This document shows positions 1 to 64,000 of a DNA stretch of 64,000 nucleotides, piece after piece. Origin of the DNA: Selaginella moellendorffii (taxonomy: Eukaryota > Plantae > Lycopodiophyta); contig NW_003314274.1 of the NCBI RefSeq assembly GCF_000143415.4, positions 941,788 to 1,005,787 on the forward strand. Reading direction: 5' to 3'. Below the pieces are notes generated by a model that saw only the letters and a list, made by a program, of their open reading frames with translations, had not been told where the DNA came from and did not search any database. How positions within the stretch are numbered: the stretch's first letter is position 1; every line of letters begins with the position of its first letter. Both the position numbers and the translations under genes were made by a program.

Positions 1-1063
1 GATTATAGTATTTACGAGCTCTGTAATCATTTACTCCTTAAGGAAAACATTTGCAAAATTGTTTGTTGCGTCGATGGCTTCTTTTAAATATTACGTCACC
101 ATCATTTACATGCATTTTTTAATTCCCTTGATGGTTATGAAAGGGATGTTTCAATATCAAACTTAAGAGTGTAGCATTATTTATGTGCGAGTAGTTGGTG
201 GTACATAGAGTGTTATTTTGTGGCACCATAGTAAATTTAATGTTATGAGATTATTAAGTCGGTTATAAAATAAGTCCTTGATGCCCAAGAAGATTAGCTT
301 TTAGAGTGTCTTGTTCTATTAATTTTTATCTTTTACAAAAATATTCATTTAAAAGTTTTTTAATTTAAACATTCATTTTTTTAAAGTTTTGTTACTAATG
401 TAATTTACATTTTAAAAGGTATACAAGAAAAAAAATTAAAGTTGGATTAATATATTTATTATCAAAGTTCAAAGTACTTTGATATTTAATTCTAAATTAT
501 TTTTATATAATATATTTGATTGCATTAAAAGTAAAAATAGCATAAATTTTAGTTATGTAGTATATTAATTTTAATTTTAATTTTTTATTTGAGTTTACTT
601 AACACATGCATTCTAATAACAATAGCATACAAGTTTTAATGTTAAATAGTTTACTTTAGAAGTTCTTTCAATAACTAAATATACAATTTCAATCTTACAA
701 TTCAAATGTCAATCATGTGATATTTTTTTGTTGCATAAAAAAAGGAGTGTTGATGATAAATAAATAATTATAAAACAAACATATAAACTTTTAATATTAA
801 ATGACTCATCATATTTTAATACATAATAATGAAATTCTATAGCTTAATATTATATCTGGATTAAATGTAATTTTTTCCCTTGTGAAAGAATATATTAATT
901 TGGTATATGAAAAATAGTAGAATATTTCTAATTTTAAGAACCTAAATGGGGAAGATGATTGTATATCAATGAATATTTAAAATCACATTAGCATCTTAAT
1001 TAATATAATTTATAATTAAAAACTTTCTTAAAAATTTGTGAATTAACTAAAACATGCCCTAAA

Positions 1064-2842
1064 ATGGAAAATACAGTGGACATACTTCCTTCTAATATGA
1101 AGATTCAAAAGTATGTAAGGGGTGGAAATAGTAGAAAAGCTTTTAAAGTCTTTAATGCTATGCCAGTGAAAAATATATTTTCATGGTCTTCTATTCTTTA
1201 TGCATTTGTAAAAGATTCAGATGTTATCCATGCTAAATTATTATATGAACAAATGCCATACCATAATATTATCTCAAGCACTATAATGTTACAGGCTTAT
1301 GTCTCAGCAGGGCATCTTGAATATGCTAAAATCCTATTTAATTCAATGCAAGAAAAGGATTCTATTTCATGGACAGTTTTGTTGTTTGGATACATGAGAT
1401 TAGGAAATATAATGGAAGCCAGATTGTTATTTGAAAAAATGCCTAATAAAGATTTAATTTTTTGGACTACAATGCTGACAATATATACCAGACATGGTTA
1501 TCTTGATGATGCAGAAACTTTGTTTCTAACAATGCCATTGCAAGATATTGTTGCATGGACATCAATGTTGTCTGCATACTCCATGTATAGCAGCTTTCAT
1601 AAGACACAAAAGTGTTTTACTAAGATGCCTGAGTACAATTTGGTTTCTTTAACTACCATGTTAAATGCATATGTCCAAGAAGGCGATATATATAGTGCAA
1701 GACATATTTTTGATGACATTCAGCATAAAGACCTTTTCTTGTGGAATTCTATGCTAGATGCTTATGTTATTAACAAAGAATTGCATGAAGCAGAAGCAGT
1801 ATTTTTAAAAATGCCCAAAGCTGATATAGTATCTTGGAACATTTTGCTTAATGCGCATGCCCAAAATGGGCACTTTCAAGAGACAAGAATGGTGTTTTAC
1901 AATATGCCTGCATGGGACATTTGTTCCTTGAACACTATGTTAGCTGCTTGCTGTAAATTTGATAAGCTTCAAGATGCCGAGACTATATTTCAAGAAATGC
2001 AAGAGCAAGACTTGATTTCATGGAACATTATTTTACATATGTACTCTAAACAACAATGCTTTGAACTAGTAAAGAAATTCTTTGAAACAATGCCTTTGCA
2101 CAATGCAATCTCAATGACCATTATGCTTATGACACATTCCCAAGCAGGAGATGTAGAAGCTGCAAGATTTGTACTGGATTCAACTAAAGAACACAACCTT
2201 ACTTTGTGGAATGCAATGCTTGTAGCATATATACAAAATGGGCATCTCTCTGAAGCCAAGAAAATATTTAGCAGCACTCTCAGGGAGAAAGACACCTCAT
2301 CATGGAACACAATGGTAACAGCCTATGCCCAAAGTGGTCATGTTGATCAAGCTCAAAAGCTCTTTAATGAAATCCCAGTGCGAGACATTGTATCCTGGAC
2401 TGCCATGCTCTCAGCATACGCTCAAGTAGGACGCCTTGAAGAAGCCCAAAGGATATTCCACTCCATGCCCAAGCATAATTCATTCACCTGGACCGCAATG
2501 CTTGCTGCATATGCCCAGAATGGGCAAAGGATCAAATGCATAGAGTTTTTCCATGAGATGGGCACTGTAGAGAGCCCCAATGATGTATGTTTTACATGTG
2601 TTCTTCAGAGTTGCAGCCATACGGGAGATATGAAAAGGGGTTTGCCTTACTTTCTGTCAATAACCCTTGACTATGCCATTGACTGCCCAAAGAAACAGCA
2701 CTTTAGTTGCATGATTGACCTCCTTGCACGAGGTGGGTATCTGGAGGATGCCAAGGATCTCTTGAGTTTTATGCCTTTTGCTCCTTTGGCCTCAGACTGG
2801 AGGTGCTTGTTAAAAAGGCCGGACGTCTCCTTCCAGCAATGA
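1064..2842 (+). CDS. PLS-class PPR protein (mostly 31-aa S/SS repeats), E1 domain truncated
   Basis: 592-aa ORF with ~31-aa repeats (LF..MP..D..SW..ML.AY); C-terminal SCSHTG..HFSCMIDLLARGG..AKDLL..MPF...WRCLL, then stops early; no DYW domain. Confidence 0.9.
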   Translation: MENTVDILPSNMKIQKYVRGGNSRKAFKVFNAMPVKNIFSWSSILYAFVKDSDVIHAKLLYEQMPYHNIISSTIMLQAYVSAGHLEYAKILFNSMQEKDSISWTVLLFGYMRLGNIMEARLLFEKMPNKDLIFWTTMLTIYTRHGYLDDAETLFLTMPLQDIVAWTSMLSAYSMYSSFHKTQKCFTKMPEYNLVSLTTMLNAYVQEGDIYSARHIFDDIQHKDLFLWNSMLDAYVINKELHEAEAVFLKMPKADIVSWNILLNAHAQNGHFQETRMVFYNMPAWDICSLNTMLAACCKFDKLQDAETIFQEMQEQDLISWNIILHMYSKQQCFELVKKFFETMPLHNAISMTIMLMTHSQAGDVEAARFVLDSTKEHNLTLWNAMLVAYIQNGHLSEAKKIFSSTLREKDTSSWNTMVTAYAQSGHVDQAQKLFNEIPVRDIVSWTAMLSAYAQVGRLEEAQRIFHSMPKHNSFTWTAMLAAYAQNGQRIKCIEFFHEMGTVESPNDVCFTCVLQSCSHTGDMKRGLPYFLSITLDYAIDCPKKQHFSCMIDLLARGGYLEDAKDLLSFMPFAPLASDWRCLLKRPDVSFQQ

Positions 2843-4806
2843 AATCATTTGCATTGAATAAAGATATGGATCGAAATTCACGGATCCAACTTGTTCGCTC
2901 ATGCAGGAGCTTTGTAGAAATCACACAAGCCCATGCTAAACTGCAACACTTTCTTCAATGTGACCAGCATTTGTGCAACATGATCCTTCAGAAGTACACA
3001 AAATGTGGGAACCTGGAAGAAGCTTTGAAACTCTTCACCAGCACTGCACACAAGGACAGCTACGCGTGGGTCATAATGCTGAGTGCGTATGCCCGGATGG
3101 GGGATATTCAGAAATCAAAACGTTTGTTTGATGCTATGCTTGCATGGGATTTAATATCTTGGACTGCCTTGCTATCGGCATACGCCCAAAAAGGGCATAT
3201 CATAGAGGCCCGTGAAGTCTTTGATGTCATGCAGGAAAAAGACCTCATTTCATGGACCACAATGTTGCTTGCTTATGCTCGTACCGGTCATATAAAAGAA
3301 TCAAAGTCTCTGTTTGATCGAATGCCAGAGTATGACCTCGTGTCAATGACTGCCATGCTTTGTGCGCTTGCCGAGAATGGTCATGTTCAAGATGCAAAGT
3401 TGGTATTTGATTCAATGCCAGAGAGAGATCTCGTTGCATGGTCTTCAATGCTTGTTGCATTCTCCGAGTCTGGAGAATTTGTTGAGGCTCAACAGATGTT
3501 TAGCTCAATTCCGGAAAGAAATCTTGTTTCCTCCACTGCCATCCTTGTTTCTTATGGTCACAGCGGGCACGTCCACAAGGCCAAAGAAATGTTTGATAGC
3601 ATGCAAGAGCGGGACTTGATGACATGGAACTGTATGATCACAGCTTTCGCCCAAAGCGGTGACATAGGGAATGCAAGTTATATGTTCAATTTGATGCCTC
3701 AGCGTGATCTGGTCAGCTGGAATGCTATTATCTCTGCATTTGCTCAAAACAGTTTTCTGGAAAGAGCAAAGTTTCTGTTTGATTCTATGCATGAGATTAA
3801 TGTGGTTTCCTGCAATGTTATGCTGGCTGCATTTGCCAAGGCTGGCCTTATCAAAGAGACAAAAGAAGTGTTTGAAAACATGGAAGAGAGAAATCTCTTG
3901 TCCTGGAATTCTATGCTCTTGGCATATTCTCGAAAAGGAGACGTCAAAGAGTGTAGAGACTTGTTTGACAGGCTTAAAGAGAGGGATGTGGTATCATGGA
4001 ATACATTGCTGGTTGGTTATGCTCTAAACGGGCATCTAAGAGAGGCTGAGGAAGTCTACTCCTTGATGCCCGAATGGAATTTAGTTTCTACAAGCACAAT
4101 GGTAGCTTCATATTCCCAGAACGGGCATCTCGAAAAAGCCAAGCATCTCTTTGATCAGGTGCCAAACCACAACATTTTCTCCACGACAGGGATGCTCTCG
4201 GCATATGCTCAAAACGGGCATCTCGAAGATGCCTGGAAAATCTTTTACTCAATGAGTGAACGAACCCTTGTCACCTGGACTGCAGTGCTTGCCGCATATG
4301 CCCAAAACGGTCATACATCCAAAGCACAGCAAATATTCGACACCATGGGCGAATTGGATGCTGCTGCGTGGAATGCCATGCTTGCAGCATATGCCAAAAA
4401 CGGGGAGCCTGAAAGAGCACTGGAGCTCTTCAGTGAGATATGTCTTTGCTCTCAAACACCTGATGAATTCTCGTTCATCGTTTGCCTTCTTTCTTCCAGC
4501 CATGTAGGAGATACTTATATGTCCTGGCTTAGATTTTGCTCCATTAGCACCGATTTCGGGATAAAGCACACAAGGCAGCACTACATTTGCATGATTGATG
4601 TCTTGGGTCGGGCAGGATATGTTGCAAATGCCGAGGATTTGATTGCAACCATGCCATTTGTGCCGGATTCTCTGGAATGGATGTGTTTGCTTGGGGCTTG
4701 TAGAAGCAACAGAGATGTGAATGGAAGCGCTAGGGTAGCAAAGACATTGCTAGAGCTAGAACCAAGCAATTCAGCTGCCTATGTGATGCTAGCCAACACA
4801 TTGTAA
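2839..4806 (+). CDS. PLS/E-class PPR protein (SS-repeat array), probable organellar RNA-editing specificity factor
   Basis: First ATG at 2839 overlaps the TGA of the upstream gene; long array of 31-aa repeats; E domain HYICMIDVLGRAG...WMCLLGACR...LELEPSNSAAYVMLAN. Confidence 0.92.
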   Translation: MKSFALNKDMDRNSRIQLVRSCRSFVEITQAHAKLQHFLQCDQHLCNMILQKYTKCGNLEEALKLFTSTAHKDSYAWVIMLSAYARMGDIQKSKRLFDAMLAWDLISWTALLSAYAQKGHIIEAREVFDVMQEKDLISWTTMLLAYARTGHIKESKSLFDRMPEYDLVSMTAMLCALAENGHVQDAKLVFDSMPERDLVAWSSMLVAFSESGEFVEAQQMFSSIPERNLVSSTAILVSYGHSGHVHKAKEMFDSMQERDLMTWNCMITAFAQSGDIGNASYMFNLMPQRDLVSWNAIISAFAQNSFLERAKFLFDSMHEINVVSCNVMLAAFAKAGLIKETKEVFENMEERNLLSWNSMLLAYSRKGDVKECRDLFDRLKERDVVSWNTLLVGYALNGHLREAEEVYSLMPEWNLVSTSTMVASYSQNGHLEKAKHLFDQVPNHNIFSTTGMLSAYAQNGHLEDAWKIFYSMSERTLVTWTAVLAAYAQNGHTSKAQQIFDTMGELDAAAWNAMLAAYAKNGEPERALELFSEICLCSQTPDEFSFIVCLLSSSHVGDTYMSWLRFCSISTDFGIKHTRQHYICMIDVLGRAGYVANAEDLIATMPFVPDSLEWMCLLGACRSNRDVNGSARVAKTLLELEPSNSAAYVMLANTL

Positions 4807-4893
4807 AAACAAATGCCAAATTCCCGCGTTTTTTTGAATTTAAAATATGCTTTGTGAATATTCTCGAGGGTTTTAGTTGCCCTAAATGGATTC

Positions 4894-7241
4894 ATGAGAA
4901 AGTATCTGGCGAGCTCCACTGCGAGGTAAGATTTTCTGGAATGTAGAACGAGAGAGTGATCTTTCTTTCTAACAGGATCAAACTTGTAAGAGCTTACCGT
5001 GCATCGAGCTTAGCGAATTTCTCCAAATCATCCAAGGAGAGCAGTGATGTATTTGAGACGATCGTTGAGCGTCGAGACTTGGCGTTTTATACGGTGGCGA
5101 TGGCAGCTTGCGCTCGCGAGTGGCGCTCCAAAGACGCTCTGGATCTCTTCCACGCGATGCTTGCCGAGGGCCTCCACTTTGACGCTCTCGGCCTCGTCGT
5201 GTCTCTCAACTCTCGCTGCGTTGCCGGGCCTGGAAACCTCTCCATGGTGGAGAGAATCCACTCCTGGTTACTGGAAAACGATCGAAAACTCAGTGCCGCA
5301 ACTGGAACAGCGCTGCTAAAGATGTACCTCAAGTGTGGGAGCGTCGAGCGAGCCGAGAAAGTGTTCCAGGAGATGACCCACCGGAACGTAAAGACTTGGA
5401 CGATTCTCATCGCGGCACTGGGCGAGAGAGGCTCGATCGAGGAAGCCATGGTAGCTTTCCGAGCAATGCAGCTCGATGGGATCCAGCCAAACAGCTTCAC
5501 TCTCGTCGCCATCTTCCAAGCTTGTGCCACACGGCTTGAATCCAGAGAAGACGATCGAGTGAAAGCTCTTTGCAACCAAGCCGTGGAGAGCGGCCTGCTA
5601 GCGTCGAGTTCCTGGAACGTCATCGTCGCCACGGCCGTGATTGGCACCTATGGAAAGTGCGGCAGTATCGACAAGGCGCTGGAAGTTTTCGAGAGAACTC
5701 CCAGGGAGTCGAGAGACGTCGTAGCATGGAACTCGATCATCACAGTCTTCGTGGAGCAAAACAAGCCGGAGCTCGCACTCAAACTCTTCCGGGAGATGCA
5801 GCTGGAAGGCGAGGAGCCGACGAGAATCACGCTCTTGAAAGTCTTAGCAGCCGCCACAGGGTCAAAAGATCTCGGCGTTGGTCGTTTGATCCACCGCGAA
5901 GCTCGGCTTCGATCGATGGACAGAGACTTGGTCGTAGGCACGGCGCTGGCGAGCATGTATAGCAAACTTGGCCGAGCGGAGGAGCTCTTGGAGGTGATGG
6001 AGAGGATCGAGCAAGGCGGCCGCGACTTGGTGTGCTGGAACATGATAATCTCGGCGCTCGTCCAGCATTCTCGGAGCAAAGAAGCACTGGCCTACTTCCG
6101 GGAGATGAATCTCCAAGGAGTAAAACCCGACCGAGTGACGCTCGCTCCACTCATCAGCAGCGCCACCTTTCCAGAGAACGAATCCAAGGTGATCCTTTGC
6201 GAGATCTCGCGGAGTGGACTCTCGAGCAACGCTGGTATCAGCAACGCCATCTTAAACTTCCATGCGAAGGGCCACAGGATCGAAGAGGCGAGGAGAGTCT
6301 TCGATGGAATCCAAGAGCGAGACCTCGTGTCGTGGAATTCGATGATCTCGGCCTACGCCGCAGAGGGATTCGCGAGAGAGGCCGTGATCCTCTTCCACCG
6401 GATGAAACAAGAGGGATTCCAGCCGAGTAGCGTGACTTCCACCGTGATCTTCGCTGCTTTCTCGGAGCTCCACGGCTTGGAAGAAGCTTGCCGGGTCGTG
6501 ACAGTCGAGGAGAACTTGGAGCCAGCGTCGCTGTGGAGCCTCCTGATCTCTTCGTGCACGCAGCAGGGTCGATCCAAGCAAGCGCTGGAAATCTTTCGAG
6601 CCATGCAGCTCCAAGGGATGCGAGTGGACAGGGAAACGCTCGTTCCAGTCATCGTCTCTTGTGGAGCTTGCTCGGCTCTGCGAGAAGGCCGCTTGATCCA
6701 CCAAGAACTCCAAAGATCAGCTCCAACGATCCAAGAGGACACTCGGCTCAAGAACGCGATGATCGACATGTATGGACGTAGCGGCAAGCTCCTCGACGTT
6801 GCCCACCAGATTTTCACCGAGATCAAGCAGCCGAGCGTCATCTCCTGGACGGCGATCGTCGCGGCCTACGCCCAGAATGGCCGCGTCGAAGAAGCCACTC
6901 TCCTCTTCCATCTCATGAAACTAGACGGCTCCTCGCCCGACACGCTCACCTTCACCACGATCCTGTCGCTGTATAGCCATGCCGGGCTCCTGGAAGATGG
7001 CTGCCACTGCTTTGGATCGATCTCCCGGGACCATTTCCTGGCACCAGCCCCGCAGCACTACAACTGCGTGATCGATCTCCTGGGCCGCGCCGGGCGGATC
7101 GAGGACGCCGAGGGTTTCGTCCGGGGAATGCCGTGCGCCACATCGGCGCCCGCCTGGACGGCATTGCTGAGCGCATGTAAAACCCAGGGAGATGTCGATC
7201 GAGGGAAGCGAATCGACGGCGTACATCGGCCTGATCTCTAG
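4894..7241 (+). CDS. PLS/E-class PPR protein with organellar transit-like N-terminus; exons 4894-4925 and 4976-7241
   Basis: 50-nt GTAAG..AACAG intron 4926-4975 joins MRKYLASSTAR in frame to IKLVRAYR; P-L-S triplets; HYNCVIDLLGRAG..WTALLSACK. Confidence 0.88.
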
Positions 7242-7659
7242 CGAAGAACCCTAAAGTTAAACATCCTTGTTAATGATAGCTTTACTTTTGGAATAAAAAA
7301 TATAGCTCATTTAGAAAAAGTATTAGAGATTAATTAGTTCTGTATATTTGTCCAATTCGCTCAGGAAGAACTTGCTGTGCGGCATGAGAAGGCTATGCAT
7401 TGTTACTCAGACTCACGGAAAAACCGGGACCGAGCTTGAGAGCTTGCGTCTCCTCCCGGCTTGCTGTAGGCAGCTATGGGATCCCGGATTAACGCTTGGC
7501 CTAGAACAATCTGGAGTGATTGGGACCATGGATCAAAGACGAACAAAAGGTTCTATAGATGAAAGAGCTAATCGGGGCAGCCATTTTGATGCACGGCCGC
7601 ATTCTTTTTCCGAAGCGTTTGAATGATGATAGAAGCATTTTCTCATGATTTTCACTTGT

Positions 7660-8580
7660 CTACAATTCTAGGCAGTGACAATTCGGCCTCCATATTTGGG
7701 GTTGGTTCAAGCCGTGGGCATCGTCGAAAGCTTTGAGAAGCCGTTTCCAGCCAACATATACGCTTTCCACCGTCAAGGCGAGGAGATCCGTTGGTGGAAA
7801 CAAGTGAGTGATGGCTGTTTCTTTGCTGAACCGGAATTCCAGATCGCCATTGTCAGAGACAACTTGCTCGAAGGACTGCTCGCCCCTTGCCCTCTCAAAA
7901 CACTCACGGTAGTCATCCATATCCACAAACGGTGGCTCTTCCTTCATGCTTTCCACAAAAAATACGAGTGGAACTGGTAGAACGCCTTGGAGCAACCTGG
8001 CGAGCAGGATGGGTTCAACTCGGCCTTTCCCATCGCAGAATGGGTGGATGCTCTCGAATTTGAAGAAAAAGGATATGCCGAGCTTGATCCATCCCTCCGT
8101 TCTTTCCACAAGCTCGCTGATGGCACAAACTCGCTGGATTTCAGCATTCGTATCTCGGATGAGCTCTTCTAGAGCGCTTGCCACTTCAGTCGGCCGCATG
8201 TACACGCTGGTGACGACTACCTCCTTCCCCTCCCTGCTGTGGGAAGCTCTGAGCCCAATATGGTCTTGTGCAGCTCTAGTATTCCAGTGACAGTCTTTCT
8301 CGAGCTGAAACAGGTCCTTGCTTATCTCACCGGACCCAATTGCCGACTTAAACGACCTAAACGAGTGAAAATCTTTAACGTCGTAGAGGAAAAGGAGACT
8401 GCCTTCCCTCGCATAAGTGTTGAAGAGCCACTCTTTTATCGCACTGACCTCTCCGGTACTGTCCAGCGCGCCCGCCGCCATCGCCCCTTTGGTCGCCTCA
8501 AGCGAATCAAGGCCCTCGCCCCGGGCGTAGGCGCAGAGCCGAGCGTACCTTCTCATGGATTCATGGATGCCTTTGAGCAT
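7660..8580 (-). pseudogene. Fic-domain gene, degenerate copy A
   Basis: HPFCDGKGRVEP versus canonical HPFxDGNGRxxR; paralogous to 37191-38258 but lacks the NHIEG segment; ORF is still open. Confidence 0.7.
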
Positions 8581-8875
8581 CTGGCTGGTCTGCGGGACCG
8601 GTTCTTCTACAAGCTCAGCGGATGGTCTTAGAATATTTTAGTGTTCATTTTCATAAAAGAATTCCTTTAGGATATTCCTCAATTTAACAGTTCTAGCTCA
8701 AAAAAGTTTATCTAGGTTTTATGTCCTAGGATATTCTTGTTTACTTTCTTAAACTCAAAAAATCTGTTTAAATATTGAGAAATGTGATATATGTAACAAC
8801 TATATATTTTTGTTTGCTTAAGCAATACATAAAATATACTTGGATATTCTAGAATATTTTACTATTTAACAGTTG

Positions 8876-8898
8876 GGTGTGTGTGTGTATATATATAC

Positions 8899-8962
<64 letters not shown>

Positions 8963-9030
8963 GTATATATGTATGTATACATGTGTATATATATATATGT
9001 ATATGTATATATGTATGTATGTGTATATAT
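8876..9030. repeat. compound (GT)n/(AT)n/(ATGT)n microsatellite
   Basis: Directly visible. Confidence 0.97.
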
Positions 9031-9964
9031 AGTGCACAATAAAGCTTTTCTTCATCCACACATAAGAAGAAAATCTGCATCTTTCCTAAAGGTTTTGAAA
9101 TGTTCAGCTGTACAACAGCTACTCTTTTCTTTACTCTTTTTGTATCACAACACCCCTTTAAAAGAAACACACTGAAGAATATCTATCTTCCTACTGTGTA
9201 AATATTTAGTTTCTTCATGTTGATCAGTGGGATGGAACTGGTTTTGTTTTCTCATTTATTTTTGTGTTCATTTGTTTCCTGCTCAGTTTAACTGATCATT
9301 TTCTCTTAATTAAGTATAAATCAATCTTAAACTTTACATGCCATGGACTAAAGAAAGCAGATTGAACATATAGACAGTGAAGGACAAGCTCATCCCAGTG
9401 AGAGGAAGAAAGACAGTGTGAAGGAGATATTCTACTCTTAGATCAATTGTAAAGTAGGCTTGAATCCCAAAGAAGAGGAAATTAATTGGCACACATGCGA
9501 TTGCAAGTCTGACTTATAACAAAAAATAATACATTAGTTTGTAAAATTCATGCAAATGCAAAGCTTCTTGAAGAGGAGCCATGTCTTTATCAAAACAAGG
9601 TCCACTTTTTTTGTGAGTAGGTTGGTAATAGATATATTTAGAATATGCTTGGATATTTTAAAATATAATCTATCTCTTTATATTCCAATCTAAATCCTGG
9701 ATTATTAGTTAATGTGGAGTTTTTGCACTCATATTTTTCAGCACACAAAATCCTCCTGGTTACTTGCAATTAGATCTCCACTATTTTCTATTTGCTTTTG
9801 TGAATTTGCTAGCGAGGACATCATAGCAAATTCTATTCCATGTTTTGACTACATACAATTTTGATTAACAATCCTCCTAGTGTTTGTACTTGCTTGCTAT
9901 TGCTCTAAGGCACTAGTTCTTGAAAGCACAAAGGTCTATATTTTATAGTAAAGTCATATTAAGT

Positions 9965-11249
9965 TCATAATATTTTCTGATTACATCCTCCAAGTCCAAA
10001 CGTGACACAATTCTTCCGTGGGTTACAAGAGTCACAGCAGCAACTCCAGGTGGATCCACATTTTCCAGCGCTATTTGGCACGCAGCAACAAAACTTCCGG
10101 CCATACCGACCTTGGCAATGCCTATCAAAGTTTTTACATCTTCCCAATGTGGGTTGTGGCTGTGGTGAAGGTGGTGGTGGAGACGGAGGTGGTGGCGGTG
10201 ATGGTGTTGATGGTGGTGGAGGAGATGGACGTGGTGGTGGTGATGGTGGCGGAGGAGATGGAGGTGGTGGGGATGGTGGTGGTGGTGGTGGCCGAGGAGA
10301 TGGAGGTGGTGGGGATGGTAATGGTGATGGGGGTGGAAGAGCAGGAGATGCTTCACAATAGCCCAAGGGATTGCACCCTTGAGTTGATGATATGCAACAT
10401 GTGTCCTTATTACATGCACGGTCCACACAACAACAACTACTACCAGCTGGGCACCATTGATAGCCTTTGCAGGGTCTTGGGGGTGGTGGTGGCGGAAGAG
10501 ATGGAGGTGGTGGGGATGGCAGTGGTGGTGGAAGAGATGGAGGTGGTGGGGATGGTGGTGGTGGAGAGGGTGGTGGTGGTGGTGGTGGAGAAGGAGGTGG
10601 TGATGGTGTTGGACAGTCACAAGGATCTTGGAAATAGACGCCAATTCCTCGGAAGTATGTTGTTGAAGAGGCATAACCAAAAAATCCAACCACTGTCCCT
10701 TCTGGGGAATCAAATTTAGTCTGATTGGAGTAGTCGTGGGTACCAAATGGGCCAAAGGTAGTTTGGGCATTGGTCCTTCTATCGTTGACGTGCAAGTAAA
10801 GCCTACTCAAGCCATTAGAAGTCCATGGATTTGGTCCAGTGCGCCCTGAAATCTTGTAGATGTATTCATCCGGATAAGCTAAAACCACCTGAAAGAAATC
10901 TTAGTAGAAGATGAGCATTACAAATAGCTACCTCTTTGGCTTCCCCCCTTGAAGTGCCATGAGGATCAGACCAAACATGTTCTCCCCCTTGATCTGATTG
11001 AACCTGTATCCCATCCACAATATACTCAGACCAGATCTTGACTCTCACAATACCCTGAGACTGCCCGTCACTGAAACTTTTCCCATCGGTTCCACCATAC
11101 AATGGGGATCTTTTTCCGTTTGCACCAAAAACCTTCATCATAATGAAACAATTCAATCATTGCCCAAAATGCATCGGAAGAACAATACCAAGACAAAGAA
11201 AAGTAAGTAGCCATTTAGCCATTGCTAAATGAGGTAAATTAATCCCCAT
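9965..11249 (-). CDS. Jacalin-related lectin fused to Ser-Pro4 extensin-like linkers and two Cys-rich (granulin-like) modules
   Basis: Jacalin motifs (YGG..G.SFSD, IVDGIQV, DEYIYKISG, FGPFG, VVGFFGY, GIGVYF); 43-nt intron 10889-10931 joins exons in frame; SPPPP runs; CPAGSSCCC; signal-peptide-like 5' end separated by an in-frame TGA at 11157-11159, so the start is uncertain. Confidence 0.8.
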
Positions 11250-11270
11250 GCTCCTCAGTCTGGTGTACGC

Positions 11271-11280
11271 GGATTTATAT
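11271..11280 (-). promoter_or_regulatory. TATA box candidate for jacalin gene
   Basis: ATATAAATCC on the minus strand just upstream of ATGs at 11249/11222. Confidence 0.45.
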
Positions 11281-11414
11281 TGCAATGTGAAAGAAAATTA
11301 TCTTATATTCAAATGCCAACCATTTAAATAGTAAAACATCTAACGTTAGATGAAAAAAATGTGAATAGACAGAATCTTGTAAGGATTTTTTTGGAGAAGT
11401 TTTGATATATGAAT

Positions 11415-11816
11415 CCTAATTGTAAACCACGTGCTCTACAACATTTAACTCTAATCTAGATTTTAAAAATGAAGTGGTGTACATGCTTACATTACAATGC
11501 ATATGGAAATGGGCTCTTATTCATACTTATTAACCTCGATATGGTGTGTGTCAATCCCAGCTCAGACAGCAGCCTACATCTACACGATTTAATAGTGGAT
11601 TTAATAGTTTAAAATGTAAGAGTATGAGAAACACAGTGGATGCCTATTAACATATATAGCTTGTTTAATGCTAGCCTAGATTCGTCGTGAGAAACGCGCA
11701 AATGTAAGATAATCTCTTATATTTTGTTTAAGTAGAAGTGTCTTTTTCTCCACTGCAAACATGTGATTAGAAATTGTGTCAACCTCCGAAAAGACAGCCT
11801 AATTGTAAACCACGTG
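11415..11816 (+). promoter_or_regulatory. Two perfect 19-bp copies of CCTAATTGTAAACCACGTG (G-box) in a divergent promoter
   Basis: Copies at 11415-11433 and 11798-11816; TATAAAAG follows at ~11828. Confidence 0.6.
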
Positions 11817-11939
11817 AAGTATGAAGTATAAAAGGTAAGAGCGAGAGAAGCATGCCTCCATTAAAATAAATATATCATGAAAATGACGTGGGTGGTACAA
11901 ATGGGAAGAACTTTTTGTGTAGGTCGGACAACAATCAAA

Positions 11940-12925
11940 ATGACATATTTTTCTCCATTGCAACTCTCCCTTCTTCTTTTCTTCACAATGTCGTTGATCT
12001 GGATCCAGGTACTGATCAGTGCACCCGCTAACATGCAAACTTGGGCCCCAAGTTCAATTTACAGGCATTGTCTCAAGAGGCGAGCTTCAGCAATTCAGTC
12101 GACTGGAGGGAATCTGGAGCTGTTTCTAGAGTCTGGGATGTGGATCTTCGCAAAAGCTGCAAAGGTTTTGTTTGTCACTCACTTGATAAGAAAATATCTT
12201 ACTCACAAGTTTTGCAGGTGGGTCATGGGCATTTGCAGCAGCAGGTGCAGTGGAGAGCCTCAAAGCGATACAAACCGGAAGGATGGTGGTGCTCTCACCA
12301 CAGCAACTGATTGATTGCAACGAATACAACAGCGGATGCAATGAGAAGGGTACTGCAGATCCTTACCATGCCCTCAACTACATTCGCCTGCGTGGGATTA
12401 CTACTGACTCAAAGTACCCGTACACGGGTGTTAAAAGTTCCTGCAAGCCATTCGTATGTCATGATGTTGTTTTAAGTTGCACTGACCATCAGCGATTGGA
12501 ACTTATCCTTACAGACTAAGGATGCTTCCATGTCTCAAATCGGAAGTGTGCCGGGAACAAGTGATAGTTTCTTGGTAGAGGCCGTGTCAAAGCAGCCGGT
12601 GATTGCTCGAATTGATGGTAGTGCTTCTGAATTTGATTCATATGCTGGAGTAAGTTACGTCTCCTGGAGGTGGGCATTTGATAGCAAACTCTTTGCGTGT
12701 GTGCAGGGCATATATTCAGGCCCCTGCTCTGATTCGAAGGCCAGCCTTTCTGTACTCATAGTCGGCTATGGACGGACACAACATGGGGTCGAGTATTGGA
12801 TTCTCAAAAACTGGTGGGGTAGGAGCTGGGGAGAAGGAGGTTACATGAGACTGGAGCGTGGGAAATGCAATATCCTATCGGACATATCGTTCCCTCGTGA
12901 TCCCCCGAAATTCAGCAGTATTTAA
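11940..12925 (+). CDS. Secreted papain-family (C1A) pseudo-protease without prodomain; exons 11940-12008, 12065-12164, 12218-12453, 12515-12649, 12707-12925 (252 aa)
   Basis: Four GT-AG introns (56, 53, 61, 57 nt) splice in frame; SVDWRESGAV, SWAF, LSPQQLIDC, YPYTG, VLIVGYG, YWILKNWWGRSWGEGGY; catalytic Cys->Ser and His->Leu. Confidence 0.88.
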
Positions 12926-13952
12926 ATCAGTGATTTAAGTAATGTAACTTTCTTAAGAAAACAATGCTTTACGTCAACCCGGCTCAAGCCTTCGTCCAGC
13001 AGCTTTAGTATGCAATGCAGCATCTAAAAATCCTTGTTATAATCAAGAACTAGCAAATTCATATTTCAGCACTCGAAGTACTACAGTTCTGGCATTATGT
13101 AAATCTTGAGCTCTGCTGATCAATTAGTACAACTAACAATGCCTTGGCTCATCTGAATATAACTCAAACTGTTAATCCATTGTGGTGCCATGAAAACGGA
13201 TACCCCAGACAGTTGTAAGAAAGTCAAGCAGATTATAAAAGGCAACATTTGTGTCCTGTCACGAAAGGTAACTTTATTCGTAGCAAATTTATAGTTTTCC
13301 AGCGTAAGTCGCACTCCATTTTACAAACCAAATATTGATCGACAATATAAAATCCTGCAAGCAAGATCACACATTACAGTTCAAAGTTGAGAGGATGAAA
13401 GTATTGATTTGTGAGCTTGACAAAGTACTCCCACACTTTCCTGCATTGCAAACAAACACTCCCACATTCCTTCCTTCCTTTGGAATGCTCCAGAATAATC
13501 TCTGCACAAATCACCGCTTATAGGCTTAATTTCTCTAATTCACTTGAATCTTCGAACACTTTCCATACTGAATGCTGGTTGGCTTGAGGCCAAATTCAGC
13601 TGAAATGGAACCCACATATGGCACATCTACAAGGTGCAAGTCTTTTCCTTTCCACCAGTTCCAAGCGAGAATCAGTGTTCCAGCAAAGAACACAACTCCA
13701 GCAACTTATTCCATGAGCGAGATGAAACCCCTCCCTGCTCTGGAGAAAGCTTTGTAAGTGTTGTGGTCTTGTGGAAAGATGTAATAGCAATGGATAAGTC
13801 CCACAAGAAGCATATAACTGAAGAAAGACACCAAGATCATTGCACCGAGTTCTCAAGATTCCTCTAATTTGCTTCTTGATCTTACTGATGGCTCGTATTG
13901 ATGATGCTATTGTTTCTTCCAGCAAACAGAGATCATTATAGTATCAAATTCT

Positions 13953-14674
13953 TGTTGGAAATGCTCGAGTCTGAAATTAAGTCCAAAATTGAGTCTAAAT
14001 ACTAATACAGGTCATAGAGTGAAAATTTAAATCAAAAGGAGTTCCAAAAGTATAGTATGGATAGTGAGGCTAAAATTTTAGTCTTGAAGGAATTCTCCAG
14101 TTAGGGTTGGGACTATAGATTAATAGAGCATGGATTTAAGGAGTGCTAGGGAAACTTCTCAAGGAAGTGCTCATAAAAAGCCCTAAACCCCATTTTGAGA
14201 ATGACCACTTGCAACTTAAGTGAAGTGGTGCCCCATTTAAGTACCATAAGGCTTATTGGTCTTTGCCCCTTCCTACAAAGGTGGGGAGTTAAAATACTGG
14301 TACCAAATTAAAAAATGAACCTAGGGTTTGGGATTTATAGGGTCTTATAAACAAGTTTTGCTATACCATTGGATATTAAGAATTTGGAGGTTTAGTGTGT
14401 TTAGTTGCTTATGCTTTGTGGGTGTAGTACAACCTTAAGTTCAATCTAACCTAAGAAAGGGAATTAGCAAAAAGTTTATGAATTTAGCACATAGCACTTG
14501 TATGTGAATCCATGAAATGTTTACTTTTGTAGTAAGTAGCTAAACTGAATATGACTAAGCCAGAGTTAGTATAATAAGTGTGAATCTTGGGAAAGAAACC
14601 TAACTAAAGCCAAGGCAAAGATGGTTGGATAGACGAGGGAAGTTGGGAAAATAGGAAAAAAATTTATATATTAC
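13953..14674 (+). mobile_element. Old degenerate LTR related to family A
   Basis: Collinear with the 3' part of 17284-18432 (aaatactaatac, ccaaaagtatagta, aaccttaagt.ca.tctaacc) with many C>T/G>A changes; ends approximate. Confidence 0.7.
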
Positions 14675-14699
14675 GGAAAAATAGTGACATTACTTGCTA

Positions 14700-14990
14700 C
14701 CTTTGCAATTCATGCTCTAAAGAGATCACTACAATATCAAGTTCTTGTTGGAGCAACCACAACTGAATAAAAAACAAAGAAGGTGGATAGAGAAACTCCA
14801 AGTGCTCAACTTCACTATTGAATTCAAGCCAAGGAAGAAGAATACCTTGCTAGATGCATTATTTAGAATGTTTGAGAGTCAGCCTCACAAGTCTCAATGG
14901 GAGCATAGACGAACACCAAACTTCTTGGCTAGAGTGGCAGAGGGGTACATAATGACATGGTGCTCAGGCTCAACTCTCATAATCCATTGA
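14700..14990 (+). pseudogene. Ty3/gypsy RNase H C-terminal fragment
   Basis: LLEQPQLNKKQRRWIEKLQ..FTIEFKP.K.N...DAL.R motif. Confidence 0.7.
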
Positions 14991-17900
14991 TTAGTCACAT
15001 CCTGAATTGCTATTCAAGGATGGCCAAACCTAAAGGTTCAAAATATCCACCATCATTTGGTTAGCTTGTTTGGAAGCAGCAAGTTTTCTATTGAGCAATT
15101 GCCATAAACTTTATTGAATTGCTAGAGAATGATCACATTCAACTTGCTGTAGCTATTGCAAGAGTGGTTTCCCAGTAAGAGGGGTTACAATGGATAAAGT
15201 GTGCTTCATAATGACCATTTTACTTGATTTCATTATATCTAATTGAATTATAAATCTATCATTTGGTAAGTTGATTGATCAATTCATTAGTTTATTAGTC
15301 AATTCATGATTTATTGAATTCACGAGTTGATTGATCATTTCATGAGTTGGTTGCATTGGTTGATGAGTTGATGATTGATGAACTAAGAAAATTGGAATAT
15401 TGTGAATATTTACAATTAATAATGAAAAATATTATGCTTGCATTGAACAATTGAATATTGATAATATTTCTCTACAAATTTGCCAAGCCACTAGCCTATT
15501 TTTTGGTTGATAGATTACTTTGCATAATAGTTATAACTTTGTGAGTTTGCTTTTACCATTTTTCATTATCAACAAGAGCACCATATTAGTTTAGTGCCAT
15601 TTGTAAGCCTCATCATTTAAGTAATTATTTGAGTTGCATAGTTTTGTAGCATTAAAAATGCCTATATCCTTGCCTATTCTAGCCAACAATTAATATATAG
15701 TTTCTAAACACACTCTTTACTCAAATCTATGTAAGAGCTCATCTCTTGTGCTCTCTAGAATAAAAATATAATTCAAGATGCTGTAGAGTATAGATTTTCT
15801 AAATATTCCCTCTAGAGAATATTCCTAGAACATGATAGTATATTTTACATGGGGTATACTTTTCTTCCCTTGCAAGTTTAGGGCATGAGTGATTAACGAT
15901 GTATTGCTATAAAGGAGTTTTTGGGTTAATTGAGAGTGTGTTTGTGAGTGAAATGGTGTGTAACATATGCATTAGTATAGAAATCATGGTGGGATAAGTC
16001 AATCCTAGCTAACCCATCTAATTTCCATATGTTTTTTTTTAAGTCTTAAAAGTTATAACGAATTTTAGCACAATTCTAATTCTCAATGAGATTCATTGCC
16101 ATTATCGCAAATTTTTTAGTTTTTTTAAGTTTTCTTTGGGTTTTAAGACTCATGGTTAAAAAAATTCATTTTTACATTTTATATATTTTGGCAAATTGAG
16201 TAGATAGGCTTGTATATCTCATCTTTCTATATCCTTTGGTATCACAAATTTACAAATTTAACTTATAAATCATGACATGCAATGAAATTTAAGATATGTA
16301 TAGACAAAATTATGTAAGCGACTAAATTTTCCATTCTACTTTAGTCACTTAACCACACCTCCGACCACTTGGAGGAGTCTCACTCACAACCTCCATAAGT
16401 CCTATTACGGACTTGGGCTTGCTAGCCCCGAGAATGGCATCCCTGCCACTCAACCTTTGCACTTGGTCCAAGCGCTCCATGTGTCTGATCCCATGACTAA
16501 CACCCCCAAGGTACCATCGACATATCAGCCTGTTACACTAAGGCCATACCCCTTCACCTTGGTCACACCGGGGGTCTAACACCACCTGCATCACAGTCCC
16601 GTCTCTCAAGGACTAGGCCATCCGTCCATGAGTGATAATTCCAGATCCACTCCTTAGCATCCTTAGGATGCCTATAGATATAGGGATTAGCCTTCCCCAA
16701 TATCCTTTTTTCAATCCTCCCCAAGTCCCTTTCCGTCCATGGCCGTGTTCGCCAACACTGCCACTAGATCAAGGCCCACAAGCCCGACCACTAAGTCCCA
16801 GGGTCCTCTGGGACTTCCTCCTCACATGACCATATCCTTGGTCTCTACACTAGAGGACGGCTCCTCTTCCTTTTCACAGTCTAGGACTTTGGGGCAACAT
16901 TTCGAAACACCGTGGCCTTACGCGAGCCTTGTGGGTACTCTCCCCGCCTTCCGCCTTTGGGTGCTCTAGCCATGGGCTTAGAGCGAGGTTCCGTTGAGCC
17001 ACGCCAGGTATCCAAGTAGGTAGTGCCACCCACACTTGGACTGGGAGCATCGACCATTTGATCTCCCGGGGGAACTAGAGTCGGCTCTTGAACACTTCAC
17101 CAAGCTACCCCGCTTGTCAGTCTGTATTCACTCTAGTCTTAGACTTCCCAGTGGTTAGTTCATCACCCAACATTGAGTATGGCCTTCTTGGGCCAAACTG
17201 GCCTTTCCTGGGCCAAACTGGCTCCACTGGGCTCCAACCCCCACACTCTCCCTACTATACTTTTGGAAACCCCTGCAGCTCCCTGTAAGGAACCAACTCC
17301 CCGAGATGTCGTAGGCTAAAGGATCCCCAAAAGCTTGACCGAAATGACAAAGAGTTTATCGGATGGGACCAAGTCGAGGATCGAGTCCAAGACCGACTCT
17401 AGGACCGAGTTCGAGATAGAGTCCGGAATCGAGTCCGAGACCGACTCGGGGACCGAGTTCGAGTCCGAGTTTGAGACCGAGTTCGAGACGGAGTCCGAGA
17501 TCCGAAATCGGGTCCGAGACCGAGTCCGAGGTCGAGTCCGAGGTTGGGTCCGAGATCGGGTCCGAGATCGAGTCCGTGATCGAGTCCGAACCCGAATCCG
17601 AAGTCGGATCCGAAATCGGGTCCGAGATCGAGCTAGAGACTAAGTCCAAATACTAATACGGGTCAAGGGGTGAAAGCCCAAAGCGTGCGTCTCCCAGGGG
17701 GGGGGGGGGCTGCAGGGGGTTCCAAAAGTATAGTAGGGATAGTGAGGTCCAGGAACCAGTTTTGAAGGGACTCTCCAGTTGGGCTTCCAAACCGACTTGA
17801 GGTTGAGACTGGGACTGAGGGGCCTTGGGTGGGAGTGAGCATGGACTTGGCTGGTGCCGGAGGGGCCATCCAAGGAAGTGCTCAAGAGCAGCTCCCACTC

Positions 17901-18491
17901 CCGAAAGGGAAACCGATTGCGGTGCTCCCGGCTCATGTGGAGTGGTGCCCCACTTGAGTACCATGCGGCTCATTGGTCCTCGCCCTTCCTAGGGGCTTGG
18001 GCCTTCCTTCGGGATGGAAGTGGGGGGCGAGAGGTACCCATACCGGGCCGCTAGGCCACGGTGTTTCGCCCCGGCGTCCCGAAGCAGGTGTTGCACTCAA
18101 GACTTGGGATTTAGAGGGTCCCATGATCAAGTCTTGTGGTACCAAGGGATGTTAGGAACCTGGAAGCTTGGTGTGCTTGGCTGCTTGTGCTTGTGGGGAG
18201 TGTAGCCGAACCTTAAGTCCAGTCTAACCCGGGAAGGGGGATTGGGAGTGATTTGGGAATCCGTGGAAGGATGGCTAACACTCCGTTGCTCATGCAGTGA
18301 GTAGCTGAAACCAAGTAGGAGCTGGTACCATAGGCGAGAACCTTGGCGAGGGAACTTAGCAAAAACCAAGGCAGTGTTGGACGGATAGGCGAGGTAAGCT
18401 GGCAAGTGGAAAGGAAAAATTTGTGGCTTACAATTTGGTATCGGAGCCTTTATCTCAGTTCTAGCGAAGGATAGAGGCGGATTGCTGGGAG

Positions 18492-21400
18492 ATGGCAAGG
18501 GCAGGGCGTAAGCGAACCCAGGCGGAGACGGAACCTCCGCCGGAGCTGGAGCCTCCGGTTGAACAAGAGGCTATGAATGAGGAATCCTTGCATGAGGAGG
18601 ACTCTAGTGAAAAAACTTCCAAACAGGAGTCCGGTGGCGAGGTTCGGTCGTCCAAGGCTCGATTGGACGTGCTAGAAGGACAATTGGCACAGACCAATGC
18701 CCTGCTGGAGACTCTCGTACGCAAGTTAAAGCGTGACGAGAAGCGGAAGAAAAAGCGAAAGACTGCGGATGAAGGCAGCGCAGAAGGTGCAGACCCTTCG
18801 GCAGGGACTGAGGCAAAACCAGACAAGGTCGAACAGACCGAAGTGGAATCAGTCCCTCAGGCAGTTCCCAAGTACAAACCAAAGCCCCCACCGGTGTTCA
18901 AGGGAGTGAACGACTATAAGGTTGTGGAGGATTGGTTTTACGATATGGAGGACTACTTCCGAGCGTTACGGTTACCGAGCTCGGAGAAGGTCCCATGTGC
19001 AAAACCATACTTGGCAGATAATGCCAAGTCTTGGTGGAGAACCACGGAGGCCAACGAAGGACCGGTGGCCACCTGGGACATGATGAAGGCGAGGATCCGC
19101 GCGACATACGTTCCTCCGAATGCCACTCTGCATCTGAGAGATGAGCTGAGTAGGCTGAAGCAGACTGGAACCATCCAGGAATATGTGAATGGGTTCATGG
19201 CAAAGAGGATACTTGTCACGGACATGGGGGATATGGATGCGTTCCATGCCTTTATATCAGGTTTGCAAACCTGGGCTCGCGGTGCGGTGATGCACTGGAA
19301 CCCGACCAACTACAAGGAAGCGTTGGATGCGGCCATCAAGGTGCATTTTAACGATAACCTGCGAAAGGGGAACACGACGGGGTCGGGATCCATGTTTCAC
19401 AAAGGGGCCAAACCGAGGGGAACATATAGCAGGGGGAAATTCAAGAAGAGTTTCTCTAAGAATGAGTCCTCGGGACTCCTGAAAGGCAAATCCGGTGGCC
19501 AGCGAGCAAGTACGTGGGGGAGTCAAGCGAAAAGAGACAAACCCACGGATAAGAAGGTCAAGTCATATAGTAGCGTGGGAAACAACGTATGCTACAACTG
19601 CCTTGAAGCGGGACACTTTTCGAGGGAATGTCCCTACCCGAAGAAGGCCAGAGCCAATATGGCCATCAAGTCGGGTGAAGTCCAAAATGAGGTATGTGAT
19701 CCAGTCCCTAACTCAAAGTTACTCATTACACGAGCAACTTTGGTAGAGAGTCATTCGCGACATCTACTAGCCCTCCGAGGGAAGCTCGGAGGTAGCTTTG
19801 TTAAGATCCTTATTGACACGGGTGCTTCGGATAATTTTGTGGCTGCAGACATAGTCCGGCAAGCCGGACTAACGGTGCAGCGGCTAGGCGAACCAAGGAC
19901 TATAGAGTTTGTTCAAGGTAGCCAAAGCACCGATGAGGTACTTCGACAAGCGAGAGTCGAAGTGGGGACTTGGAAGGTGGACATGGATTTCACCGTGTTG
20001 GACATGGCGGGATTTGACGTGATCTTCGGAATGGATTGGTTCAATTGATTCGTGGTAGCCCTGCATGGACAAGGTAGAAACCTTGTGGTACTGGCGAATG
20101 CCCAAGGAAGAAGATCTAGGGTGGAGGCCCAAGATCTAAAGGTAGGGCAAAGCAAGGCCAAAGAATCCTGCTTAAACCTGGTGTCCACGAGAGGACAACT
20201 CACTAAAGGAACTAAGGCAGCCTTTTTGTGCTTACTCTCGGTGAAGAGTGACAAAAAGACAGGAACGGAAGAAGTGCCTTTAGTGATCCAGCGAGTGTTG
20301 GACCAATTCCAGGATACCATGCCGGAGGAGCTACCGGCGGGGTTGCCCCCTGCACGACCGATAGAACATAAGATTGAGCTGGTCGAGGGCACTGAGGCGG
20401 TGGTTCGTCCACCCTATCGTTTGAACAAAAAGGAACTCAAGGAGCTCAAGTGCCAACTAGAGGAGTTGGTGGACAAAGGGTATGTTAGGTTGAGCAAGTC
20501 GCCGTATGGGGCGCCGGTGTTATTTGTGAAAAAGAAAGATGGATCTATGCGCATGTGCATAGATTACCGGTTGCTCAACAAATATACCAAGAAGAACAAG
20601 TACCCTTTGCCAAGGATTGAGGACCTGTTCGATAGGTTGGGAAAGGCAAAATACTTCTCGAGGATTGACCTAAGGTCAGGATACTACCAGATCAGGGTAG
20701 CTGAGGAAGATGTCGAGAAGACAACCTGTCGAACAAGGTATGGGAGCTTTGAGTTTCTAGTGATGCCCTTTGGGCTGTGCAATGTGCCGGCAACGTTTTC
20801 GGTGTTGATGAACCACATCTTTGTACCCTATCTGGATCACTTCGTGGTCGTCTATATTGACGACATTCTGATCTATAGCGAGATGCTAGAGGAGCATGCC
20901 GAACACTTGGCGAAGGTGTTTGAGAAACTAAGGGAACACAAACTGTATGCTAAAGAGAGCAAATGTGACTTTGCTCAACAAGAGGTAAAGTTTCTCGGGC
21001 ATGTGGTGGGCCAGGACGGGCTCAAGGTGGACCCGGAGAAGGTCCAAGCGATCCAGGAATGGGATCAACCATCGAATGTACATGAGTTGAGGGCGTTCCT
21101 GGGGCTATGCAACTACTATCGAAAGTTTATCAGACACTATTCGAGAGTAGCCCTGCCTTTAACGGACCAAACAGGAAAAGGGAAGATGGTATGGACAGCA
21201 GAATGCGAGACGGCATTCGTCCACCTCAAAGGGAAGTTGAGGAAGGCTCCCGTATTGGCATTGCCAGACTTTGGTAAGGACTTTGAGGTAGAAACGGATG
21301 CTTCGGACTTTGCGTTGGGCGCAGTTCTGAAGCAAGACAACCATCCGGTAGCGTTCTTCTTGAAGAAGCTGGACAAGGCTCAACGGAAGTGGCCTGCCCA

Positions 21401-21528
21401 TGAGAAGGAATTGTTTGCGGTGGTCAAGGCACTCAAGGAGTGGCGACACTACCTTGGGAGACACTTCAAGGTTTACACGGACAATGTGGCAACGAAACAC
21501 TCTCTTGTCACAGCCCGACCTAAGAGGG
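18492..21528 (+). pseudogene. Element A gag-protease-RT-RNaseH
   Basis: CYNCLEAGHFSREC knuckle; IDTGA protease; YIDD RT; TDAS RNase H; in-frame TGA at 20046-48 (probably CGA>TGA); frameshift at ~21502. Confidence 0.93.
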
Positions 21529-21702
21529 TGTAAACTCCTGAATTTGGACTTCCCGGGAGGTCACCCAGCCCAGTACTATTCAAACCCAAGGACGCTTAAC
21601 TCCAACTATCCCAAGACCCTTAACCAATTGGAAAAGGGGGTGCACCATTATTCAGGGGCCCTTTCCCTCTTTATTTGAACCCCATGGATCGTCTCTCAAG
21701 TC
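21529..21702 (-). mobile_element. Truncated Cassandra-type (5S-derived) LTR inserted in element A pol
   Basis: Minus strand reads AGTTAAGCGTCCTTGGGTTTGAATAGTACTGGGCTGGGTGACCTCCCGGGAAGTCC, matching the 5S rRNA A-box to C-box region; homologous to 50091-50275. Confidence 0.85.
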
Positions 21703-22149
21703 GTGAACGATGGTCTAGCACAGGAAGTGTTGCTGAGGAATCTAGAGGCGCGGGAAGCTCACCAGAGAGGTGAGCTGCCAACGGAAGAGAAAACGGGCTA
21801 TGCAGAACGCAACGGACTCATTTATTACAAGCAAACGAGGGTGTATGTTCCAGAAGGGGAACTAAGGAAGGTGGCCTTAGAAGAGTGTCATGACGGACCT
21901 CTGCGGGGACACGGTGGAGTGCCCAAGACGATGGGCTTACTCAAAAGGAAGTACCATTGGCCAGATATGGCTAAGGACGTCCAAGACTATGTAAAGACAT
22001 GTCCAACATGTCAGCAGGTAAAAGCCGTGACCAAGGCTAGTGGGGGCTTGTTGCAAAGCATCCCAATTCCAGATCGCCCGTGGAAATGTCTTACGATGGA
22101 CTTCATCACGGGACTCCCCCCAAGTGAGGGGTTTGATGCGATATTCGTG
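21703..22149 (+). pseudogene. Element A integrase N-terminal (HHCC) part
   Basis: HDGPLRGHGG...YHWPDM...CPTCQQ...MDFITGLP; continues at 29754 after the family-B insertion. Confidence 0.9.
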
Positions 22150-23755
22150 TGTGAGACACAAAATCCCTAGGCCCCAAAGTGGAGCCGGAAGGGCGCCACA
22201 TGGTAGTGGCCGAAGCAAAAGCCAAACGAGCGTAACACGTTTGGACCAAAAGCTTCAACTTGAAAAGTCAAGAGCGGGAGTGGAACTCCCAATGAAGTGC
22301 TCGAGGAACGAGCACAAAGCGAGCAAAAGGCGAGGCTCCAAAAAGGGACCCAAAAGGACCAACACATGACACGTGGGAGTGTCCGAGATGGACCCGAGAT
22401 GGAGTCCGAGATGGAGTCCGAAGTGGAGTCCAAGGTGGACCCGAGATGGACCCGAGTTGGAGTCCGAAGTGGAGTCCGAGATGGACCCGAGATGGAGTCC
22501 GAGATGGAGTCCGAGATGGAGTCCGAGATGGACCCGAGATGGACCCGAAATGGAGTCCGAGATGGAGTCCGAGATGGACCCGAGATGGAGTCCGAGATGG
22601 AGTCCGAGATGGAGTCCGAGATGGAGTCCGAGATGGAGTCCGAAGTCGAGACCGAGACCGGGACTGAGACCAAGACCGAGACCGAGACCGAGATCGGGAC
22701 CGAGGCCGAGACCGAGCCCGAGCCCGAGCCCGAGCCCGAGTCCGAATCCGAGTCCGAGTCCGAGTCCGAGTCCGGAGCCTGAGGGGGTGAAAGCCCAAAG
22801 CGTTCGTCTCCCAGACCCTGGGGGGTTTGGTGAGCTCCAAAAGTATAGTAGGGGGAGGACTGCAGTGGAGCCAGTTTGGCCAGGAAAGGCCAGTTTGGCC
22901 CAGGAAGGCTAGACCCAGTGTTGGGTGATGAGCTGACCACTGGGAAGTCCAAGACTAGAGTGAACATGGACCGACAAACGGGGTAGCTTGGTGAAGTGTT
23001 CAAGAGCCGGCTCTAGTTCCCCCGGGAGATTGACTGGCCGATGCTCCCAGTCCAAGTGTGGGTGGCACTACCTACTTGGATACCTGGTGTGGCTCAATGG
23101 AACCCGCTCTAAGCCCATGGCTAGAGCACCCAAGGGCAGAAGGCGAGGAGAGTACCCAGGTGGCTCGCGTAAGGCCACGGTGTTCCGAAATGTTGTCTCA
23201 AAGGCCCAGACTGTGGAAAGGAAGAGGAGCAGTCCTCTGGGGTAGTGACCAAGGACACAGTCGTGTGGTGAGGAAGTCCCAGAGGACCGTGGGACTTAGT
23301 GGTCGGGCCTGTGGGTCTCGATCCAGTGGCAGTATTGGCAAACACGGCCAGGGGCAGAAAGGGACTTAGTGGAGACTGACAGAGGGATATTGGGGAAGGC
23401 TATTCCCCTTGTCGGTGGGCATCCTAAGGATGCTAAGGAGTGGATCTGAGATGACCACTCACGGATGGTTTGCCTAGTCTTGGAGGGCCAAGACGGTGAT
23501 GCAAGTGGTGTTGGACCACCAGTGTGACCAAGGTAAATGGGCATGGCCTTAGCGTAACAAGCCGGTACGTCGGTGATACCTTGGGGTGTCGATCATGGGA
23601 TCGGACACGTGGAGCACTTGGACCAAGTGCTAAGGTTGAGTGGCATGGATGCCATTCTCGGGGTTAGCAAGCCCCAAGTCCTGAGTTGGACTTATGGAAG
23701 TTGTCAATGAGACTCCTCCAAGTGGTCAGCCGTGTGGTTAAGTGACTAAAGTAAA
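22150..23755 (+). mobile_element. Family-B LTR (3' end lost in gap) inserted in element A integrase
   Basis: Starts TGTGAGACAC after TCGTG; GATGGAGTCCGA 12-mer and CCGAGN hexamer arrays. Confidence 0.9.
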
Positions 23756-24181
23756 NNNNNNNNNNNNNNNNNNNNNNNNNNNNNNNNNNNNNNNNNNNNN
23801 NNNNNNNNNNNNNNNNNNNNNNNNNNNNNNNNNNNNNNNNNNNNNNNNNNNNNNNNNNNNNNNNNNNNNNNNNNNNNNNNNNNNNNNNNNNNNNNNNNNN
23901 NNNNNNNNNNNNNNNNNNNNNNNNNNNNNNNNNNNNNNNNNNNNNNNNNNNNNNNNNNNNNNNNNNNNNNNNNNNNNNNNNNNNNNNNNNNNNNNNNNNN
24001 NNNNNNNNNNNNNNNNNNNNNNNNNNNNNNNNNNNNNNNNNNNNNNNNNNNNNNNNNNNNNNNNNNNNNNNNNNNNNNNNNNNNNNNNNNNNNNNNNNNN
24101 NNNNNNNNNNNNNNNNNNNNNNNNNNNNNNNNNNNNNNNNNNNNNNNNNNNNNNNNNNNNNNNNNNNNNNNNNNNNNNNNN
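23756..24181. other. Assembly gap (N run)
   Basis: N characters. Confidence 1.
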
Positions 24182-27100
24182 AGGTAATGACCGTGGAAGG
24201 TCAAATACGGAAGAGGACTCAAGTCCTTGAAATGGTAGCCGGGGCTACCTCTAATAAATGCTGGAACAACCCAAGGAGTTGGGGGTGTATTAAGTGGATG
24301 AGTTGGTATTCTCATCACATGGACAAGTAGTCCTAAAGGGCAAAGGTTGCCCCCAGAGAACAAAATCAAGTGTCGGAGTAACGCTTGTGAAAATAATCCT
24401 TTTGAGTAGGACCGGAATGCAAGATGTGTATTCCAGTGAGCTAGTGCCTCACAAGTAGGACCTTACGGGTCGGTGGATTAACCAAGTCCAAAACTGCTAG
24501 ACGACTCAAGTAGAGTCAAGGGAAGGTCCTAAAAAGGACTGAATGAAGCATTTGGACTGAGGTGCGTTGTACCCCACAAAGGATGGGGGGGGATCATAGG
24601 ATCCAAGGATGAGAACAGAGAGTATCTCATCGATGGCAAAATGTGCCATGCTAAAGTTATGAGAAAGGTGTTCCCAGAAGAAAACAACTTTGACATAAAG
24701 TTGTGTGTGACCTCTATGGGGCAGTGCTAATGGTTGGCATGAGAAAGAGCGGTGTTGGTCTTGGCAAAGACTTAGACACGAAGGGGAAATGTCATAGAGG
24801 TAGGCTCGTGGAGCCGATGGTGTGGAGACACCAAATGTGCCAAGGTGTGGTACCTTGAGGCTATGTTGGTGGGTTCATGAGAACCCCTTGCCAAAGGAAT
24901 CCCAATGGAAATGGGAATGGCATAGCCTAAGCTGCAGAGCATGCAGTTGGAGTGTGGTGACCCAGATAGTGATGGAGGTGTGAAAGCACCAAACAATGAG
25001 TTGTAGGACTTGACAACTATGAGGCAACTAAGCAAGAGGTGCAAAATAACTGGTTAAACGAGTAGAAGGTAGCTACCCAAGACTTCTAGTATAGGGAAGT
25101 CGGATATACCCTTACGGGGGATAAGTTGCTTATGTTGCGATATAGTAAGTCAATGTCATAAAAGGAAATACTCATTGTCAAGAAAGCCATCATTGGGACA
25201 CCCGAACACTCTAGAACACCAGAAGGTGGTGTTTGATGTCGCGAGGGCAATGGATAAAGCCCAAGGGACTAAGTCCCTAGCGAATGATGGATAGAAGGTG
25301 CTATCCAAATGTCCAAGGTTTGCGGAGACAGGAGAGGACTGTCTACCCAAATTGGACAAAGCCAAAAATGGAATTTTGGCAAGGCTAGTGATGGGCATGT
25401 AAAGGCCCATAAGCAACAATGTAATCCCAGTGTGTGGGATTATAAGGTGAGCATACCCGGATTGAGGAACCACTCCCTAGGCTATTGGGTAGGTTCATCC
25501 CTAAGAATACTTGCTAAAGCGTGATAGAAAGTGCAAAGTTATCCTCCTGGTCTGGAGGAGAATGACCAAAGGAAAGGTGTGAAGCCAAAAAGCAAGAAGT
25601 AAGGGGATAGAACCGAACCATAAGAATCAAAGGGCATAACCAAGGTTGGTTATGCCAGCTGGGAGTGGAGAATCAAGTGGGGGCTCAAGGGTGTTGCCAC
25701 TAGCAACCGTGATGCCATGGAGAGTCTAAAATATGGAATTGTCCATGTTAGACTATGTGGCATTTGGAAGGCTTGCAAAAAGGGAGGCCTTAGCAAGCTG
25801 AGGGACAGAGTTCCTTCAAGGTTCCCAAAGACGATTCTAGGTAGCTTAGTACCTAGAAAGGCCAAGTGTAAATGGTTCATGGAACGCGCGAAATCAGAGT
25901 AGCGCAGCAGAAGCGTGGTCTTGAAGCTTGCCATGAGGCAAGGCTATCAAGGTTAGGGAGGTAGTTCCCGAGTGTTCAAAGAGAGGGCTTTGAACGAAAG
26001 TCGATGGTCAAGGACTTTCACGCTTATGCAGGAACCATGTTACAGTGATCGGAGGACTTGCCAAGCGAGATTGGCACGTCGGGGGAACAAATACCCTAGT
26101 TGAAGGTGATAACTTCAAAAAGGGTGGGCCATGGGGCCGAGCATGGAGGAGTNNNNNNNNNNNNNNNNNNNNNNNNNNNNNNNNNNNNNNNNNNNNNNNN
26201 NNNNNNNNNNNNNNNNNNNNNNNNNNNNNNNNNNNNNNNNNNNNNNNNNNNNAGTGAGAGGACTTGGCAGTGTGGAGGAACTAGGTTCCTAAGCTGTGAT
26301 CTGTAGCGCGCTTTAAAATAGGTTGGTGCACCGGCGTGGGGAGTCACGCCAGGCATCTAGTGTGATGCCATCCGTAGATGCATATACGGAGGTTGGGTTC
26401 GAGTCCCGACCCTCTAGTGCTTGGGTTCGAGTCCCAAATCACTAGGGCGTGGTGATGGTTTGGAATATGAGGACACTCATATTTCGGTGGTCATGGACTC
26501 TCAGTGGGGAGACTGGTTTGGGCACACCGCCAAGCGAGGGATGCCTCGGAGTCGTGATGCACGGTTAGATTGCTTAGTGTGAAAGCTCGGCATATCTAAC
26601 TTGAACGCTTTGGTGCAAGTGGCACCAAGGTCGTGGTGAGTGAGATGGGGACACCTAATCTCAGTTGCTATGAACCCTTGGCCGTAAGGGCTAGCTTGGG
26701 TGCACCGCCAAGTGTGGGGGATGCCCCCGGGGTTATAGTCAACAACTTGGAGGTCTAGAAGACCAAGTACCTCTTGGCAACTCTGTTAAGGTGCCAAGGT
26801 GAGATCACTAGGTGATCTTATGGCCAGATAAGGATGAGGTCCTTGGTTGGCTAAGGAATGAAGTTCCTGGTTCAAAATGTTGAAATTGAACTGTTTAAGG
26901 TGGTGTGGCTTGGTCGTGATAACCAAGTGGGAAGAGCACCTAAGGGAAATAAACTATGTCCGTGCGATGGCATAGTGAGTCCGAGGAAAGTAGTCTCTAT
27001 AAAAGACCCATGGGAGGGTCACGAAGTTGGGCCGTGGATAGAGCCCATAGCAGAAGATGCTAAAAAGACGTACTAGGGGTGAACATCCTCTGGACTTGGC

Positions 27101-27727
27101 AAAGAAGAGTCTTTGCTATGGAACCGAAACAATACCTCAAGGAGGGAGGTAGAGATTCGATGTTGCTTGGTGCAACAATCAACGGATAGGAGCAAAAGAT
27201 GAGTGGCCAAGATAGGGCCATGGAATCCCTTGGAAGGAATCCAAGTGACAAAGTTAGGCGAGGAACACTAATGTGTTGGACGCTAACAAGTTGCAGGAAA
27301 GGAAGTGTGTTTCCAAGGAGGGATTCCGAAATGCTCCGAGTTGGCGAAAGTGGAAGCTCCAAGGGAGGGAGCGGTAAGGTAGCCAAATGATAGGGCCATG
27401 AACAGCCCTAGCACAAGTATGATAACTGGAACTTTGGCACGAAATAGAAGAGAGGATGATGGTGCCCTCGAGTAGAGAACTTCCTAGGATGGGAAGTGGA
27501 GTTGCACAAAAAGGTGCAAGGCAAGGTGTCGGAGACACCCAGGAAATTGACTCCAAGAAGTCAAAATTCAAAGTTCCAAAGCGCAAAGGTTATATCGATG
27601 GAAATTGAGACTACTCGAGAAGGAGTAGTGGGATTGACTTAGAGAAGGGTCTCTAAGAGGTTTAGCGAGAACTAAACCAATAAAAGGGGAGAACCATTAC
27701 ATGTGGTCCAATCAGTCTCTAATCTAT
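24182..27727. mobile_element. Retroelement-derived internal sequence (includes 100-N gap 26153-26252); part is homologous to the element A 3' UTR
   Basis: 26340-26750 aligns with 30985-31230; remainder has no recognisable intact ORF. Confidence 0.5.
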
Positions 27728-27951
27728 AGACGATGGGCTTACTCAAAAGGAAGTACCATTGGCCAGATATGGCTATGGACGTCCAAGACTATGTAAAGAC
27801 ATGTCCAACATGTCAGCGCGTAAAAGCCGTGACCAAGGCTAGTGGGGGCTTGTTGCAAAGCATCCCAATTCCAAACCGCCCGTGGAAATGTCTTACGATG
27901 GACTTCATCACGGGACTCCCCCCAAGTGAGGGGTTTGATGCGATATTCGTG

Positions 27952-29753
27952 TGTGAGACACAAAATCCCTAGGCCCCAAAGTGGAGCCGGAAGGGCGCCA
28001 CATGGTAGTGGCCGAAGCGAAAGCCAAACGAGCGTAACACGTTTGGACCAAAAGCTTCAACTTGAAAAGTCAAGAGCGGGAGTGGAACTCCCAATGAAGT
28101 GCTCGAGGAACGAGCACAAAGCGAGCAAAAGGCGAGGCTCCAAAAAGGGACCCAAAAGGACCAACACATGACACGTGGGAGTGTCCGAGATGGACCCGAG
28201 ATGGAGTCCGAGATGGAGTCCGAAGTGGAGTCCAAGGTGGACCCGAGATGGACCCGAGTTGGAGTCCGAAGTGGAGTCCGAGATGGACCCGAGATGGAGT
28301 CCGAGATGGAGTCCGAGATGGAGTCCGAGGTGGACCCGAGATGGACCCGAGTTGGAGTCCGAAGTGGAGTCTGAGATGGACCCGAGATGGAGTACGAGAT
28401 GGAGTCCGAGATGGAGTCCGAGGTGGACCCGAGATGGACCCGAGCTGGAGTCCGAAGTGGAGTCCGAGATGGACCCGAGATGGAGTCCGAGATGGAGTCC
28501 GAGATGGAGTCCGAGATGGACCCGAGATGGACCCGAAATGGAGTCCGAGATGGAGTCTGAGATGGACCCGAGATGGAGTCCGAGATGGAGTCCGAGATGG
28601 AGTCCGAGATGGAGTCCGAAGTCGAGACCGAGACCGGGACTGAGACCAAGACCGAGACCGAGACCGAGATCGGGACCGAGGCCGAGACCGAGCCCGAGCC
28701 CGAGCCCGAGCCCGAGTCCGAATCCGAGTCCGAGTCCGAGTCCGAGTCCGGAGCCTGAGAGGGTGAAAGCCCAAAGCGTTCGTCTCCCAGACCCTGGGGG
28801 GTTTGGTGAGCTCCAAAAGTATAGTAGGGGGAGGACTGCAGTGGAGCCAGTTTGGCCAGGAAAGGCCAGTTTGGCCCAGGAAGGCTAGACCCAGTGTTGG
28901 GTGATGAGCTGACCACTGGGAAGTCCAAGACTAGAGTGAACATGGACCGACAAACGGGGTAGCTTGGTGAAGTGTTCAAGAGCCGGCTCTAGTTCCCCCG
29001 GGAGATTGACTGGCCGATGCTCCCAGTCCAAGTGTGGGTGGCACTACCTACTTGGATACCTGGTGTGGCTCAATGGAACCCGCTCTAAGCCCATGGCTAG
29101 AGCACCCAAGGGCAGAAGGCGAGGAGAGTACCCAGGTGGCTCGCGTAAGGCCACGGTGTTCCGAAATGTTGTCTCAAAGGCCCAGACTGTGGAAAGGAAG
29201 AGGAGCAGTCCTCTGGGGTAGTGACCAAGGACACAGTCGTGTGGTGAGGAAGTCCCAGAGGACCGTGGGACTTAGTGGTCGGGCCTGTGGGTCTCGATCC
29301 AGTGGCAGTATTGGCAAACACGGCCAGGGGCAGAAAGGGACTTAGTGGAGACTGACAGAGGGATATTGGGGAAGGCTATTCCCCTTGTCGGTGGGCATCC
29401 TAAGGATGCTAAGGAGTGGATCTGAGATGACCACTCACGGATGGTTTGCCTAGTCTTGGAGGGCCAAGACGGTGATGCAAGTGGTGTTGGACCACCAGTG
29501 TGACCAAGGTAAATGGGCATGGCCTTAGCGTAACAAGCCGGTACGTCGGTGATACCTTGGGGTGTCGATCATGGGATCGGACACGTGGAGCACTTGGACC
29601 AAGTGCTAAGGTTGAGTGGCATGGATGCCATTCTCGGGGTTAGCAAGCCCCAAGTCCTGAGTTGGACTTATGGAAGTTGTCAATGAGACTCCTCCAAGTG
29701 GTCAGCCGTGTGGTTAAGTGACTAAAGTAAAATGGAAAATTTAGTCTCTTACA
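27952..29753 (+). mobile_element. Family-B complete LTR (second copy)
   Basis: TG..CA; flanked by TCGTG on both sides (27947-51, 29754-58); preceded by a duplicate of element A integrase 27728-27951. Confidence 0.9.
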
Positions 29754-31025
29754 TCGTGGTGGTGGACCGATTTTCGAAAATGGCACACTTCATACCCACC
29801 ACAACAGAGGTGGATGCGGAAGGTGTGGCAAAGCTGTTCTTCGAACAAGTGGTTCGAGTGCGGGGAAGACCGGAAGAGATCATCTCAGATCGAGATAAGA
29901 TCTTCATCAGTAGGTTCTGGAGGACTCTCCTGGAACAGTATCGCACCAAGTTGAAATTCAGCACAGCCTATCACCCACAGACAGGTATGGGGTATTGAGT
30001 CAAGTTGTTGGCACTAACACTTCTTGACAGACGGACAAACGGAAAGGGTGAATAGGCAGCTGGAGGATTATTTGCGATGCTATGTCTCGGGAGACCAGAC
30101 CGATTGGGTAAGTCATTTGGGACTTGCGGAAATGTGTTATAACAACTCACCACATTCGAGTATCGGGGTGAGTCCATGGGAAGTCATCAATGGGCGAGCT
30201 ATTGAAGGTCCTGTGGAACTCGGCGTGGCCGAGTATCATGGAGAGTTACCCGCAGTGGAGGCATTCACGGCGGAAAGACTCAACATTTGGAATCTAGTGA
30301 GGGATTCCTTGGAACGGGCTCAACAAAGGCAAACCAAGTACGCGAACCTAAAGCGCCGAGATGTAGAGTTCCAAGCTGGGGAGAAGGTGTGGCTGAACAC
30401 CAAGAACCTCAGGCTACCAAGTGGGATCAGCCGAAAGTTGACCCAAAGGTAAAAATGCATGTATTCCTGTAAATGAATTGATCTTGAGTTCCTTAAGCAG
30501 GTTCGCGGGGTCTTACGAGATTGAGGCACGAATCGGTAAAGTGGCTTACCGACTCCGACTTCCTCGAGAGATGGGGAAGATGCACCCAGTGTTCCATGTG
30601 AACTTACTCAAGCCGTACTTTGAGGATCCGCTTCGCAAGGACCAAGTAAGACCTTTACCTGAGGTTATCCAAGGGGAAGAGGAATACGAAGTCGAGGCCA
30701 TCCTCAATGCGCGCAAGAGCAAGCGACAAGGATGCGAGGTGAGAGAGTTCCATGTGAAGTGGAAAGGATTTCCACACTGCGAAGCAACATGGGAACCAGA
30801 GGAGAACCTAGCGAACGCGCGAGATCTAGTGGAGGAATTTCTGCAAGGCAGAACTCTATGTACTTATGCAAAATTCAATTAAAAATATCAATTTGCAAAG
30901 TTGAGCAAGTGGCATATGTTGGGACCCGAAGGCGCGCCAAAGGTAAGCTAATTAGCATGGGTTGGATAGGTCGACTAGGCGTAGGGCACTACGCCCGACT
31001 CCCCGCGGGGATGTCGAATCCGTAG
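29754..31025 (+). CDS. Element A integrase core, GPY/F region and chromodomain, split by introns 29985-30030, 30449-30500 and probably 30848-30900
   Basis: VVVDRFSKMAHF, SDRD, STAYHPQT|DGQTERVN, KLTQR|FAGSY, YEVEAIL...VKWKGF...TWEPEENL; intron removal restores motifs and frame. Confidence 0.88.
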
Positions 31026-31113
31026 ACGTATTCTACGGAGGTTGGGTTCGAGTCCCAACCCCCTAGTAAAGCAAGGCTGGGTTCAAGTCCCGACCCCATA
31101 CTAGGGCGTGGTG
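30987..31113 (+). ncRNA. Putative structured cis-acting RNA element (multi-branch, two T-loop-like hairpins)
   Basis: Adjacent stems conserved, with compensatory changes, in a second copy at 26344-26454. Confidence 0.55.
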
Positions 31114-33639
31114 AGGTGAGGAGTATAGGGACACCTATATTCCGTTGTCATGGGCTCTTGGCCGGGGAGGCTAACTTAGGCACACCGCTAAGTGGGGGGA
31201 TGCCCCTGGAGACATGGTCAACAAGTCGTAGGATAAAACGAGACGTTCGATGTGGGCATCGAACTTCTTCTATGGGTGGTGGAGTTGTAAGGAACCGACT
31301 CCCCGAGATGTCGTAGGCTAAAGGATCCCCAAAAGCTTGACCGAAATGACAAAGAGTTTATCGGATGGGACCAAGTCGAGGATCGAGTCCAAGACCGACT
31401 CTAGGACCGAGTTCGAGATAGAGTCCGGAATCGAGTCCGAGACCGACTCGGGGACCGAGTTCGAGTCCGAGTTCGAGACCAAGTTCGAGACGGAGTCCGA
31501 GATCCGAAATCGGGTCCGAGACCGAGTCCGAGGTCGAGTCCGAGGTCGGGTCCGAGATCGGGTCCGAGATCGAGTCCGTGATCGAGTCCGAACCCGAATC
31601 CGAAGTCGGATCCGAAATCGGGTCTGAGATCGAGCCAAAGACTAAGTCCAAATACTAATACGGGTCAAGGGGTGAAAGCCCAAAGCGTGCGTCTCCCAGG
31701 GGGGGGGGGGGGCTGCAGGGGGTTCCAAAAGTATAGTAGGGATAGTGAGGTCCAGGAACCAGTTTTGAAGGGACTCTCCAGTTGGGCTTCCAAACCGACT
31801 TGAGGTTGAGACTGGGACCGAGGGGCCTTGGGTGGGAGTGAGCATGGACTTGGCTGGTGCCGGAGGGGCCATCCAAGGAAGTGCTCAAGAGCAGCTCCCA
31901 CTCCCGAAAGGGAAACCGATTGCAGTGCTCCCGGCTCATGTGGAGTGGTGCCCCACTTGAGTACCATGCGGCTCATTGGTCCTCGCCCTTCCTAGGGGCT
32001 TGGGCCTTCCTTCGGGATGGAAGTGGGGGGCGAGAGGTACCCATACCGGGCCGCTAGGCCACGGTGTTTCGCCCCGGCGTCCCGAAGCAGGTGTTGCACT
32101 CAAGACTTGGGATTTAGAGGGTCCCATGATCAAGTCTTGTGGTACCAAGGGATGTTAGGAACCTGGAAGCTTGGTGTGCTTGGCTGCTTGTGCTTGTGGG
32201 GAGTGTAGCCGAACCTTAAGTCCAGTCTAACCCGGGAAGGGGGATTGGGAGTGATTTGGGAATCCGTGGAAGGATGGCTAACACTCCGTTGCTCATGCAG
32301 TGAGTAGCTGAAACCAAGTAGGAGCTGGTACCATAGGCGAGAACCTTGGCGAGGGAACTTAGCAAAAGCCAAGGCAGTGTTGGACGGATAGGCGAGGTAA
32401 GCTGGCAAGTGGAAAGGAAAAATTTGTGGCTTACACTCCCCCTCCCCCCTGGGGGTACGATCGCTTTTGGCTTTCACCCAACAGCCTATATTAGTATTCG
32501 GACTTGGATTCGGAGGACTCGAACTCAAACTCAGACTCGGTCTCGGTCTCGGTTTCAGACTCGGACTTGGTCTTGGTCTCGGTCTCGGTTCCATCTCGGA
32601 CTCCATCTCGGGTCCATCTCGGACTCCATCTCGAACTCTATCTCGGGTCCATTGCGGACTCCATCTCGGGTCCATCTCGAACTCCATCTCGGACTCCATC
32701 TCGGACTCCATCTCGGGTCCATCTCGGACTCCATCTTGGGTCCATCTCGGGTCTATCTCGGACTCCATCTTGGATCCATCTCAGACTCCATCTCAGACTC
32801 ATCCATGTGTCACGTATTGGTCCTTTTTGGGTCCTTTTTTGGAGCCTCACTTATTGCTCGCTTCGTGCTCATTCCTCAAGCACTTTGTTGGGAGTTCCAC
32901 TCCCGCTCTCGACCTTTCAAGGCGGAGCTTTTTAGTCCAAACATGTTGCACTCGTTTGGCTTTCGCTTCGGCCACTACCACGTGGCACCCTTTTGGCTCC
33001 ACTTTGAGGCCTAGGGATTTTGTGTCTCACAAACTATTGATAGTGTATGCTCTTTATAAGTTATTACTTCTTGGATCTTTTTGGTATATGGAACTAACTC
33101 CCTGAGGTGTCGTAAGTTAAAAGATCCCTAGAACCATGACCAAAATAAAGAGTTCATTAGATGAGATTGAGTCCGAGTCTTCCTGATAGGAAATTTGATT
33201 AACTCTTTTTGGTTTTTCATTATAGACTTTAGTTTTCATATGGGAGGAAAGGATGGATATAGGATTAAAGAAAAATCAGGTCATTAACACTAGAATAACA
33301 AGCTCATCAAGAATATAAAAAAAGAGCAAAGGAAGGAGAAGAGCTCAAAAAAAGGTGTTAATATTAGCCATAGAACTCCCATAATAATAAATAACTTTGA
33401 ACTCATATTAACTAATTAACTTTTTTCCACTTTAATAATGGAGTAATTGCATTATAATCACCTTCTAACAATATCCAAAAATCATGCAAGTATATATGAA
33501 TTTTTTTAAAACCCCAAATTGTTGCTAAAAACTATTTTCTATTGGTTGCAATATATAATTGATGTATGCAATAGAATGATGCTAACCAAACATACTTATG
33601 CTTTTTGCATTAACACACAAGCAAGATGAAATGTTAAAA

Positions 33640-36180
33640 TTCACCAAAAGTAGAAGAGTTGTCAGTAGCTTTTTGAGAATCACTTGTAGTCCTCAAATTA
33701 AATAAAATGCCATATTAACAACTTTAAAAATGCTCATAATCGTATAGTATAATAAAAAAATATAATCAACAAAATGACTAAAAATATTACACCTTGCTAA
33801 GAAAGTGCTACACATCATTTATATACTTTGGAGTAGGGAATTTCAAAATAACCAAAGTTTGTCAAAATCAATTTGCAAGTCTTCACGAAAAATGTGGTAC
33901 TTATAATAAATTGGTATCCTTGGATCAAACACGCACTTTGACCACTTTAACTTCAAACTAAATTTTTGCAGCTAATCCAACATCTTACAGATATCATGCC
34001 TATGTCCCTTTAAAGTAGATCAATATATAATTGATGAAGTTAGTAGTCACCTTTATAAAGAACCTCACCCATCATTTATTGAAAAGTTGTTAAGGCATTG
34101 TTTAAATTAAATAGCATCACCAAGAACTCATATAAATCAAATGATGCATGGATAATAGTTTGGGAACATCCTTCTCTCAACCATCAGCACTTACCAGTAC
34201 CCAAAAGTAAAATTGGCAAACCAAAAAATTCACCCCAAACGATTTAAAAGTGGTGTAGGGAAGAAGGTACACATCTAGGATCATCATATCATTTAATAAA
34301 TAACAGTTGATGTAAAAGTGAATACTCATATTAGGATTTGTTACAAGATGAAATTCACATATTAAGGAATTTAATACTTTTTGATAACACCTTTCTTTAA
34401 CATCTTCTAGATATTTTTTTATAAGTTATTGATCCCCTTTGGTGATTGATGCAAAAGAAGAATCTTGATTAAATGAGCAAATAAAATGAAGTGTTGTAAT
34501 CTTGACCTAGATAACAAGTTAAAGTTAAAGAGATCAATATACTCTTGCTTAAGATGACAACACAAAGACTATTTGAAAGATTCAAAGAGAGAATAAAAGA
34601 ATAAAAAGGAAACAAGGTAAGAAATAATGAGGAGATAAAAATGATAGAAACAATGGAAAAACAATTGATAAAATATAATAGAAGTGAGAAGAATGAAATA
34701 GATATAAGGGAGTATGCAATAATGGGAGAAAATTTAAAGTTATATTTGACATGATTGTGTTACAACCAATCCATATTAAAGATGAGGTCAAAAGTTTTAT
34801 TTAGCACTACCTCCAATGATTAAAGTTTAAACTTGAGATCATCTATACACATCATTAGGTTTATTTCATCTTGTGTATGTGGGTAATTGCCATAGAGAAT
34901 GACAACCAACTCTACCACACAATGCAAATATAGATAGTTATATATGGCAATAAGTTGAGTAATATAAAATAAACTTGAACCCATATCAATAAATTTAGAA
35001 AGGATAATGGCATACTTTTTGTTATAAAACCAAGTTTAGAAAGTAAACATAGAATAAATTAGTGCCAAATGAACCCCTTGGTGGTATTCCTGAAAGAAGG
35101 ATAGAAAGGTCACAAACTTATTTATACAAGATCTTTAAACTACTTGTGCGACTTCTTGTTTCCCAGAAGTATCTCAGTGTCAAAACATTCCACTACAGTA
35201 ACATAGAAAAGATATTTTTCCTAGGCCTCCACCTAGGAAAACACTAATCCAAAAACATCGACAATGTTGATATGTGGCTAATCTCATCACACATCTAACA
35301 ACAAACATCATAGCTACAATTATGTCTTTGTCTTTATCCTTGAATACAGGTAATAGAAGCATCAATTTTTATCATCTCCCATGGGAAGTGGACTTAAAGC
35401 ACATGTAAAAATAAATGGGAAAGATGATGTCTTATAGCATTGTGTTAATTGAAAAGTGTTGTCAAAGGTGGTTGGGGTAAGTGCATACACAAGTCCCACA
35501 AGATTTTAGTGAAGTAGTGGCTATAATATACCCAACTTAATCCACTCTGACATATTTAACTCTATACAAAGCAAAAAACTTTAGAAGCAAACACCAAATT
35601 GCATAACTAATATAGATGGCCCTTGACAAAAATAATGCAATTATTCGAAGACATCATCACAATTATTAACATGTCAATATACACTTGAAGGCATTTAAGA
35701 GAAGGCTCCAATCTTCACACTTAAATTATTATACCATTGCAATATTATCCTTTAGAGACATGTAATAAACTCATGCAAATGTTAGGCATCATCCCAAAAA
35801 TAATATGTGGCAATTATTGTAAAGTGATCAAGTTAATCATACACATCATCTCTGAGATTCCCACAAAAGAAATTTGACTAAACACAAGAATTGGTAGCAA
35901 GAGCAATTGGTAGCAAGACAAAAGGTTTCAAAAAAATTGCATTGGAAGAGGAATTGCACTAAATGTCATAAATATTACCATCAATTTGAGTATGATATTT
36001 TGTCATGAATATGAACAAAAAACAATTAAAAAAAAGAGAAGAAATGAAAAATATCTAAACAAAAAACACAAATCCAAGCATTCTTCAATAACAATCACAT
36101 CTCCTCCAAAAGCCCAAAAATGGTTTGGAATAAAACTAATCTAATAGCTATTAAAATCCCACTATATTACTAATAATATA
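33640..36180 (-). mobile_element. Highly decayed Ty3/gypsy gag-pol remnant (family D, old copy)
   Basis: Collinear with ~47790-50400 but strongly AT-shifted; LTR-like remnant ~36130-36180 resembles 43868-43918; bounds approximate. Confidence 0.7.
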
Positions 36181-36699
36181 TAGCACATAATAGTGTTATT
36201 ATTTCTTAGAATTTCCTAAATTTATTCAATCTAAAATAAATTCTCTATTTCCTAAAGAATAAAATAGTTTTTATTTTTTGTTTTAGAAAAATTTTATAAG
36301 TTCTGTAAGATTGTGATTATTATTGCAATTTTCACTGTTATTATTCTTTTATATTAAAATGATAAATTGCTCATGAAAAATCTCAATAATGTTTAATGTG
36401 TCTTTCTTTAGATAGATTCAAGCTGCTATTTCACATTTGGCTAGTTTGATTGATTTTTAGTTTAAATTAATCTTGTGTTTATAATTATAATGTTTAGTGA
36501 ATAAATCTAACTTATTCACTAAATAAATCTAATCCATTTTCAGTGAAGACTTAATTTCATTTGATCCATATGTAGATCTGAGTGCCCATCTCACTCTATT
36601 TTGTGTTGCAAGCTCAATTAGTAAAGGCTGTAACTAGGACTGCAGCACTAGGAGTGGTGTCTGCCCTGTGCCGTATGATCTCATGGCAAGGATGTAGTG

Positions 36700-36890
36700 G
36701 AAACAGAGCAAGCACAACTGGCTTTCCATTATGTTGTGAAGGAATCAAGCAGGAGGTGTCACTCTTTTTTTTCCTCTAGCCTCCAATTGCTTATGCTTAT
36801 TGAACATAGCTTCTGATGTCATAATTTTGAGATCATCTAAAGGTCGTCAAGGCATATCTCATAGGTCTCTTTGAGGACATCAATCTTTAA
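36700..36890 (+). pseudogene. Histone H3-like gene relic
   Basis: 36843-36887 encodes VVKAYLIGLFEDINL versus H3 AAEAYLVGLFEDTNL; upstream QLAFHYVVKE weakly resembles KLPFQRLVRE. Confidence 0.55.
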
Positions 36891-37190
36891 GACTTGATTT
36901 GAAACAAACAGTACCTTTCCTACTTAGAGGTTCCTGGCTATCCCCAGGTTGGCAAGGTGGGAGCTAGACCCATCTGAAACTCATCGATTGATAACAGTTA
37001 GAGATTAAGAGGGTTCTGCAGCTCATCTATGGCCTGGAGATAAGTTCAAAAGTTGTTCTTGGCAGAAATTAACAACTTTGCTTCGAACACCGAGCAGAAA
37101 TTAAAATATTAAGTATTTAAATTATAAGGTCAGAAAAGATAAGGTTGATCAATTAAAAAAATTAATTCAACAGAGAGTTGAATAAATTGC

Positions 37191-38258
37191 TTAAGCCTCG
37201 ACAGCTCCCAGCTCGTGTTCTTGTCGCTGCTGCCACCACCTCGGTTTCCATGCCGTTGCTTGTTTCAGCTGGAACGCTTGGTCCAGAGCTCGAAACAAGC
37301 GCTTCCACCCCACGTAAACGCCTTCAATCACCAGCGCCGCCAGCTCCCGTGGCGGATCAACCCGGCACACCGCCCCCTCTTTCGTGAAGCTCAGCACTCG
37401 TTCGCCACTGTCACCATAACTCGCATCGAACTCTTGCTCAGCCTGCGCCTTCTCAAAGCACTCCCGGTAGTCGTCCCCGTCCACGAACGGCGGCTCCTGC
37501 TTCATGCTCTCCACGAACAGCACGTTTGGAAAGGGCGTGACGCCGCCGTGCATCAAAATGGCTGCCAGGAGTATCCTCCCGATCCGACCGTTTCCATCCT
37601 TGAAGGGATGGATGCTCTCAAACTCGAGGAAAAACCGGGACCCGAGCTTGAGTAGCGTCTCGGCCTCCATACCTGTGGATGAGAGCTTTCGGAGCTCTCC
37701 GTTGGTGTCACGGACCAGCCTGTCCAGAGCCGCCGGTATGTCCGACGGCCACATGAAGACGTGCGGCAAGCCAATGGTTGTCGCGGTGAAGGCGATCTCC
37801 TCGTCGCGGCGCAGCCTTCCTGCGATGTCCGGTCGCGTCGATCCAAGGAGCCGCTTGTGCACCTCCAGGATCCCCGGCACACTCAACTCCAAGCACTCTT
37901 GGCTTCCATTCGCCTGGAGCTGATGGATCAGGGCGCTGTGGAGACAGCGCATGGCCTCTCCGGCCTCGCCGCCAGTGCCGCTACTGTCCAGCGCGCCCGC
38001 TGCCATCGCCACCTCGGTCGCCTGGAGCGTTTCGAAGCCCTCGCCCTCGATGTGATTGACCTGGAACAAGAAATGGCCCAGGCCCGTGCGCCGGCCGTAG
38101 GCGTCTGCCCAGCGCCGCTGATCCCGTGGGAGAAGCGCGTACCTCCTCATGGATTCGTGGATCCCTTTGAGCATCTGGCTGGTCCGCGGCACGGGATCGC
38201 CAACGCCGACTCGCTCGCGCCTCCAAAACGGGCACTCCTCCACATCAAAATTCTCCAT
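37191..38258 (-). CDS. Fic (Fido) domain protein, putative AMPylase, copy B
   Basis: Intronless 355-aa GC-rich ORF; canonical HPFKDGNGRIGR; ILEVHKRLL..AGRLR; N-terminal VNHIEG resembling the (S/T)xxxE(G/N) autoinhibitory motif. Confidence 0.9.
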   Translation of the reverse strand: MENFDVEECPFWRRERVGVGDPVPRTSQMLKGIHESMRRYALLPRDQRRWADAYGRRTGLGHFLFQVNHIEGEGFETLQATEVAMAAGALDSSGTGGEAGEAMRCLHSALIHQLQANGSQECLELSVPGILEVHKRLLGSTRPDIAGRLRRDEEIAFTATTIGLPHVFMWPSDIPAALDRLVRDTNGELRKLSSTGMEAETLLKLGSRFFLEFESIHPFKDGNGRIGRILLAAILMHGGVTPFPNVLFVESMKQEPPFVDGDDYRECFEKAQAEQEFDASYGDSGERVLSFTKEGAVCRVDPPRELAALVIEGVYVGWKRLFRALDQAFQLKQATAWKPRWWQQRQEHELGAVEA

Positions 38259-39239
38259 TGCCTTGCTAGACCTTGTTAACTCGCCTTTTATTCTCTGTGT
38301 CCTTTAAAGATCGGTCCCTTGGTTGGCGTTGGCGTTTTCTCCTGGAGCTCTTTGATAACACAGGCTGCTTCACGATCTCACTGGTAACGCGTACTCCCTC
38401 TCCAGAATGGGAGCAATGTCCGAAAGGTCAGCTTTTTCTTCCTCTAAGATGGCTTTCAAGAGCCGAACGAGTCGAGGCCCAACACCGGTGCTTCTGGATT
38501 CGTGATCGTTGCACAGCGAACTCCGAGGGAATCGAGAGCCGGCGGAGGAGCAGAAAGATCCTGGAACATGAGAAAGAAGTTCAGAATCTTAAAAGTCTTC
38601 GCTGCTACCTAGCAAGCTTTGCTCACCAAAGTTCGAGGGTGTTGACAAGTTGAAATTTTGTGGAACTTTACTCACGGCTTGTGGAGAGCTAGCTCTCTGG
38701 TCCTGGCAACAGCAGCAGTGGCTCGCCGTCGGTTTCTTCGAGCTCTTCTAGATCCTCGACACCCTCCTCGAAAAGTTCCAGCTTTGTGCTAATGTAGATT
38801 GGACCCCATCCGTCACGGAGAACGATCCAGCCGCCCAAGGCTCCCACCGGCCACCTCCCTGCCTGTCAAGCCAAAGGTTAAAGCTGGAGCGACGATCTCT
38901 ACCTTTAGAGAGCAGGCGATCCTACCATAGAGTTTGGCAGCTCGTAGAGCGGCAAACAAGAGTGCGAGCTGCCGCTTTGCGCAATTCTCCGTGCGTCGGG
39001 GCGTCCATGTCCCGAGCTCCTTTGTAGCAAGTGTCGCTCGGAGGAACAAGGTGCATCCACCAAGAAATACCCCGTTGATCATATTCCTATTGAATGATCT
39101 CTATGATCACGCTAGCTACCATTGCGACGACGCGAATGGACGTCCTTAGAATTATCTGGCACGTACTCGGAGATAACCTGCGTTGCGGCATGACTATCTG
39201 GATGATATCGGCATGATCCATGAATATATTCCGAAGCAG

Positions 39240-41160
39240 TGCCGTGTTTGAGACAATCGCTGAGCGTCGAGATTTGGCGTTTTAATACTGTGGCAATCTT
39301 GCGCCCGCGAGTGGCGCTCCAAAGACGCTCTGGATCTCTCCCACGCGATGCTTGCCGAGGGCCTCCACTTCGACGCTCTCAGCCTCGTTGTGTCTCTCAA
39401 CTCTCGCTGCGTTGCCGGGCCTGGAAACCTCTCCATGGTGGAGAGAATCCACTCCTGGATCCTGGAAAACGATCGAAAACTCAGTGCCGCGACTGGAACA
39501 GCGCTGCTAAAGATGTACCTCAAGTGTGGGAGCGTCGAGAGAGCCGAGAAAGTCTTCCAGGAGATGGAACGTAAAGACTTGGACGATTCTCATCGCGGCA
39601 CTGGGCGAGAGAGGCTCGATCGAGGAAGCCATGGTAGCTTTCCGAGCAACGCAGCTCGATTGGATCCCTTCACCCTCGTCGCCATCTTCCAAGCTTGTGC
39701 CACACGGCTTGAATCCAGAGAAGACGATCGAGTGAAAGCTCTTTGCAACCAAGCCGTGGAGAGCGGCCTGCTAGCGTCGAGTTCCTGGAACGTCATCATC
39801 GCCACGGCCGTGATTGGCACCTATGGAAAGTGCGGCAGTGTCGACAAGGCGCTGGAAGTTTTGGAGAGAACTCCCAGGGAGTCGAGGGACGTCGTAGCAT
39901 GGAACTCGATCATCACAGTCTTCGTGGAGCAAAACAAGCCAGAGCTCGCACTCAAACTCTTGGAGGTGATGGAGAGGATCGAGCAAGGCGGCCGCGACTT
40001 GGTGTGCTGGAACATGATAATCTCGGCGCTCGTCCAGCATTCTCGGAGCAAAGAAGCACTGGCCTACTTCCGGGAGATGAATCTCCAAGGAGTAAAACCC
40101 GATCGAGTGACGCTTGCTCCACTCATAAGCAGCGCCACCTTTCCAGAGAACGAATCCAAGTTGGTACTTTGCGAGATCTCGCGGAGTGGACTCTCGAGTA
40201 ACGCGGTCACCAGCAACGCCGTCCTAAACTTCTACTCCACGCGAAGGGCCGCAGGATCGAAGAGGCGAGGAGAGTTTTCGATGGATTCCAAGAGCGAGAC
40301 CTCGTATCGTGGAACTCGATGATCTCGGCCTACGCCGCGGAGGGATTCGCGAGAGAGGCCGTGATCCTCTTGCACTGGATGAAACAAGAGGGATTCCAGC
40401 CGAGTAGCGTGACTTCCACCGTTATCTTCGCTGCTTTCTCGGAGCTCCACGGCTTGGAAGAAGCTTGCCGGGTGGTGACAGTCGAGGAGAACTTGGAGCC
40501 AGCGTCGCTGTGGAGCCTCCTGATCTCCAAGCAAGCGCTGGAAATCTTTCGAGCCATGCAGCTCCAAGGGATGCGAGTGGACAGAGAAACGCTCGTTCCA
40601 GCCATCGTCTCTTGTGGAGCTTGCTCGGCTCTGCGAGAAGGCCGCTTGATCCACCAAGAACTCCAAAGATCAGCTCCAACGATCGTAGGGGAGGACACTC
40701 GGCTCAAGAACGCGCTGTAGCGGCAAGCTCCTCGACGTTGCCCACCAGATTTTCACCGAGATCAAGCAGCCGAGCGTGATCTCCTGGACGGCGATCGTCG
40801 CGGCCTACGCCCAGAATGGCCGCGTCGAAGAAGCCCGGGAGATCTATCCAAAGCAGTGGCAGCCATCTTCCAGGAGCCCGGCATGGCTATACATCGACAG
40901 GATCGTGGTGAAGGTGAGCGTGTCGGCCAAGGAGCCGTCTAGCTTCATGAGATGGAAGAGGAGAGTGGACCATTTCCTGGCACCAGCCCCCGGCACTACA
41001 ACTGCATGAACGATCTCCTGGGCCGCGCGGGCCGCCGAGTGTTTCGTCCGGGCGCCCGCCTGGACGGCATTGCTGAGCGTGCTCACCACATCCAGGGTGA
41101 TGTGGATCGAGGGAAGCGAATCGCGGACGGCGTAGCGGACGTTTGACGGCATTCTCTAGC
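39240..41160 (+). pseudogene. Pseudogenised duplicate of the PPR gene at 4894-7241
   Basis: High nucleotide identity with frameshifts, a 201-bp deletion and an internal inversion 40834-40968. Confidence 0.93.
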
Positions 41161-41173
41161 CTAAACAGTGCAG

Positions 41174-41230
41174 AACCCTAAAAACAGAGTTCCAAGATGA
41201 GGAACCCTAAAAACAGGGGAGGGTTTTAGC
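41174..41230 (+). promoter_or_regulatory. Telo-box-like cluster (AACCCTAA x2)
   Basis: AACCCTAA at ~41174 and ~41203 directly upstream of the ATG at 41232; telo-boxes are typical of plant translation-apparatus promoters. Confidence 0.55.
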
Positions 41231-41231
41231 A

Positions 41232-41761
41232 ATGGCGATCTGGGCAAGGATCGGTGCGCTGCATCGATCCTGGACAATGCGGCTCTATTCCACTGGATCG
41301 AATGCATCCGGCGAGTATCGGCCGCGCTCCAAGGCGTCGCGAGTGCTCCAGGTGCCCAGGTTTGAGCCAGACCCCACAAGAACCAGGGCGCCAACGGGTA
41401 AAAGATAGCGAATTTCTTCCTAGAATTTGGCTTGATCGGCATTGCAGGGATTCTGGATAACCGGGGATTCACGATCATGGATTTTCTCAAGACGATCGGA
41501 CTGGAAGCTCACCACGACAAGCTCAAGACGCGGTGTGCCAGCTTGAGGGATGTGCTGGTGATCAAAACCGAGGCGCTCAAAGATCTGGGTCTTAAAGTCC
41601 GGGACGTAAGTTTGCTTGCCATCGCTTTTCTTCCATTTGAATCCTTGGCTTCTTTGCAGAGGAAATTGGTGCTGAGGCACGCTCACAATTACCGGCTGGG
41701 CATTTGGCAGCCGCGCAAGTTCAAAGCGGTGGAAGAGAAGAAAGGAGGCACGAAGAAGTGA
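41232..41761 (+). CDS. Mitochondrial ribosomal protein mS41-like (IGR-motif, SAM-like); exons 41232-41397, 41448-41605, 41660-41761 (141 aa)
   Basis: Two GT-AG introns (50, 54 nt) splice in frame; transit-like MAIWARIGALHRSWTMRLYST; FLKTIG...LKDLGLKVRDRKLVLRHAHNYRLGIWQPR matches my recollection of plant IGR-motif proteins. Confidence 0.8.
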
Positions 41762-43731
41762 GGAGATATTCGTGAACGCTGTAAGCACTTTTGTAGCAAA
41801 GCAAGTGCCTTTCATCAATTGTGACAACCAGACTAAACACGCAAGAAGTTGTGTAATGCCTTCTTCTTTTTCAAAAATCTTGTAGTCTTGTTTGAACCAA
41901 ATTAAATTCAAGTGTTCCCTCGTTCCCCTAAAATTGGGAATCATCGTGAGTTGTGTGAGTTGGACTTGGACATCAGATTAAAAAATATAAATTAGCTGAA
42001 AAATATATACTATATGAAATAAGTTTTTTTTTGTTAAACTCAATTCCATAAAAAATGGTTTTCATTCCGGTTTTTCTGTTTTAATTATAAATTTATTTAA
42101 ATAAATCTTAAAAACTAATATTATGCTTAATAAAAAGTGTTGTTTATATTGATTCCATAATATAACCTAATAGGTAATATAAAAAAACTTTGAAAAAAAT
42201 ATTTGAAAATATTTTTATAATTTTAATAAATTGCTATGTATTAACGCTTGGTTTGATTAATGGTAGATTTATTATTACTTATTAATCCAATTGATCAGAT
42301 AAAGTTTATAATTATAAGCATGTTCGTAATTTATAAACACAAGATTAATCTTATTGCATATCAGCCATTAGATGATAGAATAAAAAATAATATACTAGAA
42401 AAGGTTTAAGAAAGTTTATAAATTATAAATACAAGATTAATCTAAATGAATAACAACCGTTAAATAATAGAATATCCTAGAATATCCAAGCATATTCTAG
42501 GTATCTCCTATTGCTAAATTTTCTATATATATATTGTAATTTAAAACTCAAAAATTTTTAGTTTAGTACAATTAAATAACATATGTCATACATTAGAAAC
42601 TAATGCCCAATTTGACAACTAAACAAATGAATGACTAAGTTAAATAAATATGCTAATATAGCTATCAGATTTCAGTGAAATCAAGAAAATAAACCCTAAA
42701 AAAGCTGTATTAAAAATAAAATTTAAAGTTTCTTATAATATGTTAGTCTTTAATACAGTTCTCAAATAAATAAATTCTAAAAAAACTATATCAAAATAGT
42801 AATCTATACTTAAATCTAAAATCTAAAATTGTTTTAAAAAAGCTGAATAGTTTCATAAGAAAACGTCATATCAATTTTTAAATGTATATAGTTAAAGTAA
42901 TATTTACAATTTTTCAAAACACTCATTTACTATGGCCCTAAAATCCCATCTTATTTACCTTTATATACTTGTCCATTCAAATTTACCCTTTCACTTGTTA
43001 ATGAACTTTTTATATAAAGATTAATATAAACTTGTAGAATATTAATTGAGTATGACACTGTCATGTAACTAACTGTTATTTGTAGTTATGAACTTTAGTG
43101 TATTTCATTACATTGTAGTGGGACATTTCCTTGGATTACATGATATTCATTTACTTATGCTTAACTAGTAACATTATTGAGGAAAAAATAAACATTGACA
43201 ATAATATAAAATTAATAAAATCATAAAGTATTCTACATTTTCAATTGATAAACATACTCTTTTAAACTAAATTAATATTTTAAAAATTAAAAAAGCGATC
43301 AATTTCTTTTATTTGAGAGTCCCTAGATTGGCTTTAGAAGGATAGTCTTTCTAGGTTTGATCACAAGAAAAAGACAGAGCTCAAAATAAAAATTATAATG
43401 GTAAATAAAAGCTAATAAAGATTCTTATATATAAATTGTACTTCCCTAATTAATATATCATATGAAATGAAGTATTATTATAAGAAGATTGTTAAGAGAG
43501 AAGAATGAAATAGACAAGTATTTAGGTTACAATTTAACAAAAGAAACACAATGACCTTAATCTCAATAGTTTCTATATTTTTCTAAACAAGAATAAAGTA
43601 ATTTTATGAGTGCTTGGGATATTGGGAATAAGTATATTAATTATATACAATAATGGATGGACCAAATTCAATCTCATATGGATAGTCTATATACTATAGT
43701 GTTATAATTAACATATTACTTAGACAGGTAA

Positions 43732-43790
43732 TGTATACATACATACATACACACACACACACATATATATATATCTGTCTGTGTGTGTAT
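43732..43790. repeat. compound (TACA)/(CA)/(TA)/(GT) microsatellite
   Basis: Directly visible. Confidence 0.85.
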
Positions 43791-45120
43791 GGAAAGGGAA
43801 TATAGAAAATATGCATATTAATTAACCCAAAAACCCTACCTTATATACAAGAGTGAGTGGTCTAGATTAAAACTAATCTGACGGCTACCAAAATCCCACT
43901 ATGCTAATATTAATATATAACGTCGTAGCTATACACTTGGCCCTCACACTCACATCATCCCCTCCTCTCGGAATAATGGAAGACCATCAAGGTTCTCTTG
44001 TAGATGGGCCGGGATCTGGAGGAACGTCAGGAGGAGGCATTGGCAGATCTGTAGGTGGTATTAACTGCTCCTAATCCCTTTGTATGAAACATTTCAACCA
44101 CTGCACATGCACAATCTCTGGAGGATCAGCTTGCTGAACGTCATGCAAACCTCATAAACTTGTGGTCCAACTTGTTGCAACACCAGATACGGTCCTTTCC
44201 ACTACGCAAGGAGCCCCTTAGATAAACCACGTATTGTAAGATGGGGAAAATGGAATAACACAAAAATCATCCACTTTGTACTCCGCAGGTGGATGATGAT
44301 GGGAGTTGTAGCGCTGTTGTTGTCCCACTTATATGCGGCCTAAGTGTTTGGCAGACTTTGCTCGGACAAGTGGAAGAATGCTCGTCAAATACTAATCCCA
44401 TGACCTAGCATCGGTAGCTTGTGGCAATCATGAAGGTAAACCTAGCTCCATTGGTAATATTGGATCATGACCATATAAGAGTTTATATGGTGAAGCACCA
44501 ATAGAACTCTGCACCCCTGTGACATATGCATACCAAAGAGACGGCAAATAACCATCCTAATCCGAATGCTGAAAGTTCATATACTTCGCAATCATCCATT
44601 TGAATGTCCGAACGAGCCATTCCATTAGACCGTTTAATTGTGGATGATAAACACTTGTGAAAGTGTGGCGTATCCTCATCCAAGATGTCAAAACATGAAA
44701 TGCTTCAACCATAAATGCGGGACCATTATTCGAAAGAATTCGCTCTAGACAAGAATGCTGGAACACCACTCGATTGAGGAGGAAGTATCTAACAGGAGTT
44801 GCAGAGGCACTAGCAAGAGCACCAACTTCCACCCAACTAGTCAAGTAGTTAGAAGAAATAATAACATACTCATTGCTAGCAGTCGACTGTGGAAAAGATC
44901 CTATAAAATCAAATGCCACTAACTCAAATGGACGGGAAATTGCAATTGACTTCAACTGTTCTTCCGTAGCATGAGGGGGAGTATTACGAGCTTAGCACCA
45001 AACGCAACTACACACATACTAGATAATATCACATCGCATCTTTGGCTAATAGAAAGACCTGCACAGCTTCTCAATTACATGACGATGTCCCATATGCCCA
45101 CTTAGAACAGGAGAATCATG

Positions 45121-47000
45121 TGTGAGACACAAAATCCCTAGGCCCCAAAGTGGAGCCGGAAAGGGTGCCACGTGGTAGTGGCCGAAGCGAAAGCCAAACG
45201 AGTGTAACACGTTTGGACTAAAAGGTCTGACTTTGAAGGTCGAGAGCGGGAGTGGAACTCCCAACAAAGTGCTCAAGGAACGAGCACGAAGCGAGCAATA
45301 AGCAAGGCTCCAAAAAGGGACCCAAAAAGGACCAACACATGACACATGGAAGTGTCCGAGATGGAGTCCGAGGTGGACCCGAGTTGGAGTCCAAGATGGA
45401 CCCAAAGTGGAGTCCGAGATGGACCCGAAGTGGAGTCCGATATGGAGTCCAATATGGAGTCCGAGATGGACCCAAAGTGGAGTCCGAGATGGACCCGAAG
45501 TGGAGTCCGATATGGAGTCCAATATGGAGTCCGAGATGGAGTCCGAGATGAAGTCCAAGATGGACCTGAAGTGGAGTCCGAGATGGAGTCTGATATGGAG
45601 TTCGAGATGGAGTCTGAGATGGATCCAAGATGGACCCGAAGTGGAGTCCAAGATAGAGTTTGATATGGAGTCCAATATGGATCCGAGATGGACCCGAAGT
45701 GGAGTTCGAGATGGACCCGAGATGGAGTCCGAGATGGACCTGAGATGGAGTCCGAGATGGACCCAAGATGGAGTCCGAGATGGACCCGAGATGGAGTCCG
45801 AGATGGAGTCCGAGATGGAACCGAGACCGGGACCGAGACCGAAACCGAGACCGAAACCGAGACCGAAACCGAGACCGAGACCGAGACCAAGATCGAGTCC
45901 GAGTCCAAATCCGGGACCGAGACCGAGTCTGAGTCCGAGTCCAAGTCCGAGTCCGAGTCCGAATACTAATACGAATACTAATACAGGCAGTTGGGTGAAA
46001 GCCCAAAGTGATCATCCCCCAAGGGGGGGGGGGGGGGAGGCTGCGGGGGGCTCCAAAAGTATAGTAGGGAGAGTGTGGGGGTTGGAGCCCAGTGGAGCCA
46101 GTTTGGCCAGGAAAGGCCAGTTTGGCCCAGAAAGGCTAGACCCAGTGTTGGGTGATGAGCTGACCACTGAGAAGTCCAAGGCTGGAGTGAACACGGACTG
46201 ACAAGCGGGGTAGCTTGGTGAAGTGTTCAAGAGCCGGCTCTAGTTCCCCCGGGACATCGACTGGCCGATGCTCCCAGTCCAAGTGTGGGTGGCACTACCT
46301 ACTTGGATACCAGGCGTGGCTTAACGGAACCTCGCTCTAAGCCCATGGCTAGAGCACCCAAGGGCAGAAGGCAGGGAGAGTACTCAGGTGGCTCGCGTAA
46401 GGCCACGGTGTTCCGAAATGTTGTCCCCAAAGGCCCAGACTGTGGAAAGGAAGAGGAGCAGTCCTCTGGGGTAGTGACCAAGGACACAGTCGTATGGTGA
46501 GGAAGTCCCAGAGGACTGTGGGACTTAGTGGTTGGGCCTGTGGGCCTCGATCTAGTGGTAGTGTTGGCAAACACGGCCAGGGGTAGAAAGGGACTTAGTG
46601 GGGACTGACAGAGGGATATTGGGGAAGGCTATTCCCCTTGTCGGTGGGCATCCTAAGGATGCTAAGGAGTGGATCTGAGATGACCACTCAAGGATGGTTT
46701 GCCTAGTCTTGGAGAGCCAAGACTGGGATGCATGTGGTATTGGACTACTAGTGCGGCAAAGGTGATTGGGCATGGCCTTAGCATGACAAGCTGCCATGTT
46801 GGTGGTACCTTTGAGTGTTGGGATCAAACACGTGGAGCACTTGGACCAAGTGCAAATGTTGAGTGCCATGGATGCTATTCTCGGGGCTAGCAAATCCCAA
46901 GTCCTGAATTGGACTTATGGAGGTTGTGAATGAGACTCCTCCAAGTGGTCGAAGGTGTGGTTAAGTGACTAAAGTAGAATGGAAAATTTAGTCACTTACA
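45121..47000 (+). mobile_element. Family-B solo LTR
   Basis: TG..CA with perfect TSD TCATG (45116-20, 47001-05). Confidence 0.95.
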
Positions 47001-49689
47001 TCATGGAAGGCATGGAGAAATTGCAGAATAAAGACAGAAGGCACCACCAGCCGTAAATGATCATTAGGATCCGTCCCCACAAAATAAAGAAGGTTGTTTT
47101 TAAGGTGATATTGAGAATGTAAATGCCAGAAAAGCAAGTCATCAGTAAGTGATGCAGGATTCGTAAACCCGTCTTGAAGCCTTCAAATCCACAGCTCAAT
47201 CTTTTGAGCCTTGTGAACCTCATCAAAAGAAGGTAGATCTTGCTCTACACTTTGTGGACATTGAATGTCAAGTACAGCAACTGCCGACTTCATAGAATCC
47301 TTGTCTAGAAAATCCACAGATGCTGAAACAACAGGCTTATCAGAAACATGAGAAGAGAGTGGAGAAGGAAGAAGGGTTCGAGAAGGGCATCAGCATCAAT
47401 CATAAAACTCCTTGGGCGATGAACAACATCAAAATTATATATCTGAAGCTTCAAAGCCCATCGAGCAGTACGACCAACCAGGTTCTTCCGCTTCAATAAT
47501 GAAGTAATAGCAGCATGGTCACCTTCAAGTAACGTCCGAGAACCATTTAGATATGCATGAAGTTTCTCGAAACCCTAGACTACTGCTAAACACTCCTTCT
47601 TTGTTGTGGAGTAGTTCATCTCTGCCAGTTGTAATGTACGGCTTATATATGAAATGGGATGGCCTTGACCAGGCACACTCAAGCTCTCTTGCATCAACAC
47701 ACCTCCAAGACCAATGTTAGAAGCATCCACGCGCAAAATAAAAGGTTAAGTGTAGTCAGGATATGCCAAAACCAAAGGAGTCGTCAATAGCTCTTTGAGA
47801 TCCATGAACACCTGCTCATAATCTAGAGACCAAATGAAAGATGATATTAATGACTTCAGTAACGCTCGCAATAGTGCAGTGCGGTCAGAAAGATGATCCA
47901 AAAAACGACCGAGATACTACACCTTGCCTAAGAAGTGCTACACATCATTCACACACTTTGAAGTAGGGAACTTTAGAACAGCCACAAGTTTGTCAGGATC
48001 AACTTGCAAACCCGCACGAGAAATACGGTACCTAAGATAAATTGTATCCTTGGACCCAAACACGCACTTCAACTGCTTTAGCTTTAAACCAACGTCGCAA
48101 TAGCTGATCCAACACTTTACAAACATCACAAACATGCTCCTCCCACATCCCTTCCAAATGGATCAAGACATCATTAATGAAGTCAATAGTCACCTCCGGA
48201 ATATCGCAAAGAACCTCGTCCATCATCTGCTAGAAAGTTGCTGGAGCATTGTTCAAACCAAACACCAAGAACTTGTACAAACCAAATGGTGTATGAAAAA
48301 TAGTCTTAGGGATATCTTTTTCGGCCATTAGTACTTGTCAGTACCCAGAAACAAGATTTAGCTTGGTGAACCAATAACTTCGCCCCAGACGATCCAAGCG
48401 ATCAGTAGTGTGAGGAAGAGGGTACATATTTAGGATTGTCACTTCATTTAATGGACGATAGTTGATGCAGAAACAAATACTCCCATTAGGCTTTGTCACA
48501 AGATGAAATTCACATGCCCAAGGATTCTGCGACTTCCGAATAACACCCTTCTCCAACATCTTCTTGACGTTTGCACGTAAAATCTTGATCTCCTTGGGAA
48601 CCTTGATTGGACGAGCATCCCCAGTTGGAATCGGATGACGTGTGGCAATCTTGGCCCCAGATGATAGGTCAAATTCAAAGAGATAAGAATACTCCTTCAT
48701 GAGCCAGTCAACCGCTGCAACACAAAAATTGTCAGAGGGATTAGAAAAGAGAAGAGCAAAACAAGATGGAAATATAGGAGGAAATAGTGGGGAAACAAAA
48801 GTAATGGAACCAGAGGTAGAAGTAAAGGGACAAAGAGGTACAGAAGTGAGAGGAATGGATGAAACATAAGGAAGTATGAGACAAGGGGGAGAAGCCTCAA
48901 AATCACATTTGGCATGATTGCACTGCAACCAATCCATACCAAGAATGAGGTCAAAAGCTTGACTTGGCACCACCCGCAATGACTGCAACACAAGCTCGAG
49001 ATTGCCCACACGCACAACTAGGTCCGCCTCATCCCATGCATATGCATGTGTACAGCCATTGCCATAAAGAATGAAAACTGGTTCCACCGCATGACACAAG
49101 TGTAGATGGCAACGTGTGGCAACAGGTCGAGCAATAGAAGATAAACTTGAACCTGTATCAACCAACACAGAGAGAATAATAGGAGACCTCTTGTTATACA
49201 AACAAGTTTGGAAAGTAAACACTAGATGAACCGGTGCCGAGTGAACCCCTTGATGATACTCCCAAAAGAAAGATGGAGGGGTCACTGACTTATTTGCATA
49301 AGGTCCCTCTGTTACTCGCGTGACTCCTTGTTTCCCGGATGCATCTCGATGTCCAGACCTTCCACTGTAGTAGCATCGATAGGACATTGCTGATGCCAAG
49401 GTCTCCACTCAGGAAATGTCGCCAATCATCTCGATGTCCAGACCTTCCACTGCAGTAGCATCGACGGGACATTGCTGACGCCAAGGTCTCCACTCAGGAA
49501 ATGGAGGTTGCCAATCCAGAAAATGCCGATAACGCCGATAAGTATGACCAACTTCATCACATGCCCAATAGCGAACATCATGGCCACGACCATATTCTCA
49601 CCCTTGTCCTTGGACTCGAGCTCCTGAGTTTGAACCCAATAGCGAACATCATGGCCACGACCATATTCTCACCCTTGTCCTTGGACTCG

Positions 49690-50275
49690 AGCTCCTGAGT
49701 TTGAACTTCCCAGGAAGTCACCCAGCCTAGTACTATTCAAACCCAAGGACGCTTAACCCCAAATATCCCAAAACCCTTAACCGATTGGAAAAAGGGGTGC
49801 TCTTGTTCATGAACCCTTTCCCTCTATATTTGAACCCCAACGGATCATCTCTCAAGTCATTCTCTTTGGTTGCTTACAATCCACTACGCTTCCCTATAAG
49901 TTCACGCCCTCATGAACGAAAGTTGAGAGCCGCAACTCTCCCGAGAGCTTCACTCTCTTGACACCCTACCCCTCGGGTTGAGCCCAATGAGAGCAAACTG
50001 GACCAGCCAGATGTCAATCAACATGGTGTGATCCCTTAGCCAACCAACAGAGTTAGACTTGAGACCTCTCTGATACCAAATGTAAGCTCTTGAATTTAGA
50101 CTTCTTGGGAGGTCACCCAACCCAGTACTATTCAAACCCAAGGACATTTAACCCCAAATATCCCAAGACCCTTAACCGATTGGAAAAGGGGGTGCACTTT
50201 TGTTCATGGGCCCTTTCCCTCTATATTTGAACCCTAATGGATTGTCTCTCAAGTCATTATCTTTAGTTGCTTACA
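49690..50275 (-). mobile_element. Cassandra-type TRIM (non-autonomous LTR element with 5S-derived LTRs)
   Basis: 185-bp LTR 50091-50275, PBS TGGTATCAGAG 50078-50088, ~210-bp non-coding interior, purine-rich tract, second LTR ~49690-49878 (terminus lost); 5S A/C-box similarity. Confidence 0.88.
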
Positions 50276-50404
50276 CAACCTCCATTGGAACAGGACCATC
50301 ACTCATAGAAAGTAGAGCTGAAGGACGTGCAGTGAAAAGTGGAAGAGGTGTTGTGCCAAACGAAGGGTATCGTCAAGGGTGGCGGGAGTAAGTGCATGCA
50401 CAAG

Positions 50405-50770
50405 TTTGGGTTTTCAAATGTATAGTAGGGATAGTGGGTAAGTTACACATGGTTGACCAACTCGAAACATATTCTAGCTCCTGTTTATGTACCTGTCTTT
50501 ATTCTACGTCTAACTTGGGTTTAAGCCTAAGTTCCACATCATGTTAGTTGGTGGGTACTTATATCCTTGTGTTAAGCCATTGGTATGCTGAAATAACATT
50601 AAACTTCCTTTAGTTATATTCTATATATTAATATTTGGATATTAGATGCTTTAAGATTGTTTTAATATCACTCCATGCTTTTGTCTCTTCACTCCTTGGC
50701 TACAAACTTAGGATTTTGGCTCTGTACCTTAATTCAATGGCCCAAGGACTTGAAACTTAAGTTCCACACC
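50405..50770 (+). mobile_element. LTR remnant related to family C
   Basis: Similar to 54296-54600 (caaatgtata.tagggatagtgg, attctac.tctaacttg). Confidence 0.55.
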
Positions 50771-52069
50771 ATTGTCTTTTCACATGTGGCATATGGCATG
50801 TGACTATGACATATGGCACATAGGGGGTTTAATTTCCGCTTTGTGGTTATTCTATGGTAAATCATTATAGGATAAAGGGTGAAAACCATATATGTTACAT
50901 CTAACATTATACATAAGAAGTTAGTCTCATTTCATTAATTCTTCACATCTTCCTCATCCCCTTTTTAAAGGAATTTGTTTTTAACCATTAGCTTTGTTTG
51001 AACTCATTGCATTCATCTTCACTCTACCATTTATATTTGGCTTCACTCCACTATTGCATATGTTTGTTTTCACTACATCAAGGTTGAATTTTTCATTCAA
51101 ATTTGTTATGTTCATTCTAACTCCACAATCCATATTATTCCTCCTCACTCGACTACCATATATGCTTATTTTCAGTCCATTGTCGAGGTTAGACTTTCAT
51201 CCATCCCCTATATTCCCTCCTCCAAAGTAAAAAAATGTTTGAAGGTTAAAGCAAACAAAAGAAACCGAGAAAAATTGATAAAGAACATTGTGGAAGAAGA
51301 AAAAGTGGATAAAGAAGATATTTTAGGTTTATGTTTGAAGTGTTTTTGTTTCTGACTCTCTCTCTCTATTTTTCTTTCAGATTTTGTTTCTATCAAAGAA
51401 ATGTTTAGTCACTAGTGGTTTTGATTGTAACCCAATGCTTTTTGTGTTTGATGATATAGGATCATGGTTAATATTAAGACAATTTGATACAATTTTGAAG
51501 CTACATATTTTTTAGGAACTTTATTTGTTTTCTAGATGAAGGGAAGACACTTGCATCAAATATTAAAACTTTGACATAAGCAAGATAGGTTAGTTTTGGT
51601 TATCGTACACTGACAGATTTATTTTGGTAGTTTTTTTAAGCATTTTGGAAATTCTATGGACAAACTAAGCATGGTGTTGCCACTGAATCTCCCTCAAGTG
51701 CTCTAGAAACTTATCATAACAATTGAATTACATGAGTACCACTTGGCTTTTCTATTTACTGGTACCAAGTGTTGTTTCATATGTAAACTCTCATTCCACT
51801 AGCTCCACCTAGAGAATAGAAGGTATGAAAATTCAACACCTCTAGCATGAAGCAATTGTAGATCAAAGCTCAAAGCATTACTAATGTAACCCTCTATATT
51901 TGTTTTACATAGACACAGATGGGAAAGTGTGATTTGGGACATGAGCACTATTAGTGATGTGCTAGCCTGGCTTGGCATGTAACACAAGTGTGTTTATTAG
52001 TATTTCACAACAACATAGTTTTAATCAAAACCCCACTCTTTTCTTTATTTCAATAGGAACAAATCAAAA

Positions 52070-52600
52070 CTAGTATGCCATTGGAGACTTGGGTTTCCCT
52101 GGAGGGGGCTTCCTTGGAAGAGATGGAGAGTCACCAACAGATGGATCTTCATCGGGAGAACCAGGGAGTGATGTGTCTGGATCAGGAATATTAGGGAATG
52201 GAGTGTCTGGAGGAGTTGGGTTCTTATTGCCAGTGTCACCACTACTATTATCATTGTTATTGCCACTACAAATGGAAGTTCCCACATCAGGATCATCCCC
52301 ACAAATGTTGCTCATGCATGCTAGTTTTCCAAAACATTCATTGTTACTGGAACATGATACGCCACATTTGCCAAGGCTACCACCATTGCCACCACTACCA
52401 CTTTTTGGTGGCCCTTCTTTGCGATTACCACTACATATGTGGGTGTTCATATTTGGGTCATCTGCACAGACATTATCCATGCATGCAATCTTACCATCAC
52501 AATCACCATCTTTGTTGCATGAAGCTCCACAATTTTTAGCATTTGCAATAGTGTAGAGACAGACAAGAAGAAAAGATGCAAGCAGGATTGTATATCTCAT
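52070..52600 (-). CDS. Secreted protein with two Kissper-like (kiwellin N-terminal) Cys modules and a Pro/Asp-rich tail
   Basis: Signal peptide; CxxxCxxxxxCxGxxxCxxxxCxDDPxxxTxIC twice; TATATAAAAG at ~52651-52660 upstream; no barwin-like domain. Confidence 0.82.
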   Translation of the reverse strand: MRYTILLASFLLVCLYTIANAKNCGASCNKDGDCDGKIACMDNVCADDPNMNTHICSGNRKEGPPKSGSGGNGGSLGKCGVSCSSNNECFGKLACMSNICGDDPDVGTSICSGNNNDNSSGDTGNKNPTPPDTPFPNIPDPDTSLPGSPDEDPSVGDSPSLPRKPPPGKPKSPMAY

Positions 52601-53759
52601 TGCAAATGCTATGTTTAAAGATTTATTTACAGCCCTTAGATATGCATAGCCTTTTATATAGATTTAATTCATTTTATATTTGAAATCATGCCAAATTCTG
52701 CATTAGTTTCCATGTTTGAATACCTTTTAGATATGACTATTGACTTGACCAAAAGTAAAGAAACCTAATTTGGACATTTATAATATAAAAAATATATAAT
52801 GAATATACCATTAGATAAATTACACTTCACAATTTTAATAATGGCTTTGGTTAATGAATGAGAGTTTTTAAAGGGATCATTTTTAAAAAATCAGCTTTGT
52901 ATGTTATTTGTACTACCTAGGGTGGATGCCAATAGTCCAAGTTGATTTTAATCCATAGAGCATAGTAGAATTGATCTATTGTGTCTGGCTTAAATTGTTT
53001 TCTTTTCTTCTTCCTCTTGCCCTAGATACTCTTGAGCTTGTTCAATTTGCTAATTGCAACACCAAGGGCCTTCTTGCAGCAAGATTGTTGCCCACCAACT
53101 CACAACACTAAGGAGATGTTGTGCATAGATTCTTCATTAAATCCTTCCTACTCCTAGCTTCTTGGTTGTGACAAAATGGCCTTCATATCTATTACTCATG
53201 ATTTTGTTCTTAAACATGCTTGAGAACACCATTGGTCTATGATCGTTCACAATATGCCAAGATTCTTAAATCCAACTTGCCCAAAAAGGTGACAAGCTAT
53301 TTCTTGTACTAAGACTTACTTCCAGTCACTCCAACTCACTAGAGAACTCTCTCAAAACTTCCAGCACACTTTGGATTATTATGTTTCCACAGTTGATAGC
53401 TGTCGTGAGTATATGACATTGGGTATTGAAAGATACTTGTCAGGCAGTCCTTAAAGACACTTTTTCCTTACTGCCATGATGGTAAGAGGTCGGTATAGTT
53501 GGATCCCTTTGGTAGCCCCTCTTGTGCTAATGGAGTTAATTGGACACTTCAAGTGTACTTAGACCAAACGAGCATAAGGATGGAATTCTTACATGCTATT
53601 AGCTAAGCATACTTAGCCCGATAAAGAGTTCCCGTCTCATTATGTTTTGCACTAGCTAGTGACAAGAACCCTCATATATTGAGTATAATCCCTCAATATT
53701 GCTACATAATAGCTTACCATATTTGCTAAACATCCTCGCTATCATATCTTATATGTTGA

Positions 53760-56700
53760 TTCCGTTCCAGATCCATATGCTATTTATGGTAAGTGTCTAG
53801 ATTTACCCAAAAGTCATATCTACAGAATGTAGATAGTGTCTTGAACCCTATGATGTTGTTCTTGTTTCCAAATTCACGATTTAGCATCATTCCATATTTA
53901 ATAAATTTCACGCTTGTCCTAAAAATTAACTCCTGGTACTAAGGGAGGCTTGGGGTGAAAGCCCAAAGTATGTGTTCCTCAAAAAGGGGGCTATAGAGGG
54001 TTTTAAATGTATAGTAGGGATAGGTGTTGGAATGTATGTCTGACCATTTAAGACATTAATTTAGATATCCTAATCACAAGAATAATTTTATAATATCTAT
54101 AGAATGTAGAGAGTGTCCTAAACCCTATGGTGTTGTTCCTACTTTTGGTTTTGTATCTAGCACTATTCTATATTTAGTAAATTTCACACTTGTCCCAAAG
54201 ACTAACTCTTGTACTAAAGGAGGCTTGGGGTGAAAGATCAAAGCATGTGTTCCTCAAAGGAGGGGGGGGGGGAGGGGGGGAGGGGTGCGGGGGGTTCCAA
54301 ATGTATAATAGGGATAGTGGTTGGAATGCATGTCCGATTAGTTGAGATATTAGTTTGGCTTCTACTGGGATGTGTTGCTCTTTATTCTACATCTAACTTG
54401 AGTCTAAACCCAAACTCCACACTGTTCTAGTTGGTGGGGTACCCTCCTCCTTGCGTTAGGCCACCAATATGCCGAAATTGTGCTAAACACCATCTAACAC
54501 CATTTAGCATGCAGATGCTAGATACAGGGAGCTAGTGCTTGTGGGATTATGAGTGTATCAGACCCTCATTTCTTAACATAACGGGCTTAGAGTTTGGCTC
54601 TAAATTTAGGTGTGCTACATTTGGTATCAGAGAATTGTCTCAGCGATTTGTATCCAACTTTTGTCGGAGTTTCTAACTTAAGTTGCATATGTAAAGACTT
54701 TTCTAAGCGACTTGTATAGGATTAGTGAGATTGCACCATTCAGTAAGAACATTGTATGCATGTTTAATTATTGATAGTGGCATGCATATAGCTGGCAAGA
54801 TGGTGAAAAGGAACCATGCTGATGATGCTAAAACCTCTAGATAGGCGAATTGAGAGGAGGAAACTCTTGCTAGAGATGCTATGGAAGAAGCTAAGGTTGA
54901 CTTAGAAGATGAAGAGCTTGATGCTGTAGCACTGCAGTGTATGGCTCAATACATTTAGATCGAGAATTTATGAAGGGAAGTTCACAAATTGAAAAAGGAG
55001 AACAAGAAGAGGAAGAAAGAAGCTAAGGTAACTAAACTAGCTAAACCTAAGCAACTAAACTTTTGTTCAAGTTTTGAGGACAATGATATTCTACAACCAC
55101 CCCAGGTTGCATGAGTTTCAAAGTTTAAGCCTTTGAAACCACCCAATTTCAAAGGCATGTAGGACTATCAGGTTTTGGAAGACTGGGTCTACAATATGGA
55201 AAACTATTTCATAATGGTAGACGTAAATGATCATATGAAAGTTGCATGTATGCAATCCTTTCTCACCAATCATGCAAAACTTGGTGGCGTCAGGTGTGTG
55301 CTGAAAAAGGGTAAACTAGAAGTTGGACCAAGATACAATCTTGTATCCAGAAGGAATACTTGCTGGATGATCTTAGTCTAAGACTTTGCACGGAGCTACA
55401 ACGGTTAAAGCAGCGAGGGGTCCTCATGCATTACGTTAATGTGTTTGTTCATAAGCACATTATGATTGCAAATATGAGTGACGAAAATGCTTAAAATTAT
55501 TTTCTGGAAGGTTTAAGTTCACTTTCTTGCAATGAGATTTTGAAGTTTAAGCCAAAAACGTACCTAGAGTGTAAAGAGGCATCACAACAACAAGTTGCCT
55601 TTAGTCACTTGCTTATGGAATAATATCAGCAACCATATGCTAGTACCTTGGACAAGAATAAGAACTCTAGGAATTAACAAGGTGATCGGAAATAGAGGGT
55701 GGAAGGAAAGTTTTGCTTTGGAAACTCATAAGAAATGGTTAACAAAGGTGATGGTTGGCAACCACCAATAGCTTCTTCTGGTCCTATGCCCTTTGTTCCT
55801 CCTTTTGGTGGGTACAAATAGCAATAACCTACAAAACCTACTCCTAGCGGAATGAGTAGTATGGGTCATTGCTTCCATTGTGGAGAGACAAGACATAAGT
55901 CATCAGAATGTCTTAATAAGCATAAGACAAGGTCTCGTATTAATGTCATAAAGGAAGATGGAGTGGTGAAGCTGAAGGGGTTGATGAGTTGGTCAATGTA
56001 AACTATGAAGAAGAGGAGGTGAATTACTTTCGTTACTTTCTTTAAGCTTTTCTCACAGTTAATGCAAACACTAATCTATTGATATATCTAGTAAGCTTTA
56101 TCCCCGGACACCAAATCCAAGTGATGATTGATATAGAAACTATGTACAATATGATATTTGAAGATTTAGTTAAATTGTTAGAATTGAATGCTGAGTAGAT
56201 ATTGCCCATACACTTCTAGTTTGCAAAAGGTGGGCAAGTAGCCAAAACATTTATGAGTGATATTCTAATAAAAATATCCAAGTGGAAAGAAAGAGTGGAC
56301 TTGGTAGTGTTGAAGATATTAAATTTTTAAATGGTATTTGGTATAGATTTCTTCAACAAATATATTAAAGGGATTTATGGTGCTAGACAAAGTCGCATCA
56401 TGTTGAGGTCAGAAGGACATCCTAATGTGTCCTTCCAATTGCAAAAGCATTCCTCAAAGGATTGGAATGCTATGTTCTTGATTGTGAGAGCTGCTCAAAA
56501 AGCAGCTAAGAAGGAATATTAAATCTTTTGGGTTCAAGTGATGGAAGCTGAGGGTGATGGTGACTTAGTTCGAATTGGTGACAGGGTTGATCTTGTACCA
56601 AAGGAGATATTGAAGTTATTGGCGTGGAATTAGGATATCTTTCCGAAGGATTTACTATCAGAACTACCTCCTAGCTGTGATGTTGATCATCAAATTGAAG

Positions 56701-58491
56701 TTATTCCGAGTTCTAAACCACCTACAAAGGCTCCATATCATATGAATATCAAGGAAATGGCTAAACTCAAAAAGCAACTCATGGAACTTTTTGACAAAGG
56801 TTATATCCAACTAAGCAAGTTACCATATGGAGCGCTGGTCCTTTTTGTTATGAAAAAGGATGGAATCATGAGGATGTGTATTGATTATCGGACTCTTAAT
56901 AAGATCATAGTGAAACATAGTTATCTTTTGCCTCGCATTGATGACTTGTTTGACCAACTCTTAAAGGCTAAGTATTTTATATGACTTGATTTGCAGTCTG
57001 GGAATCATCAGATTTGGGTGGTAGATCAGGATGTGAAGAAGACAGCCTTTAAGACGCGGTATAGATCCTATAAGTTCCTTGTCATGCCATTTGGGTTATG
57101 CAATGCTCCAACAACGTTCAGCACAATGATGGATAGAATATTCAGAGATTATTTGGACACATTTGTTACCTTATATATCAATAATGTTCTAGTCTTCAGT
57201 GAAATGTTGAAGGATCATTTGAAACACTTGGAGTTGGTGTTCAAAAGTTGCATGAACACAAATTGTATGCTAAAGAAAGTAAATGCGCTTTTGAAAAATT
57301 GCGCTTGAACTTTCTTGGACATATAGTTGGTGGTGGCGTAATTAAGGTGGATCCAAAGAAGGTGGAAGTAGTGAAGTCCTAGGAAGTCCTGACCACTATA
57401 TCAAATATTTTTTCTTTTCTTGGTTTGGCGGGATCCTATCACAAGTTTGTTCACAATTTTCCAAGAATTGCTCTTCCATTGACTAAGTTAACAAAAAGTA
57501 GTATACTATTTCATTGGACATTAGCTTGTTAGTGTGCTTTTGTATAATTGAAGGAAATCTTGACTACTGTTCCTATTCTCAAGATCCCAAATCTTTATAA
57601 ACCCTTTGAAGTGCATTGTGATGCATTTGGCTATGCTATTGGTACCGTGTTGTAGCAAGGTTGTGACAAAGCGGTTAGTGTTACGCTAAGGTGACATGGT
57701 TGTTCTGTTGCGTTCTATTTTAAGAAATTGGATGAAACTTAACAAAGATAGCCAATGCACGAGAAATAGATGTTTGTTATAGTGTTGGCGTTAGAACACT
57801 AGAAACATTATTTAGGTGGACATACCAAGTTTTATATAGATAGTAACACATTGAGCTACTTTACTACGTAGCTAAAGCTTACGCCGAAGCAAACTCATTG
57901 GCATAACAAGCTTGCTAGATTTGATATTGAAATCATCTATAAACCTAATAAACAATATTGGATCCTCTAGGTGACCTGTAGCATGCAGCTGCCTATAAAG
58001 ACAATATTGTTTTGGATGTGTTAAGTCATTAGGCCCATGGTGGCAATCAATTCAGACTGATTGGAGGATGTATAGGGTTTATATGGAAGTGATCTATTGG
58101 TGAAGGCAATCTTGCACTGTGTGGAGTTGTCAAAGTAGAGCAGCGAAAGTTGCTAGTTGCGCCAATGCAAAGCTTCACTTCTCAGTTCGGGACGGGCTTA
58201 TTTTCTATAAACAAGAAATTTTGTATCTTCCTTCCAAGGATTTACAACATCTATTTCTATGGGAACATCATGATGTTCCAGCAATAGAATATGGTGGAAA
58301 ACAAAAGACTCTTACTTCATTGAAAAAGGGAGTAGTGGTCCACATTTTTTGGTCTAATATGGAAGGTGATGTAGTGGAATATATCTATTCTTGCCCTATA
58401 TGCCAACAATATAAGTGCAAAACTAAGAAGTAGGGTGGAAAGTTGTAGTGCATTCTAGCATCGACATGGCCATTTCAAAGTGTGACACTTG
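53760..58491 (+). mobile_element. Decayed Ty3/gypsy element (family C), 3'-truncated in integrase
   Basis: LTR ends CA at 54619; PBS TGGTATCAGAG 54622; gag EDWVYNMENYF; RT MCIDYR..LPRIDDL; HHCC integrase; many stops; 5' bound approximate. Confidence 0.88.
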
Positions 58492-59040
58492 CCATCCACA
58501 ACTTTTGGTGGCAGACGAATCTCCTCTTGATGTGTAGCATCCATGGTGTAAGGAGTTAATAAATTGGCATGAAATACATTATGAACATTGGATATTTATA
58601 TAGGAAGATCCAATTGATAGAATATATCACCAATTCGTTTCAAAACCCTATAAGAAGCTCTATTTCGTTAAAGTGGGAATTATCATTATCCCACTTGTAA
58701 AATAAGGTTTCCAAACCTTTATATAGTATATAAATATAACAAAATTCAACTGCATTGAGGCACATGCCATTTTATTTTAAACAAGGAAATGTCTACTCAA
58801 TCACTTCTCCTCCCCCTGCCACTGCTTCACCTCTCTCTTCTCCTTGTCATCGTCGTCCAATTTCTTTCCATCCTTTTAATATTAGCTCAGTTGCTCCGAG
58901 TCTAGGTGGAGCCCAAGTCCCCATTCAATCTTTACTTTCCCCTTATTAATAAAACAACTTTGTAGACTTCCAATAACATGCTGTAACACTTCTAGTATAA
59001 TGCAAATCCTCTCAAAGAATTGTCTTTTAATATTAATACA

Positions 59041-62000
59041 ATGGCATGGAACCCCATGCCATAATAAGTTACATTTTTAAATAAATACATGCCATCTCAG
59101 ACTGTTATTTTTTGCCTTCAACGCCTATACAATAATCTTGGAATTTCATCACTCTCCACACTATTAGGATTTAAACCCAATAGTAATGCCATCTCTTCTC
59201 TAATACGTCCACGCTCATGTTCAGTGGTCGAAGAACCCATCCAGTTGAGTAGATTATGGAGATGCGGATAGTGCTTGGCTAGACAATATACATGCCATAA
59301 ATGATGACTGGTGTCTGTTCGATCAAATGGCTTCTGATATACCGTTCCATCTGCCATTTGGTTGATTTCTGCAGCCACCTCCTGGACTGGCCGGTTCTCT
59401 ATCACCATCGCTCTAAGCCGTTTTGCAAGGTCCCCCAGAATATACGGTTTCTTCTCCCTAGTTTCCATACTGCAAGAGATGGGGTGCACTGCATATGTGT
59501 GCGTGTTCGCTGCAGTTTTAATCGGCGAGTCATCGATGATGAGGATTTCACTTGACCTAGCAGTCCGGTTCATCACTACAGCCTCTGGCTTGACGAAGAT
59601 GGGCTTGCTACCCCTCACATGGACCATAGTCAAGCAATCCTCCTGCGTTAGGAGAAAGTCAAATGGTAATATTACTCGCGTCTGATCGTGCATCATCTGT
59701 AGCAACGTTAATACATTGTGGCGCATCATGGATGTCCAAACTCCCAATTGCAAATTGAACCCGGCCCTCTGTTTTAAGTGTCGCATGGTCATTATTAGAT
59801 CCCGCAGTTTCTCCCGTGTGATTAATGTGAATCTGTCTCTTTTGACCAACTTGCGACCGCAGGCTTTGGAGGGTGCAGTGACATTCGAGGACGAGCCACG
59901 CTCATGGGAGAAAAGGACACTGTTCAGATCAAAAACGATACAGTACCTTCGCCGTGACTCTGAAATGAAATGCGTCAGCATAAAAAATGGTACAAGTCAA
60001 TTTTACCATCTACAATATTAGCGAATGGTGCTCCCGATGGTCATTGAGAGGGTTTTAGTCGAGGAAATGTGAAGGGCGGAAATACTCTCCTCTGCAATGT
60101 GGGGTCAATCGCATCCGATGGCGTGTGGGCACATGCCATTTCAGCTGTAGACTCTAGTACAACTGGCTCAACAGTGGCATGGGGTGGTTCCGATGGCGTG
60201 TGATCACACGCCATTTTAGCTGGTGCCTCTGTTGGCAAAGTGGACATGACCGAACAGGCAGCAGGGCCGGTGTAGGGAGGTTCCAACGGCACGTAGTCAG
60301 ACGATTGGGCACACATTGAGTCCGTTGGAAATGAGGATACGATTGGCTCGGCAGCTGGGGCGGCCTCATGCGGGTCCAATGGCGCCTGGTCACCGTCAGT
60401 TGGATACGTGGACAAGATTGACTCAGTGGTATGGGCAACATCAAGTGGAGCGTGGTCAGCTTGCTTGGCGTTGATATGGATAGTAGCCTCCACCAGCCCT
60501 GATGACTCTTGCAGGCAAGTAGAGTCCACTGGCGGATCCATATGCATGTCCAAATATCTCCCTTCGATTGAGATGGTATCCTCCTGTGCTACTAAAAACA
60601 AACTCATTAGCACATTGAATCGACTATACTGTATTTACCATCAACTGCTATTGAGGAACTAGGACCGATATCACTTGGGCACATTGCTGATTCTGAAGGA
60701 TTGGACATACGTTTCGACCCTTGCTTGGCACTATCCTTCCTCGACACTAAAGGCTAGAGTTTGTATCTTAATTCAACTGAATAATCTCTACTTACCATTT
60801 GCTCTGCGACCTACATGGACAATGTTAGAAATGGTAAAAGGTTAGGAATGGATGTACTATTATTTACCTGATGGTTTGTCTTGTATGACCTTCCTCCGCT
60901 GCTCTTTGGCCACCTCAGGTTGGCCATCGTCGTCATCATCGTCGTCGTCGTTATTGTGATCGTCACCATTGTGAGGACCATCCAAGTCCTCTTCGTCCTC
61001 CTCTTCTTCGTCCTCCTCTTCTTTGTCCTCCTCTTCGTCCTTCTGCTCTTCCTGCTCATTATCTTTCTCTGGCTCCTCATCCCCCTCCTGCATTTCTTCC
61101 ATAGGCTGCTTAAGTTGGATGGCTTGTTCTTCCAGGACCATCTTGGGAAAATCATCTGGCCGAGTCTCCATCTCAAAATACAAGACATCCATAGCCTGTT
61201 TTAGTGCGTGACCTAGGACCGTATCCTCACCCGACTGTCTTAACATGGTTTCTGCACGTTCTTGCACCCTTTGAAGACGACGAGATGAGAAAAACGTGGC
61301 CCTGACTTGAAAAGCATCCCTCATCCATTGTACCTCTCCATTGAGATTGGGGAAGGGGAGTCCGCCATAGGAATCTAAGTCAGGAGGTGGTGACTGGCTG
61401 CTTTCACTTAGCCCTTGATCTGCAATGAATGGCATGAGCACACATGCCATAACCGCGAGGCATTACCTATCATCTTTTCGTTGCCCTTCTTCCTTTTCGA
61501 ATCAAACGCCTCTGATCCCGACGACTGTCCAACGTGCTTTCGCTTTTTATGACCACTGTCAGTTTGAGCTTGGCTGGTGCTTGCCTGTTTTGCCTTTGAA
61601 GAAGTGTCTCCTGCAAGGAATGGCATGAGACCACACGCCATTGCAAATATAATTTGTACCTCCTTTTTTCCTATTGCTTGTCTGTTTGTCCTTCTTCGAC
61701 GCGCCACTAGTGCGCTTTTCAGTCCTCGTGTCTGAATATTCACAACGATCTATAATCAAAATGGCGTGAGGCCTCACGTGACCTTACCTTGTGCAGGTTG
61801 TGAGCTCGGCCCAACATGGGTATCTTCAACAGTAGCTGTTAACGCCATTTCAGCATCTAAGGGTGGCCACACTCTTGCATATAGAGCTTGTGAGATAACA
61901 TTTAAACTTAAAGTGCGTACTCACCAGGTTCGCAGAGAAGATACTGTTTTTCTTTGGCAACTGTAATTATATGCTCCATTGAAGTCACCTCTTCAATGGA

Positions 62001-63271
62001 GTTTGTCACCGCAACACACGGGACACCCTTGAGTAGTGCGGCTCGAAAGATTAGTCCGCCGCAGTTGTACTCGACAACGCAGTTGTACTTTGCCCTTGGA
62101 GTCGGAAGCAGGTGACCCACCCGCTATTGCGTTGAAGACCCAGCTGAGCATTTCCCATGCTGCACCTGGAGCTTTCTTTGGATTTGAAAGCTTCATAGCC
62201 GTCTTCAGTTCCTCAGGCACGGGTAAATTGACATCCCTCAGATCAATTCGATCGGCCTTGTCGAACGAAGCTGGGAAGTCACTCCAGTCCCACTCTGCTG
62301 CAGGACCAATAACAAGGGCGAGTGTGAAGATGCGGACATTCGTCGGTATCTTCTTCTTAGCCATTATCCCATGGATCTCCCGTATCTCCTTGCCTTTCAA
62401 CCGAGCCTTCACCTCGTTCAAGGCCTTCCAGAACTTGTGATAGGATTCGGAGTTGTAGATCATATAGTGGACTGAAGATTCCACCTCCGCAAGTCCCACC
62501 ATTAAGTCAATGATAGAGCTGACTTTGTCTGCATGAGTGATCTCCTCGTTTGTGAAGTCCATCACACAAAAGATGTTCTTGACCTGCTCATCTCCGCGGG
62601 AAACGATGCTCCTCCACCTTTGATCCTCATCCGAATTCACGTATACCCGGTAAGGTTCTCGATAGGCCTCTGCTGCGGGGTCGAGCTGTTTCTGAAGCCG
62701 GCGGTCGACATCCCTCTTAATGAAATTTGGATACTGATCCAACTTCTCAGCTTTACTTTTCGTGGCATCCCACAACAGATTGATGAACTTGGGGCCCCCC
62801 TTCACGTACTCGTCGATGTCTTCATTTGACAACTCCAGCGCTTCCATCATCTCTTGCGTGGTGTCGATGCTCACCCTCTCCACGGCCACTTGCTCGAAGA
62901 TCCAATCCTTCAATAGCGCACGAGCTCTCAGAGTCGTGCACAAGTCCTCGTATGTCACAATATGGCCGGGAGTCATTTTGGTCTTGTTGAAGACTACCTC
63001 ACCACGTAGAAGAGCATTAGCCACTGTCAGAAGGTCGTCGTCGTCTAGAGACCGCGAGAAACGCAAGGCGTTGAGCTTCAAATCATTGGGCTTCCGGCCG
63101 TCCTCCACACCCATTGAGTTTAGCAACTCCCCGTCATGGTACCTCCTCAGCACATCTACCCATTTGTCAAAAACAACTTTTGTCGCGAGTAGAATGTTAT
63201 GGATGCTGAGTGTGTCATTGACCCCCACTCGAGACTTCCTGCAATGGAAATGGCGTGAGGCCACATGCTAT
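59041..63271. repeat. Dispersed 22-bp palindrome ATGGCRTG-N6-CAYGCCAT
   Basis: Exact copies 59041-62, 60118-39, 60193-214, 61429-50, 61620-41; one mismatch at 63250-71; partial 61761-82 and 58749-70. Confidence 0.92.
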
Positions 63272-64000
63272 GCCACATGCAACGAGGCTTGCCTGCCAGG
63301 CGCTAGTTGCTAGTGCACGTCCTTGTCCTGGTTTTTGTGGCTTCTTCAGTTGAACCCAGAACTTCCGTGTTCGTGCCAATGTCTCGTGCAGACCCGATTT
63401 GTAGCACGTTTCTTGCTTGACATTTTGCGCGTGGGAGATGTATATGATAGATCGGAGGGGCGAGTTGCCTTTTATCAGGCGGACAACTCTTGTCTTGAAG
63501 ACTTTCTTCACCTCCTCGCCCACCATAATATCCACAACTATCTCTTGCATCGCTAAGCTAGAATGCTGCCCGGAGACGGCATAGAACCGGATGTTCTGAT
63601 CGTCCAACACCTTCCTATTGATCAAGTCTGGAAACCTCGTCTCGCCCTTCATTGTTCGGTAGTAGGGGATCACGTCTGCGATGTCGGGTGTTACTGGACT
63701 TGCCAGCATCTTCTACTTCAGTTTCTCCACCCACTCATCAGATACTAGCCTGTGGTTGTATTTGCTTTGGATGTCGATACGGCTCACGTCGATTGTATAT
63801 ACTTTGTTGGAATAGTAACAAGTACTATTATCTGCGACGATTTTTGCTGCCTCTTCTTGCTCTTTCTGCTCTTTGCGGCTCTTCTTTTTGGTGGGTGTAG
63901 TGTTCGAACCCAAGGCAATGGCATCACCGAGTAGCTTCTTTTTTGGAGCAGGAGAGTCGGACGTCGGCTTGAGCTTGACCACCCTTTTCTACTTCGGGGT
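59118..64000 (-). pseudogene. Large multi-exon gene: ParB/Srx-like domain + degenerate beta-class N4/N6 DNA-methyltransferase fold + acidic/low-complexity linker + FCP1/SCP-like HAD phosphatase (5' end at or beyond the window edge)
   Basis: Eight phase-1 GT-AG introns (61857-61924, 61732/50-61787, 61611-61659, 61420-61466, 60811-60867, 60747-60795, 60592-60638, 59960-60006) join the ORFs in frame, plus a probable GC-AG intron ~63239-63292; motifs R.VSDEWVEKL..FYAVSGQHS; VVEYNCGG..RAALLKG..CVAV; VFDLNSVL..VWTS..IIDDSPIK; stops at 63713-15 and 60041-43, frameshift ~62080. Confidence 0.72.

Follow-up and report, generated by a model that had tools for sequence, protein, structure and literature searches.

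A Selaginella chromovirus family with two small introns in its integrase and a probable need for splicing

A Ty3/Gypsy chromovirus family of Selaginella moellendorffii harbours two integrase introns that its DNA copies retain but part of its transcripts lose by splicing; in our view the family probably needs splicing for active integrase and retrotransposes from unspliced RNA. The copy that serves as reference lies in a stretch of 64,000 nt of contig NW_003314274.1 (hereafter the window, in which all positions are counted). The element is 7529 nt long by arithmetic, and its features, with the candidates discussed below, are as follows.

17284..18432, plus strand: 5' LTR, 1149 nt, poly-G tract of 13 (LTR comparison)
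18394..18458, plus strand: candidate leader intron, 65 nt, GAG/GTAAGC ... CTTTATCTCAG/, prediction only, reaching from the last part of the LTR across the primer-binding site
18436..18447, plus strand: primer-binding site, tRNA-Met type (sequence inspection)
18492..20048, plus strand: gag (Retrotrans_gag, zf-CCHC) and protease in one frame (Pfam); in-frame stop at 20046-20048 in the window copy
20049..21528, plus strand: reverse transcriptase and RNase H, frame shared with gag; frameshift near the end in the window copy
21529..21722, plus strand: solo LTR of another family, 194 nt, beside a deletion of ~60 codons relative to homologue P0128
21723..22149, plus strand: N-terminal part of integrase, with H2C2 zinc finger and first catalytic Asp (Pfam)
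22150..29753, plus strand: nested block of ~7.6 kb inside integrase, flanked by target duplication TCGTG; it contains a pair of LTRs from a second family, gaps in the assembly, and a repeat of the integrase piece that precedes it
29759..29984, plus strand: integrase exon A, with rve core, second catalytic Asp and the HPQT motif at its end (Pfam and translation)
29985..30030, plus strand: intron 1, 46 nt, GT-AG, phase 1, 5-nt direct repeat at its junctions
30031..30448, plus strand: integrase exon B, with catalytic Glu, remaining core and start of the SH3-like domain (translation)
30449..30500, plus strand: intron 2, 52 nt, GT-AG, phase 1, AG/GT at both junctions
30501..30882, plus strand: integrase exon C, with SH3_Tf2-1 and chromodomain (Pfam); stop at 30880-30882
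30848..30900, plus strand: AT-rich stretch after the chromodomain, 53 nt, GC 26%, GC..AG ends
30941..30948, plus strand: donor-like AG/GTAAGC in the 3' untranslated region, GT at 30943
31272..31284, plus strand: purine-rich tract preceding the 3' LTR (sequence inspection)
31286..32435, plus strand: 3' LTR, 1150 nt, poly-G tract of 14, 99.0% identity with the 5' LTR

The LTRs end in TG..CA, both flanks of the element read CTCCC, a 5-nt target duplication, and the primer-binding site is one that we take to match initiator tRNA-Met. Pfam domains follow one another as gag, zinc knuckle, protease, reverse transcriptase, RNase H, integrase zinc finger, rve, SH3_Tf2-1 and Chromo. Judged by these features, the element is a Ty3/Gypsy chromovirus: LTR ends, 5-nt duplication, domain order and C-terminal chromodomain all fit. 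Pairwise comparison of the LTRs found 10 substitutions and one indel in 1150 nt, in keeping with the near-identity described in the first-pass annotation, and at the rice rate this identity presumably corresponds to an insertion age of roughly 0.3 million years. The window copy itself is dead, having a protease stop, a frameshift, the solo LTR with its deletion at the end of RNase H, and the 7.6-kb nested block. A Ginger-type DNA transposon, that is, a stand-alone integrase gene between terminal inverted repeats, was considered and rejected: the split integrase continues the element's pol across a target duplication, and a matching LTR follows.

The surroundings of this copy are intricate. Ahead of the second nested LTR (27952), and around N gaps, stands a duplicate (219/224) of the integrase piece of the host element, and the region 21926-29753 is likely, from its arrangement, to be a tandem duplication or a haplotype mis-join rather than a normal two-LTR element. 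Between 16309 and 33034 there are three levels of nesting, the element lying inside a minus-strand LTR of the second family and itself holding LTRs of the second and a third family, which suggests mutual targeting among LTR families. In contigs of two sequencing runs (X16 and X19) the second LTR family comes after a purine-tract region like the element's own (31244-31288), and its LTR and 3' untranslated pieces are ~70-75% identical to those of the element (26370-26545); a coding match was sought in its block at 24182-27727 and none was found there. It is possibly a non-autonomous partner or a recombinant of the element. Long degenerate 6/12-nt tandem arrays of variable length occur in LTRs of both families (17370-17650, 22380-22780, 28180-28750, 45350-45970).

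The two inserts that the first-pass annotation placed within conserved integrase motifs are found at 29985-30030 and 30449-30500. Intron 1, bordered as CAG/GTATGG...CACTAAC...TTGACAG/A, sits four codons ahead of the catalytic Glu, and the D-35-E spacing is obtained only across it (31+1+3 residues); intron 2 is bordered as AAG/GTAAAA...AAGCAG/G. In the unspliced reading, translation meets a stop in each of them (29996-29998 and 30450-30452), and an intron-less homologue aligns to the integrase region as three pieces in three frames, with breaks at both inserts, which bears out the earlier statement that the inserts hold stops and that their removal restores the frame. Their size was also rightly likened to that of host introns, those of the window's papain-like gene being 53, 61 and 57 nt long. 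By their GT..AG ends, host-like size, removal in putative RNA and presence in DNA, introns 1 and 2 are of the U2 type.

Relatives help to place the inserts in time. In a set of 62 homologues, the first split motif is intact in 56 of the 56 proteins matched by pattern, and the second in 46 of 49, the other three being intact by eye. A frame-breaking insert is present in 0 of 37 loci at junction 1 and 0 of 35 at junction 2 among metagenome Gypsy DNA loci (79 related loci, 42 of which align in integrase), a comparison that an in-frame insert would escape. Since the motifs are intact in relatives, the intron-less integrase would be the ancestral state, and the introns appear to have been gained in the lineage of this Galahad-like element. 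These relatives are distant: best identities are 49-50% for exon B and 63-64% for the reverse transcriptase-RNase H part, and 63% among the 79 metagenome loci. The near-length search found no close relative from another family or species, and viral contigs were also empty. A decayed Gypsy element at ~53800-58500 (53816-58480) stops short of the integrase core. An intron derived from an introner would be expected to recur as many similar copies at unrelated places; within the 64-kb window, no second copy of intron 1 or 2 was found. The short direct repeats at both introns would fit gain by staggered repair or by AG/GT insertion, and are too short to choose between them. A hairpin that covers the intron-1 branch point was entertained as a regulatory signal and dropped, as it folds no better than shuffled sequences (z -0.29); all 10 predicted folds had z between -0.97 and +0.66.

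Eight of 24 listed sequencing runs were aligned to the element, four of them contig sets from four studies (X15, X16, X17 and X19) that are RNA by presumption only. Exact junctions are present in these putative-RNA contigs, whereas the first-pass annotation had named the lack of spliced junctions in any expressed member as a ground for giving up its claim. An exact 46-nt GT..AG skip of intron 1 is seen in X15 and X17, the intron being kept in X16 and X19 (thus skipped in 2/4 putative-RNA runs), and an exact 52-nt skip of intron 2 is seen in X15, X16 and X17, that intron being kept in X19 (3/4). Both introns are skipped in a single 1083-nt contig of X17, and a contig of X16 skips intron 2 only. 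Spliced X17 and unspliced X19 have 22 of 26 exon variants in common, so that we are dealing with nearly one haplotype in spliced and unspliced forms. The X16 contig begins in foreign sequence, and some spliced RNA would therefore come from truncated copies under other promoters. Raw runs on record as RNA gave 8, 1 and 0 reads in ~9.2 million each, that is, very low expression. One 150-nt read of X22, a recorded RNA run, appears to carry the exact 46-nt skip, and it is the only read over intron 1 (1/1); this skip is deduced from depth bins that sum to 150 nt, as joints are listed only from 3 reads up. Depth bins further imply that one read each in X22 and X23 runs ~25 nt into intron 2 and leaves at ~30473 (30449-30473), which may point to an expressed copy that is truncated or to a cryptic 3' end.

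The count of introns proposed at first was larger. Two stand, of 46 and 52 nt; the third, a GC-AG intron after the chromodomain, and the further donor at 30943 do exist as an AT-rich 53-nt stretch and as AG/GTAAGC, but are unsupported in splicing: the only contig covering 30848-30900 (1/1; from X19, and also keeping introns 1 and 2) reads through it without a joint, its final AG is missing in some genomic copies, and the same single X19 contig reads through the donor. Contigs of X15 and X17 end at 30834 and 30839 without a loose end, and X22 has 3 reads beyond; the contig ends hint weakly at an early 3' end, for which 30848..30900 may be the poly(A) region.

Had the inserts been confined to the window copy, this too would have told against the first reading, but they are present in X1 DNA, and the published SM1-Galahad consensus is broken likewise. 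In X1, 18,394 contigs fall on a 1.6-kb stretch and cover both inserts, with variants inside intron 1 that keep the donor, and with differing flanks at the LTR start. The inserts belong to a many-copy family and not to one locus. No joint skipping intron 1 or intron 2 is found in this run among the 15 listed of 19 joints, whose depth of 93-296, against ~1 million summed, reaches down to about single-copy depth, in data consisting of contigs, which lose rare variants. Relative to its neighbours, X1 depth is 0.50 over the intron-1 bin and 0.79 over intron 2; we read this reduction as polymorphism, because exon B sites with clustered variants dip as low as intron 1.

A family of this kind has been described before. 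In its published account, SM1-Galahad is ~7.5 kb long, with LTRs of 1076/1146, poly-G of 11-25 nt and a Met primer site; its consensus has a 3885-bp gag-pol ORF that ends in core integrase, followed by ORFs of 316 and 309 bp, with the chromodomain in the last, and it is present in hundreds of copies ~95% alike (PMC3350952). No intact copy was reported there, and its sister SM2-Galahad has an unbroken 4731-bp ORF (PMC3350952). In the window element, the LTRs are 1149/1150 nt long (as against 1076/1146), the main ORF is ~3881 nt by arithmetic estimate (against 3885 bp), and the ATG-started frames behind introns 1 and 2 measure 318 and 309 nt in the window copy (against 316 and 309 bp); the chromodomain comes last in both. 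The comparison with SM1-Galahad is one of sizes and described features, and in these the window element matches it. The words 'intron' and 'splic' are absent from the main text of PMC3350952, which reports extra short ORFs instead. Introns in Galahad or inside a Gypsy integrase are unreported in the literature searched, which lay outside subscription journals, Repbase and the large REXdb supplements, and splicing-dependent integrase expression is apparently an unreported variant in a family already described.

How might such an element work? From unspliced RNA one would expect Gag-PR-RT-RH with a stump of integrase ending before the Glu of D-D-35-E; such RNA, because intron 1 lies ahead of that residue, would be unable to give active integrase. 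RNA keeping only intron 2 would yield an integrase core without SH3 domain and chromodomain, and fully spliced RNA would yield the complete integrase with its chromodomain. Because the introns persist in new insertions (LTR identity 99.0%), unspliced RNA would be the likely template of reverse transcription, and spliced RNA, we infer, a poor or impossible one. The division of labour proposed at the outset, with unspliced RNA packaged while spliced RNA supplies integrase, follows well from DNA-kept introns and spliced junctions, the packaging step being presumed.

As to why spliced RNA escapes copying, our single best guess, a tentative one read from the DNA, is the predicted leader intron at 18394-18458. 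Its strong donor stands 39 nt ahead of the LTR end, its pyrimidine-rich acceptor 11 nt past the primer site, and its removal would delete the primer-binding site, making spliced RNA unprimeable. One may then imagine, with similar caution, an intron-proof element: the leader intron would strip the primer site from every spliced mRNA, so that only unspliced RNA would be copied, and host-size introns would then have been gained in the integrase core, splicing becoming the on-switch of integration. On the sense strand of the element proper, AG/GTAAG is confined to two distinct sites, an after-the-fact observation. The second LTR family lacks the same leader donor. In the predicted fold the donor is paired with the LTR end (z -0.97), and it may thus form part of a stem instead of serving in splicing. 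Two old relatives with similar LTR motifs were also looked at after the fact: that at 53816-58480 has TCTCAG directly behind the primer site, and that at 13960-14670 has, where the leader donor would be, a sequence resembling a donor but starting with GG. Selective packaging is an alternative to the leader intron, as is early polyadenylation in the AT-rich stretch by analogy with EVD (PMC5580714), which we regard as rather doubtful.

There might also be no special lock-out at all, spliced RNA being copied too, and intron-less copies being rare, short-lived or missed. This is unlikely, but it draws on the very features of the X1 data given above (contigs that lose rare variants, 15 of 19 joints listed, intron-1 depth half that of its neighbours), and low splicing efficiency is plausible, 2 of the 4 putative-RNA runs keeping intron 1. 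Against it, no such copy appears among the listed joints to about single-copy depth, though intron 1 has diverged between copies, and an intron-less copy would yield integrase from every RNA and should, by inference, spread. Retrotransposition from unspliced RNA with a barrier to copying of the spliced form is the reading that we retain.

Only spliced RNA allows exons B and C to be read as integrase, and their variants tell whether this mattered. Silent changes make up 24 of 34 variants in the two exons, against 0.345 expected (transitions; p 2e-5), and 9 of the 11 that segregate in X1 (p 0.002); the counts come from the best-supported 40 of 132 and 40 of 50 variant rows, with intron, 3' UTR and LTR rows left out, and the p values are indicative, as sites are not independent. 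Variants behind intron 1 being mostly silent, the spliced integrase frame was under selection. This weighs on the proposal that the inserts killed the integrase of a master copy, the family having since hitch-hiked on a sister such as SM2-Galahad with splicing as an incidental matter. That SM1-Galahad is described without an intact copy and SM2-Galahad with an unbroken 4731-bp ORF (PMC3350952) would suit such a history, as would very low expression and the four other lesions of the window copy; but silent variants prevail among intron-bearing copies (24/34; 9/11), both inserts are removed exactly at GT-AG, and two independent inserts spliceable by chance would be required, all of which makes it improbable. 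It is very improbable that the skipped contigs derive from a few intron-less genomic copies, or from DNA in the runs, rather than from splicing: the contig runs are RNA by presumption and their variants are 3-4% off the window copy, but no skip joint is among those listed in DNA run X1, a near-identical haplotype is skipped in X17 and kept in X19 with X16 mixed, and one read in recorded RNA run X22 fits the 46-nt skip.

To our knowledge, plant LTR elements are said to be intron-free except for Ogre and EVD-type cases. Ogre, of the Tat clade of Ty3/Gypsy, is described as having an intron in its DNA that is spliced from a subset of transcripts to give the complete polyprotein (PMC6317226, PMC12786077); as in the window element, splicing is needed for an enzyme and the intron is kept in DNA. 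The Ogre or Copia type of splicing, in which the Gag:Pol ratio is set by an intron between gag and pol, does not apply here, both introns lying inside integrase and gag to reverse transcriptase forming one frame. The Ty1/Copia elements EVD and BARE1 have spliced and unspliced RNA pools with distinct jobs, and spliced RNA stays uncopied because it terminates early, in EVD, or because of its transcript class, in BARE (PMC5580714; PMC3735527). In these, as described, splicing removes coding sequence to give a short Gag, and unspliced RNA encodes all enzymes, whereas the unspliced RNA of the window element is unable to encode active integrase. Conserved splicing was reported as not seen in Arabidopsis Gypsy elements (PMC5580714). 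Cer1 of C. elegans is a Gypsy element with spliced mRNA and unspliced genomic RNA, splicing yielding an accessory export protein and not integrase (PMC10309623). Foamy viruses use unspliced RNA as their genome and a spliced mRNA to express an essential enzyme, and their major donor, like the candidate leader donor, is an LTR site upstream of the primer site (PMC5035957); however, these enveloped animal viruses are described as splicing past gag to an unbroken pol, without small introns in pol. Two host-size introns within the integrase coding sequence set the window element apart from Ogre, foamy virus, EVD and BARE1 as these are described. In Penelope-like elements introns survive retrotransposition, a likely Selaginella case included (PMC8557442), but these, unlike the window element, are without an LTR/integrase cycle.

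That introns are lost via reverse transcription has served as the classic proof of retrotransposition, and reporter assays are built on it (PMC12786077). A family of hundreds of copies with two tiny integrase introns means that ordinary introns can be acquired and retained by an LTR element, and an element so built must sort its genomic RNA from its mRNA by splicing state. It offers a natural system for studying the origin and fixation of new introns, and the way in which plant elements with a single ORF keep the RNA to be translated apart from the RNA to be copied. Annotation based on ORFs files such intron-bearing families as 'no intact copy'.

Elsewhere in the window, two intron-less ORFs of the Fic/DOC family lie on the minus strand beside PPR gene clusters (7660-8637 and 37191-38303), a bacterial-type domain in a plant window, duplicated together with the PPR block. 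Also on the minus strand, a multi-exon gene at 59100-63800 has many intron candidates of 45-60 nt and a C-terminal match to NIF-like phosphatase, and at 9960-11100 proline-rich extensin-like repeats and a cysteine-rich block, recognized by eye, stand next to a jacalin-type lectin-like domain.
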